The notes below the pieces were generated by a model, which saw nothing but the letters and a program-made list of their open reading frames with translations, had not been told where the DNA came from and made no database searches. This document shows, one piece after another, positions 1 to 64,000 of a stretch of 64,000 nucleotides of DNA (position 1 is the stretch's first letter; each line of letters begins with the position of its first letter). The position numbers and the translations under genes are program-made. Source of the stretch: Octopus sinensis (Eukaryota); assembly GCF_006345805.1 (NCBI RefSeq), contig NC_043011.1:26610464-26674463 (forward strand), in the 5' to 3' direction.

Positions 1-800
1 AGTTTCACTTTTTGCTATGTCCACTTGATGTCTACATTCTCTTTTAGTTACTCCTGCTGTCTTCCAATCTTTTATGACCTGTCTCTTAGCTTTTATAGCT
101 CTGCCCCCACCATTACATCTTCTCATTGGTTGGGAACTTGCTCTACCCACTGATCTTGTTAATGGGTTGCAGCAGGTTGTCTCCTAAAACTCTTTGTTGG
201 TTTGTTATGAGACTCTTATCTTTGCTTTCGTTTGCATCAAGTACACATCTTGCTGATGTGTCTTTCAGCTTCTCTACCTTCCTTCTACAGAATGTCTTGT
301 CTCTGAATCCATCTAGCTTTTACTGTGATGTCACTAATCTTTGTTGAGTGGTGCAATCTTCACCTGGAAAGGACTTAGTATCTACAAACAGTTATCTATT
401 CTCTTACCTCGTAAGTATGAAGTCTATTTGACCTGTGTATTGGCTTGATTGGTTTGTTATCATATGGCTGGCAGGGTTCCTGAAGTTGGCATTACAAATG
501 GTTAAATCATTTGCTTCACAGGACTTCAAGAGCTTTCCTCTGTCTTCATTCCTTATGTCATATCCATAGCTTCTGTGCACATCCAAGTAGCCATCTTATC
601 AAGATAGTCTGTAAGACATCTTGGAAATGGTTCTTTTGTTCATCAACCATATGCAGCAATTACTGTTACTGTTGTGTAGCCTATGACAACTTTAAGCCTA
701 ATTATTCTGTTACATGCTATGACTACCTTATTAGATTATGTTTCACCTAGCCTGAATTTGTATCTATGTTCCATGCCTGTGACGAATTCAGTTATGGTTC
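1..800 (-). mobile_element. Degenerate RTE-clade LINE, APE endonuclease region
   Basis: Minus ORF 404..586 (GKLLKSCEANDLTICNANFRNP...GQIDFILTR) plus adjacent TVIAAY and FPGEDC..QQRLV remnants, typical of RTE APE; stops and frameshifts present. Confidence 0.8.
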
Positions 801-894
801 CCTTTCCTCTTACCAATTACATACAGCATGCATTTATTCACTTCCTCCCTAGCATCCCTCCAATTTCTCCAGGTTTAACTTACATAATCATAGT

Positions 895-1230
895 GAAGGC
901 ACATGGCTCAGTGATGAGAGCATTGGACTCATAATCTTGAGGTAGTAAGTTCAATTCCCAGCCTGGGCTGTATGTTATGTTCTTTAGCAAGACACTTAAT
1001 TTCATGTTGCTCCAGTCACTCTACTGTAGAAATAAGGTGCTATGTCACTGGTGCCAAGCTGTATTGGCCTTTGCCTTTGATAACATTGGTGGTGTGGAGA
1101 GGGGAAGCTGATATGTATGGGCAACTGCTAGTCTTCCATAAACAACCTTGCATGGTCTTGTGCCTTGGAGGTTAACTTTCTAAGTGCAGTCCCATGGTCA
1201 TTCATGAGTGAAGGGGTGGGGGTCTTTACT
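895..1230 (+). mobile_element. tRNA-derived SINE, family C
   Basis: A/B-box-like head (tggctcagtgatgagagc; agttcaattcc) plus core ctttagcaagacacttaatttcatgttgctccagtc; near reverse-complement copy at 46410-46695. Confidence 0.75.
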
Positions 1231-1483
1231 CTAACTTTCATCATGCCAATATTAATGGTGGAAATGTTTGAAGTTTTGTATCTGACTGGAAGAGAGCAAT
1301 TTTTGGTCTTGAATAGACTGTTCAATGCCTGTTTATCTTATTTAATCAGGAGTTAGAATTTTAGATTATCACTTTTCATATAAGTACTCTTTGTATTAAC
1401 AAGTTTCACTATGAAATGTAAGTGCGTATTGGTCAGTCAGTGTTGCAGTGTCCAGCAGTAAATTTGCTTTAATTATGTTTTTA

Positions 1484-1640
1484 TGCGGCCTAGTGGTTAA
1501 GGTGTTTGACTCATAGTTATAAGATCATGGTTTCAATTCCTTGACTGGGCAACATGTGTTCTTGAGGAAAACATTTCATTTCATGTTGCTCAGTCCACTC
1601 AGCTGGCAAAAGTGAATTATCCTGTGATGAACCAGTTCAG
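1484..1640 (+). mobile_element. tRNA-derived SINE, family C (truncated)
   Basis: gcggcctagtggttaagg...ggtttcaattcc...cttgaggaaaacatttcatttcatgttgctcagtccactcagctggcaaaa. Confidence 0.7.
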
Positions 1641-2899
1641 GAGCTAAAATATGTATGTGTGTATATATATGGAAAACCAGTCCTTATGGTTCTATAGGGC
1701 TCGTGGCTACTTAATTGTTTTCTATATTAATGCATTGATTTTTAGTTCAATTAAGCCACCACTTCATTTTGATATATAAGTTTTTAGCTCCTGTATAAAT
1801 TTCACTGAATGATTAGATCATCAGAATGCACATGTTTTGCAAATACTGAAATTTAAATGATTTAATATGTGAGAAAAAATTGACAAAGAAATAAGGAAAA
1901 TTTGGGTGAAATTTATTCATTTTATGGTTAACATATTTAAAAAAAAAAAACTTCACTTAATCCCTAGGAAAGTAATTTTCTACAAGTTATCCATAGGCTC
2001 TAAGCTAAGTTGTTATCTTTGTAGAGTATTTCTGTCACCTGATTAGCTTTACATTTCTAGACAGTGAGTATATCTTAAATATACAATCTCATTCATAAAG
2101 TAGACCGTAGACTATAATTTGGAAATAGGGTATTTTGAGTGTAGTTCAAAAATAAGGTATTAAAAGAGTATATAGCTTATCTCTTACCTATTTGGTAGCA
2201 TGTTGATTCATTGCTAGAATTTTAGAATGATGGTGTGCTATTCTAATTTAATTGGCAGAATGTTGCAATTATTATTGGTAATAGTAACATTGATTTCTAA
2301 CAGAAATATAAAAGCATATATAACTGATAAATTATATTACCCCTTGTATTAGTACTTCTCCCCTCTCCCTTCTCAGGAAGAATGTAAGTCAAAGTAGTCA
2401 AATCCAACAGGATTTGAACTCAGAATGTGAAAATATAAAGAGATTTGGCAGTATGCTGTTGCTTTATTGTTTCTTCAAACCCTTATAAGAATATGATTTC
2501 TTTTATATTTTATTTATTATAATGTTACCTACTTACTTACTACTACTAATCATAATAATAGTTCTTTCTACTCCAGGTACAAATCCCGAAACTTTGTACT
2601 AATGCAGTGTATTTGACTATTTTCTCACCATTTACAGTAGATCCTCTTCATTCTCTGCTTGTTTCATTGCCCAGCAGAATCATATTGATATATTCTTCAT
2701 ATAGTTTATAATTTCATATAAAAGTTATTTCTTTTCAAACCAAAGCAAACTTAAAACTTATCTTTTTCTAATTCTAGCCCCTAGGTGTTTCAAATTGCTT
2801 ACTCTGTAGTGGTGATCTACAACTGTTGGGTAAGAAAATCTGCCTTAAACTCCATTGACAGACTTTGAAAACATCTTCCAATGGGTTCATTGCTAAACT

Positions 2900-3170
2900 T
2901 TAAACCCTCTTCACCACTTCAGATGCTTGACCTCACCAATCCTAAGTATCTCTTTTGGAGAATTGTACATTCTCAAAATAGCAAAAACTGTATCAAAGGA
3001 CTAGCCATCCTCTTCAGAACCAGAAAATACTTGAGGCCCTGAATGAGGTACTGTTACATACACTTCCTAGACTGCATCCTAGGAAAGGCTACTAGTCTGA
3101 TTGGCATGGTGTTACTACCCAATGTAGTCCAGCCTTTGACCCATAGATACACTCTCTCTGCCTTTTATAC
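2900..3170 (+). mobile_element. Highly degenerate CR1/Jockey-group LINE RT C-terminal remnant
   Basis: Translatable patches KGLAILFRTRKYLRP and FLDCILGKATSLIG. Confidence 0.35.
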
Positions 3171-3847
3171 TGTTACTATAATAGCCTTTATTCTTCAGAG
3201 CTGATAAGTTTTATAATACCACCACTCAGGCACTTTCAGCTCACTTGTTTCTCCTTTCATTATCATCATTTAACATCTGTTGTGCATGCTGGCATGGGTT
3301 GGACAGAAGGCTGCCCCAGACTCCAACCCATAGTATATCTACTAACCTTCAGATCACATGCTGACTACTATGATAGAAGCATATGTGTGCATATATATGT
3401 ATGCTTTTCCTTTTTATTTATTAATATCCTTCCTTGAAAAAAAAAAGAGCTGGTTTTAGCAAAGAAACACCAACTCTATCATTTAGATAGCAACGACAAT
3501 AATTGTTACATATCAAACTTTAAGACAGTCTTGCATATTTTTCCTATTCCACTTACAAATGATATCTGTAAAGTTCATGTTAGCCAGTTTCTAGCTTTCC
3601 TTGAGAATTCTAGTTTTTCCAGATTGTCACTTAGACATTTACTAACATAACCAAGTGGACCAATAATTATTTATATGAAGGTAAATTTACGGAGGAGATT
3701 TGCTGGACAACTAACCTATATGACTGCATGACTTTAATTTCCATCCCAAATAACTATGTTTGGTCTGTTAAGTTTGAACTTAATAGAAGTTCTGATGGGA
3801 ATATTATATATGTGTGTGTACATATATTTGTATGTGTGTGTATGCAT

Positions 3848-4115
3848 ATGTACATATGTGTTTATATCATCATCATCGTTTAACGTCCGTTCTCCATGCT
3901 AGCATGGGTTGGACGGTTCGACCGGGGATCTGGGAAGCCAGAAGGCTGCACCAGGCTCCAGTCTTATCTGGCAATGTTTCTACAGCTGGATGCCCTTCCT
4001 AACGCCAACCACTCCGTGAGTGTAGTGGGTGCTTTTTACGTGCCACCTGTACAGGTGCCAGGTGAGGCTGGCAACGGCCACGGTCAGATTGGTGTATTTT
4101 ACGTGCCACCGGCGC
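3848..4115 (-). mobile_element. RTE LINE 3' end with (GAT)n tail, young copy
   Basis: Reverse complement of the tail at ~15100-15310; nearly identical to 49525-49745. Confidence 0.8.
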
Positions 4116-4539
4116 GATTTGTATATATGTGTGTACAGGCATATATATGTATGTATGTTTCTATATTCATATATATGTGTTTGTAATTGTTGATTCCATG
4201 AGTCTTCATTGACATCGTCTGAGTGAAAGACTGACATTTACGTTATTCGGTGAACAATCGTCCTGTAGTTCAAAGGTAAATTTGAGGGCTAATACAATGT
4301 AAAATGATGGTTGGCAACAGGAATGGGTTCCAGTTGTAGAAATTCTGTCTCAGTAAATTTCATCTAACCCAAGCTAGCATGGGAAACGACTGATGTAAAA
4401 ATGATTATATATAATAATGTATGTGGTTGAGTGGTTTATAAGTTTGTTTTGAAGCTACATAGTTCAGGATTTAATCCCAGTGTGTGGTGCATTGTGCAAG
4501 TGTCTTATGGGTGACAGAAACTGTGCAGAAGTCTGTTGT

Positions 4540-4835
4540 GAAGGTGCATGGCTTGTGGTTTAGGTGTGGTACTCACAATTTCAAGATTGTGGTTTCAATT
4601 TCCAGACCGGGCATTGCATTGCGTTCTTGAGCAAAACACTTCATTTCACGTTGCTCTGCGATCATTTTGTCATCTGACATGTGGTATGTCATGCACCTGT
4701 ACAGGCAGTGTTGATTTGATATGTGAGAGAATGAGCTTATGTTCACATAAGCATTTGATCGCTATAAACTGATCATATATGTAGTTGTTCAGCAAGAAAT
4801 TGCAGAACCCTCATACTTCATTGAACGGCAGGAGA
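4540..4835 (+). mobile_element. tRNA-derived SINE, family C with a different 3' body
   Basis: Head and core cttgagcaaaacacttcatttcacgttgctc shared with 41404-41658. Confidence 0.7.
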
Positions 4836-4854
4836 GTTCATAATGATATATATA

Positions 4855-6080
4855 TATCATCGTCATCATCTAACATCCATTGTCCATGCTGGCATGGGTT
4901 GGATGGTTTGACTGGGCTGATTTGGCATGGTTTTCTACAGTTGGATGCTCTTCCTAATGCCAACCACTCTAAGAGTGTAATGGGTGCTTTTACGTGACAC
5001 CAGCACAAGTGCCATTCGCATGACACCAGCAAGGGTGTCAATTTGCGTGACACTGGTATCTGCCACAACTGTGATTTTGTTTGGCTTGATGGGTCTTCTT
5101 CTCAAGCATGATATAATGCCAAAGGTCTTGGTCATTGCCTCCGTGGGGCCCAATGCTTGAAAGGAACTCAACCACCTTGCCTTCGTGAGGCCTTACTCTC
5201 AAAAGGAACTCAGCCACTTTGCCTCCATGAGGCCCAATGTTCAAAAGATGTTTATGTGCCACCTGCATGGGTGCACTTGGTTTGACGGGTCCTCTCTAGC
5301 ACAGCACATCACCAAAGGTCTCGATCACCAGTCATTGCTTCTGTGAGGCTCAAAGTTTGAAGCTCATGCTTCACCACCTTGTCCCATGTCTTCCTGAGTC
5401 TACCTCTACTATAGGTTCCCTCCACAGTTAGAGATCAGCACTTCTTCACACAGCTGTCCTCATTCATATGCATCTGACCATACCAGTGCAGTCGTCTCTC
5501 TTGCACACCACATCTGATTCCTCTTATGCCTAACTTTTCTCTCAAGATGCTTACACTTTGTTGAACATGCACACTGACATTGCACATCCAGCAAAGCACA
5601 CTGGCTTCATTTCTTTCAAGCCTACACATGTCCTCGGCTGTCATAGCCTATATTTCACAGATGCAGCATAGCTGTTTGCACACAGGCATAAAATAATCTG
5701 CCTTTCACTCTGTTGCCAGCAGAGATAATAGCACTGAACTTTGCCCAGCCTAATCTTATTCTCACAGCTATGCTCTCGGAGCATTCTCCTCCACTACTAA
5801 CTTGGTCACCTAGGTAACAGAAGCTATCTACTGCCTCTAGCTTACTCCCCTGACAGTTGATGGAGTCTATTTTCAGCATTTATTGTACCTGTGCACCTTT
5901 CACATACAAAAGTTAGTTTCCCTGTTAACCTTCCTCTGATGTTGTACGTTTTATGTCTCCAAAGCTTACATCTACACCTTTTCTAAAGATTGAGTATGAC
6001 CATCTACCCAAGGGATTTGTGATTTGTCTGCCTTCCTACTTACTATGACTTTGGTTTAGATATATATATGTACTTGTAGT
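4855..6080 (-). mobile_element. 5'-truncated RTE LINE (RT C-terminus, 3' UTR, (GAT)n tail)
   Basis: Minus ORFs 5655..5879 (VDSFCYLGDQVSSGG...RIRLGWAKF) and 5435..5644 (RLERNEASVLCWMCNVS...RRLHWYG); tail at 4855-4875. Confidence 0.9.
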
Positions 6081-6269
6081 GGGAGTGGGTGTTTTGAGAA
6101 TAGTGTAAGAATTGTTGGAGAAAGTTCAGGGAGTTATTACCTCTGGCAATGAAGGGCAGGTTTTATATTGCTTGTGTGCATAGTGAGATCTTTTTTAGTT
6201 CACTTTACTAGATGTGTTATACTAGTGTGCATGGACGACAGGACATAAATGAGCTGAGAGAATAACTGA

Positions 6270-6420
6270 ACATAAAAGAATTAAGTGTAGTGTCCAAGAG
6301 TGAAGACTTTAAGTTGGTTTGGGCACATGGTACGTATTAAGGAGGACAGCTATATAAAGCTATGCCTTGTGCTCAAAGTAAATGGAACCTTTAGAAGTGG
6401 GAGGGAATGGGGAAGACACA
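6270..6420 (+). mobile_element. Degenerate RTE RT C-terminal remnant
   Basis: RxxLSWFGHxxRxxEDS-like patch. Confidence 0.4.
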
Positions 6421-7133
6421 TCTGAACATGTTACATCTTTCGAAGGTGATGACAAAAGAATGCCTTGACTGGCAATATGCTTGTTTGCTTAGTCATAACA
6501 AAACGGAAGGTAAAATTGTTACGTATAATTTGTATATACATACAGGCATGTACCACTAGGCATATATATGTTTGTACCTGTGCATCTGTTTACTGTCCAG
6601 TTTACATCATTGATTTTTTTGTGTCTTTTACTTCCCTAACACCCATATCATTCATCTCTTGTCTATTGCTCACGTCATTGTCACCTATGTCCCTTTTATG
6701 CCTTTGTCTGTTGCTTCTTGCACTCGTGCCCCTATACTCATCTCACTCACTTTCCCCTCCTTATCCATTACACTCAATATGACTAAGGATGGCAGTGGTT
6801 CCCTTTTTTCTGTTTGCTGCATTATTACACTCTCTTACCTTTGCCTTTGTTGCTCATCTTTTGTTTGGTGTACATTGCTTCCAGTCAAGAACACCTCTGC
6901 ACTCATTCTGACCCTCTCCCAATCACTCCTTTGTGCAACTCTCTGGCATAGGACTCTCCTACTTTTCATTGACCATGCCACTAGTGTCATCACTCCAGCC
7001 CATCTTGTTGCCTATGTGTCAGTGGTGTCATTAGACCACGTGCTCAGTTCACTCTACCTTCACTTCTCTTCCTGTACAGCCTGCCATCATTCTGTCTCTG
7101 GCTGCTGGTATCTGTGTGTGTGTGCATAGTTAA

Positions 7134-7313
7134 CCCATTAGCATTCAGATTACTCTGTCGAATTTAGTACTTGTTTATTGATATTGTTTTGAATGAATCA
7201 TACATTATCACTTAGCTTTGAAATTTTGATGGTGTGGTTGTATATTTTTAGAGTGATGTAGGGTAGGTGTAAGAGGCCAGGTCATTTCTGGTTGGATGGA
7301 TATGGCCAGTTTA
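7134..7313. mobile_element. piggyBac-type MITE, family E (orientation X), right end disrupted by a SINE
   Basis: TTAA+CCCATTAGCATT left end; internal sequence shared with about 14 copies in the window. Confidence 0.75.
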
Positions 7314-7319
7314 AATATA

Positions 7320-7484
7320 TACGACAGGCTTCTTTCAGTTTCTGTCTACCAAATCTACTCACAAGGCATTGGTCGGCCCGGGGCTATAGCAGAAGACACT
7401 TGCCCAAGATGCCACACAGTGGGACTGAACCCGGAACCATGTGGTTGGTTAGCAAGCTACTTACCACACAGCCACTCCTGTGCC
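7320..7484 (-). mobile_element. tRNA-derived SINE, family A (head + core)
   Basis: Reverse complement of ggcacaggagtggctgtgtggtaagtagcttg...ggttcagtcccactgtgtggcatcttgggcaagtg. Confidence 0.85.
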
Positions 7485-7566
7485 TACATTTGTAGATTAA
7501 TATATATTCATTCAAAACCATTGTTACTTTTTAGTTTCTCTCTAATTGCAATCTTAGGGCACTTAA

Positions 7567-7786
7567 CCCTTTAGTGTTTAAACCGGCCATATCTGGCCCA
7601 GATATTCTACATGTTTTACATTCAAACGGGCGATATCTAGCCTCTCACACCTAACCTACATTGATATTCTAAAAACAAACAATCACATCATTGAAACCTC
7701 AAAGCTATAAGATAATGTATGATTAATTCAAAACAATTTGAGTGAAAAATTATTACATTTAACAGAGTAATCTGAACACTAAAGGG
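7567..7786. mobile_element. piggyBac-type MITE, family E (orientation Y), complete
   Basis: TTAA TSDs at 7563-66 and 7787-90; perfect 12-bp TIR CCCTTTAGTGTT/AACACTAAAGGG. Confidence 0.9.
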
Positions 7787-7809
7787 TTAAGGCAACAATA
7801 TTGAACATA

Positions 7810-7934
7810 TGTGTGTGTGTGTGTGTATATGGTTGTTTAGCAGTTTCAGCCTATATATATAGATAGATAGATATAAGTAAAGTCATTTGCCACATATACG
7901 TGTGTGCGTATATGTATATATGTATAACTGTATG

Positions 7935-7967
<33 letters not shown>

Positions 7968-8010
7968 GCATACATGTATATACGTGTATGTGTATATATA
8001 TATATATGTT
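7810..8010. repeat. Compound (TG)n/(TA)n/(CA)n microsatellite block (representative of many in the window)
   Basis: Directly visible dinucleotide runs. Confidence 0.9.
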
Positions 8011-8553
8011 GACACTTGTGAATTGCTTTTAGTGCTTACCCAGTGATTTTGATGGCTAACCTTGTATATCTAAAAAATGTCTGGAATCAAAATATTTATT
8101 TCCTGTTCTCTGGTTTCTTCTTTTCTACTTTTTATGAAGAATAAATACAATATATTCACTGTTTTGAACCATCATTAAATCAGGCCTCTAAATTCACACA
8201 CCTACTTGCACACACAGAAACACACATATTGGCTAGCTTACAATGTCGTTTTTTCATACTGTCATTAAATTGTTTTTCTCTAGTATATTGAATTTTATAT
8301 AACCTAGTGGATGAGAAGCTATTTATAGTGACCATTTTCCTGTTTTCATACACTGAAGTAAACCAAGGTTTTCAAAAGGTGCTTTGAATTCCACTCAAAA
8401 ACATTTTCTTAAAGAGTTTTCATGACCTATTTTGGATAGATTAAAGATTCAATCTCTTGTTCTCTAATTCTTCACTTTAGAAACTATATGCAGCAGAAGT
8501 TATATATTAACACTCAATGTCTATTTTTTCCTTTCCTGAATTAATAGTCTGAG

Positions 8554-8587
<34 letters not shown>

Positions 8588-8639
8588 GTATGTCTTCCAA
8601 TTTTCCTGAGTAATTGTTTATTCATTCGAGGCTCTTCGA

Positions 8640-8857
8640 CCCTTTAGTGTTCAGATTATTCTGTTACATGCACAGCTTAATTATTTGCATTGTTTTGAAT
8701 TAATAATGCATTATCACATAACTAAGATTTTGATGATGCAATTGTTTATTTTTAGAATGATGTTGTAGGGTAAGTGTGAGAGGCCAGGTCTGTGCAGTTT
8801 GAACATAAAACAGGTAGAATATTTTGGTCAGCTATGGTCAATTTAAATGCTAATGGG
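8640..8857. mobile_element. MITE family E (orientation X)
   Basis: ccctttagtgttcagatt...aatgctaatgggtta. Confidence 0.8.
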
Positions 8858-10599
8858 TTAGAGTAGTAAATACTAATCTTTGGGCAAACTTCAGTTAGAG
8901 AATAAGATATTGGATCTAGGAATCAACTTGTTTTGAGTATTATCTTGTTGTCCAGCATCACTATATTAAAAATTAATTTTGCAACTTTGTTTGGATTTCT
9001 ATACATTTATGAGACTTTATATATTTTTTATTTCAAGTCCTTTTTAGACTTCCTTATAATCTGAGGGTTAAGAATAACACTCTGTGGTTATTTTAGTATT
9101 CAATTTAAATTGATAAAAGCATCTGTAGAAGGCAATTTTAGAGGATACCATTTCTGAAAATGAAGGATTGAGAGGTAGTGTGAGATGCAGGGGGTGATTA
9201 CAGGAGGAGAGGTAAGGTGATGAAATTAGTCAAAGCCTTCATAGAAGGAGTATACAATTCATGCAGGAAACAGTTAAGCTGAAAGTTTGCTTATCTGACC
9301 ATTTCTGATATAGCTTACATATACAATTTTAGAGCTGTAATCTGGTGCTGGATGTAATTTCACATTGTAAAGAATTAATTTCCTTTTAGTTCTTGAAAAG
9401 GAAAACCAGCCATTATGATGGTTTTAAGTAATTTTGGAGAATGTGTTCATCTTGAACAGTCATCAGAAATTGTAAAATTAAAGTGTGTTTGAATGAGTGT
9501 GACAGATTGAGATATATATTATGAGTGGAAAGAATGCAATGTTGTGGATTTGTTTATTTCATGATTTGTGTACACGTTTCTCAACAGTCGAGATTGCATG
9601 TGAATAAAGTTTATAAAAAATGAAATAGCATTGTAAAATGGCGAAGTTACAAGTAAGTTTTTAACATACAAAAAGGGTTGATGACTGATCTCTTGACTCA
9701 GAATGTGTTCAGTTAACATAGACTGCAATAGAACAACATATAACTGTGTGTTTTCATTGAGTACTTAGCTTTAAATTTGATGTTTTCATGAGAGTTGTTG
9801 ATGATTACCTATATCTTGATGTGTTTCACCCTTGGGACAAGTTATACAATGATGTCATGTTGCCAACATACTTATGATAAAGCATGCTGTGCATCTCAGA
9901 ACAAAGTATCCCTTCTCTCCTCTTTACAGTGCCTACAATTTCTTTTTAGTTGGAAATTGGTCTAAAGACCTCTTATTTGCCTGTATATGATGTCCCGATA
10001 GTGTATAAAGAAATCTAGCATTAATTTTTAGGAATGAAGGTGCAATAACTGAGAACCTATAACCTTTTGATATAAGATTCTGACCCCCAAATTAAACACA
10101 ATTAGCTTGGGGCCAAATTAGTTTTTATTTCTTTCTTTTCTTTTTCAAATAACTTAGAAAAGGAAGGCAACATCCCTGGCCCTTTTCAGGGCCTCAGAAT
10201 GGTGAGAGAACTTTCCAAATTAAGGATCTAGTCTGAACAGAGTGAACTTCATTAAAGGCATCTAATGATGCACAGTGTTAAACTAGGTGATAGATTAAGT
10301 CTCAGTTAGTGTCTGCATTTGAAATGAAATTGTGGAGAAAATTAAGTGGAATCTTATTGTTCCAGGCTTATTATTTCAAAAAGTTATTTTCCATGTTATG
10401 ACAATGGTTGTCACACTAAAAATTTAAAAGGAAAAAAAAAAACAGCATGATGGTTCTAAACAAAATGTTGCATTTTTATCATAGTTTTAACAAAAGAGGC
10501 AATTTATAAAAATATCCATGTATGACATACAAAGAAATAATGTATTGCCTTGCCTATTCCCATCCTTATTTCTGAAGGTCAGGGACCATGGATGCATAC

Positions 10600-11005
10600 A
10601 CTCTCTCCCCATGATTTCTGCTTCTGACTATGGTTAAGCATTCAGCCAGAGATCTCTGGCCCATTCTCTGATGTCATTCAAGCAGCATCTTTTCATTCTT
10701 CCCTTTTGTTGCCCATTAACTCTTCCTTCTAGGATATGGACGCTGGTGTTCTGGATCTGTTGATATGTCCAAAATACTGCAATTTTCATTTTCTGACAGT
10801 TGAAGTACTGACTAGTTTGGTTGATGGTCAGTCCAGCTGAACCTCGATACTCTTTGGTAGAATGTTGTTTCAAATGCTTTGAATTGGGCAGTTGTTTGCT
10901 TTTATGGTTCTAGCTTTCATATCCATACAGTTCAACAGGCTAAAAACTAGTGTCTTTAGGATCTTTAATCTGATGTTCTTGTTAAGAGGTGCTTTTCCAG
11001 ATTGT
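10600..11005 (-). mobile_element. RTE-1/BovB-like LINE RT C-terminal remnant (second RTE subfamily)
   Basis: IWKSTSLNKNIRLKILKTLVFS and HILEGRVNGQQKGRMKRCCLNDIREW patches. Confidence 0.7.
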
Positions 11006-11329
11006 ATCTTGGTGGGTTCTGGATTAGAGAATTATTGGAAAACTTAAAATTGATAAGAAAATGTGATATTTAGTTTCATCAGACATGCTTTTTGAATTCA
11101 GTAATTTACTTATTGAAATTTTCTCTCTTGACCTGAATGTGATTTTATTTGTTGACATTCAACACAGTAATATCAATACAGTCCTCTAATGCTAAATGCA
11201 GGAGGAATGTCTACCCACCAAATGATTTGGAAAAGATTGACACCTAAACTGTATGAGCTCATTCACTGTTATGAAGCAGCAGAATACTGGTAATCAGCAT
11301 TCAACAATACTTTGTCTCGATACAAACTT

Positions 11330-11760
11330 ATAGCCTAAGATGGGTTGAACATTGGATTTTTTTCTTGTGTGTGGCAGGTGAATCCTTGTACTTCAGGTGC
11401 TTGGACTTTTCTTTTGTCTCAGGGCTGTAGTGGTGAACCCATGTTTCATCACTGGTTATCGGCACAGGAAGAGATCCCAGTCCTCATGAATGAGCTTGAG
11501 ATTTCCCTCATAACAGCACACTCTGTTGTCCTTCATTTCCAAAGTCCATGTTTTTACTGCCTACCAGTAGACACCATTGATGTGTCCAAATGTTCATTAC
11601 TGGCTCGATCAATCATTGCCAAGCCATGTCCCAGAGTGTATGCTCTTTCATAGACTATCACTTGTTGCACCACAGGTTGTTTTGACTGTCGTTCTTCTAA
11701 GGCTCTCTTGTCCTGGCAGCACTTAGCAGCTCAACATTTGACCAATGCATATGAAAGGAA
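11330..11760 (-). mobile_element. Mariner transposase fragment (frameshifted)
   Basis: Minus strand reads DLFLCR/ITSDETWVHHYSPETKEKSK, matching the mariner first catalytic-D motif IVTGDETWVxxYxPExKxQS. Confidence 0.8.
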
Positions 11761-12124
11761 GTCTTCATGGTATGCCTTTGGTATGTGATCATAGATTTCT
11801 TGTAGCACATTCTTCTCCAGAACCAAAAACTTAATAACTGGCTGATACTTCTGAAATGTAAAATCACAGTATATATACTCAGTTTGTTTTTATTTGATTG
11901 CCTAATTATAATAATGTGTGGGTTACTGTCAACAGGGATCATTGTCAGGTTTAGAACTTTAGAACTCCTTTATATAATAAATTTTTTTCTAGGCTTAGAT
12001 GGGTTTTTGAAATATTTTTATAGAAGGGATGAAATGGATTTCAAGATAAAAACTGCATACCTTTATTAATTATTGAGAGTGTATTTCCCTTTCAATCATT
12101 TAGGACTTAATTACTTATTTTTTA

Positions 12125-12450
12125 TCTCTTACTTGTTTCAGTCATTGGACTGCAGCCATGCTGGGTTACCGCCTTGAAGGGTTTAGATGAACCAATCGAC
12201 CCCAGTACTTATTTGTTTTTTAAGTTTGGTGCTTTTTGCAGAACCACTAAGGGACATAAACAAACTGATACCAGTTGTAAAGTGGTAGTGGAAAAACACA
12301 CACACACAATATGGGTTTTTTTCAGTTTCCATTTACCGAATCCACTCACAAGGCTTTGGTTGTCCTGGGGCTGTAATAGAAGACTCTTGCCCATGGAGCT
12401 GAACTTGGGGCACGTGGTTGAGAAGCAAACTTTTTACCACACGTCGACAT
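12125..12450 (-). mobile_element. SINE family A fragments (tail and core)
   Basis: cttgtttcagtcattggactgcagccatgctgg tail; ccactcacaaggctttggttg core. Confidence 0.7.
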
Positions 12451-12849
12451 CTGTGCTTATGTTAAGTTTTACTTTTAACTATTTTTATTGTTAAAACACA
12501 GTTGGAAATTAGATAAAATATCCAAGTAATTCAGTAAGGTAAAGAGTTACATTCAATTCATTCAGTAGAGATTTAAATGTTGATAACAATGCTTTCCCCC
12601 CAAAACAGGTGATATAATCCTTGTCAAATTTATCATTTCAAAAGATAAGTATTTGTATTTATATTTTGTTCTAACCCATATCAATTAGAGAGACTTGTTT
12701 ACTGTTATCTTAAGCAGTTATACTTTGTAAGTATTTCCTCATTTCATTTTCACTTTAGTTGTGACGTTCTTTGAAAATAAGTTTCAATCTGCCAGTTTTG
12801 TGAGTGGCTGTGGTAGACAAAAACTGAAAGCAACCTCTCTCTCTATGTT

Positions 12850-13440
12850 TGCAACCGTGTGATCTTGGGTTCAGTCCCACTGCGTAGTATCTTGGGCAAC
12901 TGTCTACTACTATTAGCCATGGGCCAACCAAAGACTTGTGAGTGAATTTGGTTGATGGAAACTGAAAGAAGCCCGTTGTGTATGTTTGTTTATGTGTGTG
13001 TGTATAGGTGTATGTGTTTTTGTGTTATGTTTATTGCTCAACACCATTTGATAATCGGAGTTGGATTGTCTACGTCCTTGTAACTTAGTGGTTTGGCAAA
13101 AAATGACTGATGGAATAAGTACTGGTGTTAGTCTGTTCAACTAGACCTTTCAAGGTGGTGCCCCAGCATGGTCCCAGTTCAATGACTGAAACAAGTAAAC
13201 TATAAGAGATATAGGTGTGTGTGCTCCTGTCATCATGTGGTAGTTGTAAATGAGCATCACCATCATACAAGTGTTTCCAGTCTTGCATGAAAGCATGTCT
13301 GGTCATGGGACATATATTACTTTGCTTGGAAACAGGTGAAGGTTGGCAACAGGAAGGGTATCTAGCTGGAGCAAATCTGTTTTAGTAAATTCTGCTTGAT
13401 CCATGCCAGCATGGAAAAATGGAAATTAGATGATGAAAAA
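12850..13440 (+). mobile_element. SINE family A (tail 1) followed by an RTE-tailed SINE body
   Basis: gggttcagtcccactgcgtag...gactgaaacaagtaa then ggttggcaacaggaagggtatctagc...ccatgccagcatggaaaaatgg...gatgatga. Confidence 0.75.
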
Positions 13441-13949
13441 CATACTGAACATGAATTTTTGGGGAGCAAGATGTAAGTTTCTATAGAGGCAAGGGCAGAA
13501 TTGTGAATTGTGCAAGGAGTATAAGAAAAGAACAGAAAAATACTATTGTATAGATGTGTGCTCTTAGCATACAATATTTGAGGACAGAATCTATATTATG
13601 TTTACAAGCTGTTACTTGAATCTATATTTTCTTGTTTATTTATGGTTTGTGACCTGTAATTAAAACCTAGTTCTTTAAATTATTAATTTTAATTATCTAG
13701 TTATTAAGAAAACATACTGATTGGAAAGAATATAATATCCTGTTTTATATGCTGATATATATATCTATAGTACTATTTATCACTCTCATAATAATAATAA
13801 TAATGATGTGGTGATTGAAAAAATATCTCCTTTTCTGTCACCCTCAAAATGCACACTTCTGGTCAGTGTGTCTGTTAATTATTTATTACAAACATCTCTT
13901 GTGTTACTATATTCCTGGAAATCTTGGCCCTCATAGCATAATCACTACC

Positions 13950-15310
13950 AGAACTAGATAAGAAATTTCAGGTGTGGAAGCAAGGTTTAGAATCAAAGAG
14001 CCTTAGAGTCAATGTCGCAAAGACCAAAGTTCTAGTAAGTAGGAAAGCGAACACATCACACATCCCTTCTGGTAGGTGGCCCTGCTCGATCTGTAGAAAA
14101 GGTGTTGGTAGAAACTCCATAAGATGTACCTAGTGTAAGCTATGGACACATAAAAGGTGCAGCAACATCAAAGGAAGATTAAACGGGAAGACAGCTTTCA
14201 TGTGCGGCAGATGCACGGGCAATAAACACCACAGATGCTGAGAAAACAGATTCCATCACATGCCAGTGGGAGAAACTAGAAGTAATTGATAGCTTCTGCT
14301 ACCTAGGTGATCAAGTTAGTAGTGGGTGTGGATGCTCAGAGAGTGTTACCACTAGAATAAGAATAGCCTGGGCAAAGTTCAGAAAGCTTCTAACCCTACT
14401 GGTGACAAAGGGCCTCTTGCTCAGAGTGAAAGGTAGCTTGTACAATGCATGTGTGCAAACTGCCATGCTTCATGGCAGTGAAACATGGGCTGTGACTGCT
14501 GAAGACATGCGTAGGCTTGAAAGAAATGAAGCTAGCATGATCCGCTGTGCACACACGACAGAGTGTAAGCGCCCTGAGACAAATGTTGGACATAAGAAGC
14601 ATCGGATGTGGCATGCAAAAGAGACATTTGCATTGGTATGGTCATGTACCACGGATGGATGAAGAGAGCTGTGTGAAGAAGTGCCACTCCCAAACAGTGG
14701 AAGGAATCCAGAGTAGAGGGAGACCCAGGAAGACATGGGATGAGGTAGTGAAGCATGACCTTTGAATGTTGGGCCTTACAGAGGGAATGACAAAAGACCG
14801 AGACCTCTGGAGATATGCCATGACTGAGAAGATCCAGCAAATAAAGTGAGTTCACAGCTGTAACCTACACCAGTCTCGCATAACCAACTCATTCAAAAGT
14901 ACCTTAGATCGTAGGATGACATGCCATGCTTGAGGAGACCTATTGAGTACATCAAAATCAAATCAAATGGAAATTGTAGTTGACATCCTTCTACTGGTGG
15001 CACATAAAGAGCACCGTCTGAACGTGGCCAATGCCAGTGCCGCCTTGACTGGCTTCCGTGCCGGTGGCACATAAAAAGCACCATCCGATCATGGTCGATG
15101 CCAGCCCCCTTTGGCCCTTGTGCTGGTGGCACATAAAAAGCACCCACTACACTCTCGGAGTGGTTGGAGTTAGGAAGGGCATCCAGCTGTAGAAACACTG
15201 CCAGACCAGACTGGAGCCTGGTGCAGCCTCCTGGCTTCCCAGACCCCAGTTAAACCATCCAACCCATGCCAGTATGGAAAACGGGTGTTAAACGATGATG
15301 ATGATGATGG
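13950..15310 (+). mobile_element. 5'-truncated RTE LINE (RT C-terminal half, 3' UTR, (GAT)n tail)
   Basis: WKQGLESKSLRVNVAKTKV, Cys/His insert WPCSICRKGVGRNSIRC..CKLWTHKRCS, DSFCYLGD, RLERNEAS, RGRPRKTWDEVV; several stops and frameshifts. Confidence 0.92.
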
Positions 15311-16229
15311 TGAACATGGAATTTTGTAGCTTATTGATTCTATGTCACATGAATTTTGGAGACGTACTTGTCTTGCAAGTGATTTGATCTAAGACCGCGT
15401 GTTGAAACTAAAGCAATTATAACATGAAGACATAATACAATTAGCCTTCAAAAGCTGTTAATTTCACGTAAACATTTATTATTTTGTGTCAAAATTTTTG
15501 TTGCACTAACTTCAACCTAGTCACTGACATAGTTCCACTGCAACATTTCACATGTAGAATTCTACATTACAACAATACTTCTGTAATGCAGGTGATGCCT
15601 ATATTATACTCGTTGAACACTTAAACAGTTGGCTACAATGGACACATGTAGAGCACTTGATAAATCATATTTAGCTGTAGTGACAAAATTATTGCTTTAT
15701 AATATGGACAGAGACATTTGTCTGTGCAAGCTGATACTTAAAAAGGGCTCTTTTGAAACAATATTCTAGAAATTTTATATTAACTTACAGAAATACTGAC
15801 AATTAGTACAAAGGACATGCACCATAAAATATATGCAGTTAGTCATTAGGCAATTATGTATAGATGATAACTTCTGCATTTTGTTTTTACTGATAGCTGG
15901 TGTCATAAATCTATGGTGTTTCAATGAATGGTTGGTGTGTGTGTGTGATGATTTAAAAGAAAAAATTTGAAGGGGTAAGGCCTAGAATTATTTCTTGTTA
16001 TTACTCAAAAGCCAAGGGAGAATTTGAATTGAAGTTTCACACAAGTTGGTGAAGTACTTGTCTAGTAGTGTTCCTATTTGTTGCCACTTAACTATGCAAA
16101 CATGTTACCTATTTACAACTAAGATAAAGAGTGATTACATCAGAGATATAAGTTTTGGCCATGACAGGATATGAATTGCACTTCTAACCAGTATTCCGTC
16201 AACTTGGTTAGTTATAGTATTTATAATGA

Positions 16230-16365
16230 ACATTGGTTTCAAATTTGGGCACAAGGCCAGTAGTTTTGGGGGATGGGGTGAGTCAATTATATCGACCCCA
16301 GTACTCAGCTGGTACTTATTTTATTGACCCCAAAAGGATGAGAGGCAAAGTCGACCTCAGCAGCA
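16230..16365 (-). mobile_element. tRNA-derived SINE, family B (3' part)
   Basis: Reverse complement of gaggtcgactttgcctctcatccttttggggtcaataaaataagtaccag. Confidence 0.75.
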
Positions 16366-16984
16366 TTTCTTCCATTGTGCTAACAATTATGCCACCTCAC
16401 TACCTTCTTAATAATAATGATCCTTTCTACCAGCTAGAAATTTTGGGAAGTGAAACAGTCAATTATGTCCTTAGTATTTACAGTGAATATTGCTATACTG
16501 TTTTGTAATCTACAACATAAATTGTTTGTTTTTTTTGCGTATTTTAACTTTTAAAATACCCCAAACAGTTGAGTGGAGGAGATTTATGTTCGTCTCTTGT
16601 TGAACTAACAAGAGATAAAAGCATATCAAAGAATCAGCAAGTGGAACTGACAGAAATCATTCTAAACATAATGAAGATGACGTAACTCTTGATCACTTCA
16701 GTATATGTTACTTCATTTCTTCTTTTTATTATTATTCTGGGAAATTGTTATACAAGTTTTAAATTTTATCTGTAAATTTTTAGAATGACATTGTAGGGTA
16801 GGTGTGATAGGACAAATCAGATCAGTTTCAATACCAAACAGGTAAGATGGGATGGATATAAATGCTAAAGAGTTAATCCTTGTTGGAAGTAAATGTATTG
16901 TGGGATAGTTTGAAATGGCTATGGGGATTGTAAACGAAAAATTTTTATATTTTTCATAAGCTTTCTTGATAATGTGTATACACA

Positions 16985-17410
16985 TTCATCATCATCATTT
17001 TAACATTCATTTTTCCATGCTTCCATTGGTTTGAACGGTTTATTGAAGCAGATTTTCTACAGTCAGATGCCCTTCTTGTTACCAACCCTCACTTGTTTCC
17101 AAGCAAGGTAATATTTCCCCATGGCTAAACATGTTTTCACAATATTAGAAATGAATGACACTGCTTGTATGTCAGGGACACTCATTTACAACTATTGTGC
17201 AATGTCAAGACGGTGAGACATATACACATGCTCACGCATACACTTGTGTGTGTGTGTCTTGTTTCCAGCTACCGAATCCACTCACAAGGTTTTGGATGGT
17301 CCAGGGCTATAGTAGAAGACACTAGCCCAAGGTGCTACACAGTGGGACTGAACCCAAAATTATGTGATTGAGAACCAAACTTCTTAACCACACAGTCATG
17401 CCCATGCCTT
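16985..17410 (-). mobile_element. SINE family A head with RTE-derived tail
   Basis: (CAT)n + tttaacattcatttttccatgc...gatgcccttcttgttaccaacc and a family A head at ~17240-17410. Confidence 0.75.
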
Positions 17411-17771
17411 TTCTCAAATATAATTTCTTAACTTTATATTTGCAGAACAATTTTGCTGTCCTATAGTGCTACATGGAATAGAGGTTTACTACTAATTAGT
17501 AATAAACCAACTGAACTTATGAGAGGAAATTCTATAGTTGACAACTAAAAATCATTTTGTTTTCTTGAATTTTTTCTATTGTAAACACACATTGCATTCA
17601 CTTTCATTCATATTTTCTCTTTTTTTCTTGAACTTTCACCTGTTGTAAATCATTGCATCCTCATCCTCTCTCTTCATCTATTGCTGTCTATGTTTTAAAA
17701 TTCAAAAATATACAAAGGCTTCAAGCTTTCATGTTTAACAGACGATAATTACTTAGATGCATATGAATTAA

Positions 17772-17974
17772 CCCTTTAGAATTCAAACAAGTGTAATGCT
17801 TATTTATTATTTGAATTAATCATGCATTATCTTGTAGCTTCAAGATTTTGATGATGTAATTGTATATTTTTGAATGACATTGTAGGGTAAATTTGAGAGG
17901 TTAGATCAGGTCAGTTTTAGCATGAATCACATAGAATATTAGTGCTGGTCATGGCTGGTTTAAATGTTAAAGGG
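17772..17974. mobile_element. MITE family E (orientation X)
   Basis: TTAA-CCCTTTAG...AAAGGG-TTAA. Confidence 0.85.
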
Positions 17975-18329
17975 TTAAATAATTGAGGATTTTTTATATA
18001 ATAAATTTTAGTTCATTTAAAAAATAATACATAACTATTAGTTTTTGGTATAGTGTATGTGTGTTCTCTCTCTAACCATAACCTCCTCCTTCCATGAAAC
18101 AATCCTCTATTTCCTTGCTGTTGTTAAGCAATCCTCTACAAGCATATTATAGATTATAAAAGCTTTTTATGTAACAAAGAATCATTGGAGCTGTTAGAAG
18201 CTTATTGTAGTAGGCTTGTTCACAACTACATATCTGTTCAATGCTGCTTTTTGTGACACTATTTAATTCCAGTTTGACCAAGCTTTATGCACATCAATAT
18301 TTACTGTTTATGCTATCATTCGTATAGGG

Positions 18330-18560
18330 CTGTGAAAGACAAATTTGGTGTTCATCACTGATGTGTGCAATGACATGGAAACTCATGTCCTATTCCCTGA
18401 TGATGTCATTCATAAGCTCAATGTGTTTTCACACATTTTGTTTGGGAAAAGACTTTTATCCTGGGACCTTTTCCACAGTGAATGGTTTTCTCATATCTGA
18501 GTGGGAATATGGTTGTACACAATTATAAGTGTGTGTATCATATTCAATACTGCTTTATGC
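18330..18560 (-). mobile_element. Possible mariner N-terminal (HTH) remnant
   Basis: Minus strand KHIELMNDIIRE.DMSFHVIAHIS resembles the ENIxxVxxLIxxDRRxTxxxIA pattern. Confidence 0.3.
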
Positions 18561-19101
18561 TACTCAACTATATTATTTTGTAATAGAAATGTTTGGCATT
18601 AATTTAAAATTGATTTGTATATACTAGCAGTGCCATGAAAATTCCACAGTTATTTTGAAAACTGTAATATTGGAACTTTACTGAACTATGAAATTCACAA
18701 CTTTTTCTCAAATTGTATTTTTTCTGAAGTTTTTGATTTTTGATATAGTGGACAGTCCACCTAGTAATGAGGTTTTTGTATAAGATATTTGCTTATGTTC
18801 CATACAGTGAAATCAAACCCTGTACCTCTTGATTGTAAAATAAATTTCTTAACCCTTCTGATATGTCAGATAATACCATGGATGGTACTTTCATACATAG
18901 TGCTGAAAGTGCAGTCTTAGGAGAGAACATCTTTGAAAATTATATTCTTTGTTATATACTTGTCACTACTTTTATCTTGAGAGTTTTTGTTATTATTTTT
19001 ATCTTCATATAAAGAAGTAAGCAATATTAACTATGAAACAAAATCAGACATTATCTATATTATTATTCCGCTACAGTACAAATACACTGGTAGTGCTTTA
19101 A

Positions 19102-19542
19102 CTGTTTAGCATTCAGATTACTCCGTCAAATGTAATGCCTATTTATTCACATTGTTTTGAATTAACCATAAATTAACTTGTACCATCAAGATTTTGATGA
19201 TGTGATTTAGTTTTAGAATGACATTGCACAGTAAGTAGGAGAGGCCTGATCTGGCCAGTTTGAACATAAAACAGGGATAATATTTTGGCTGGATATGGCT
19301 GGTTTAAATGCCAAAGGTTTAACCCTTTTGCATTTAAACTGACCATATCCGGCCCAAATATTCTACCCGTTTCATACTGGAACTGGATAGTTCTAGCCTC
19401 TCGCACCTACCCTACAATGTTATTTTATAACTGAACAGTCATAAATCAAAATCTCAAAGCTATGAGACAATGCATGATTAATACAAAAAAAAGTTGAATA
19501 TGTAAGCATTACACTTGAAAGAGAAACCTGTATACTAAAGGG
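19102..19542. mobile_element. Inverted dimer of MITE family E sharing one central TTAA (19319-19322)
   Basis: Orientation X copy 19102-19318 then orientation Y copy 19323-19542; TTAA at 19098, 19319 and 19543. Confidence 0.88.
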
Positions 19543-20499
19543 TTAATAAATCCTCAAGCACTATATTGCATCCTTATTCTTACATCACAAAAAAAAAATG
19601 CAGATACTGTCTGTGAACGAGTACTTGTCCCACTGAGCTGTAGATTGTAACAAAATAAAACTTATGCATATCAGTAATATCTCAAAACTCAATTTAAGAT
19701 CTTTATCAGTCAGTTGTCTTGCAAATAATACTTTGTGTATATAATGGCTTATCTTTGATTTCATGCCATACTTACAGCATTACATACATAGGCTGTAGGA
19801 AAATAATATTATATATACATTTCTCTTACCCCTCTTTTTTTTTCTTTTCTGAGTGATATTAGAAATTTGTTGTATATAATGTACCATTTTTAAGGTCTAT
19901 TTTATTGATTGTTCATGATTAAGTGACTTTATCATCAGGATGTCCAATCAAAATACTGATACTTCCTTTCAATACTAACAGATGTGTATTTCCAGGCAAA
20001 ATCAATACAGTCTGTTTTTTTATTGACTATTTAAGATTTTGTTCAAATTTTATTGATATATTGCAACTCTAAAATAACTTAGCTCATGCAAAGTTTTAAG
20101 GTTTTCTCGCCAATCTTGTTCCAATGAGGATTTGCAGAAATAACCATACTACACCCCTCTTTTTTTTTTACTTGATCTTTGGATCATTTGAAAGCTCTTT
20201 GTTCTAGATGGCACATTAACTGTAAAAATGGCCACAAGTGGATGTTATGAGAGATTTTATTTCAAATATTGATTATGAGTTTTCAAAAAACAACTATTCT
20301 TAAAATTTTGCTCATTGTTTCTATTGATTATTGGCATTCTTTGTGTAAAATTTTATTCTGGGGGATTATATGGAACCTGAGTTAAAGCAGTTTAAATGCA
20401 AAAGATTCAGAGAAGGAAGTGGTGAAATTCAATTACAATCTCTCTCTCCCCTCTCTCTCTCTCTCTCATTTGAATTTTTATGTTAAGGCTCTTTTAGGG

Positions 20500-22193
20500 A
20501 TTGCTTAATTGCTGGGTAGTACTTGTAGTAAAGAAAAATTTGAAATATTACACAAATTGAAGAATTTGGTACCACTAACTTATATAGTAGGACATGCTGA
20601 AATATTTACAGAAGCCAAAATATGAGTCAGATTTTGCTTGGGAAGAAGGACTCTTAGCTAGTCTTGAAACAAAGCCAAAGAGATCGAGGGTAAAAACAAA
20701 TCAAGCTCTACAATTTAAGAGTCACTTCGTGAGTCAGAGGATTGACTTTTTGTAGAATGCAAAAAGTATGCTGTCATTAGTCCATACATTCGAAATCTTT
20801 AGTATACTCTGACAATGCAAGATGTTATAAGAAAGGAAACTTATTGTTTACATTATATAAAATTGCAGATAGATACAACCTTAAACTTTGTACTTTTGTA
20901 CACACTGGTGTACAAGATGGTAAAGGCAGTATCGACACTCATTTTGCTACAGTTAAGAGGCATGTGTATGAGGCATTGTAATATGGGTTCAGATGTTATA
21001 ACTCCTGTTGAATTAGTTGATGCTTTAAATGCTAATAGTGGTGTAAGTAATACAGTGGCAGAATTGGTTGGTATTAATAGGCCTGCTGTTGAACAGTTTG
21101 AACAAGAAAGCTTGGAGATAATTGGAAAATTTCAAAACATAGGTGATCATATGGAAAGCACAGTTTGATTCAACAAGAAATTCCACTTCAATTTATGAAA
21201 ATTCGAACTTACCATTGACAGCAACATACAACCTTATCAATGGCACTACGAACGATGTAAATGAAGAAAATTGTGAAAGCGGATCCAATGAAAATTGTGC
21301 TTCCAATGAAAATGAAATTTCTGATACAGACACTGTTGAAGATATTGGTGTTGTAGAGAAAGGTAGAGGCAGCTTAACAAAATGTATTTGTTTATAGTGT
21401 TGAGGGGAATGTCCCAGAGAAGCATCGTATTGGACTTGCTTTAGCATCTAATATCAATGATTTGGATATGGAATCTGACGATGAAAATCCTTTTCAATGT
21501 AATTTATGTCATAGGGAATTTGCAACTGCCTACAAAATGGAAATCCATAGTTGCAAAGGAGCCTTAGGACATCAAGATTTAATCAGTCAACCTATTGTTT
21601 ATGCTAAAAATATATATGAACAGTATCAATTTGAGGTGATTAATACTAGTTCAGATGTTGAAGAACTTAAGATGTTTGATCCCATTCATAAAGCGATCCA
21701 GCATAATAATGAGTGTTGTGGACTTGAAACAGGATGAGCAAGAACAAGAAAGCACGGTAATAAGTATGATCGAAAGTATGTAGATCCATTTAAACAAGAA
21801 ATTATTGATATGTTTAATTTGGGTAATGAAAATGAAGCTATGAAATGAGGTCCAAGTAAAATGTTAGTGGAACTTAAACGTAAACATCCTGGGCATTTGG
21901 ATTTACCATTGGAAACAGAAATTCAAACTGTTATTTCATCCTTGATGGCAAAGAAAAGAAAGGGACAATCAACATTGTATAATGCTAGCCATGGAATTCA
22001 TGAGCCATTCAAGTCAATAGTGCTGGAAATATTTTGGGAAAATCCTAATATTACACCACACAGGGCATGGGAATTGTTCCAACAAAGACATCCTCCACAC
22101 GATGATATATCCATGTATTCAACTGAGGCAAAGTTAAAGAGCAAAATATCTTCTTTAAAGGTTAAGTATAGGAAAACAGGTGAAATACCTTAG
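20500..22193 (+). pseudogene. Decayed DDE-type (RNase H-fold) transposase, superfamily unassigned
   Basis: YSDNARCY (20805) ... HTGVQDGKGSIDTHFATVKRHV, frameshift, GSDVITPVELVDALNANSGV; CxxC..HxC finger (QCNLCHREFATAYKMEIHSC); C-terminal G*ARTRK...F..G...K*GPSKM with TGA stops; split over at least 4 ORF-track pieces. Confidence 0.7.
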
Positions 22194-24837
22194 AGATTTA
22201 AAGAAAACATTGTAACTTTTCAAGAAAATAAAGTATTTTCAAGAATTTTATAAATGTGCGACACAAAATATATAATATTGCAGCTATAGCACAATTTTAC
22301 TGAGTTTTGGTAGTTTAGCGCTCTACAAAACTGGCTCAAATTCCATATTCTGAGTCATGTAACAATTCTTAAAAAATATTTATAAATTATTCAAGTTATA
22401 GAATATGGCTTAAGCAAATCTTTCTTCTAAGTCACAGAATGTAGTTTGGAACTTTCTTTAAAATGTTTAAAAAAAGACTCTTGCATTGTCGTTTGTTTGG
22501 TAGCGACAAAATTCTTTTTACATAATCTTTTTAGTTTTTTGTTTGATTCGCCTTATAATTAGTGGCAACAAAGTCTTCAATATGTGTAGTACTTCAAATC
22601 TTTGACAGGATTGTCAGGATATGAACTTGTTTGTTTCTTGTATCACTAATTATGACCTTTTTCAACCTGTTAATAATTTTTGACTCCTCATAACTCACAT
22701 GCCTTTCTAAAGTGGTTTCTTCCTCAGTTTTAGAATTTGTCTTTGCAATGTACTTTTTAAAATTTTTCTCTTTTTTTTGTCCATGTCTTTTCTACTTCAA
22801 AAATTCTGTTTTGAATTAGTTATTTACCAGTTTCTGTCAGTAATTCACTTTCTTAGGGAATAAAACATCTTCACAACACTTTGACTGCAGTTCAGTTATA
22901 GGTGTAGCATGTATAGGATCACTGGACAAAAATAATGGGCATTATCTTTCTTTTATCTTTTAATGTATTTCATCACAGTTAAAAAGGTCACCATTATTTT
23001 TGACACCCTCAAATCTGCAACAGAATCCATAACTTTTTTCCTAAAACAGAAAGTGATTTTTAGTGTGGGAGTTTTAGTCATTAATTCTTCGTTATTTATT
23101 CACAATTTTAAGTAAGAACAATTTTTATGAAACAACATGCATAATAGTAATTACCTGTAATACAAAACAGATAAGTAGTACACAGTTATTGAAAACCAAA
23201 TAAGTAGAGAGAGTTTAACTTCTGCATATAAGCAATATGTGCATGGTTCTACACTACATTTGTATTTTTTGTCAAATACACCATAACTAGGTTAAATAAG
23301 AAAAAGTTAAAAGACAATGATAGATCAACTCACAGAGCAAAGCAACATTGTTGCATGTGTAATGCTGAATGGTTCTGGTCTCTTGTTAAATCCGCTAGCT
23401 TTTTATAACTGTCAGCCACTGCTGATTGGTTGAACTGTTTTCACAGAGGTGTTAATGTCTTTTATGGTGGTATGGCAGGCTGTGATTTTGAGTTGGGAAA
23501 ATTTGAGCGTAGTGGTTCAAAACTTGACTGGAGCCTTACTAGAAGTTAGTAAACTCTTCTGCAATTTGAATATTGACTTCACCACATAAGGTGTTGTTCC
23601 TGTTCACTGGGAATATCAGACTTGACATTCAGTTGAATTTCTAATAATGCAGGAATTAGCAAATTTCATTTTAAAATATGATCAAACTAAAAATAAATTA
23701 AATCAACCAATCTGAATAAACATAGGTCATCATTGCATTCTTAGACTGCTTACAAATATTCACTCAGAGATATTTGTAAGCAGTTTAAGTATGCAATGGT
23801 GACTACTTTTGCATTGAAATGCAACACAAATGCTACACAAAAAGCTTCCAGATGTTCCAAAGGTCAAGTCAAATTATGCTTTTTGTTTTCTTTTGTTGGG
23901 TGGGAGATTCCATAAGGTGTAAATTATCCCCCAGTCCCAAAATCTCAGAGAGTGTTTCTCAGGAACTTGAGGATCTAGAAATCTGAAAATGTGCATAACA
24001 TGGCTATTCTAAACAATCGATATATTTAACCAAGTTTGAGGATTTTTTTTTCACCCCAAAATGATCATATTGGCTTCGTGGAATAAATTACACTAGGTTC
24101 TTACACTGCTCTTATGTTTATTCCTTTACTTCTCATACTATAACTCACTGATAATTCACCTTTTATTCTGATTATGATTACATTGTTTAAATGTGAAATC
24201 GATTCAACATCAAACTTATAAATCCATTTGTTTAAATAAAGAATGCAGTCTTTTTCCTATCATTCCCTTTCTCTCTCTTGATCGATCGATCAATCAATCG
24301 AAAGAGAGAGAAAGAAATTCATAAATCAGCAATCTTCTCAATGAACAACATATAATGTTTGATACAGTGTTTAGACTGAGTGGAGGTAGTATTTTCTGCT
24401 GTGACATGGAGAGATGAGTGGATTCAAATAGTTGTGTGATATAGGTAGCATTGGCATTAGAAAAAGCGCTTAATGGAGACCTCACAATAAGTCAGAGTTT
24501 TTATAAACCAGGTAGATAACTTTTGTATGGATATGGTCCAAGTTTGAATGAGACACACTGGATATATAAATTGAGTTTGAATTGTTAATGTTTTTTAGGA
24601 TAATTCAAAATGTCAAAGGTTTTAAACCCTGTCACTCGTTGCATTATATTTTAGTTGCAATTAATAGGAAGAAAATGCTTCTCAGAGTACTTTTGAGTTA
24701 TCTTTCTCAGACTGAAAATGATTGGTTTTGATTATACAAGGATAGAAAAAGAGTTCTATATTGAGGTAATACTTAAAATGAAAGACTACATGTGTTACTT
24801 GATGTATAGTTATGAGAAAGAGAAGATTAAGCTTTAA

Positions 24838-25056
24838 CACTTTAGTGTTCAAATTATTCTGTTAAATGTAATGCTTATTTTTCATATTGTTTTGAATTAA
24901 CCATGCATTATCTCATAGCTTTAAGATTTTCAATGATGTGATTGTTTACTTTTAGAATGTCAGTGTAGGGTTGATGTGAGGGGCTAGATAATCCAGTTTG
25001 AATGTAAAACTAGTAGAATATTTAGGTCGGAAATGGCCAGTTTAAATGTTAAAGGG
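24838..25056. mobile_element. MITE family E (orientation X)
   Basis: ttaacactttagtgttc...aatgttaaagggttaa. Confidence 0.85.
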
Positions 25057-25150
25057 TTAATATATCAAGAGAGAGAGATTTGAGTGCAGTAGAAATGGAG
25101 AACAGTTGGCTAGTTTAAAAGAGATACCAATTTGTCACTTAACACTTTAA

Positions 25151-25360
25151 CCCTTTAGCATTCACATTCTATCAAAAGTAATGCTTATTTATTCAAAATT
25201 GTTTTGAATTAATATGCATTATCTTGCAAGTGTGAGATTTTGATGATGTAACTGTGAGAATGATATTGTAGAGTTTGTGTGAGAAACCAGGTCTGGCCAA
25301 TTTGAACATAAAACGGGTAGAATATTTTGGCCAAATATGGCTGGTTTAAATGTTAAAGGG
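25151..25360. mobile_element. MITE family E (orientation X), ~100 nt upstream of exon a
   Basis: TTAA-CCCTTTAGCATT...AATGTTAAAGGG-TTAA. Confidence 0.88.
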
Positions 25361-25464
25361 TTAATGGGTGACTAATGAATAATCTGAATTTAAAACTTTG
25401 CTCTACTACATAGGTTTTATTTGGATTAAGAGTTAATCTTTATTTTTATATTTTCTACTTTTAG

Positions 25465-25541
25465 ATTGATGACTTACCTGATGGAGCAGTGAAACCACCA
25501 AAAGGAAAGTTTCCTATTTTCTTTTATGGAACTCATGAAAC
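25465..25541 (+). CDS. HDGFL2: Coding exon a: PWWP middle ([26 protein letters not shown]), 77 nt, phase 0->2
   Basis: Acceptor ttttag|ATT and donor AAC|gtaagt; boundaries correspond to those I recall for the PSIP1 PWWP exon. Confidence 0.95.
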
Positions 25542-28500
25542 GTAAGTAAAATTTAGTCTTTTCTCCCCAGCACCTGTTTTAGAAATGATTGCTTATAAAA
25601 TTGACCTGGAAATCAATAATTTTGAATTGCAATTTAAGTGGATCTTAAAAAACAAATGACCCTCTCATTCTCTTTACATACATTTACAGTACTCTACTTA
25701 CAAGAATGCTAAACAGACAATTTCTATAAAATACTCACTTTACTTTTTCTGCATACATTCATTTAGTCTTTAAAAAAATTTTCCATTTTTTTTCACTGTT
25801 ATACTAACATTGATTTACAAACTATACTAGTTATACATACAAGACCTACATCACATCAGCATCATATACATTTTAGCTAGCTGATACTTAAATTTCATCT
25901 GTTCTTCATGATTTATCAATATTTAAAATTTATATTTTTTTAAACTCTTTAACAAACACCTATGTTGATGAATGTCCTCTTCAACATTTTCTAAGAAAAA
26001 CAGGCCTTGTGAGTAGCTTTGGTTGACAGAAACTGAAAACAGCTCATTGTATATGTGTGTTTGTGTGTACCCTTGTCTAGACGTCATGTGAGGGTTGTAA
26101 AATGAGCATCACCATCATAGAAGCAATGTTATTCATTTCCAATCTTCTGTGAAAAACCTAAACATGTTTAGTCATGGGGAAATATTACCTTCTTGGAAAT
26201 GGACAAGGGTTGGCAACAGGAAGGGCAACAACAAAAAAATTTTAAAATCTACCTCAGTTTCTTTCCAAGCATGGAAAAGTTGATGTTAATTGATGCTGAT
26301 GATGGCTATCCTTCATGGACTTAGAATGATCGAAATGTTACTTTGGTAAGAATCAATGCTGTCTTTATCAACAGTGAGGAAGGTTCTAGGTCTACGAAGG
26401 CAATCTCTTGGATCAAAGTGCGATGATAAACATACATTGATTATTTACTTGTGGTTGGTGAGTAAAAGAGCGAAACTGCTTCCAAAATCAGTACTTGCTT
26501 ATCACATTTTAAACACCATTTACTTCATGAATGCAGCGAGCATATATTGTGTTTATGCTATGTTTGCTGTAAACATGTAATCTTGTAATTCTTTTGAGTA
26601 GTTGGTTGAAATCAGCTGTTGTTTATGTAAGGCAAAACAGTTGAGTAGCAATGTTAGAATGCATGTAACTGAATGGTGTAATGTGCAGAATGTGAATTTA
26701 GGAAATGTACATCAACCAAGGTTGAATCTCAAAGGAAAGTAATCATCATCATCATCATAATTTAATGTCCACATTTCCATTCTTGCATGGGCCATACAGA
26801 ATTTGTTGAGATAGACTTTTATGGCCAGATACCCTTCCTGTCACTGACTCTTAACCTGTTTCCCAAGCTAGGCAATATTCCCCTATGGCCAAACCTGTTT
26901 TCCGTGGACAACTGGAAATGAACAACATTCTTGTATGCTCGTTTACAACCATGGTGTCATTACAAGAGTACACACACACACACACATGGCGTTTTTACCT
27001 ACCAAATTAGCATTATCAAGGCTGTGGATGGCCTAGGGCTATAGTAGACATTTGCTCACAGTACCATGCAGTTGGACTGAGTCCATGACTTAGCTGTGCC
27101 TGCACCTATGTTGATACAATTGTTTTGATGATCTTTAATTGTGGATATAAGTATTCTATTGTGGTTTGGTAGAATTATGATGTTCAACCCTTTAGTATTC
27201 GGATTTCTTTGTCAAATGTGATACTTATTTGTTCACATTGTTTTGAATTAATCGTGCATTATCTAATATCTTCAAGGTTTCAATGATGTGACTGTTTATT
27301 TTAAGGATGACATTGTAGAGTAGGTGTGAGAGGCCAGATCTGGCTGGTTCGAACATAAAACAGGTAGAATATTTGAGCCTGATATAGCCGGTTTAAGTGC
27401 TAAACAGTTAAACCATTGATATGCAGCAGTACAGTTTCCATTATATACACCCACATACTCCATAATTGAGATTAAGATATACGTAAAAGGGTGTCTTCTA
27501 CGATAGTCCTGAGGGAGTAAACAAATCCTTGGCTTCAAAAACAGTTATGGGCTGGCAACAGCAAGAGCTTCCAACTGTAAAGTCTTGTCTCAAATAAGCT
27601 TCCATCTAACCCAGAGGTCTTCAGTAGAGGTCCATTTGACCCTTGGGTTCCATATAAGAATTTCTTGCTAAAATTTATGTGCAATAAATTATACTTCTAC
27701 AATACACAAGATATATAAAAAAAATTTTTTTACAATTCCTAATAGTATTCAATTATAAAATATATAATTTTTTTAAACACCAAATGGCTATGGAAGGCCA
27801 TTCAAGTAAAATAGGAATCAAAGAGGTCCAAAGATAAAAAATGGTTGGGAACCACTGATCTAACCCATGATATCATGGATAAAATGGATGGTAAATGAAC
27901 AACTAAAGCAGGCAATGGGCCTCTTTGATGTTGAGTTATATTAATATTTAAATTCACTGCCTGTTTTATTAAAAGCATATTGTTTATATTGACTTGTATA
28001 TTGTTCTCTTAGTAGGGGATTTTAATGTTTATTGGGGCAGTGAAATATCAAGTTGTTCTGTGCAAGAAGGGTCAGTAATTATGGCACTAATAATGAAGAT
28101 GTGACGTTGTTGGAATTTTGTTAGTATTTGTGAATTACATTTCTAATGCAGTTGGCTTTTTGTAGTATTTGTTGCTTAGATACTCTATCTGTCAGTTTTG
28201 TTTTGTATACATATTAAATGGTTTACATTTACGTGCTATATTAGTTTATTAATGAAGAATATATTGCATTATATTGTTTATATATATATATATATATACT
28301 ATGATAATATTTATACTGGTTATTAGAAAAGTTTTTGTAACATCTAGAAGTGTTATTAGGTACTTTTTAAAGCTTTGTTGCTTCAAATATTTATTTAATA
28401 GTAGACTGTTAGTTTTAACTTAGTTGTTTCAGTATTGGACTGAGTCTGTGTTGGGGTACTGCTTTAACCCTTTCGTTACCAAACCGCCCGAAAAAAATTT

Positions 28501-31500
28501 TGGTTAATGTGACCAAACCGCCCGAATTTACCTATTCATATTTAAATGAGAATATCAGAGTAAATCTCTTTAGTACATTCGTGAAAACACGTATTATACT
28601 TCGTAAACAGTTCAACTACAGTTGTGTACAAAAATCGAAGTGTAATTTTAATTCCGTGAATTATGGGAGATTTTTTTCCGAAATTTGTTCCTATTGTGTT
28701 TTCAAAATTTGTAATTCTGACAAAAAATGGATACGAATTTCATTATATCAAGCAGTGAGTCAGAATTCGAAGGATTTTCTACTGAAGACCTTCATAAATC
28801 TAACTCTATGACTGAAAAAAAAAAAGCATGTGGTATTTGATAATGAATCTGATGTTTCATTTTCCGAAAGTGAAAACAGTGAATCCGAGATCTCCGACAG
28901 CGATAAAGAAAATGAATTGGCACCTGAATGGAGTGAAAATTTAAAAACTGTTTCTTTCGGTGATTTTTCTGAAGAAACTGGACCAAGCCACAGACTTTCC
29001 CAGAAGAGTAAAGCCTTAGACTATTTCTTTTTACTTTTTCGAATGAGCCCATTTGAAATCATTACGGCGGAAACGAACTGTTACGCTAAACGTAAACAAA
29101 GCGAAAGAAAGGATAGTTTGTTATTTCCCACAACCTTAAATGAAATTAAGGCCTATTTTGCCATAAATATTATTATGGGTATCAGAAAGTTACCCAGAAT
29201 AACAAATTCTTTTGTAAAATTTTGTTGTATACCCAATTGAATATTAGCTAATAACCCATTTTCTATAGCGATGTTTGAACAAAATTTTAATTTTATATTT
29301 TGTTGAATTTACCTGTATCTACCTGCAATTAGAGTCACTTTGTGACAAAAATTATAGTATAGAATTGGTTGAGAACATTTCATTAAATTATCTTCCAAAA
29401 TTCATGTTAATATATTGATAAATAAAAAAGTTATAGTTGTTTAATGAAACCAGACTAAATTTATGATTACATTAGAAATTAATTGAAACACATAAGGGGT
29501 GTATTTTGGTCAGAAATATAGTAACGAAAGGGTTAAAGGGTTTTAGTTGGACAAATCAGTCTCAGCTGTTGTGTTTTTCCAAGTCTGGTACTTATGATAT
29601 TGGTTTCTTTTGCTGAACCACTAAGTTTTGGGGATGTAAACAAACCAACACTGGTTGTCAAGTGGGGCTATAGTAAAAGTGTCATGAACTCAAAACCATG
29701 TGGTTGGGAAACAAGTTTCCTACCATGCAGCCATGCTTGTCCTTACTGCAATTGTTTTTCTCCATCAGAAGTTCATATTTAGACAAGTCAGCATGAAAAT
29801 AATTTTTAAAATTGTAATGAACAGTTTAGTCTTCATCTTATTTGTTAACTAACATCAAGTCACTAGAAGCAATGAATGTTCATTTAGGTTTTTTTTTTAT
29901 TTTAGACTCTTTTTACATCTCTAGCCTGCATTTAACATTTTACGAGTAAAAAAATATCGTCTTGTAAAATGTATTTGTCTAAGTGAGACAGGAAATATCT
30001 CATGTACCTAAGGGGTCAATCTGAGCTGAACTTGAGTGATAAATGAGTGAGTGTAAATGAATGCAGTTAATGTTTAGTTGGGATTATTTTTTAATTGGGA
30101 AAACATTAGCAAAGGGTGGAGAATTGAGCAGGTATGGATGTGTAGTTAAGAAACTTGCTTCCCAACCATGTGGTCTTGGAATTCAGTCCCACTGTTCTGC
30201 ACCACTTGGGCAAGTGTCTTCTGCTGTAGCTCCAGGCCAACCAAAGTCTTGTGAGTGGATTTTGTAGGCAGAGACTGAATGAAGCCCATTGTATATGTTT
30301 GTGTGTACATTTCTCGAGGAATTGTTGCATGATATGATAGTTGTAAATAAGCACCATCATATAAGTGAGTGTTCATTTCTGGTCTTACAAGAAAAACATA
30401 TCCGGCTTTGGGAAAATACTTTGCTTTGAGACAGGTGAAGGTTGGCACTGGAAAGGGCACCCAGCCATAGAAAAATTTTCCACAACAAATTCTGTGTGAC
30501 TTATGCAGACATGGAAAACATAACATGAAATGGTGGTGGTGGTTGAAGAAGAATTAGTTTGAAGTTGGATGACATTATGGGGAAAAGATAAGTGCGGTAT
30601 AAAAATTGTAGCAGGGTTGAAATAACTAGCTATTGTAGTTTGAGAGAAGAGCCTCAAACTTGGTTCTGAGCTAGAAACTAGTATTATTTTACTTATTGAT
30701 ACATGTGCTCCATTATTCTCTTTGTGGTACAAATCAGTGTTTAGTAGCTGCTGAAGAATAAAATACTAGGTGGTTATAGAAACAAATCTCAGTTCTGTGA
30801 TACAGATAATACTATACCTTACCTATATACATGAAAGCACTTGCACAATAAGCTGATGTCTTAGCAAGCAGAGGCTTTGCCATCGTTTAATGTCTACTTT
30901 TTCATGCTTTCATGGGTCAGATTGTTTGTTGTGGCAGGTTTTCTATGGTTGGATGCCTTTCTTGTCATCAATCTCAACAAGGTAATATTTTCCCCTAGCA
31001 AGACATATGTTTCCCAGAGGACTAATAATGAATAACACTGATTGTATGGCATTGATGCTCATTTACAACCGTCATCTATGTTTAGACGAGGGTAGACAAA
31101 CATAAACACATACACACACACACAGAGCAGGCTTTCTGTTTCTATCTACCAAATCCACTCAAAGCTTTTGTCAGTCCAGGGTTATAATAGATGAGGTTGA
31201 ATCTAAGACAACATAGTTGGGAAACAAGCTTCTTCATCACAAAACCATACCTGCATCTTCCAATTCTATTAATCACCAAACAAATTTAATTGAAATTTTT
31301 CAGTATGCGTATAAGTTGCTTAACCTTGGGCGAGCCCTTGGACAATATTATCTAGTTCGTCCTATTTAAAGATGGTAGCAATGTGTAGTTTATGGGAAAT
31401 TTTTCTAGCAGGTTGTGCTACCTTGTAGAGGCTCCCTCATTAGCTAATATTTATTTTAGATCAAATTTCTAGATCAATATCCTCATTGGTTATTGATTTC

Positions 31501-34500
31501 CAACAGGCAAATCATTAGCTAACTGCATTTAAAATGGCAAGAATAGCAAGGGATTCTGTTTGACTCTGGCAGAACAAATCTCACTAAGGAATTTTTTCAA
31601 AGCACCAGTTTCTTTTCCTTTTATTTTTATTTTACTGATTTACTGTTGCATAGTGAAACTGTACATCCCTCCCTGTAAAAAGTGGTAGTAGCCAGCCATT
31701 ATAAATAGACCAGTAGCCAGTCAATAGAAAGAAGGTAACGGTTGGGAAGGCCAAGAGTATGTGTAGACTGTGTTGATAGTCATGTCTGTGCTGAATACAG
31801 TAATTATACCGTGATACTGAATGGATGTTATATCAATTCAACCTTTGGAGGATAATAACACTGTATGACTGGGGGTTGTGCAGTGCCAGATTAGAACCAT
31901 CCTATCGACGACTTTGTAATATAACAATATCTGTAAGAACGACAACTGTCGTGAAAAGACCGCTTTACAACATATACGTTAACCCTTTAGCATTCACATT
32001 ATTTTGTCAAAAGCAATACTTGATTATTCACATTGTTTTGAATTAATCATGCTTTGAGATTTTGATGAGGAAACTTTAGTTTTAGAATGATATTGTAGGG
32101 TTGCTGTGAGAAGCCAGATCTCACCAGTTTGAGCATAAAACAGGTTGAATATTTTCACCGGATATGAGCAGATTAAATGCTAAAGGATTAATGAAAGATA
32201 TACATAAATGACAGGTTTCTGCACAGTTCCCATTTATCAAATTCCACTCACAAGTTTTTAGTAAACCTGAACCACAGGTTGCAAAGAGAATTTCTTAACT
32301 GCTGAGGCATAAAAGTATCTTGAATTTTATTTAAAATTTCTCTTTGTCCTTTGTAGCAGTGTACCGTTAATGTTGAACTAGAATTAGTGTTTTAGGCATG
32401 AAATATTGCATCTTGAAATTATTTAATATTTAAAAAAAAAATTTTTATAGATGCCAAAAGAGTGATTCTGCATGATTTCTGTACATTAGTTGGGGATGTG
32501 AATCTAGTCTGAATAATCAGTGTTAACATAATACTGGATCATTAGTTTTTGACCTTGGATTATTTATGTAATTTTGTTTCTTTGTAGGGCCTTTTTAGCA
32601 CCAAAAGACATATTTCCTTACAACAAGTATAAAAACAAATACGGAAACCCACAAAAAAGGAGGGGTTTTAATGAAGGTTTATGGGAAATAGTTCATGACC
32701 CAAATGTAAAATTTCATCGATCAAGTTCAGTAAGTATATGTTTTTCTTTTCTTTCCTGATAATTCTGAAAATATCTCTACAGATTGTGTTGATGTTAGAA
32801 AGCTTGTTTCCATGTTATGAAGAAGTAAATTTAGTAATGAATTAATAGTATTGTGGGCTAAAGAAATTAACCATAACTTAGTCAATGACATCATATTTGT
32901 CATAAGACATCCTCAGGACCTATTTATGACTATCAAGCATCAACGTCCTCTGGAATTTTTAAAATTGCATTTACAAACTGGTATTCCATTGGTTAAACAA
33001 TAAGGGTTCAGGATGATATGATTAATGGAACAGTCTGCTTGTGAAATTAATGTGCAAGTGGCTGAGCACTCCACAGACACTTGTACCCTTAATGTAGTTC
33101 TCAGGGAGATTCAGCATGACACAGAGTGTGACATGGTTGGCCCTTTGAAACGCAAGTACTACTCATTTTTGCCAGCTGAGTGGACTAGAGCAATGTGAAA
33201 TAAAGTATCTTGCTCAAGGATACAATTCATCGACAGGAATTGAACTCAACTTAAAAATCGTAAGCTGAATACCCTGACCACTAAGCCACACACTTTCACT
33301 GCATTTGCAAAAGCATTATAAAAAAAAGTAATAAAGGACAAAAACAAAAATATTAAAGAAATTCATACTAGATACCTAATATCTTTGATAAAATATAGTT
33401 CTTGAGATGTGGGATGCATATACAAGGCCCAAACAAATGTCCATAGCATTCATTCAAATAACTACATTCATGTAAAGGCAGGGTTTTTATTTTTACGCCA
33501 AATAACTTTAATACCAACAGGGTTAGTTTCTAGCCTTATATGTGGTATTGATTTGTGTTGTCTCTTACTAACATCCAGGTTGTAATATTATATAGAGTTT
33601 AATGGCATTTGCAGTGGTGAGCAGTCCAGAGTAAAGTAAATCCAGATTTACTTTAGCACATATGCAATCAAATCAGTTTTCCTTTGCAGGAACATTTGTT
33701 CAGCTCCCTACACTCTCTGAAAACCTCTGGAATTGTTACCCAAAATGCCTCTTACGATATGATATTAAGTCATATCTAGTGGCAAGGCTCCAGGTTTGAA
33801 GTACAAAATTTTTGGGAAGTATGGAGTTACCCCATAGCCAGGATTACTCTTAAGTCTGCGGTGGTTTCCTCCAAGCCAAATATTGGATAGAGCATTCTTA
33901 GCAGTAACATCACATTAAGCCAAATACCAGCTATATTTATCCAATTCTACTCCTCACTGTATATGACCCCTCTCCCTAGTAATATGTAACCTATATGAAC
34001 TACTTCAGGGTGTATAACCAAATATGATGACCTTGTTTTTCCTTATATGTTTCTGTAAGAAAAATAGGCACCAGTTCTACTTAAAACTTGAGGATATACA
34101 TTTGGTTTGTATTAGGAAATGCAACTATTTAAGAAATAGAGTAAAAATATACTAAATTCTTAAGTCAGTATTGTAATACTTGTAAACTTGTTTAATAAGA
34201 AACAAATGTAAATTACTGAGATGATTAAGGACAATAATAACTCTTTGTAAGCTCAGTTCTTTTAAGTGTTAAATTCTGAAATTGGTGTCTAACATATTAT
34301 TATAATTTCTTGTTTATTAGGTATTATTTTTTTTTATGGCACATATAAAACCCATTGATGTTTCCCAGTAGCTTTTACCATTTTACATAAGTCAGAAACT
34401 TAAGAATTGCTTGAGAATCAGTTATATAAGTTGAATTAAGTCCAATTTTGTCTTATGACTTGAGGATATACATAAAGTAGCATATGTAGAAATTCTTAAC

Positions 34501-37500
34501 TAGAGAATGAGTAGGTTACATATGACTAAGAAGGAAATTAACAAAAGAGATTGCTTATCTGGTTTTGTGAAGGCTGTTAACATGGAATAAGATGATGTTG
34601 CAGTTATGTCATTCTGTGTCTTCAAACTCTTACAGGAACCTTCTAAATCCCCTAAGCAAACTGATGAGTCTGTTATCAGATCCTCTAAAACTTAAGGTTT
34701 TAGAAGGTTTATAATAAGATATAAAGCAATGTAATTGCTGACATGCCTGGAGTAAAATGACTGACAAATAGTAATGTGATAAAGGATTCAAGCCTTGTTA
34801 GTACTTGTTACTAAATTTTTCTGCAGTTAACCACTCTAAACTCAGAGGTGTATGCATATATGGTTATCTATGTCAAAAATGTAGGTGAGAATATATGTTT
34901 ACAAAATGACTGAACAATTGTGGGGCAGGGTCCCTATTTTCTATTAAGAACCAAGTATCGGCTATATTTGGAACCACAAGAATCCTTACATAAGAAAACT
35001 ACATTTTTACAGACAGCTCATCTGCAAAGTCCTCATTTTTTCATGAATTTCAACCTATCATCTCTTATGAACTATATCAAAACTACATCTTGTTTTAATC
35101 CCTTTGACATCAACTCACCTGAGACAGCCCTGGTTGTTTGATACAAATTCCATGATTTAAAGTAATCTCAGTTAAAATATTCCATCATCAAAATTTCATT
35201 TTATGTTACAAGAACCGGTAGTTTTTCTAAATTCTTCATGGTTTTCCAAATCAATAGAAACAAAGGCAATATATTTCAAGAGAAATATGGTCACAGAAAG
35301 GTTTATTCAAGACATACTTTCCACACAGTTCTCCTCCATTACCAAACTATACACAGTTAATGAATTTTATTCTAATATTTCTTCTTTTCCATAATCAGTT
35401 GACAAGCCGGAGATTTTACTGATAAAATATTTTGGTATTTAAAAAAAATGTATCTCAGAAGATGAAATTGATAAACTAAGTAATGTAAATTATTCTTTTG
35501 AAGAATTGAACATTAAAGAAGGTAAACTGTTTGGAATGATGATAGCTAATAGCAACATCAGATTAGCTGAATTTGATTTCATTCATATCATAATATCATT
35601 TAATAGGATAGAAAACATCAATATGGATGTTTCTATATTATTCTATAAGATATTTTTGAATTCTTAGACCTTTTTGTTATTTATATTTTTATAGCAAGCA
35701 AGCTCGGCTGATGATGATTCACAAGCAAACACTCCATCAGCTGTAGATGCTGATGATGGTGAGGAAGAAGACGAAGAAGTGGAAAAAACAAACAAGGTAA
35801 TTCATTAAAGAAATGATTATTGCTCTTGAGCCATTATACAAAAGCTAGAGGTGTTAAGGGGCATCCCACTTGAATTGGGACATGTTAAACTAGCACTGAC
35901 ACACACAGAAATCAAGGTTGTTTGCACCATATTAAAGGAATACAAGGAGTTAACAGGAACAGGCATAAGCATAACAAGTTGGTGACCTTACAGCTTTACA
36001 TCAGGAAAGCCAAAACCACATTAACTGTTAGCCCTGTTGAGATGTTTGGTGTCTGATTTGGACCAGTCTCACCTAGAAATTGGTTGAAAGGAAGCTCTGT
36101 CTAAAAAATGAAGCAGGGACAATGAATTCTTACATCACTTATTATTTGTCACTGTCTGACTACTATACCTTGCCTCAGTGTACATCTAACCATGCTGGAA
36201 TGTTTGTTCTGTTGCATCTTGTGGAAGGAACATGATGCACAAGTATGTACTGAGGTTGTGGTGTTTGCGTAAAATACTTGATAGCAAGGTTTGGTCAGTC
36301 TTCATGAGGTATGTTTTCGAGCAGTACGTCTCTTTAATGGAGTTGTAGATCTGGATTGGGCACACTTGGTATTGTGTGTGTTAGGTGTTGAAACTTCCCT
36401 ACCATTCAGATATGGCTAGTGGTACATCAAACGTTGTATTCTATAAGGAGTTAGTAGTGAGCAAAAGTGATAATGTTCTTGCGACTTGACATTGATAGAA
36501 ATCAACTGATCGACCTATTCCAGAGAACTTTCAGTCCAGGGACTGTGGATAAATTCCAGAAATTTTTGTAGGCATTACTGTGTCACCAGCTGGACCTTTC
36601 TTGCTATCATGCAGGCTATCAAAACTGTTCTGTGTGCACTTTTTCAGTGTTTTAACATTGCTGATTTGTGGAGTTATGTTTCCACATTTGTTATATGTAG
36701 GGCTAATCCAGGTATCACCAGAGTCTGTTGTAAGAATTACTGTGGCCTTTCTTTGACCTTGAAGGGCATGCAGTTTTCTTTTGAATTGTGATCATGACAA
36801 AAGAGATTGTATGGTAGTCTAGACAGATACTTTTCTGATTTAACCAAGCCCTCAGTTTGTTTAATATATTTTTAGTTTGTGTTATATATGTTATTCCATA
36901 AATCAATATTTACTATCTTACATCAGATAAACAATTGATGTCCAGTTGTGTTTTGCATCTGACATGCATCTCTTACCAGGAGAATGTAATATCTCTGATT
37001 ATCTGCTTTGTTTTTGTGTATGTTTATTTCAATATTCACTTATTCTTTGAAAATATTGTTGTAATAGTTACATAATTAAAAAAATTTTTTTTTTTTTTTA
37101 ACAGTCTGTGAGAGGTAAAACACCAGCTAAGAAAAGACAAAGTTCCAGTACACCAACGGTGAGTTTTTTAATAGTTATTTGTATAATGTCTTTTTTTATA
37201 TATAGATATTTTGAATTCCTATTCATTCTTATCAATGAAAATATGTGTTTCCAAGATACATTTGTAACTGACTTGAAGTTTCTTCATTTACAATCATCAT
37301 CGCCATCATTTTAAATCTATTTTCTCACAGTTGCACAGGTTGACCAGGTCTTATTCAGCTCTGTGTTTTCTCCACTTGTTATAGTTTCTTATCATCCCTT
37401 CATCTCTTTTTCAAACTGAGATCAGCTTTCACTATTTCTGCTTATATCATTCTTAATCCTTTTCTGCTGGTTCCTTCGCTTGGATCTCTTAGCCTTTCCT

Positions 37501-40500
37501 TACCCAATTGTCATCCTCTAGTATGCATCACATCCATAATGGTACAGTCTTCGCTCTTCCACACTGGTTCTTTTTGTATCTAATTTTTTTTTCTCAGCTC
37601 ACTTGTGCTCTGTATGCTCAATGGTATTACACATCCAGTAGTTACTTCATTTCTTTCCAGCCTTTGCAAATCTACATTCAACACCTACGTTTTGCATATC
37701 ATACAAAATCCCACTTTGTGCACAAGCATCATACACCATTCACATAAAGACAATTTCTTTGTCACCTGCAGAGCTAATAGTTCTCTGAACATTTCCCATG
37801 CTGCCCTTATTATTGGTTACTTTGCTTTTGGAGCATCTACCTCTTTTACTAAGTCACCTACATAATTACATAAACTGTTAACTATTGTAGAGCCTTTTGA
37901 ACATTTGAAAGAATTTATTTCATGGGTGATTTTACAGTTAACTGCCCTTGCTACATATGAAGTTCTCTTTGTCTTCTTGCCTGTGATCCTGCTACACCTT
38001 GTGCACCCATAAACTGAGATGATTTGAAAACTTTGAACAAGCATAACTGAGGGAGTCTCATAGACATTTTAAAAAATTTCTTTAAGGGTAAACCTACAAA
38101 ACGTGCACGGAAAGGGCCTCCTGCAAGGTCAAAGTCCAAAGAGTCAACTGTTGATGAAGAAGAAGTGGCTGCTGATAACGAGGTTGAGGATAATGAAGAT
38201 AACGCTGACGACAAAGACAATGAAGAAGAAGATTTTGATGAACCTTCTGCTCCAGATTCTGATAATTCAGATGATGAGGTATTTATTAATTTATCTTAAA
38301 ATTCATTACTTCCTTCTGTATCAATTCCATTTATGAGAACATGTAGTGTATTTGATGTTCTTTCAGGAAAAGGGAAATTATGTAACATACTATGAAGCAT
38401 ATGGATGAATTTAATTTTACATAAGAGAGCTTCTATTAAATCAGTTTTGGTGGGGTTTAATTCTTTGGCAGAACATGTGGAAAAAGCAACTGAAGAATTC
38501 TTTTTCTGTTTAGTTGTGCCTCATCAGTTTTGGCGCAGTTAGAACTACATGTTCTTGATACCCAAAATGAATCAGCTGGTAATACAGATTTGGCACTTCG
38601 TACATAAAGAAAATTCTGTAGCATGCTACAGACTTAATCATAGCTTCAAAATATTTTAGAGCAAGGCTTGAAATATTTAGGTAAAATTAATTTCTATACT
38701 CGGTAGTTAGTGTGTTAATTTTCCTTCCCAAATTCAAACTTTTTTTTCTTCAATTATATTTTATCTGATTTCTTTCAAAATTTTTGTTGTAGGATTTTCA
38801 GATTGAGGACAGTGTAAAAAAAAATAAAGGGGGTCGAGGGCGGCCTTCAGCAAAAGCACCTTCAAAAGGAAAAGGTTCTAAGAAAGTGGAAGGCTCAGAG
38901 AGTGAATCTGAAAAATCTAACAAAGAATCTTCAGAAGAGGAAGAAATGGATAATGAAGAAGATTCTGAATATGATGAGAAACCAAAAGGAAGAAGCAGGA
39001 GTAAAAAGAAGGCGGCTGCTCCTAAAGCAAAAGCTGCTCCTAAGAGAAGTAAGATTTTCTTGAAGTCTGTTGATAAAGAGGCGACTGATTTTGAACTCCT
39101 TCTTTTGTTTAAAGAACTATAATGTTGAACCTTGTGTCAGAGATGACAAAAGCACAAATGGTGAGGACTTGTCCAACCCATGCAAACCTGGAAAAGCAGA
39201 CTTAAAAATGATATTATAATGCTGGGGCTACAAAATTGATTGACATAGCATTGAACAAAATATATATTGACATATTTGGTTACATTCTTTGTTCAAATAT
39301 CACCTAGATCACTTTACCTTTTGTCCTTCTACATTTGGTAAAAGAAGTACTGATGGTATGTTGATGTAATTGACTTTGAACAAACGAATGTAAATTTCCA
39401 GTTCCTAGTTCAGTGTTGTGGAATGATAAACTACCCCATTACTCAGCTCAGCAAAAGCTGCAGTGGATATTTCTGTGTTAAGAAAAGAAATGTCTGACAT
39501 TTAAAGTTGGGAAAATGATGACTGTTCTTTTTCAATATATTGTCTGGTTCTTTTTGTCATAGCACATCAACTTTTTTAAGTACCAGTTGAACACTGGTGA
39601 GTGGGGGAGTCGATGTAATTGGACTTACTCCCTTCCCCAAAATTGCTGAAATTGACTATCCCCCTCCCCGAAATTGCAGGCATTGTGCCTATAGTAGAAA
39701 GGATTATTAATAAGGCTGCAAGCTGATAGAATTGTTAGCATGCCATGCAAAATGGTTAGCAGCATTTTGTCTGTCTTTACATCCTGAGTTCAAATTCTGC
39801 TGAGATTAACTTTGCTTTTCATCCTTTGGGGGATGATAAAATAAGTACCAGCTGAATACTAGGGTTGGTGTAATTGACTTAACCTCTCCCCCAAAATTGC
39901 TGGCCTTGTGCCAAAATTTGAAACCATTATTATTATAATAATATCAAGGCAACAAGCTGGCAGAATAGTTAACATGCCAGGTGAAATGCTTAGCAGTGTT
40001 TCATCTGCTGCTACGTTCCGAGTTCAAATTCCACAGAGGTTAACTTTGCCTTTCATCCTTTCGGGGTCGATGAAATAAGTATCAGTTACGCACTAGGGTC
40101 GAAGTAATCAACTATACCCTCCCCCATATTTTCAGACCTTGTCCCTATTATTATTGTAATACTACAAACTACAGTGGCAAGCTGGTAGAATTGTTAGCTT
40201 GGTCAGACAAAATGTTTAATGGCATTTCCTTCAGCTCTTTACATTCAGAGTTTAAATACCGCTGCGGTCAACTTTACTTTTCATCCTTTTTGGGGGTCAA
40301 TAAAATGAAGTACCAGTCAGGTAATGAGATCACTGTAATTTACTAACAACTTTGCTGGCCTTATGGCAGCATTTGAAACAATTATTACACTACAAACTGG
40401 TTAATGCTTTATCCAGAAGGCTGTCATCTTTTCTTGATCCACTTTCAAAAATAGGAGTATAACACATCATCATCATCATCGTTTAACGTCTATTTTCCCT

Positions 40501-43500
40501 GCTAGCACGGGTTGGATGGCTCGACCGGGGTCTGGGAAGCCAGGAGGCTGCACCAGGCTCCAGTCTGATCTGGCAGTGCTTTTTACGTGCCACCTTCACA
40601 GTAATATGTAATAAGAAAGATTTACTTACACATCATCTAAGATACATTATTCACTTGTTTTCCATCATAAAACCTCATGATGACAATGTTGCTTTTGTTA
40701 AGAAATTCCTCTTATTCATTTTTATATGTTTATAATATTTTTTGTCATGTATTTTGGTACATAAATGATATACTTTTTTTTTTTAATTATCAGCTGTAAA
40801 TCGTAAAGCTTCCAGTGGGCGAGGAGGTGGAGGTGCTCGCCGACAGTCAAAAGCTCCTGTAGAGGTGACAGCTGACAGCCTTTCATCCTCAAGTGATAGG
40901 TAAGTATTCTTTAACTTTGTCAAATTGCAAAAGTGTATGAAAACTCTTAGAGATATTTACATTGGTCACTGTCCTTTTAAGCCATGCATCTCCTCTATTG
41001 ACATCTGTTTCTGTTTCTCTATCATACTCACACTGCTCATCAACTAGCACAAAGCTCCCATTACTTCTCCTTCAGTTGAGAGGTCTTGTCTTGCCAGTTA
41101 CTTGGTAAACCAGCTGGTGCTGGTGCTACATAAAAAGCACCTAGCACACTCTGTAAAGTGGTTGGTGTTAAGAAAGGCATCCAACTGCAGTGCTTGACAC
41201 AGTCATTTAGCTTGCTAGCTCCTGTCACTGTCCAACCTATGCCAGTATGGAAAGCAGGTGTTAAATCATGATAATAATGACTGTCTTAAATTTATTTTAT
41301 TGCTTTAAATCAAAGTATCTTGTAGCAAAATTTCTTGAGCTTTAACCCTTTAACATTTAAACCAGCCATATCTGGGCCAAATATTCTACTTGTTTTATGT
41401 TCACGGTGGAGGCGCGTGGCTTAGTAGTTAGGGTGTCAGCACCATGATCGTAAGATTGTGGTTTCAATTCCTGGACCGGGCGACGCATTGTGTTCCTGAG
41501 CAAAACACTTCATTTCACGTTGCTCCAGTCCACTCAGCTGGCAAAAATTAGTAACGCTGCAATGGACTGGCATCCCGTCCAGCTGGGGAACACATACGCC
41601 ATAGAAACCAGGCCCATGAGCCTGGCTAGGCTTTAAAAGGGTGCATTTATTAATTATTTTTTATGTTCAAGCCAATGAGATCTGGCTTCTCACACCTATC
41701 TTATAATGTCAGTCTCAAAGTAACCATCACCTCATCACAGTCTTGAAGCTACATGATAATCATGATAAATTCAAATAATCGTTGCATATGTATGTTCACT
41801 ATAGAACTATATATTTCTATATAAAGCAATTGTTCTGAAAACAAATTAAAACAGTGTTATGTGTTTGCTGATTGAGAATTTAAATTTATTCTTTCTTCTA
41901 GTGAGGATTCTGAAGATATGATGAGCAGCTGGAAAAAGCGTGATGAAGAGAGAAAGAAAGAAATTGAAAGATTGAGAAAATTAGGAGAGGAAAGGTTTGG
42001 AAACATTTTCACTGTCACTTTTAAGATCTCATTTGATTTGTACTTACATTGTTGATTCAATTAAATATTGGGTCATCCCATAAATAATGTGTTTTTTTTT
42101 TATATTTCTTTTATTTTTCAAAATTAAGATGAATAAGCTTCTTTTTTTAATCTAAAATATACTCTTCTTCATTTTCTACAATGCTCTCCCTTCTATCTGG
42201 TAGACTTGCAAGGCCCCTCTTCCAGAATTCACTTGTCTGTGACAAAAAATACTTCTCCTGTACTGTTTTAACTTCGTCTACAGAATTTGTATTTTTTTCC
42301 ATCCAAATGATTTTGAAGACTGCGGAATAAATGATAATCAAATGGGGCATTGTCTGGATATGGTGGGTGGGACATTGTTTTCCATTCAAACTGCTCCTGT
42401 CTTTGGAATGTCATCCTCGCTGTATGTGGCCAACATTATCCTGATGGAAGAATACCTTTCATCTTGTTGAGCTCTACAGATCTTCCAGGACATGGCTTGT
42501 CTTCTAGGCTGTAGTTTCCAGCTCAGAATTTCTGGAACCACCATTGACACTGGCTTACACTTATTGTCCAGTCCCCATGTACTGCATTAATATTCCTCAT
42601 ACTTTCCATTGTATTGTTGCCTTTATTGACCTCATAAAGCAAAATATGCCGAATATGCTCTTTTGTTACTTCCATTATAGCTTTGAAAAAATAACTGTTA
42701 AAATCGAACTGCACTCTTCAAAACTTGCACTAAGAATAAGTACATGGTAAAATTACTACCTGCTATTACAAGTTGGTGCAGGTAATCCAGTTCCCCTCTG
42801 ATTTTTTGTTTATGCAATTGAGAAAACCGCATTATTTATGGGATGCCCCAATATATAAACAAATTTTTTGTTGTGTGTAAAAAAAAAAAAAATCATGATA
42901 TGTTTTATTATTTTTTCAAAAATGAAATATCAAAAGAACTTCTAAGCTTTATTTGAATTTATGAATTGCTTAATTGGTTAAAGTGAAGACTCAAGTTGTT
43001 TATAAAAGTTTTGTAAATATGAAATATTGGTTGAAATGACTCTAGAATATGTGTTGTTTCTATTCCACAGCTTTAACAGCTCTATTAATACTGCTTTTCT
43101 CATTATCAATATGAAGCTTCAGATTTATTGGGGAAATGTAAAAAGTTTGCTCTATCATGTTCTAGAAATTGAAGCTAGGTAACTGATGTTAGTGGCAGCG
43201 ATTGTAGTTTCTTTGAGCACAAAACAAAATTTTGGTTAGAGAAGATTAAATTCCACAGACAACTCTTTTTTTTTTATAGCTAGAAGATTGTCAATCTGTT
43301 GTGTTAGATTGATGATGTAGTGACACAGTGAAGCATAAAAATTCAGTTCTCTATTTTGTAAATTTCTGCTGACTCTTAATAATAATATTCATATAATTCT
43401 ACAATTCATCCTCACTACACTGATGAAATTTTTTCTGGTGATGTAACATGCTAATCGTATACTAATCAGTTCTCACCACCTCTTTCTTTTGGCCAGTAAG

Positions 43501-46500
43501 AATACGTGATCTATGTCATATGTAATGTGAATTACAGAAAATACTCTACAATCAAATGTGAGTTTTCTCAGTTCCAGTATCTTGAGTGCACATGCACTGA
43601 ACTAAGTATACTTGGTTCTTATGGAGTGTGGGTTGAAGAATTCCTGCAAAGCTTTCCAGAAGAGCTATCCAAAGTGTCAGAACTGAACTCTCCACAACAT
43701 ACAAACTTATCTTGTTCTTTGGACTCCTAGTTTATTTTTTTCATGGTTACTTTGGATTTTTAATAATTAACAGCATTGATACTAATGGCCTGAAGTTATT
43801 TTGAATATTCTTCCATTTTACAAATTTATTATTTAATGTTAATTTCAGGAAAAAACAAGAGGAGGAGGAAGCTATTCAGAAGGCTACTGAAGAATTACAA
43901 AGAGAGCGAGAGTTAAAACAGGAAGATGAAAGCGAAGAGGAGAAAGTAGTACATAAAAAGGAAAAGCCTGTAATTAAGAAGGAAAAGCCCAAAAAGGAAT
44001 TAAAACGGAAAGTTAAAGAGGTTGGTTTTGTTGTTGTCACCCCACCCGATCCCCAGGTCAGCTCTAGACCTCTACTTCAAGATGTTTCTGTTCATGGCCG
44101 AGTCATCTTTTTATTCAAAGATAATACTTTGTAAGGTGGTTGGTGTTAGGGAGGGCATCTGGCTGTAAAAACCCTGCCAAAACAGATAGTGAAGCCTGGT
44201 GCACCCTTCTGCTTAGCCAGCCCCTGTCAAACTGTTCAACCCATGCCAGCATGGAAAACAGACGTTAAATGATGATATACATATGCAGACGTAACTGTGT
44301 GGTTAAGAAGTTTACTTCCCAACCATGTGCTTTTGGGCAAGTGTCTTCTACTATAGCCCCAAGCCAATCAAGGCTGTGTGAGAAGATATGGTAGACAGAA
44401 ACTGAAAGAAGTATATTATAATAATAAAATAATAATTATAATAATAATAATAATTGTGTACAGTGCTCAGGTGCACTACAACTCATCTAAAGTGTATATA
44501 TAATTAGGTGTAGTTTCGTGGATTTCGGAAAGCATGAGGGCCTTAAAGGATGCAGTGTCATGGCAGTCAACAACTGACACAGGCAGTTTATTCCATGCTT
44601 CAGCAACTCTGAGCATGAAAAAATGTTTCCAAAAGTCATGGGAGCTGTGTTGTTTTCTGACTTTGTAGGCATGTCCACGTGTGTTGTATGTATGTTTGAG
44701 TGTAATTATGCAATTTGTGTGTATCTTTGTCGAGACATTATGTAATGTTTGTTAATAAACATCACTGTCGTGCATGTTGTTCGTTTTCATTAATCATGAT
44801 CATCATGATGAAGACTGAAAGCAAACATGAGAAAAATGTCTGGCCATGGGAAATATTACCTTGCTTGTAAACAAGTAAAGATTGGCAACAGGAAGGGTAT
44901 CTGGTCATAGAAAATCTGCCTCAGCAAATTCCATCTGATCTAACTCATGCAAGCATCGATATGTAGATGTTAAATAATGATAATATAATTCAGATACATT
45001 ATTTAATGTCATCTTTCTTTTTACTGAAGACAATATAAGGCATCTTATGTTAGCATGACTTTGGTTCTGTACTCTAGACAAATACAGTCAATTTAATCTT
45101 ATATTTATAGTCTGTTGTCATTTAATCTTATATTTATATACTGTTGTCATTCTAAAGAAGTAGTAATGTATGTACACAACCAATATTTGATTGGAAATAG
45201 ATTTTATTGAATTAGTATATGATGAAAAAAATTTTTTCTATACTTATGTTAATATTGCCTTGATAAGGCAAGGCTATTTTGCATGGCTGGTTAGGCTAGA
45301 TTGCACCTAGAGCAGTTTTATTCACAACAAAATACCAACACATTTGTTTTGAGTATGAATGTGCAATGATCATTCTTTTATTGCTAAAACCTTTGTGAAA
45401 TGAAAAAGAAAATTAAGATCACTTTGTAGAATTAGTGCACTGAAAGGAAGGAAGGATTCATATACTCCAAGATTATTAACACTAATATTGTATCTCCCCA
45501 TATCCTACAAAAGCAGCTGTAGTAGTCATTGCAACATTAGTTATATTAACTTCTTTATATCAAAGATGCAGTATTATTAATGACTTTCACTGACTTGTTG
45601 ATTAAAGATTAATGAATTTTCATTTTTTTTTTTTACCTACTTTGTACTTCCACTTTATAGGAAACTCCAGTAAATAAAAACAGAAAAAAAGCTAAGAAAG
45701 TAGATTCTGATTCCGAAGAAGAAAAAACTCCGGCCGAACCAGAAGACACCAAAAGTGTCTCTAAGGATAAAGATAAAGATGACAGCCCTGGGGCAAAAGA
45801 CACGGATGAAGAAGAGCAGAAAAAGACTCCAACGGCAGCTGTTAAGGATGAAGTAGATAGCGAGGAAGAGATTGGCCGTCGTAAAAAGAAGGGACCTTCT
45901 AAGCAACTGAAAAAAGACTTTGATCTCGATGATGACGAGGATGCCAATATAGCAGATGATGTGCCTGGGGATGATAAAAGTGAGAAGTCAGTATCAACAC
46001 CTGCTGAGAAGGAAAAAAATCTGAAAGAAGTAGAGAAGAATAAGAAGGTAATTAGTGTTATAATGTTGCTTGGTTTATTTTTCATTTTTTTTTTTAATAC
46101 CTTTCTAGAATTGTATTCTTTAAATTCATCTGATTAAAATGGCATCACTTGTAATTTGTTCTAATCTGTTTACTTACATCTTAGAATAAACCACAGGAAG
46201 TAGCCAAGAATAAAATGAAAGAAATCAACAGGAAAGAAAAATTAAAAGAAAAAGTTAAAGAAATTAAAAAAGAGGTAATCCTATAATAGTTATCTTTATT
46301 TCACTGTTTCTTAATTATTCAGGCGCAGGAGTGGCTGTGTGCTAAGTAGCTTGCTTACCAACCACATGGTTCCGGGTTCAGTCCCACTGTGTGGCACCTT
46401 GGGCAAAGTAAATACCCCTTCAAGGCACAAATCCCGGCCAGGTTGTTTATGGAAGACCAACAGTCGCCCATGCATTCCAGCCTCCCTTCTTGTCACCGAT

Positions 46501-49500
46501 ATTATCCAAGGGAAAGGCAAAGCCTGATATAGCTTGGCACCAGTGACATCACAACTCGTTTCTACAGCTGAGTGAACTGGAACAACATGAAATGAAGTGT
46601 CTTGCTCAAGAACGCAACACACATCTTGGTCTGGGAATTGAACTCATTACTTCATGATTGTGAACCCAACACTCAAGCCACTGAGCCATGTGCAATACAT
46701 GCATATTGATTATAGCGTTATTTTCTCAGTGTCATTTATGTTTTTGTTTTATGTGTAAACAATATAAACCTACTGACCTATGTCTTTATTATAAATTCAT
46801 CTTTTTTTTAGCTTGGGTGCATATTTGGTGTATTAAGCCATCAATTGGCTAACCCTGGGGTTGAAATAAACATAGAAACTACAGGAGCTACTTAGAGGCA
46901 TTGCAAGCTCTTCTGAATGTATCACCCTTCTGTATCATCAGTGGGTATCTTAGGGTCACAGACGTTTCACCCACCCACCCTTAACGTGTACGCTTCGCCT
47001 GAGTGGGGCAGTGAAGACTGAATTAGTCTTTGCCTGTGAAAGGGTTCCACCTGCAGTCCCTTGTCAACCACTTGAGCTGGTTTTAGCTGCCATGCCTGTC
47101 TCCTTGATGGCTTTCTTCAGTTTTAATAATTTGAATTTTGTTTTGGATTGTGTTTAATTCTTAAACTTGGTGTATTTGAGTACATAAAAGTGAACTGTTT
47201 GTTTATATCTTGTGTCTATGTAGGAGAAAACAAAAGAAAAACGGCCTGTTCGTGATGATAAGGCTGGGTCAACTGGGGGTGCCAGCAGTATTAATAAATC
47301 TACTACATCAGCTTCTGAAAATAAAGACAATGTTGAGGAGGAGGAGGAAGATGCAAGGAGAAAGAGATTAGAAAGAGAAAGAAGGTTAGAAAGTTTATCA
47401 TTATTTGTTATACTGCTTTTATGTTGCCCCTCACCCCACTTTTTTTTTTTACCTCCCATAACTGGCTGGTTATCTGTATTCATTTCCCTTTGTGTATTCT
47501 TTGCATTAATTTTTTGTGGAAAAGTGGCATGTTTCAAAGTACTTTCGATTGTTTATGGCAAGCACAGGAGTGGCTGTGTTAAGTAGCTTGCTTACTAACC
47601 ACATGGTTCTAGGTTCAGTCCCACTGTGTGGCACCTTGGGCAAATGTCTTCTACTATAGCCTCGGGCCGACCAAGGCCTTGTGAGTGGATTTGGTAGATG
47701 GAAACTGAAAGAAGCCCGTTGTATATATGTATGTGTGCATGTATATGTTTGTGTGTCTGTGTTTGTCCCTCCAACAGTGCTTGACAACTGATGCTGGCGT
47801 TTTTATGTCCCCGTAACTTAGCGGTTCAGTAAAAGAGACCAATAGAATAAGTACTAGGCTTACAAAGAATAAGTCCTGGGGTCGATTTGCTCGACTGAAG
47901 GCGGTGCTCCAGCATGGCCGCAGTCAAATGACTGAAACAAGTAAAAGAGTAAAGAGAAAGAGACCCAAAATTGAATTTGTTGTTAGCCAGTGGTTTTGAT
48001 TAAATGCAGAGATTAACTCTGTCTTAGCTTCAAACCATTTTGAAAGTAATGAAGCTAGTGTTTGGAACATAACTGAACAGGTTTAACCCTCAAAATTCAT
48101 GTTAATTTATTTGACAGAGAAAGACAATGGAATACCAGTTGTAGACTTTTTCTCTAAATATTTTATTGCACCTGTCTAAAAAGTCAAAGGGATAGAGACT
48201 GATAGAGTGTGTGTGTGTGTGTGTGTCTGTGTGTAAATCATTGTTACCAACCATGAGTACTTTTTGTGTGAGTTACAGAATCACTTGTGGATTTAGTGAA
48301 ATTAATGTAAACTTGACCAGAAATATTGTTTCTTTTCCATACTGGGCAACATTGCTTTATTTTCCTTATACTGTTTATCCAAATGTTGATACTAATATTT
48401 TATGTTATTAAATTATTTGATTATTAATTACTTACTCCAAGAATTTTTTAGCTGGCTGAGACAATAAGCTGCAAGCTTCTGGGTCAATGCTCTATGATTC
48501 CTATCTTGTCACCGATATTGTGTTATTTCCCTATCTATAATTATCCTGAAGTTTTTAAAACTCCCTCACCTTTGATCAAAATTTCATGATTTGAATCTAG
48601 GTTCATGTTCTTTGCAATTTCCAAAATTCTTTTGTATTTATTCATTTTTATATTTTTATATTTTTTTTTGTCTGCTTTCAGGCACGATAAAGAAGAAGAA
48701 AAAGAAAGAAAAAAGAAAGAAAAGTTTGAAAAGAAGAAAAAAGAAAAAATTCAATGTGAGAATATCACCTAACTTGTTATCTGATTGGTTTAACTAGTTG
48801 TGTGTAAATTAACCTTTTAGCATTTAAACTAGCTATATTTGGCCAAAATAGACTACCTTGTTTATATTCAAACTGGCTAGATCTGGCCTCTCACACCTAC
48901 CCTACAATATCATTCTAAAAATTAAGTTACCTCATAATAGTCTGATTGCTAAAGGGTTAAAGAAGAGTTAAATGAACAGGAGCTAAACTAATTTGGTTGA
49001 ATTTAATTTAACATCCACTCTTCTGATATAAAGATTTACAATTTTCAATGTTGGGGTAATGTTGAATAGAAAAGGAAAAAGGTCAAAAATAAAAAAAATA
49101 AAAAGATTTATTAGCTTTTGATTCTTTATAAATCTGTAGGGAATGAGAAACAGCAGTAAATCTTTAGTGACTCCTTTAATTGTAAGGAACTGTTTATCTA
49201 TGAGTATTAGCTGGTTTAGTCAATAAATTGCCAGCCTATAGGACAGAAGTCTGTTGTTCTTGTCTTGTCACCAGTACTGTTCTTTCTCTATATAAATGCT
49301 TTGCTTTGAATTAAGAGAGACAATTCACAGCTGTAAGCATCAGCAACACAAATACGCACAAAAAAAGATTGTTTTGACATGCTATGCTAATCTCACTACC
49401 ATGGAGTTGGTGACTGATGGACTGTATCCATCTAGCTTGTCTTTGATATACTATGAAGATATAAGTCTTCTGCACTTTTGCAACAGTCCATTGGGTTATG

Positions 49501-52500
49501 ATGCATCTTAATTACACAACTATCACTCATCATCATCATTGTTTAACATCCGTTTTCCATGCTAGCATGGGTTGGACGGTTCGACCGGGGATCTGGGAAG
49601 CCAGAAGGCTGCACCAGGCTCTAGTCTGATCCAGCAGTGTTTCTACAGCTAGATGCCCTTCCTAACGCCAACCACTCCGTGAGTGTAGTGGGTGCTTTTT
49701 ACGTGCCACCGGCACAGGTGCCAGGTGAGGCTGGCAACAGCCAATCATTTATTTTTTACCTGTTTGAATAAAAATAGATATTTCTGTTTCTTTTGTATTT
49801 TTGCAGTGTTGACTGCTTGCTTTTTTCATTTTTATTTATTTTTTTATTTTTTTTATATTTCAAGACCATTTTTAACAGAATGTTTTGTTTATTCCAGTTT
49901 TACAAACTGAATCTACTTTGATACAAATGGATAATGAAATTAAAAAATCTCTTCAAATTGATAAAACAGTAAGTATGTATATATATATGTCTATTGTTGC
50001 TGTCCTTTCTAATTTTCTAAAACTGAGGAAAGTTTTGTTTGTGTATACGTATTGAGCAATACATGGTTTATATTTCAGTCAAATCATAAGCAGCACAGGT
50101 CCTTCACTGCCTACACAAAATGCATTAGTTGGCTAAGCTTCCTTGTTCTTATTCTAACTAAGCCACAAAAGAGCTGTGACTAAATCTGTAGTGATCCTTA
50201 GAATAGATTCATTTGGCTGCTGATTTTGGAGAAACCACACAGATTCAGAGACTAAAATTTCATTAACTGTCTGTATATACAAAAATGTCTCTTTTAACCA
50301 TCTGCAAAGCCAATTGCAGCAAGAGATCTGTATAGTTCTTTCCCTCTATAATTCTTCCAATCCTGTTAGAAACTAGAGGTTTTGTATGAAATTGCAGTTA
50401 GTTATAAAAATATAAGCTATTGCATTAATTTGAATGAAATTTGCTACAATATATCAATTCCTGGGCATTGATTTCCTGTCTCAGAGCTGACTTTGTGCTC
50501 TTGTTAATCTCTTGGAAGCTGCACATCTCCCATTCAAAAGAAGCTTTTCATCTCCTCCCTTCAAAAATTCTGTTGGACCCAGTAAAATAATGTTATTTAC
50601 TCTTATTACAATAATTATTCTCCTCATAATTCCACCAATAAATATACTGAGACTCTGCTTTTAAAATATCAGTAAGCTGTTTTCTGTTGTATTTTTTTTT
50701 TTTTTCATTTTTGTTTTATTTTATCCTTACCATTCACTAATGAAAGTATTGATGCAATGTCAACTTCACGATAACTCCACTCCTGCTCAGGACCAATAAA
50801 ATCTGATATCCCTAATTATTTTCTCCAAGTCCAGGCTTTCTAAATTAATAATAAATAAAATCATGAATAAATTTCGCCAATTTCTTACTCACCTTTTAAG
50901 GTATTAACCATAACTTCCACAATGCTCAAAAATCAAATTAAGAAAAATGTGGAGAAATTCCACTCACTAAAACACAAAAAACTAATCAGGCAGATATGGT
51001 GCAAACAAGGAAGTTCGTCCTAAAATGGTGATTAAACTGAGGTTGATTTGATTTAAGAATGCTTAGTCCTAGTTTTCAACCGTAAATAACAAACACTATT
51101 CAAATGGTGCTTAAGTGCAGTTCAGGATTTGGTGACAGTTGCACTATCTTAATTATTTTCTATATTAAATTTTCCAAACTTTAAAAAGAATGATCTAAAT
51201 TATACTTTTTCTTCTGAATGACGTTTTCAGCATATATCACTATTACTCTTTTTACTATATTTAGTCATTAGACTGAAGCACCACTTCAAAAAGTGTAGTT
51301 GATCAAATTGACCCGTGTTTTTTTTTATTTTTAGTACCTATTCTGTCAGTCTCATTTTTGCTGAACCTCTAAGTTATAGTGATTTAAACAAACCAATACT
51401 TGTTATCTTGTGGGACCAAATATCTGTGAATCAGTGCTCTTGCATTAGAAGATGTATGTTTTAATATGTAAAAAGCATGCCATAAGACAAAGTTTATTTG
51501 CCATATGCATTTGGGAATAATGTTAATGTACTTTGTATTGCAGGATGTTGATAAATGTATTGCTATTATGGAAGACTTAGAAGCTTTGCCTGTCACACAA
51601 ATCATGTTGAAAAAGAATCCCGATATAATGAATACCATAAAAAAGGTAAAATGCAAGGTCTAATATTTTCTTTATTTTTAGTGGACTCAAACTGTTACAT
51701 TTTGAACTTAGTCAAAAGGCATATTATTGGAAATGTGTTTGTTTTCTAATGGTTTTACCCTTAATCAACAGTAAATTTATTTTCATTTTTACCTCTTATC
51801 AAGCAAAAAATTACATAGTTGTTAAATGGTTGTAAATAAATGGATTTTTTTCTCTAAGTTGGCAACATGGTTAAATTACAATGGGTTATACGTTTTTTGA
51901 CATTCAAAAATGTTCAAAACTTAATCTATTATGATTGTACTTTTATATACAACTTTTTTTTAAATTTTAGCATTTATGCATATATATTCAAAATAACAAA
52001 GGCAAGAAAGCTGGGAATTGTCAGCTGCTTGCCTGATTTGTATAGTTCAAACAAGCAAGGAATTTTAATTATTAAAGTAACGAGCTATATGGTTTTTATG
52101 CATTCTATATTCTCTGTCTGTCTGTTTCTCTCTTAACAAATATTACATTAGAGTAGATTATAATTTACTTGCCTCTTTATGAAATTTCAAGTTATATTTT
52201 GGACATTTTTTAATTCTCTCAAATGATTAACTAAAATGAATGATTAATCCACAAATTCAATTCAGAACCTAGCAAATTTATGTTCTTTCTATGCATTTTT
52301 GTTATTGCGTTTTATTTTACATTGTTTCTACTATACTATTTTTGGTAAAGTGTGATGCTTAAATTGATCATTTTATAAATGCACTTGGTATTTTTGCATT
52401 TTTCATTTTTGCATTGATTTTTTTCTATAGATTAGAAAATATAAAGGTAGTGAGAAGATAAAGAAAAAAGCCGAAGTTATTTACCACAAATTCAAAAATC

Positions 52501-53752
52501 TTTTTATGGTTGCTGAAGGAGAATCTTTCTCACAGGTAATATATTGACTTTATTTTCACAACTTAGATAAAAAATAAATTTTATAACAGACTAGCACTAT
52601 GACCTGGCATACAATTGGCGTATCAAGTTTCGGGCATTTTGATTGGGTTTTGGATAGAAAATTCACAAAAAAGTCACTTCTGTTGATTTTTTAATGGCTT
52701 TGAGGGGTGACTGGGGAAATGTAAAGATGTGCATGACCACTCTTGGACAGTTTTGAATGACCATAGAAAGTGCGAGCCCTCTAACTGAAAAATTGTGGAT
52801 TTGTATAAAGGACACACACACACACATTTTGCCGTTTATATATATAGAAATGTATTTATGAGTGAGTGAGTATGCACATGTTTACCATAGTTACTAAAAA
52901 TACCGGCAGAACTGTTTTTTGAAAGTGTTTCATTAAAGAAACAAAGTAATCTAATCGTATATAGTGAATTTTTACCATTTTTCTGTTGGAATATGCTAGT
53001 TATGTTTCGTTTAATTCTTAAAATGAGGAGTTTAGTAAAATAACTTTGTCATTGTTAAATCAGTGTTTGGAATACAAATTAATGTGAAATTTTGAAGGAT
53101 GGTTTTAATTTAGATCACTTTAACCCTTTTGCATTTAAACCAGCCATAGCCAACCCAAATATTCCACCCGTTTTATGTTTGAAATGGCCAGATCCAGCCT
53201 CTCATACCTACCCTACAATGTAATTTTAAAAATAAACAATCACATCATCAAAATCTCAACTCTATGAGATAATGCATGATTAATTCAAAACCTTGTGGAT
53301 AAATAAGCATTAAATTTGACAGAGGAATCTAAATGCTACAGGGTTAAAACAGGAAACTTGTATCATAGAACCAAGAGTGAAATTGGAATCTTGAAGTTAT
53401 TTAACCCATTACCATTTAAACCAACCAATTCTGACCCAGATATTTTGTTTTATGTTCAAACTGTCAAAATATGTCCTTTTACACATACCCTACGATGTCA
53501 TTCTAAAAATATACAGTCACATCATTGAAATCTCAAAGGTATGAGATAATATATGATTATTCAAAACAATAACTCCTTATACTCCAATAGGCGCAAGAGT
53601 AGCTGTGTGGTAAGTAGCTTGCTAACCAACCACATGGTTCTGGGTTCAGTCCCACTGCGTGGCATCTTGAGCAAGTGTCTCCTGCTATAGCCTCGGGCCG
53701 ACCAATGCTTTGTGAGTGGATTTGGTAGACGGAAACTGAAAGAAGCCTGTCG

Positions 53753-53791
<39 letters not shown>

Positions 53792-56700
53792 TTGTCCCCC
53801 TAGCATTGCTTGACAACCGATGTTGGTGTGTTTACGTCCCCGTCACTTAGCGGTTCGGCAAAAGAGACCGATAGAATAAGTACTGGGCTTACAACGAACA
53901 AGTCCCGGGGTCGATTTGCTCGACTAAAGGTGGTGCTCCAGCATGGCTGCAGTCAAATGACTGAAACAAGTAAAAAAAAAAAAAAAATACAAATTAATAA
54001 ACATTACATTTGACAGAATAAATCTGATATGTAAAAATGCACTTCACTCTTCTTATAATTTCTACATTATTTTTAAATAATTGTTGAAATTATAAGAAGA
54101 TTGAAATGCATTTCAGACAAGTGTTTGAAAATTACATCGTTAATGCTCATTCATATTTTTAAAAAAAGGTGGTGGAGGAACTCCTTATACTCTGATTCTG
54201 TATTACATTAAAAACAAATTTTCTCAATTCTATATTTAAGGTATTTAATCGAGAAACTGCTGAATTTAAAAAACAGTTAGAAAAAGAGGAACGGGATCGA
54301 AAAGACAAAGAAAACAAAGAAAATGAGATAAAACCAGGTAATATTGGTATTGTTTTTAAAATATTTTTTATCAGTGTAATGGTAATTAAAGGTATAGTGA
54401 TTTAGTTAATCCTTTCACCTTTCATTACCACTACATGTGGTTACAAGATTCCAAAATACTGGAGACCACCCAGATTCCCCTATTCATATTTAAACCTGTC
54501 CTATCTCACCCTAATATTTTACCTAAGGGAGTGGTGGATTGATTAACCCTTTCACCTTTCATTGGTTGCAAAATAGTGAAATTAACTGGAAACCACCCAG
54601 ATTTGGCGGTTCATATTTAAACCGGCCATATATTACCCAAATATTCTACCTGTTTTATGGTCATACTGACCAGATCTGACCTCATACCTACCTTACAATG
54701 TCGTTCTAAAATTAAACAAGCATATTAAAATCTCAAAGCTATGAGATAATGGGAATTAAAGACATTTTCACCTAAATAGGATTTTAAGTACTGTGAAATT
54801 TTCAACAGCACAGGGTTCTTTTTTTGCCCATTTGCCTTAGCAAGCAAAGAGTCCAACTCGAAGACTTATAAAATGTAGACAAAAAGAATAAGCATTTTGG
54901 CATGCTATGATTCTGCCAGCTCACTAGCTTTGTTAAATCAAAATATTGACATAAATTTTATTCCTGTATTAGTGATAACCACAAATTTTATTAAACATTT
55001 GCTGTACACCCACCATCTGTCATTTTTATTTTGTGAATTTTATGTTCTTGGAATTTTTTTGCTATTTTTATTTTTCTCAAATCAATTTTTTCCCTGTTGT
55101 GTAACACTGTATCCATTTTTAAAAAAAATTATATAAAATTATATAAGCTTTTAGCTGTTGCATTAGAAAATTTGAAGTTGAATGGTTCTCAACTGCAGCA
55201 TACCTCATGGACTTTAATCCAAGTGTTTCAGTTTTTGAATGCGCTTGTGAAAGTGTTGATTTCCAGAGAGAGAATATAGTGGAAAACTTATTACATATTT
55301 CTCTTCCAATATTTTCAAAAAAATAATGGATGCAGTCAGTCATCCCCATTGACTATTTGCTTTTGTTTACTGCAATTCAAGTGGTGGCTAATTGACAAAG
55401 AAATTGTAAGCAAAGGACAAGGACAAACAAGATAAAATTAAGGTCCTTTTTTTTATCATAAATGTAATAATGGGCATATAATAAACAAATAACTCGTTTT
55501 ACTCAGTGATATTTACATCAGTTTTAATATCAGTGTCTAATTTACAAGTAACTATAGTGGTTTAGCAGCAAAAAAATTCATAATAGATTATTCGAGAATT
55601 TTGTTTATGCTGTGTTTGAATCACCACTTCGAACAAAAAACAGTTACAGTGAAACAATTTAAATGAAACACAGAGAAGATGGGGTATTATAGTTAGAAAT
55701 ATTGGTTTCAAATTTCGGCACAAGGCCAGCAAGTTTGGGGCAGGGTGTAAGTTGATTATATCAAACCCAGAACTGAACTGGTACTTATTTTATCAACCAC
55801 AAAAGGATAAAGTCTATCTTCATGGAATTGAGCACAAATCGTAAAGATGGACAAAATGCTACTAAACATTTTGCCGTGTGCTATCAATTCTGCCAGCTTG
55901 ATGCCTTTTTTTTAGTTAGAATATTGTATTGAAAGGGTTTGAGTATCAATCAATATCTTAGATGATTAGACACTAAAATGGGAATGGGTTTTAAGTTTGT
56001 TATTTGGTTGTAAGCGTGTCTGTCTGCTACCAATGGTTCACTGAACAGTTTGATGTGAATTTAAAAGCTTGTGAAAGGGAACCAAATGCAGATTTTATGG
56101 AATGGTTTTTATTGCAGACCATTGAGACCTATATCAGTATTGTAAAATGAGGAAACCTCTATGCTGCTGCTTAAGCTGTTGGAAATAGCAGCCAAATTAC
56201 CTTCAAATCGCATATGACTAAGGAAAGCTAATTTTGTATTAATATTTAGAGATGAGTGTCCCATTTCACCATTTCAAATAGAAAATACTCTGTTTTAAAT
56301 ATATTGTTTAAATTTGATGTTTTGCTTTTATTCTAATGTTTTCTTTCAATTCCCCTAGCTGAAGGAAAACCGGAACAAGAAAATAAAGAGAATGTTAATT
56401 CTTTAGACAAAGTGGACAGTACTTTAGACAATTCAACAGCTGCTGGAGCAACTATTGAAGATCCATCCCGAGATAACTCCAAGTCAGCTACTTCCAACAC
56501 GGAGGATGCAAAGGTGGCATCTGTAGAAGGAACTGAAATAAAATCAGATGCCCAAATATGGTCTCCGCTGAATACTGTTACTCCTCTCACTGGAGATGTA
56601 TCAAGTGGAATGACACAGGACAAAAGCATCACTGACACAATGTCCCACAGCATTGCACATCGGTCAGCCACTGTTGCTGCTGTGGACCGATTGATGCCAA

Positions 56701-59581
56701 ATTCAGAAGATAAGAAATCCACTGAACAACGGAATAGTATTCCAACAACTGATGCAGCCAGTGAGGCTGTGTGTTCAAAGGTTACTAGTGGAGTCAAAGA
56801 CAGTACAGGTGAGACATCAGTAACGGAAGGACTAGTTAACAAGTCTAATGACAAAATGTCTGTAAGTACTGTATCACCTGTGGTAAATCCAATTTCAAGG
56901 ACAGATGATAAGCATGAAAGCATTCCTGGTGTTGCATCAATGTCAACAGTGCATCTGCCATCATCAGCTCCACATTTAGTACAGTCTAATCAGCAAACAG
57001 GTCAAACTACCCTTCCTCAGGATCCTTCTAAAGTGCTACATTCTGTGCAGTCCTCACCTTCATTTCCTTCGTCTCTTCATGTGTCTCATACCAGGCAGTC
57101 AGACTTTTTACCTCAAACTTGTGTGTCTCAAGCACAGCAAAACTTGCCTTTAATGGAGCAGCAACAACAACAACCATTACAACAACTGCCACAATCTCAC
57201 CCGCAGATTCCTTCTATGTCACCACGACGGCAACCACACAAAGTTCAGATGGATGCATCTATGCCGTTACAAAGTGTACCTGGTGTCCCGTCTCAGCTTA
57301 CACACTCTCAGCACTCGCACGTGCCCTCTTTCCAGTCGCTGGTGCAAAATCAGTTACCACCTCTACACTCAACTGCTGGTCCAACGCCTGTAGTTGCTAC
57401 TCCATCACAGCTAACTATGGGTCTTACTCAGAGCTCTGTACCACCATCAAGTGTTGGTGGGTTATCACATTTGCAGCACCAACAACCCCACAACAGTCCA
57501 GCTGCACTCTCTCAGCCCCATCGCCATTCATCACCTTCTGCTACACCTACAACAACTCCAGTCCCAGTACAATCTAACACTGTCACCCAGCCCTCTTCTC
57601 TACTGGATTTGTTACCGCCTATACAGTCTCATTTCCCTGCAGAAAGCAGCCAAGTGTCCCATCCTGCTCAACCAAGCAACACATCTCGTAAAGAAGATCA
57701 ACAACCACAACAACAACCACAGAAATTCGTTCCACTTGCAGATTTTAGAGATGAAGAAGAGGAAATGCTAGAGGTATTTACAAAATTATATACAAAATAA
57801 TACAAAATTATTTACTACCTTTTGTATTTATGTTATAAGTTCATGTCCCGTCACATTTACTGTTATCTCTTTGAGGACACAAATTGAATTACAACATTTA
57901 ATTGGCATGTAAAACACTTTTTTATTTTTGTTTTAAATGTCTCAAGAAAGAAAATCAACCTGAATTCTATATACAGCATTGCTTTAAATATTTTGAAAGA
58001 AGGGTAGTAATTTCATGGTAGTGAGTAAGCTGATTACACTGACCCCCCAGTACTCAACTGGTACTTATTTTATTGACTCCCAAAAGTAGACCTTGGCAGA
58101 ATTTGAACTCAAAATGTGAAAATTAACAAAATGCTACTAATCATTTAGCCTGGTGTGCTAACGATTCTGGCAGCTCATTGCCTTTAGATTGCTTTAAATA
58201 TTACTTGCTTTAATGCTTCCTGCATAAGCACTGCTGAAATTAAGATACATCTAATATGTCACCACATATGGTAACTTTTGTTGAATGCAGCCATAAACAG
58301 CTGTATAGCTGTGAAGTTTGCTTTGTAAGCACGTGGTTCCAGTTTCAATTTTTCTGTACAGCACCTTTAAATAGTTTTCTATTGAGTGTAGGCACTTTGA
58401 TTTGGTCTAACACTTTGTCCAATAAGTACTATTACTACTGCTACTATTGCCATTACAACACTTAATGCTACTACTATTAACACCACCACCACTACCAACC
58501 ACTTTTCTGTATTGTATCTACAAAGGATTTTTTAAATCAAAGTGTCATAGATGAATGTCATTACACTAAGGTGTGATTAAAAACAGTGATGTATCCTCTT
58601 CTACCATAGCCTTGGGTTAAGCACATTGTGAATGAAATTGTAAATATAGAAACTAAGCAGAAACCTACCATACTGTATCTGTTTTAACACTACAGTCTGT
58701 TTCTTATGCACTATTTAATGCAATCCACTCTGTTGCAAGTATGTTTGGAACAGGTCTCTAGTAACAAGATAATTTGAAGTCTTAATGTATTGCAGCATCC
58801 TATTGCAGTAACACTCCTGTATCTTTTGTCTTCTTTCTTCTTCAGTTCTACCTAGCAAATATAGGCACAACCCTTTTACTTCTGATTCAGCCATTAACCC
58901 TTTCGTTACTGTATTCATTTTGAGATGCTCTGTGTTTCTTTCAATTAATTTAAATATAACAAAGAATTTAGTAAAATAACTTAGTTATCATTCAGCTAGT
59001 GTTAGGGACATAAATTGTGACTAAGGTTTGGTGGTATATTTTAATTCAAAGCTTATGAAAACAAGATATTTGTACTTAGAGCCAAGGGCGGTTTCAGTCG
59101 GGATGGTAATGAAAGGGTTAAAAATATATACATACAGTGGTACTCCAGCATGATCGCGACTGTATGGCTGAAACAAATAAAAGAACACTCACACACACAC
59201 ACCTGAGCACTGTAAAGACAATAGACAGTACCATAATAGTAGTTTATACGATATACAACTTTGTTTCATTTTAGTATAAATATGATAATAACAAATGAGA
59301 AAAGAAATACCATGTTTATTAAAGCTGGCTCTGTTTCATTCATTCAAATTTCTTGTCAACAGGAACACAGAGATCTGGAAGCTCGCATAGCACAAATAAT
59401 TAAAGGGACTGAATCTTATGGCTATGAGGAACCCCAGCATACTACTAACCAACTCGAGCAGAATACAAAGAATAAACACACAGATTCCACACCATTCACA
59501 GCTCCAGCCAATGAAGAGGAAGAGGAAGATGATGAGCCAGTCATGGACGATGAAGAGTTACATAGTCTCCTTGGTGTTTAA
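25465..59581 (+). CDS. HDGFL2: HDGF-related protein 2 / LEDGF(PSIP1)-family chromatin reader (PWWP + AT-hook + IBD); span of 19 visible coding exons, 5' coding exon missing
   Basis: Manual splicing gives a continuous 1304-aa frame. PWWP segment [37 protein letters not shown]...GFNEGLWEI closely matches the PSIP1/HDGFL2 PWWP. IBD segment [23 protein letters not shown]...[27 protein letters not shown] matches the [21 protein letters not shown] resembles the HRP-2 coiled-coil. Family assignment is secure; HDGFL2 versus PSIP1 orthology is not resolved (probably co-ortholog). Confidence 0.93.
27188..27407. mobile_element. MITE family E (orientation X)
   Basis: ccctttagtattcgg...aagtgctaaacagttaa. 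Confidence 0.8.
28468..29532 (+). mobile_element. Internally deleted piggyBac transposon (1065 bp) retaining the transposase 5' end
   Basis: TTAA TSDs at 28464-67 and 29533-36; perfect 12-bp TIR CCCTTTCGTTAC/GTAACGAAAGGG; subterminal direct repeat ACCAAACCGCCCGAA at 28478 and 28512. Confidence 0.92.
28727..29240 (+). pseudogene. piggyBac (PGBD4-like) transposase N-terminus, ~170 aa with one extra A in an A11 run; catalytic DDD core deleted
   Basis: FSEETGP...ALDYFFLLF...[10 protein letters not shown]...[23 protein letters not shown] matches the piggyBac N-terminal pattern; ATG 28727 joins the 28830 frame if A11 (28815-28825) is read as A10. Confidence 0.85.
30128..30545 (+). mobile_element. 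SINE family A head + RTE-derived tail
   Basis: Family A head and core to ~30290, microsatellite hinge, then ggttggcactggaaagggcacccagccatag...catggaaaacataacatgaaatggtggtggtgg. Confidence 0.75.
30880..31255 (-). mobile_element. SINE family A with RTE-derived tail (degenerate)
   Basis: catcgtttaatgtc...ggatgcctttcttgtcatcaatc; ctaccaaatccactc core. Confidence 0.65.
31983..32187. mobile_element. MITE family E (orientation X)
   Basis: TTAA-CCCTTTAGCATT...AATGCTAAAGGA-TTAA. Confidence 0.85.
32588..32729 (+). CDS. HDGFL2: Coding exon b: PWWP C-terminal helices ([47 protein letters not shown]), 142 nt
   Basis: ttgtag|G and TCA|gtaagt; phase 2->0. Confidence 0.95.
33000..33300 (-). mobile_element. 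tRNA-derived SINE, family C variant
   Basis: Reverse complement gtgtggcttagtggtcagg...ccttgagcaagatactttatttcacattgctctagtccactcagctggcaaaaatgag. Confidence 0.75.
35695..35796 (+). CDS. HDGFL2: Coding exon c ([10 protein letters not shown]...EEVEKTNK), 102 nt
   Basis: tttatag|CAA and AAG|gtaatt; phase 0->0. Confidence 0.88.
37105..37158 (+). CDS. HDGFL2: Coding exon d ([18 protein letters not shown]), 54 nt
   Basis: Poly-T tract + acag|TCT and ACG|gtgagt; phase 0->0. Confidence 0.88.
37340..37720 (-). mobile_element. Degenerate RTE RT C-terminal remnant
   Basis: Minus strand DLQRLERNE..., ELRKK, RRL.HYG patches homologous to 14500-14700. Confidence 0.6.
38087..38278 (+). CDS. HDGFL2: Coding exon e ([12 protein letters not shown]...SDNSDDE), 192 nt
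   Basis: tttaag|GGT and GAG|gtattt; phase 0->0. Confidence 0.88.
38793..39048 (+). CDS. HDGFL2: Coding exon f containing an AT-hook-like [10 protein letters not shown], 256 nt
   Basis: ttgtag|GAT and AGAA|gtaaga; phase 0->1; the RGRP core is the canonical AT-hook and LEDGF carries AT-hooks. Confidence 0.9.
39575..40400 (+). repeat. Head-to-tail array of about 4 family B tRNA-SINE copies
   Basis: Unit ggc..agctggcagaat.gttagc...gagttcaaattc...ctttgcctttcatccttt.ggggtcgat.aaataagtaccag starting near 39713, 39948 and 40173, plus a tail-only copy at 39575. Confidence 0.85.
40467..40597 (-). mobile_element. RTE 3' end (internally deleted)
   Basis: (CAT)n cgtttaacgtc...gggtctgggaagccaggaggctgcaccaggctccag. 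Confidence 0.75.
40794..40899 (+). CDS. HDGFL2: Coding exon g ([18 protein letters not shown]...SSSD), 106 nt
   Basis: tatcag|CT and AG|gtaagt; phase 1->2. Confidence 0.9.
41095..41280 (+). mobile_element. RTE 3' end (degenerate)
   Basis: ggtgctacataaaaagcacc...tggttggtgttaagaaaggcatccaactg...tccaacctatgccagtatggaaa. Confidence 0.7.
41346..41790. mobile_element. MITE family E (orientation Y) interrupted by a SINE
   Basis: TTAA-CCCTTTAACATTTAAACCAGCC...; resumes at ~41659. Confidence 0.75.
41404..41658 (+). mobile_element. Family C tRNA-SINE, full length, with 11-bp TSD
   Basis: TTTTATGTTCA at 41393-41403 and 41659-41669; A-box tggcttagtagttagg; B-box ggtttcaattcc. Confidence 0.88.
41902..41994 (+). 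CDS. HDGFL2: Coding exon h ([31 protein letters not shown]), 93 nt
   Basis: ttctag|T and AAG|gtttgg; phase 2->2; HRP-2-like WKxRDEE motif. Confidence 0.9.
42068..42850 (-). mobile_element. Internally deleted mariner element (783 bp)
   Basis: TA TSDs; ~21-bp TIR TTGGG(T)CATCCCATAAATAATG; minus ORFs 42523..42714 (HTH: [13 protein letters not shown]...CQWWFQKF) and 42147..42389 (C-terminus [24 protein letters not shown]); DDD core missing. Confidence 0.9.
43849..44020 (+). CDS. HDGFL2: Coding exon i ([11 protein letters not shown]...KRKVKE), 172 nt
   Basis: tttcag|G and GAG|gttggt; phase 2->0. Confidence 0.88.
44135..44280 (+). mobile_element. RTE 3' end
   Basis: ggttggtgttagggagggcatctggctgtaaaa...caacccatgccagcatggaaaacagacgttaaatgatga. 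Confidence 0.75.
44285..44985 (+). mobile_element. SINE family A with RTE tail, split by a CR1 insertion
   Basis: Head and core 44285-44410; body resumes ~44690; ggcaacaggaagggtatctgg...catgcaagcatcg tail. Confidence 0.7.
44412..44690 (-). mobile_element. CR1-clade LINE 3' end with (ATT)n tail
   Basis: Minus strand [12 protein letters not shown]...[26 protein letters not shown] is the CR1 C-terminal signature; (AAT)n at ~44416-44455. Confidence 0.82.
45661..46047 (+). CDS. HDGFL2: Coding exon j ([10 protein letters not shown]...EKNKK), 387 nt
   Basis: tttatag|GAA and AAG|gtaatt; 129 open codons; phase 0->0. Confidence 0.9.
46185..46274 (+). CDS. HDGFL2: Coding exon k ([13 protein letters not shown]...IKKE), 90 nt
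   Basis: tcttag|AAT and GAG|gtaatc; phase 0->0; an in-frame alternative acceptor cacag|GAA at 46197 is possible. Confidence 0.85.
46322..46408 (+). mobile_element. 3'-truncated family A SINE head abutting an antisense family C SINE
   Basis: ggcgcaggagtggctgtgtgctaagtagc...ggcaccttgggcaaag. Confidence 0.8.
46410..46695 (-). mobile_element. Family C SINE (same subfamily as 895-1230)
   Basis: Reverse complement shares cttgagcaagacacttcatttcatgttg...ggtgccaagc...tcttccataaacaacc. Confidence 0.8.
46900..47125 (-). mobile_element. Possible 3' end of an R2-group (Hero/NeSL-like) non-LTR element
   Basis: Minus strand LKKAIKE...SSxWL.RDCRW followed by GAAAC...GACCCTAAGATACCCACTGATGA; family assignment is from memory of motif shape only. 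Confidence 0.3.
47224..47384 (+). CDS. HDGFL2: Coding exon l ([12 protein letters not shown]...LERERR), 161 nt
   Basis: atgtag|GAG and AG|gttaga; phase 0->2. Confidence 0.87.
47562..47965 (+). mobile_element. Full-length family A SINE (tail 1)
   Basis: Head, core, (TG)-rich hinge, gtccccgtaacttagcggttc...gactgaaacaagtaaaagag tail. Confidence 0.88.
48682..48755 (+). CDS. HDGFL2: Coding exon m ([24 protein letters not shown]), 74 nt
   Basis: tttcag|G and CAAT|gtgaga; phase 2->1. Confidence 0.87.
48813..48956. mobile_element. MITE family E (orientation Y), internally deleted, 57 nt after the exon m donor
   Basis: TTAA-CCTTTTAGCATTTAAAC...GCTAAAGGG-TTAA. Confidence 0.8.
49525..49745 (-). mobile_element. 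RTE 3' end, young copy
   Basis: Nearly identical to 3848-4080. Confidence 0.82.
49898..49968 (+). CDS. HDGFL2: Coding exon n: IBD helix 1 ([24 protein letters not shown]), 71 nt
   Basis: ttccag|TT and ACA|gtaagt; phase 1->0; compare LEDGF RLQRIHAEIKNSLKIDN. Confidence 0.93.
51544..51645 (+). CDS. HDGFL2: Coding exon o: IBD ([34 protein letters not shown]), 102 nt
   Basis: ttgcag|GAT and AAG|gtaaaa; phase 0->0; compare LEDGF DVNRCIEALDELASL. Confidence 0.94.
52431..52535 (+). CDS. HDGFL2: Coding exon p: IBD ([35 protein letters not shown]), 105 nt
   Basis: tctatag|ATT and CAG|gtaata; phase 0->0; compare LEDGF [30 protein letters not shown]. Confidence 0.95.
52590..52850. mobile_element. Possible non-autonomous Helitron/Helentron-like repeat
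   Basis: Starts actagc..tgacc.ggc, has an internal (CA)n and ends cattttgccgtttatatatatag; the layout recalls DINE/Lep1-type elements. Confidence 0.3.
53124..53343. mobile_element. MITE family E (orientation Y), complete
   Basis: TTAA-CCCTTTTGCATTT...AATGCTACAGGG-TTAA. Confidence 0.88.
53405..54030. mobile_element. MITE family E (orientation Y) split by a family A SINE
   Basis: Left part 53405-53570; remainder aataaacattacatttgacagaataaatctg at ~53995-54027. Confidence 0.7.
53589..53985 (+). mobile_element. Full-length family A SINE (tail 1) with A-rich end
   Basis: ggcgcaagagtagctgtgtggtaag...gactgaaacaagt(A)n. Confidence 0.88.
54241..54337 (+). CDS. HDGFL2: Coding exon q ([21 protein letters not shown]...EIKP), 97 nt
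   Basis: tttaag|GTA and CCAG|gtaata; phase 0->1. Confidence 0.88.
55700..55910 (-). mobile_element. Family B SINE
   Basis: ttggtttcaaatttcggcacaagg...ggtacttattttatc...aattctgccagcttg. Confidence 0.7.
56359..57773 (+). CDS. HDGFL2: Coding exon r: 1415-nt low-complexity S/T then Q/P/H/S-rich exon ending [10 protein letters not shown]
   Basis: cccctag|CT and GAG|gtattt; phase 1->0; same frame as ORF-track 56412..57800. Confidence 0.88.
57995..58190 (-). mobile_element. Family B SINE
   Basis: cagtactcaactggtacttattttattgac...gaatttgaactc...gctaacgattctggcagctcattgcc. Confidence 0.7.
58898..59117. mobile_element. 220-bp MITE sharing the TIR of the 28468-29532 piggyBac
   Basis: TTAA at 58894-97 and 59118-21; TIR CCCTTTCGTTAC/GTAATGAAAGGG; gggcggttt subterminal motif is the reverse complement of aaaccgccc. 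Confidence 0.88.
59363..59581 (+). CDS. HDGFL2: Terminal coding exon s ([15 protein letters not shown]...[11 protein letters not shown]), 219 nt
   Basis: caacag|GAA; phase 0; stop TAA at 59579-59581; same frame as ORF-track 59261..59581. Confidence 0.88.
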   Translation, partial: EHRDLEARIAQIIKGTESYGYEEPQHTTNQLEQNTKNKHTDSTPFTAPANEEEEEDDEPVMDDEELHSLLGV

Positions 59582-62000
59582 TGATAGTGCAACATCAAGA
59601 TAATAGCTGGCATCATCATTATCAATCAGTATCATCATCATTTTCATCATACCACCACCACCACCACCTTCATCATCATTATTATTAGCAGCAGCATTAG
59701 TAGCAAGAGTGATATAAAAAAAAAAACTCTTAGATCAAAACTCACTGGAAGAGTTGATTGCTTTCAGAAGCAATACATTTAGAAAGAAGAGAAAAAAAAA
59801 ACAACAACAACAAAAAGCAAAGATGTAAAAATGCAAGAGTGGGCAGTTTTTTTTTTTTTTGTTTTGTTTGTTTCTCTTCACAAGAGATACCATTTCTTAA
59901 TTATCTGCACTTATCAGCAAATGTATAAAATTGTTGTCTTAGAAACAGCAGGTATGATGGTTGTTGGCAGTAGTAAACAAAAAGGAAAAAAAAAAACCAA
60001 AAAATTCTTCTCTGCCTTTCAACATAACTTTCCTTCTCTCCCTTCTCCTAAATAACTATTTCTATTCCTGCTTTATTTACATTCTCTAAGACTGTAAGTA
60101 ACTTCACCTAAACTTAAATTAGAAATCTGATATGCCCTCAATTTTTTAAAAAAAATTTTTATTATCATTACAATAATTATTCTTATTATTACTTTTTATC
60201 AATTATTATGTTTTGAAAGTTAAAATGTAAAAATAATTATTTTGTTAGATATTGGGATCTAGAAAGACAAATAATTAAAAGGGTTTTATAAATTTCTGCA
60301 GTTGAGGCGTAAACAAGATTTAGGGAATGCCTTTTTTTTTTTTTTTTTTTTTTTTCCTTTCTCTGGTTACTTTACAGCTCAGATAATGCAAATTATATTT
60401 GAAAAATCACTTCATAAACAGAAAAACAATTTTCATGACACTCTTAAACTTCATTTATACTTTAATCTATGAACAGAAAAATTGGTGAATAAATGAATAA
60501 AAAAATTCAAATAATTTCAAATACGAAATCATATATTTCTGTACTGAGTATACTTTCCTTCTCTCAGTTACTTCACTCAGTTCTATTTGTATGAAATACA
60601 CTCTCTCCAAACTCAATGACCTAGTCTTTTACTTTTCTTTTCTTTTTTTTCTGAAGAGATCTCTTCTTAGACTAATGTGATTTGTTTCTGGTGTTCAGTC
60701 CAAGTTAATAGTATTCATTGCTAAAGAGATAATGGAGAAAGGATCAGTCTAAATACTAAAATCAGTTGACATGGTAGTTTAAACAGTGGAAACATTAGTT
60801 TCTTTAAGAATAATTTAATACATTGCATTTGTAAGATTTAATGTTCTCTTGTGGTTGCTTGTGTCCAAAACAAAAACAAAAAATCATACTGTCTGGTTGT
60901 CAAGCTGTGAGAGTCTTTCAGGTGTGTTCCCTCCACTGAGTTTTGTTTGAAGTATACCTGGTCTTCATTGAAACACTTTCTTCTCCTCTGCATTCAACCA
61001 CTTCGATTGATCTCTGATATTATCTTTTCTCCTTCTTAACATTGTGATACTCAGTAATACATGGTTATCCATCATCTAATTAGACTCCAGCAAATGCAAT
61101 GTAGAATATCTCTGCCCAATTCTTTTTTTTTTTTATTTATTTCCTCTTAATTTTCTTATAATTTATTTGCTTATTTTTAATAAACATTCTAGCCCCCAAA
61201 TTTTTAATGCATATTTATTTATCTTGTGTATTCAGTAAGTGAACCAGACTAGATTAAGATATCTTTTTCCAAGTTCTATAACCAATTTCCACATGACTTC
61301 ATCATAGTATATTCTCTATGTATATCAGAAAAGTTGTGCCTTTTAGTTTGTTTCTCTCTTTTGTTCATCTGTGTTTTGTGCCCCTCATGGCTTATTTGTT
61401 ATATCCTTCCTCCAATTCTCTCCCACAGCTCACTCTCTCTTTCACACACACGGTTATGTATAATTAATGTTTTACTTTGAATGTCCTAAATTTTGAAACG
61501 TTAATGATTTGAATTTTCATTTGTGTTTTGTTGTGCTCTGCTCAATTTACCCTTTTTTAAGTGATTAATGAATTTACCCACCCTTTTTTTATATATATAA
61601 TATATATATAAAATGTCCATCTTGGGGCTGGGTAGGGTCCTCTATTTCTAAAATTTGTACAATGCCATTGTTAAGTGGTTCCTGGAGTTTAACTTTTTTG
61701 TTTGTTTGTTTTTTTACTGTCCAGAAACAATGTGATGATGTAGATCTTTTAAGCATAATGAAACGTTGAAGTTTTATTGTTCCATTAATCTAATTTGATT
61801 GTTACCTGTTCTTATTTAATCCTACTTGCTAAAAGATAAACTTCCTGTTATTTTACCATCTTTTACATTATTTTTAACAGCCATATGATGGTGTTGGCAC
61901 CAAGGTCAAAGAGCTTGGCTACATATATACTTTATAGCACAGTGGCACTGAATTTAATTTTCATTTCTCATAGGTCAATAAAATAAGACCAGTAATATGT

Positions 62001-62038
<38 letters not shown>

Positions 62039-62572
62039 TACTTAGTACATATAGGGTCTTGTGCCTATAATAAAACATTTCAAGGGGGAGTTTTTCTTGC
62101 TTAATTTTTCTGAGTTCCTTTCTTCTCTCTCAGCATTTTATTTTAACATTTGCTTTCTTTTAAAATGACATTTGAAAATATTAATGACAGCTAGATATAT
62201 CTTTGTGATGATTATTATTATTATTATTATTATTACTATTATCTAAGTCTTTTAGAATACACTGTTCACAGAATGAAAGGAAGAAAACAGAAAACTGAAT
62301 GCATTTAATAATGATAGCAGAGGATTACAATTATATTTTATGTTTGGAAGTAATTAAGCTGAAGAGAAAATTCTTTTAATGTAGTTTATTTTATTTATTT
62401 TTTTTTTTTTTGCATGCTTTTCATTGTTAGAATGAAGGAATCTGAAACAAACAAGCATTTAGCTCACGAAACTACTCCGTACCTGTTTAGCAAATAGTTT
62501 TTATTTAATAGATGACATTTCTTAGTAAATGTTTGGAAATCATATGAACAAACTGGTTACCGTTTCTGTGTG

Positions 62573-62605
<33 letters not shown>

Positions 62606-63964
62606 TTCATCATCATCATCATCATCATCAAGATCTGTGTTCTAACATATTAACTCTTCTGCACCACTTTAATTTAATTTTTTTTTTGTTCTTCTCATTT
62701 CAACATGATGTTGATACTCTCCTTAGGACAATATGATATTCACTCACCTGAATTTCAGCCTCTGGCTCCTACTTTAATCGATAGCAAGGGAGTAGAATTA
62801 TTGTTTTCAAATGTAATTGAACTATAATTTATAGCACCATAGCTATGGAGTGAGATTGTCATGACTTTTTTTATTTTATTTTATTTTTTTTTATTATGAC
62901 AACTGAATTCCTCCTGCTTAATTTTTTCCCCTGTAGGGAAATAAAAGGTGGAGTTTTTTTTAAAATAAAATATACAAGAAAAAAACAGTAAAAACAAGGT
63001 TTCAAAAATCTTCAGAAAGCCTCCATTGAATGAATTTCTGTCAACCATACATACTATGTCATCTAATGTTTACCCCTAAAATATTGTAATATAGTTTCCC
63101 TGTTTTCTCTCCTCTCTCTCTCTCTCTTCCCCTCTTACTATATAATTTTACTGTACCATTAATAACTAAAATGTTTTTTTGGCGTACCAGTGAAATTATT
63201 TTCTTGTATTTAGCCTTGTCACTAGCAAGATTGCTTTAAATGAAATGGAAGACTTGGAATTTAAGAAAAATATATATATGTGAACTTTGAACATCTGAGA
63301 AAAAAATCCCATTAAATTCCTATAGTACACTTCTATTATGGCTCTAAGAGAGAACATTGTATTATATTATATTCATTTGGACAAAGTTAATCAGCTTGAT
63401 TAAATATGTATACCACAGATCATTTGGACTTTATATATATATATATAGATAGATATATATGTATATATATATATCCTCTCACCTGCATATATGGAGAAAA
63501 AGTTGCTCGTATATTTAAAGAGTGCTATTCATCTTTTTCTGAATAAGTGAAAATTGGAACATTGGTCAATAATAGATCCTCCTCTTCTTCCTCCCATCCC
63601 CTTATCTTCCTCTTGGATGTGATTAAAAATTATTTACTGCATTGTTTGAAACTAGTTTTTTTTTTTTTTTTTTTTTCAACCTCATTGACAAATATGTTTA
63701 TATGTTATGTAATATCATTTAATGTGAGATGAATGGAAAAGGGGAAGAAAAAAAAAACTGTTGATATCAGTGGCAGCTCTGCATGACATTGGGTTGGTTT
63801 GAGTCAAAGAATATTTGTTGTGAGTGAGGCATGAAAAAGTAATAATTACAATATATGTATATACACACATACATATATATGTGTGTGTGTTTGTGTGTGT
63901 ATATATATATATGTGTATATGTAAATGCTGAATTGAGATCTATATCCAATGTACTTTGAATAAA
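59582..63964 (+). other. Probable long 3' UTR / 3' region with several AATAAA candidates (e.g. ~60496, ~61178, 63959)
   Basis: Follows the stop codon; U-rich; nearly free of the SINE/MITE copies dense in the introns; the true cleavage site is not determinable from sequence. Confidence 0.45.
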
Positions 63965-64000
63965 ACGTTACTTCCCCTTGATGCATTTGTGTAAGTAGAT

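What the first reader, a model, noticed from the sequence alone, without database searches (positions are those of the whole stretch)
28727..28792. piggyBac transposase N-terminus carries an IBD/TND-binding FxGF-like motif, inside the gene encoding an IBD protein
Seen: translating from ATG 28727, which the ORF track misses, gives [22 protein letters not shown], an S/E-rich stretch followed by FEGF (28766-28777) and more acidic residues. Established: the LEDGF/HRP-2 IBD and related TFIIS-N-terminal domains bind acidic FxGF motifs (IBM/TIM) in JPO2, MLL1, IWS1 and the domesticated pogo transposase PogZ. Serine phosphorylation (CK2-type) raises their affinity, and LEDGF tethers lentiviral integrase to H3K36me gene bodies. 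Inference: this piggyBac family may use a TIM to dock on PWWP-IBD readers or other TND elongation factors, steering insertion into transcribed gene bodies. I am not aware of this being described for piggyBac. The window is rich in intronic TTAA-flanked derivatives, which fits but does not prove targeting. Location within the candidate partner's own gene may be coincidence, and FxGF is short.
Basis: partly seen in the sequence, partly recalled or inferred. Interest (0 to 1): 0.85.

Follow-up and report, generated by a model that had tools for sequence, protein, structure and literature searches.

The report
LEDGF-type docking motif on piggyBac transposases

Summary
ATG 28727 opens [22 protein letters not shown], with FEGF at 28766-28777. 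It lies in a 1,065-bp TTAA-flanked piggyBac element (28468-29532) within an intron of a PWWP + LEDGF/IBD gene. This copy is dead: it has a frameshift in an A-run and a 1.5-kb internal deletion.

The motif is not chance. Among 90 relatives with an N-terminal extension, 28 carry FxGF there, against 2.0 expected from shuffles. In 244 relatives there are 71 FxGF in the first 100 residues and 3 in the other 98,184. Carriers include molluscs, an echinoderm, a hemichordate, a cnidarian and a chimaera.

Many relatives have the full known LEDGF-binding layout: a hydrophobic 'xxIFG' helix, an 8-10-residue acidic Ser-rich linker, FxGF, then [TS]xx[DE][ILV]. This matches the KMT2A, IWS1 and JPO2 motifs in solved IBD complexes. 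IWS1 reads [13 protein letters not shown]; the window reads [13 protein letters not shown].

AlphaFold leaves the motif disordered and not docked on the transposase core.

No paper in the searched library links transposases to FxGF. Binding and gene-body targeting remain untested. The position inside the LEDGF-like gene is probably coincidence.

The parts
28464..28467 (+). TTAA target-site duplication, 5' side
   Evidence: Read directly from the sequence; part of inverted-repeat pair I1.
28468..28479 (+). 5' terminal inverted repeat CCCTTTCGTTAC
   Evidence: Exact match to the pattern, with an exact inverted partner at 29521-29532.
28727..28792 (+). N-terminal module of the ancestral transposase, [22 protein letters not shown]: hydrophobic NFII, S/E linker, FEGF (28766-28777), STEDL
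   Evidence: The same sequence is in L001 copies. It scores 24.8 bits against the profile of relatives' motifs, and 0 of 5000 shuffles reach that. Read against the CK2 consensus S-x-x-[D/E], S8, S10, S12 and S18 all fit.
28815..28825 (+). A-run carrying the frameshift that breaks the ORF
   Evidence: Frame changes between ATG 28727 and the frame that continues from 28827. The L001:1598-2676 copy is in frame here.
28827..29204 (+). Continuation of the transposase frame: acidic region with the second conserved motif ESDVSFS (28845-28865), the conserved W (28929-31) and the first ~64 residues of DDE_Tnp_1_7 (29013-29204)
   Evidence: ORF 28830-29240; Pfam PF13843 E = 2.2e-7; column conservation in A4.
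29205..29210 (+). Junction of the ~1.5-kb internal deletion that removed most of the catalytic domain
   Evidence: Element positions 1-745 and 744-1073 match L001:5393-6127 and 7637-7970 of a 2.6-kb copy. L001:1598-2676 has the same junction.
29521..29532 (-). 3' terminal inverted repeat
29533..29536 (+). TTAA target-site duplication, 3' side
25465..25542 (+). Host gene, PWWP exon upstream of the intron that holds the element
32589..32714 (+). Host gene, next PWWP exon downstream of the element
   Evidence: tblastn 71% identity, E = 2e-16; Pfam PWWP.
49898..49968 (+). Host gene, IBD exon 1 (..[21 protein letters not shown])
   Evidence: Open segment and AG/GTAAGT splice signals. The residues matching human K360, I365 and D366 are kept.
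51544..51645 (+). Host gene, IBD exon 2 ([34 protein letters not shown])
   Evidence: Pfam LEDGF 7.7e-29 on the joined exons. The residues matching human K401 and K402 are kept.
52431..52535 (+). Host gene, IBD exon 3 ([35 protein letters not shown])
   Evidence: phmmer against PDB LEDGF IBD chains gives E = 2.5e-19. The R404/R405 basic pair is R-K here.

Best explanation
The window holds a fossil. It is a 1,065-bp internally deleted, frameshifted, TTAA-flanked piggyBac derivative that still carries the first ~160 codons of its ancestral transposase.

The extreme N-terminus of that transposase is a conserved short linear motif in a disordered acidic tail. Its parts are a hydrophobic anchor, a Ser/Asp/Glu linker with CK2-type serines, an invariant F-x-G-F, and [TS]-x-x-[DE]-[ILV]. 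The module is shared by a large PGBD4-like piggyBac clade across several animal phyla. It has the architecture and much of the sequence of the IBD-binding motifs (IBM, a subtype of TND-interacting motif) of KMT2A, IWS1, JPO2 and DPF3a.

The most likely mechanism is inferred, not shown. The transposase uses this motif to dock on the TFIIS-N-terminal-type IBD of the host PWWP-IBD protein, the LEDGF/HRP2 (JASPer in flies) orthologue. Serine phosphorylation would raise the affinity. The transposase would then be tethered to H3K36me3-marked transcribed chromatin, which may bias where it integrates.

Shown here: the element's anatomy, the motif's conservation, enrichment and position, its similarity to solved IBMs, its predicted disorder, and a host IBD with the basic patch intact. 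Inferred: binding, phospho-regulation and targeting. The insertion inside the LEDGF-like gene itself is most likely coincidence.
For: Anatomy.

Conservation and enrichment:
- 28 of 90 relatives at under 50% identity with an N-terminal extension have FxGF there, against 2.0 expected (maximum 8 in 1000 shuffles), and none occurs in their other 29,948 residues.
- 71 FxGF occur in the first 100 residues of 244 relatives (68 proteins) against 3 in 98,184 other residues. It is by far the commonest hydrophobic-x-small-hydrophobic pattern there.
- In an alignment not anchored on the motif, the homologous columns read D 52, F 52, E/D 52, G 61 and F 41 of about 80 sequences.
- The motif starts at residues 10-31 in 27 of the 28 carriers.
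- Position -2 is S or E in 21 of 28, which is the published (S/E)xFxGF consensus (PMC7337902).
- The whole module is duplicated in P0017 and P0029.
- High-copy full-length clusters keep it: P0217 (97 members), P0214 (46), P0213 (24), P0224 (23), P0012 (17).

Taxa: Octopus, Pecten, Ostrea, Mytilus, Littorina, Bradybaena, Diadema, Ptychodera, Actinostola and Callorhinchus.

Similarity to solved IBMs, read from PDB fusion chains:
- KMT2A is RRFRAVFGES..GEDEQFLGFGSDE.
- IWS1 is [25 protein letters not shown].
- JPO2 is LRRIFIEDTDSETEDFAGFT.
- piggyBac examples are DFWRAIMGESDSDEGGFEGFSLDEI (P0245), RDIFGSSDEEGDSDLDFEGF (P0246) and LADIFIDDDDDSDFLGFTEDNL (P0025).
- Against a profile built only from piggyBac motifs, the real score is reached by 1 of 5000 shuffles for IWS1, 6 for JPO2 and 26 for KMT2A.

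Structure: an AlphaFold2 model of P0246 has a confident core (mean pLDDT 88.8). Residues 1-45 are below 50, there is a 4-residue helix exactly on the 'YRDI(FG)' element, and the motif does not dock on the core.

The IBD-FxGF system works in protostomes: JIL-1 DFxGFDE binds the JASPer LEDGF domain (PMC6877644). The octopus IBD is intact, with Pfam at 7.7e-29 and the K360, I365, D366, K401, K402 and R404 equivalents kept.

Precedent for piggyBac tethering to a chromatin reader is the T. ni transposase binding BRD4 (PMC4786924).
Against: - No binding, phosphorylation or insertion-site data exist for any of these proteins.
- The window family's own motif is atypical. Its linker is 6 residues rather than 8-16, and it has 'NFII' instead of 'IFG'.
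- Many carriers have FxGF only about 8 residues after Met-1, with no room for the helix that the TND review calls obligatory (PMC9987994).
- About 60% of sampled relatives lack strict FxGF. Variants occur even among close kin: CSGF, WSGF, FESF, FDVF, FEVF.
- The DPF3a IBM peptide does not score above its shuffles against the piggyBac profile.
- A PDB-wide profile search with the motif alone found nothing.
- The samples are related sequences. The second sample was retrieved with a profile built from motif-bearing proteins.
- In T. ni piggyBac the acidic N-terminus is autoinhibitory and helps dimerisation (bioRxiv 10.1101/2022.09.26.509586). That role could explain some of the constraint.
Confidence: 0.55

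Rival explanations
1. The module is an internal regulatory element of the transposase. It would be a CK2-phosphorylated acidic tail that binds the transposase's own DNA-binding surfaces, or its partner protomer, to inhibit DNA binding or promote dimerisation, as reported for the T. ni piggyBac N-terminus. The FxGF would be the hydrophobic contact for that self-interaction rather than for a host protein.
For: For T. ni piggyBac, CK2 phosphorylation of the N-terminus inhibits transposase-DNA interaction, the N-terminus promotes dimerisation, and a low pI with CK2 sites is general in piggyBac-like elements (bioRxiv 10.1101/2022.09.26.509586). The window peptive and its relatives are rich in S-x-x-[D/E] sites.
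Against: The AlphaFold2 monomer model leaves residues 1-45 unplaced at pLDDT below 50 and not docked on the core, although contact in trans within a dimer was not modelled. T. ni piggyBac, on which this model is based, has no FxGF (stated from memory). The in-register three-part similarity to KMT2A, IWS1 and JPO2 motifs would then be unexplained. The two roles are not mutually exclusive.
Confidence: 0.2
2. The motif is a real host-docking peptide, but its partner is not the LEDGF/HRP2-type IBD. Candidates are another TFIIS-N-terminal domain (IWS1, TFIIS, Elongin A, PPP1R10 or MED26) or an unrelated reader of acidic-aromatic peptides.
For: TND-interacting motifs share the helix-plus-acidic-linker layout across several TNDs (PMC9987994). 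Sister piggyBac lineages keep only the 'HDIFG[ST]SDEE' helix-linker part without FxGF, which is the layout of TIMs for non-LEDGF TNDs. The octopus IBD exons also give a weak hit to the Pfam Med26/TFIIS helical-bundle model.
Against: According to the review, FxGF is the feature specific to LEDGF/HRP2 partners and is essential in all of them (PMC9987994). The best-matching solved motifs are all LEDGF IBD ligands.
Confidence: 0.17
3. The FEGF in the window is a chance tetrapeptide in a decaying pseudogene and has no functional history.
For: The copy is dead, with a frameshift and a deletion. FxGF is only four residues long. Some copies and relatives have lost it: P0007 has FESF and P0003 has FDVF.
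Against: The enrichment and positional conservation across phyla argue against chance. Three independent O. sinensis copies, including a 65%-identical sister family, keep F-x-G-F at the same place. No shuffle of the window peptide reaches its score (0 of 5000).
Confidence: 0.03

Closest known systems
IBD-binding motifs (IBM / FxGF-type TND-interacting motifs) of KMT2A, IWS1, JPO2/CDCA7L, POGZ, DPF3a and Drosophila JIL-1
   Same: Both share a short hydrophobic helix ending in 'IFG/IFI', an 8-12-residue acidic Ser-rich linker, (S/E)-x-F-x-G-F, then acidic residues. Both sit in disordered regions and carry CK2-type serines. The sequences align in register (PMC7337902, PMC9987994, PMC6877644).
   Different: Here the motif sits at the extreme N-terminus of a mobile-element transposase, not in a cellular transcription or chromatin factor. 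Many carriers lack the helix, and the window family has a shorter linker. Binding has not been tested.
POGZ, a domesticated pogo transposase that binds the LEDGF IBD (PDB 6emp)
   Same: It is a transposase-derived protein with an FxGF-type IBM, solved in complex with the IBD.
   Different: POGZ comes from a different superfamily (pogo, Tc1/mariner). It is an immobile host gene, and its motif lies in the C-terminal part (stated from memory). The piggyBac carriers include full-length, multi-copy clusters of 555-620 aa, which suggests recently mobile elements.
Lentiviral integrase-LEDGF/p75 tethering
   Same: The proposed outcome is the same: an integrating element is tied to the PWWP-IBD reader of H3K36me3 gene bodies.
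   Different: HIV integrase binds the IBD through a folded catalytic-core dimer interface centred on I365/D366, not through an FxGF peptide. The piggyBac case would use the cellular-partner pocket.
Trichoplusia ni piggyBac N-terminus (CK2-phosphorylated, autoinhibitory) and its BRD4/BET interaction
   Same: Same superfamily, and both have a disordered acidic N-terminal tail with CK2 sites. The T. ni case also sets a precedent for tethering a piggyBac transposase to a chromatin reader (PMC4786924).
   Different: T. ni piggyBac has no FxGF (from memory). Its known partner is the BET ET domain and its bias is toward transcription start sites. The field states that piggyBac N-termini 'cannot be aligned', whereas this clade has alignable motifs.
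Ty5 integrase targeting domain binding Sir4
   Same: It is a short, phosphorylation-dependent peptide on an integrase that docks on a chromatin protein and sets target choice (established knowledge, from memory).
   Different: It belongs to an LTR retrotransposon, uses a different motif and partner, and targets heterochromatin.

Membership tests
piggyBac (PGBD4-like) DNA transposon | TTAA target-site duplication flanking the element | tested here: met
   TTAA at 28464-67 and 29533-36.
piggyBac (PGBD4-like) DNA transposon | Terminal inverted repeats beginning CCC...GGG | tested here: met
   CCCTTTCGTTAC at 28468-79 with an exact inverted copy at 29521-32.
piggyBac (PGBD4-like) DNA transposon | DDE_Tnp_1_7 transposase domain | tested here: met
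   Only the first ~64 residues survive in the window (PF13843, E = 2.2e-7). A profile search returned 24,307 relatives.
piggyBac (PGBD4-like) DNA transposon | Intact, autonomous transposase ORF | tested here: not met
   A frameshift at 28815-25 and a ~1.5-kb internal deletion. The 2.6-kb O. sinensis copy is also full of stop codons.
LEDGF/HRP2 IBD-binding motif (IBM; FxGF-type TIM) | F-x-G-F with S or E at position -2 ((S/E)xFxGF) | tested here: met
   The window has S12-E-F14-E-G-F17. In relatives, position -2 is S in 16 and E in 5 of 28. Consensus taken from PMC7337902.
LEDGF/HRP2 IBD-binding motif (IBM; FxGF-type TIM) | Acidic, Ser/Thr-rich linker of 8-16 residues upstream of FxGF | tested here: inconclusive
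   The window linker is SSSESE, only 6 residues. Relatives with an upstream anchor have 8-10 residues, for example P0122, P0041, P0043, P0246 and P0264. The length range is from PMC9987994.
LEDGF/HRP2 IBD-binding motif (IBM; FxGF-type TIM) | Short hydrophobic alpha-helix upstream of the linker | tested here: inconclusive
   The window has only N-F-I-I at residues 4-7. At least 10 of 34 FxGF carriers in alignment A4 have 'xxIFG/ALF/AIM'-type anchors. AlphaFold2 puts a helix at residues 11-14 on 'YRDI' of P0246. Many carriers have no room for a helix.
LEDGF/HRP2 IBD-binding motif (IBM; FxGF-type TIM) | Lies in an intrinsically disordered region | tested here: met
   P0246 residues 1-45 have pLDDT below 50 while the core exceeds 90. 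This was tested on a relative, not on the window protein.
LEDGF/HRP2 IBD-binding motif (IBM; FxGF-type TIM) | CK2-type phospho-acceptor serines in the linker | tested here: met
   Read directly from the sequence: S8, S10, S12 and S18 fit S-x-x-[D/E]. Actual phosphorylation cannot be tested here.
LEDGF/HRP2 IBD-binding motif (IBM; FxGF-type TIM) | Direct, F-dependent binding to an IBD/TND | not testable with these tools
   No complex-prediction or binding tool was available. Structure prediction accepts only window or retrieved sequences, one chain at a time.
HDGF-related PWWP-IBD proteins (LEDGF/p75, HRP2, JASPer): the host gene | N-terminal PWWP domain plus C-terminal LEDGF/IBD (TND) domain in one gene | tested here: met
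   PWWP at 3.9e-6 and LEDGF at 7.7e-29 on joined exons of the + strand. PDB LEDGF IBD chains match at 2.5e-19. That all exons belong to one transcript is inferred from their order and strand.

The most novel reading that the evidence does not exclude
A large, ancient clade of piggyBac transposons, found from cnidarians to cartilaginous fish, carries a genuine phospho-regulated LEDGF/HRP2-binding motif at the transposase N-terminus. It would use this motif to hijack the H3K36me3 reader, so that integration is steered into transcribed gene bodies. That would be a DNA-transposon counterpart of lentiviral LEDGF tethering, but through the pocket used by cellular partners. Sister lineages with only the helix-linker part may dock on other TFIIS-N-terminal domains of the elongation machinery.
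Probability: 0.4. Interest if true: 0.9.

Novelty: new variant of a known kind. Interest (0 to 1): 0.8.

Why it matters
Host-factor tethering explains where retroviruses and LTR retrotransposons land. For cut-and-paste DNA transposons the only comparable case is T. ni piggyBac with BRD4.

A conserved LEDGF-type docking peptide on many piggyBac transposases would have four consequences:
- It would be a second, independent tethering route for this superfamily.
- It would make the targeting question directly testable with peptides, F-to-A mutants and LEDGF knock-outs.
- It contradicts the current statement that piggyBac N-termini cannot be aligned.
- It offers a small natural module for steering piggyBac gene-delivery vectors toward or away from gene bodies.

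It also adds a large set of natural FxGF-motif variants that could refine what defines an IBD ligand.

Tried and rejected
- Word-index protein searches with the repaired window N-terminus and with P0002 returned only a few truncated octopus and mollusc gene models, none with a close N-terminus. The full HMMER search was needed.
- A PDB search with the motif profile alone and with two concatenated piggyBac motifs found nothing at E up to 10. Such short, compositionally biased queries cannot pass on their own.
- Real IBM sequences were recovered only by adding part of the IBD, so that the IBD-IBM fusion chains were pulled in. The motif part of the query was a composite, not a natural sequence. 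It served only to display the PDB residues.
- The key TND and IBM papers (PMC6065015, PMC8943916) are not held in the library. Motif definitions were taken from PMC9987994, PMC7337902 and PMC6877644.
- The idea that the window shows insertion targeting was rejected. Only two elements share this TIR, and the other nine approximate TIR matches lack TTAA flanks.
- The G-to-S change in P0007 (FESF) looked like evidence against conservation. A genomic copy of that sister family has FKGF, so it is a copy-specific change.
- A fused IBD-peptide chain was not submitted to structure prediction, because the tool admits only window or retrieved sequences.
Full report
**What is in the window**

From ATG 28727 the + strand reads [37 protein letters not shown], with F-E-G-F at 28766-28777. 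The frame breaks in an 11-base A-run (28815-28825). One base on, the reading continues as ..[58 protein letters not shown].. and runs into the start of the piggyBac transposase domain (Pfam DDE_Tnp_1_7, E = 2.2e-7).

The ORF sits in a 1,065-bp element bounded by TTAA + CCCTTTCGTTAC (28464-28479) and GTAACGAAAGGG + TTAA (29521-29536).

An Octopus sinensis locus (L001, CM016867.1) was fetched through a related gene model. It holds a 95%-identical copy of the same 1.07-kb derivative, and this copy reads straight through the frameshift site. It also holds a decayed 2.6-kb copy. Against that longer copy, the window element lacks about 1.5 kb of catalytic domain. Both short copies share the same deletion junction, so the derivative was itself mobilised.

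The window therefore holds a dead, non-autonomous piggyBac relic that preserves the ancestral transposase N-terminus.

**The host gene**

PWWP-coding exons at 25465-25542 and 32589-32714 flank the element. Three exons at 49898-49968, 51544-51645 and 52431-52535 encode a LEDGF/IBD domain. Pfam gives LEDGF at 7.7e-29 and PWWP at 3.9e-6. PDB LEDGF IBD chains match at 2.5e-19.

The octopus IBD keeps the equivalents of human K360, I365, D366, K401, K402 and R404. R405 is K, F406 is Y and V408 is G (alignment; human numbering from memory). The claim 'inside the gene encoding an IBD protein' is correct, and the element is on the same strand as the gene.

**Is the motif more than chance?**

This is the only acidic FxGF in all six frames of the 64-kb window. 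The three found in L001 are all piggyBac N-termini. One belongs to a sister family only about 65% identical at the DNA level: MDRSFMLSSSDYEFKGFSMENM.

A full HMMER search of 1.84 billion representatives found 24,307 relatives, and I took the best 150. The query profile came from the catalytic-domain fragments plus three N-termini, none of which has FxGF.
- Of 90 representatives with at least 70 residues before the core, 28 have FxGF in that region. Shuffles of those regions give 2.0 on average and at most 8 in 1000. The other 29,948 residues hold none.
- A looser scan finds 36 of 148 representatives with an acidic FxGF. Two of them carry the whole module twice.
- A second, 90%-cluster sample gives 33 of 110. 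It has some retrieval bias, because its query profile came from motif-bearing proteins.
- Pooled over 244 proteins, there are 71 FxGF in the first 100 residues against 3 in 98,184 other residues. No other hydrophobic-x-small-hydrophobic pattern comes close.
- In an alignment of 94 full-length proteins that was not anchored on the motif, the homologous columns read D 52, F 52, E/D 52, G 61 and F 41 of about 80.
- The motif starts at residues 10-31 in 27 of the 28 carriers.
- Around the motif, positions -8 to -1 are D/S/E. Position -2 is S or E in 21 of 28. Position +4 is T or S, +7 is D or E, and +8 is a hydrophobic residue.

Named carriers come from Octopus, Pecten, Ostrea, Mytilus, Littorina, Bradybaena, Diadema, Ptychodera, Actinostola (a cnidarian) and Callorhinchus (a chimaera). 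Multi-copy full-length clusters keep the motif, for example P0217 with 97 members, P0214 with 46 and P0012 with 17.

On a neighbour-joining tree of the catalytic core, carriers form several large groups with scattered losses and variants: 17 parsimony changes among 94 tips. The motif is therefore a conserved feature of a large clade, but not universal.

**What it resembles**

The TND review describes these motifs as a short helix, an 8-16-residue acidic linker that is often phosphorylated by CK2, and an FxGF. The FxGF is essential for all known LEDGF/HRP2 partners (PMC9987994). The consensus is given as (S/E)xFxGF, and the DPF3a peptide is LFGSTSESDTSTFHGFDEDD (PMC7337902). In Drosophila, JIL-1's DFxGFDE binds the LEDGF domain of JASPer, so the system operates in protostomes (PMC6877644).

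I read real motif sequences from PDB IBD-IBM fusion chains:
- KMT2A: GTNLRRFRAVFGESGGGGGSGEDEQFLGFGSDE
- IWS1: [25 protein letters not shown]
- JPO2: LRRIFIEDTDSETEDFAGFT

piggyBac N-termini line up with them part by part:
- DFWRAIMGESDSDEGGFEGFSLDEI (P0245, Littorina)
- RDIFGSSDEEGDSDLDFEGF (P0246, Actinostola)
- VWDIFFGDSDSDSDFEGFTTEEI (P0122, Ptychodera)
- LADIFIDDDDDSDFLGFTEDNL (P0025)

The window's [13 protein letters not shown] sits against IWS1's [13 protein letters not shown].

I scored the known motifs against a profile built only from piggyBac motifs. The real score was reached by 1 of 5000 of its own shuffles for IWS1, 6 for JPO2 and 26 for KMT2A. The DPF3a peptide was not distinguishable (1705 of 5000). 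The held-out window peptide scored 24.8 bits, and no shuffle reached that.

The window family is an atypical member. It has 'NFII' instead of 'IFG' and a 6-residue linker. Many carriers have FxGF too close to Met-1 to hold a helix.

**Structure**

An AlphaFold2 model of P0246 with a 94-sequence alignment has a confident core (mean pLDDT 88.8, pTM 0.81). Residues 1-45 are below pLDDT 50. The only secondary structure there is a 4-residue helix at 11-14, on the 'YRDI' of the YRDIFG element. The motif does not dock on the core. This fits a linear motif that acts in trans. It does not exclude contact with a partner protomer.

**Mechanism and rivals**

Most likely (0.55) the module is an IBM-type docking peptide for the host PWWP-IBD protein, strengthened by serine phosphorylation. 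In the window peptide, S8, S10, S12 and S18 fit S-x-x-[D/E]. Binding would tether the transposase to transcribed chromatin.

The main rival (0.2) is the self-regulatory role shown for the T. ni N-terminus, namely CK2-dependent inhibition of DNA binding and help with dimerisation. It is not exclusive of the first explanation. A third possibility (0.17) is a different partner, such as another TND. Sister lineages keep only 'EE[FY]HDIFG[ST]SDEE', the helix and linker without FxGF, which is the layout of motifs for non-LEDGF TNDs. Chance is effectively excluded.

The window gives no evidence of targeting. Only two elements share this TIR. The family is abundant, with five or six fragments in 13.7 kb of L001, so one copy in a large intron of the LEDGF-like gene is unremarkable.

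**Novelty**

Full-text searches found no paper containing both 'transposase' and 'FxGF', and none containing both 'piggyBac' and 'TFIIS N-terminal domain'. None of the listed papers that pair piggyBac or transposase with LEDGF appears, from its title and abstract, to describe such a motif. The only one I opened, PMC4786924, mentions LEDGF only in connection with HIV and MLV targeting.

The piggyBac literature states that the N-terminal regions 'cannot be aligned'. Known neighbours are POGZ, a domesticated pogo transposase with an IBM (PDB 6emp), HIV integrase-LEDGF, which uses a different interface, and T. ni piggyBac-BRD4 (PMC4786924). I class the finding as a new variant of a known kind: a known motif class on a new carrier, implying a new tethering route for DNA transposons.

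**Limits**

All functional steps are inferred. The samples are phylogenetically related, and only a minority have species names. Human residue numbers, the human query sequences used and the statement that T. ni piggyBac lacks FxGF are from memory.

Noticed in passing
window 28845-28865 (ESDVSFS); alignment A4 columns 163-166: A second N-terminal motif, E-S-D-[IV]-[DES]-[VI]-S, is more widely conserved than FxGF in this clade: S in 81 of 93, D in 83 of 93, and I/V/L in 77 of 93. Its function is unknown. It could be a CK2 site cluster or a SUMO-interaction-like motif.
   Followed up: partly
proteins P0223, P0228, P0230, P0232, P0236-P0240: A sister lineage keeps 'EE[FY]HDIFG[ST]SDEE..DIDFEGSDIEV'. 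This is the helix and acidic linker of a TND-interacting motif without FxGF, fused directly to the second motif. It may dock on a different TND.
   Followed up: no
proteins P0290, P0294-P0297; P0244, P0271, P0289, P0306: Other piggyBac lineages have their own conserved N-terminal peptides, 'ALEYFFSLPD[DN]EE' and 'MAFQFLQSLI'. piggyBac N-termini therefore seem to carry interchangeable short motifs, contrary to the view that they cannot be aligned.
   Followed up: no
proteins P0017 and P0029: The whole module, hydrophobic anchor plus acidic linker plus FxGF, is present twice in tandem in these two transposases. This fits a multivalent docking peptide.
   Followed up: no
window 58894-59121: A 220-bp TTAA-flanked miniature element has the same TIR (CCCTTTCGTTAC / CCCTTTCATTAC) and no coding capacity. 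It is the only other member of this TIR family in the window.
   Followed up: partly
L001:964-7970 (O. sinensis CM016867.1): Five or six copies or fragments of this family and a sister family are packed into 7 kb next to a V-type ATPase subunit gene. The annotated 'proteins' P0002 and P0007 are gene models on decayed transposon copies.
   Followed up: partly
window 29205-29210 and L001:1598-2676: The window copy and an O. sinensis copy share the same internal deletion junction at 95% identity. The 1.07-kb derivative was therefore itself mobilised as a non-autonomous element.
   Followed up: yes
window 49898-52535 (IBD exons): Relative to human LEDGF, the octopus IBD has T for L368, Y for F406 and G for V408, while I365, D366 and the basic patch are kept. 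These positions line the partner-binding surface and could alter specificity.
   Followed up: no
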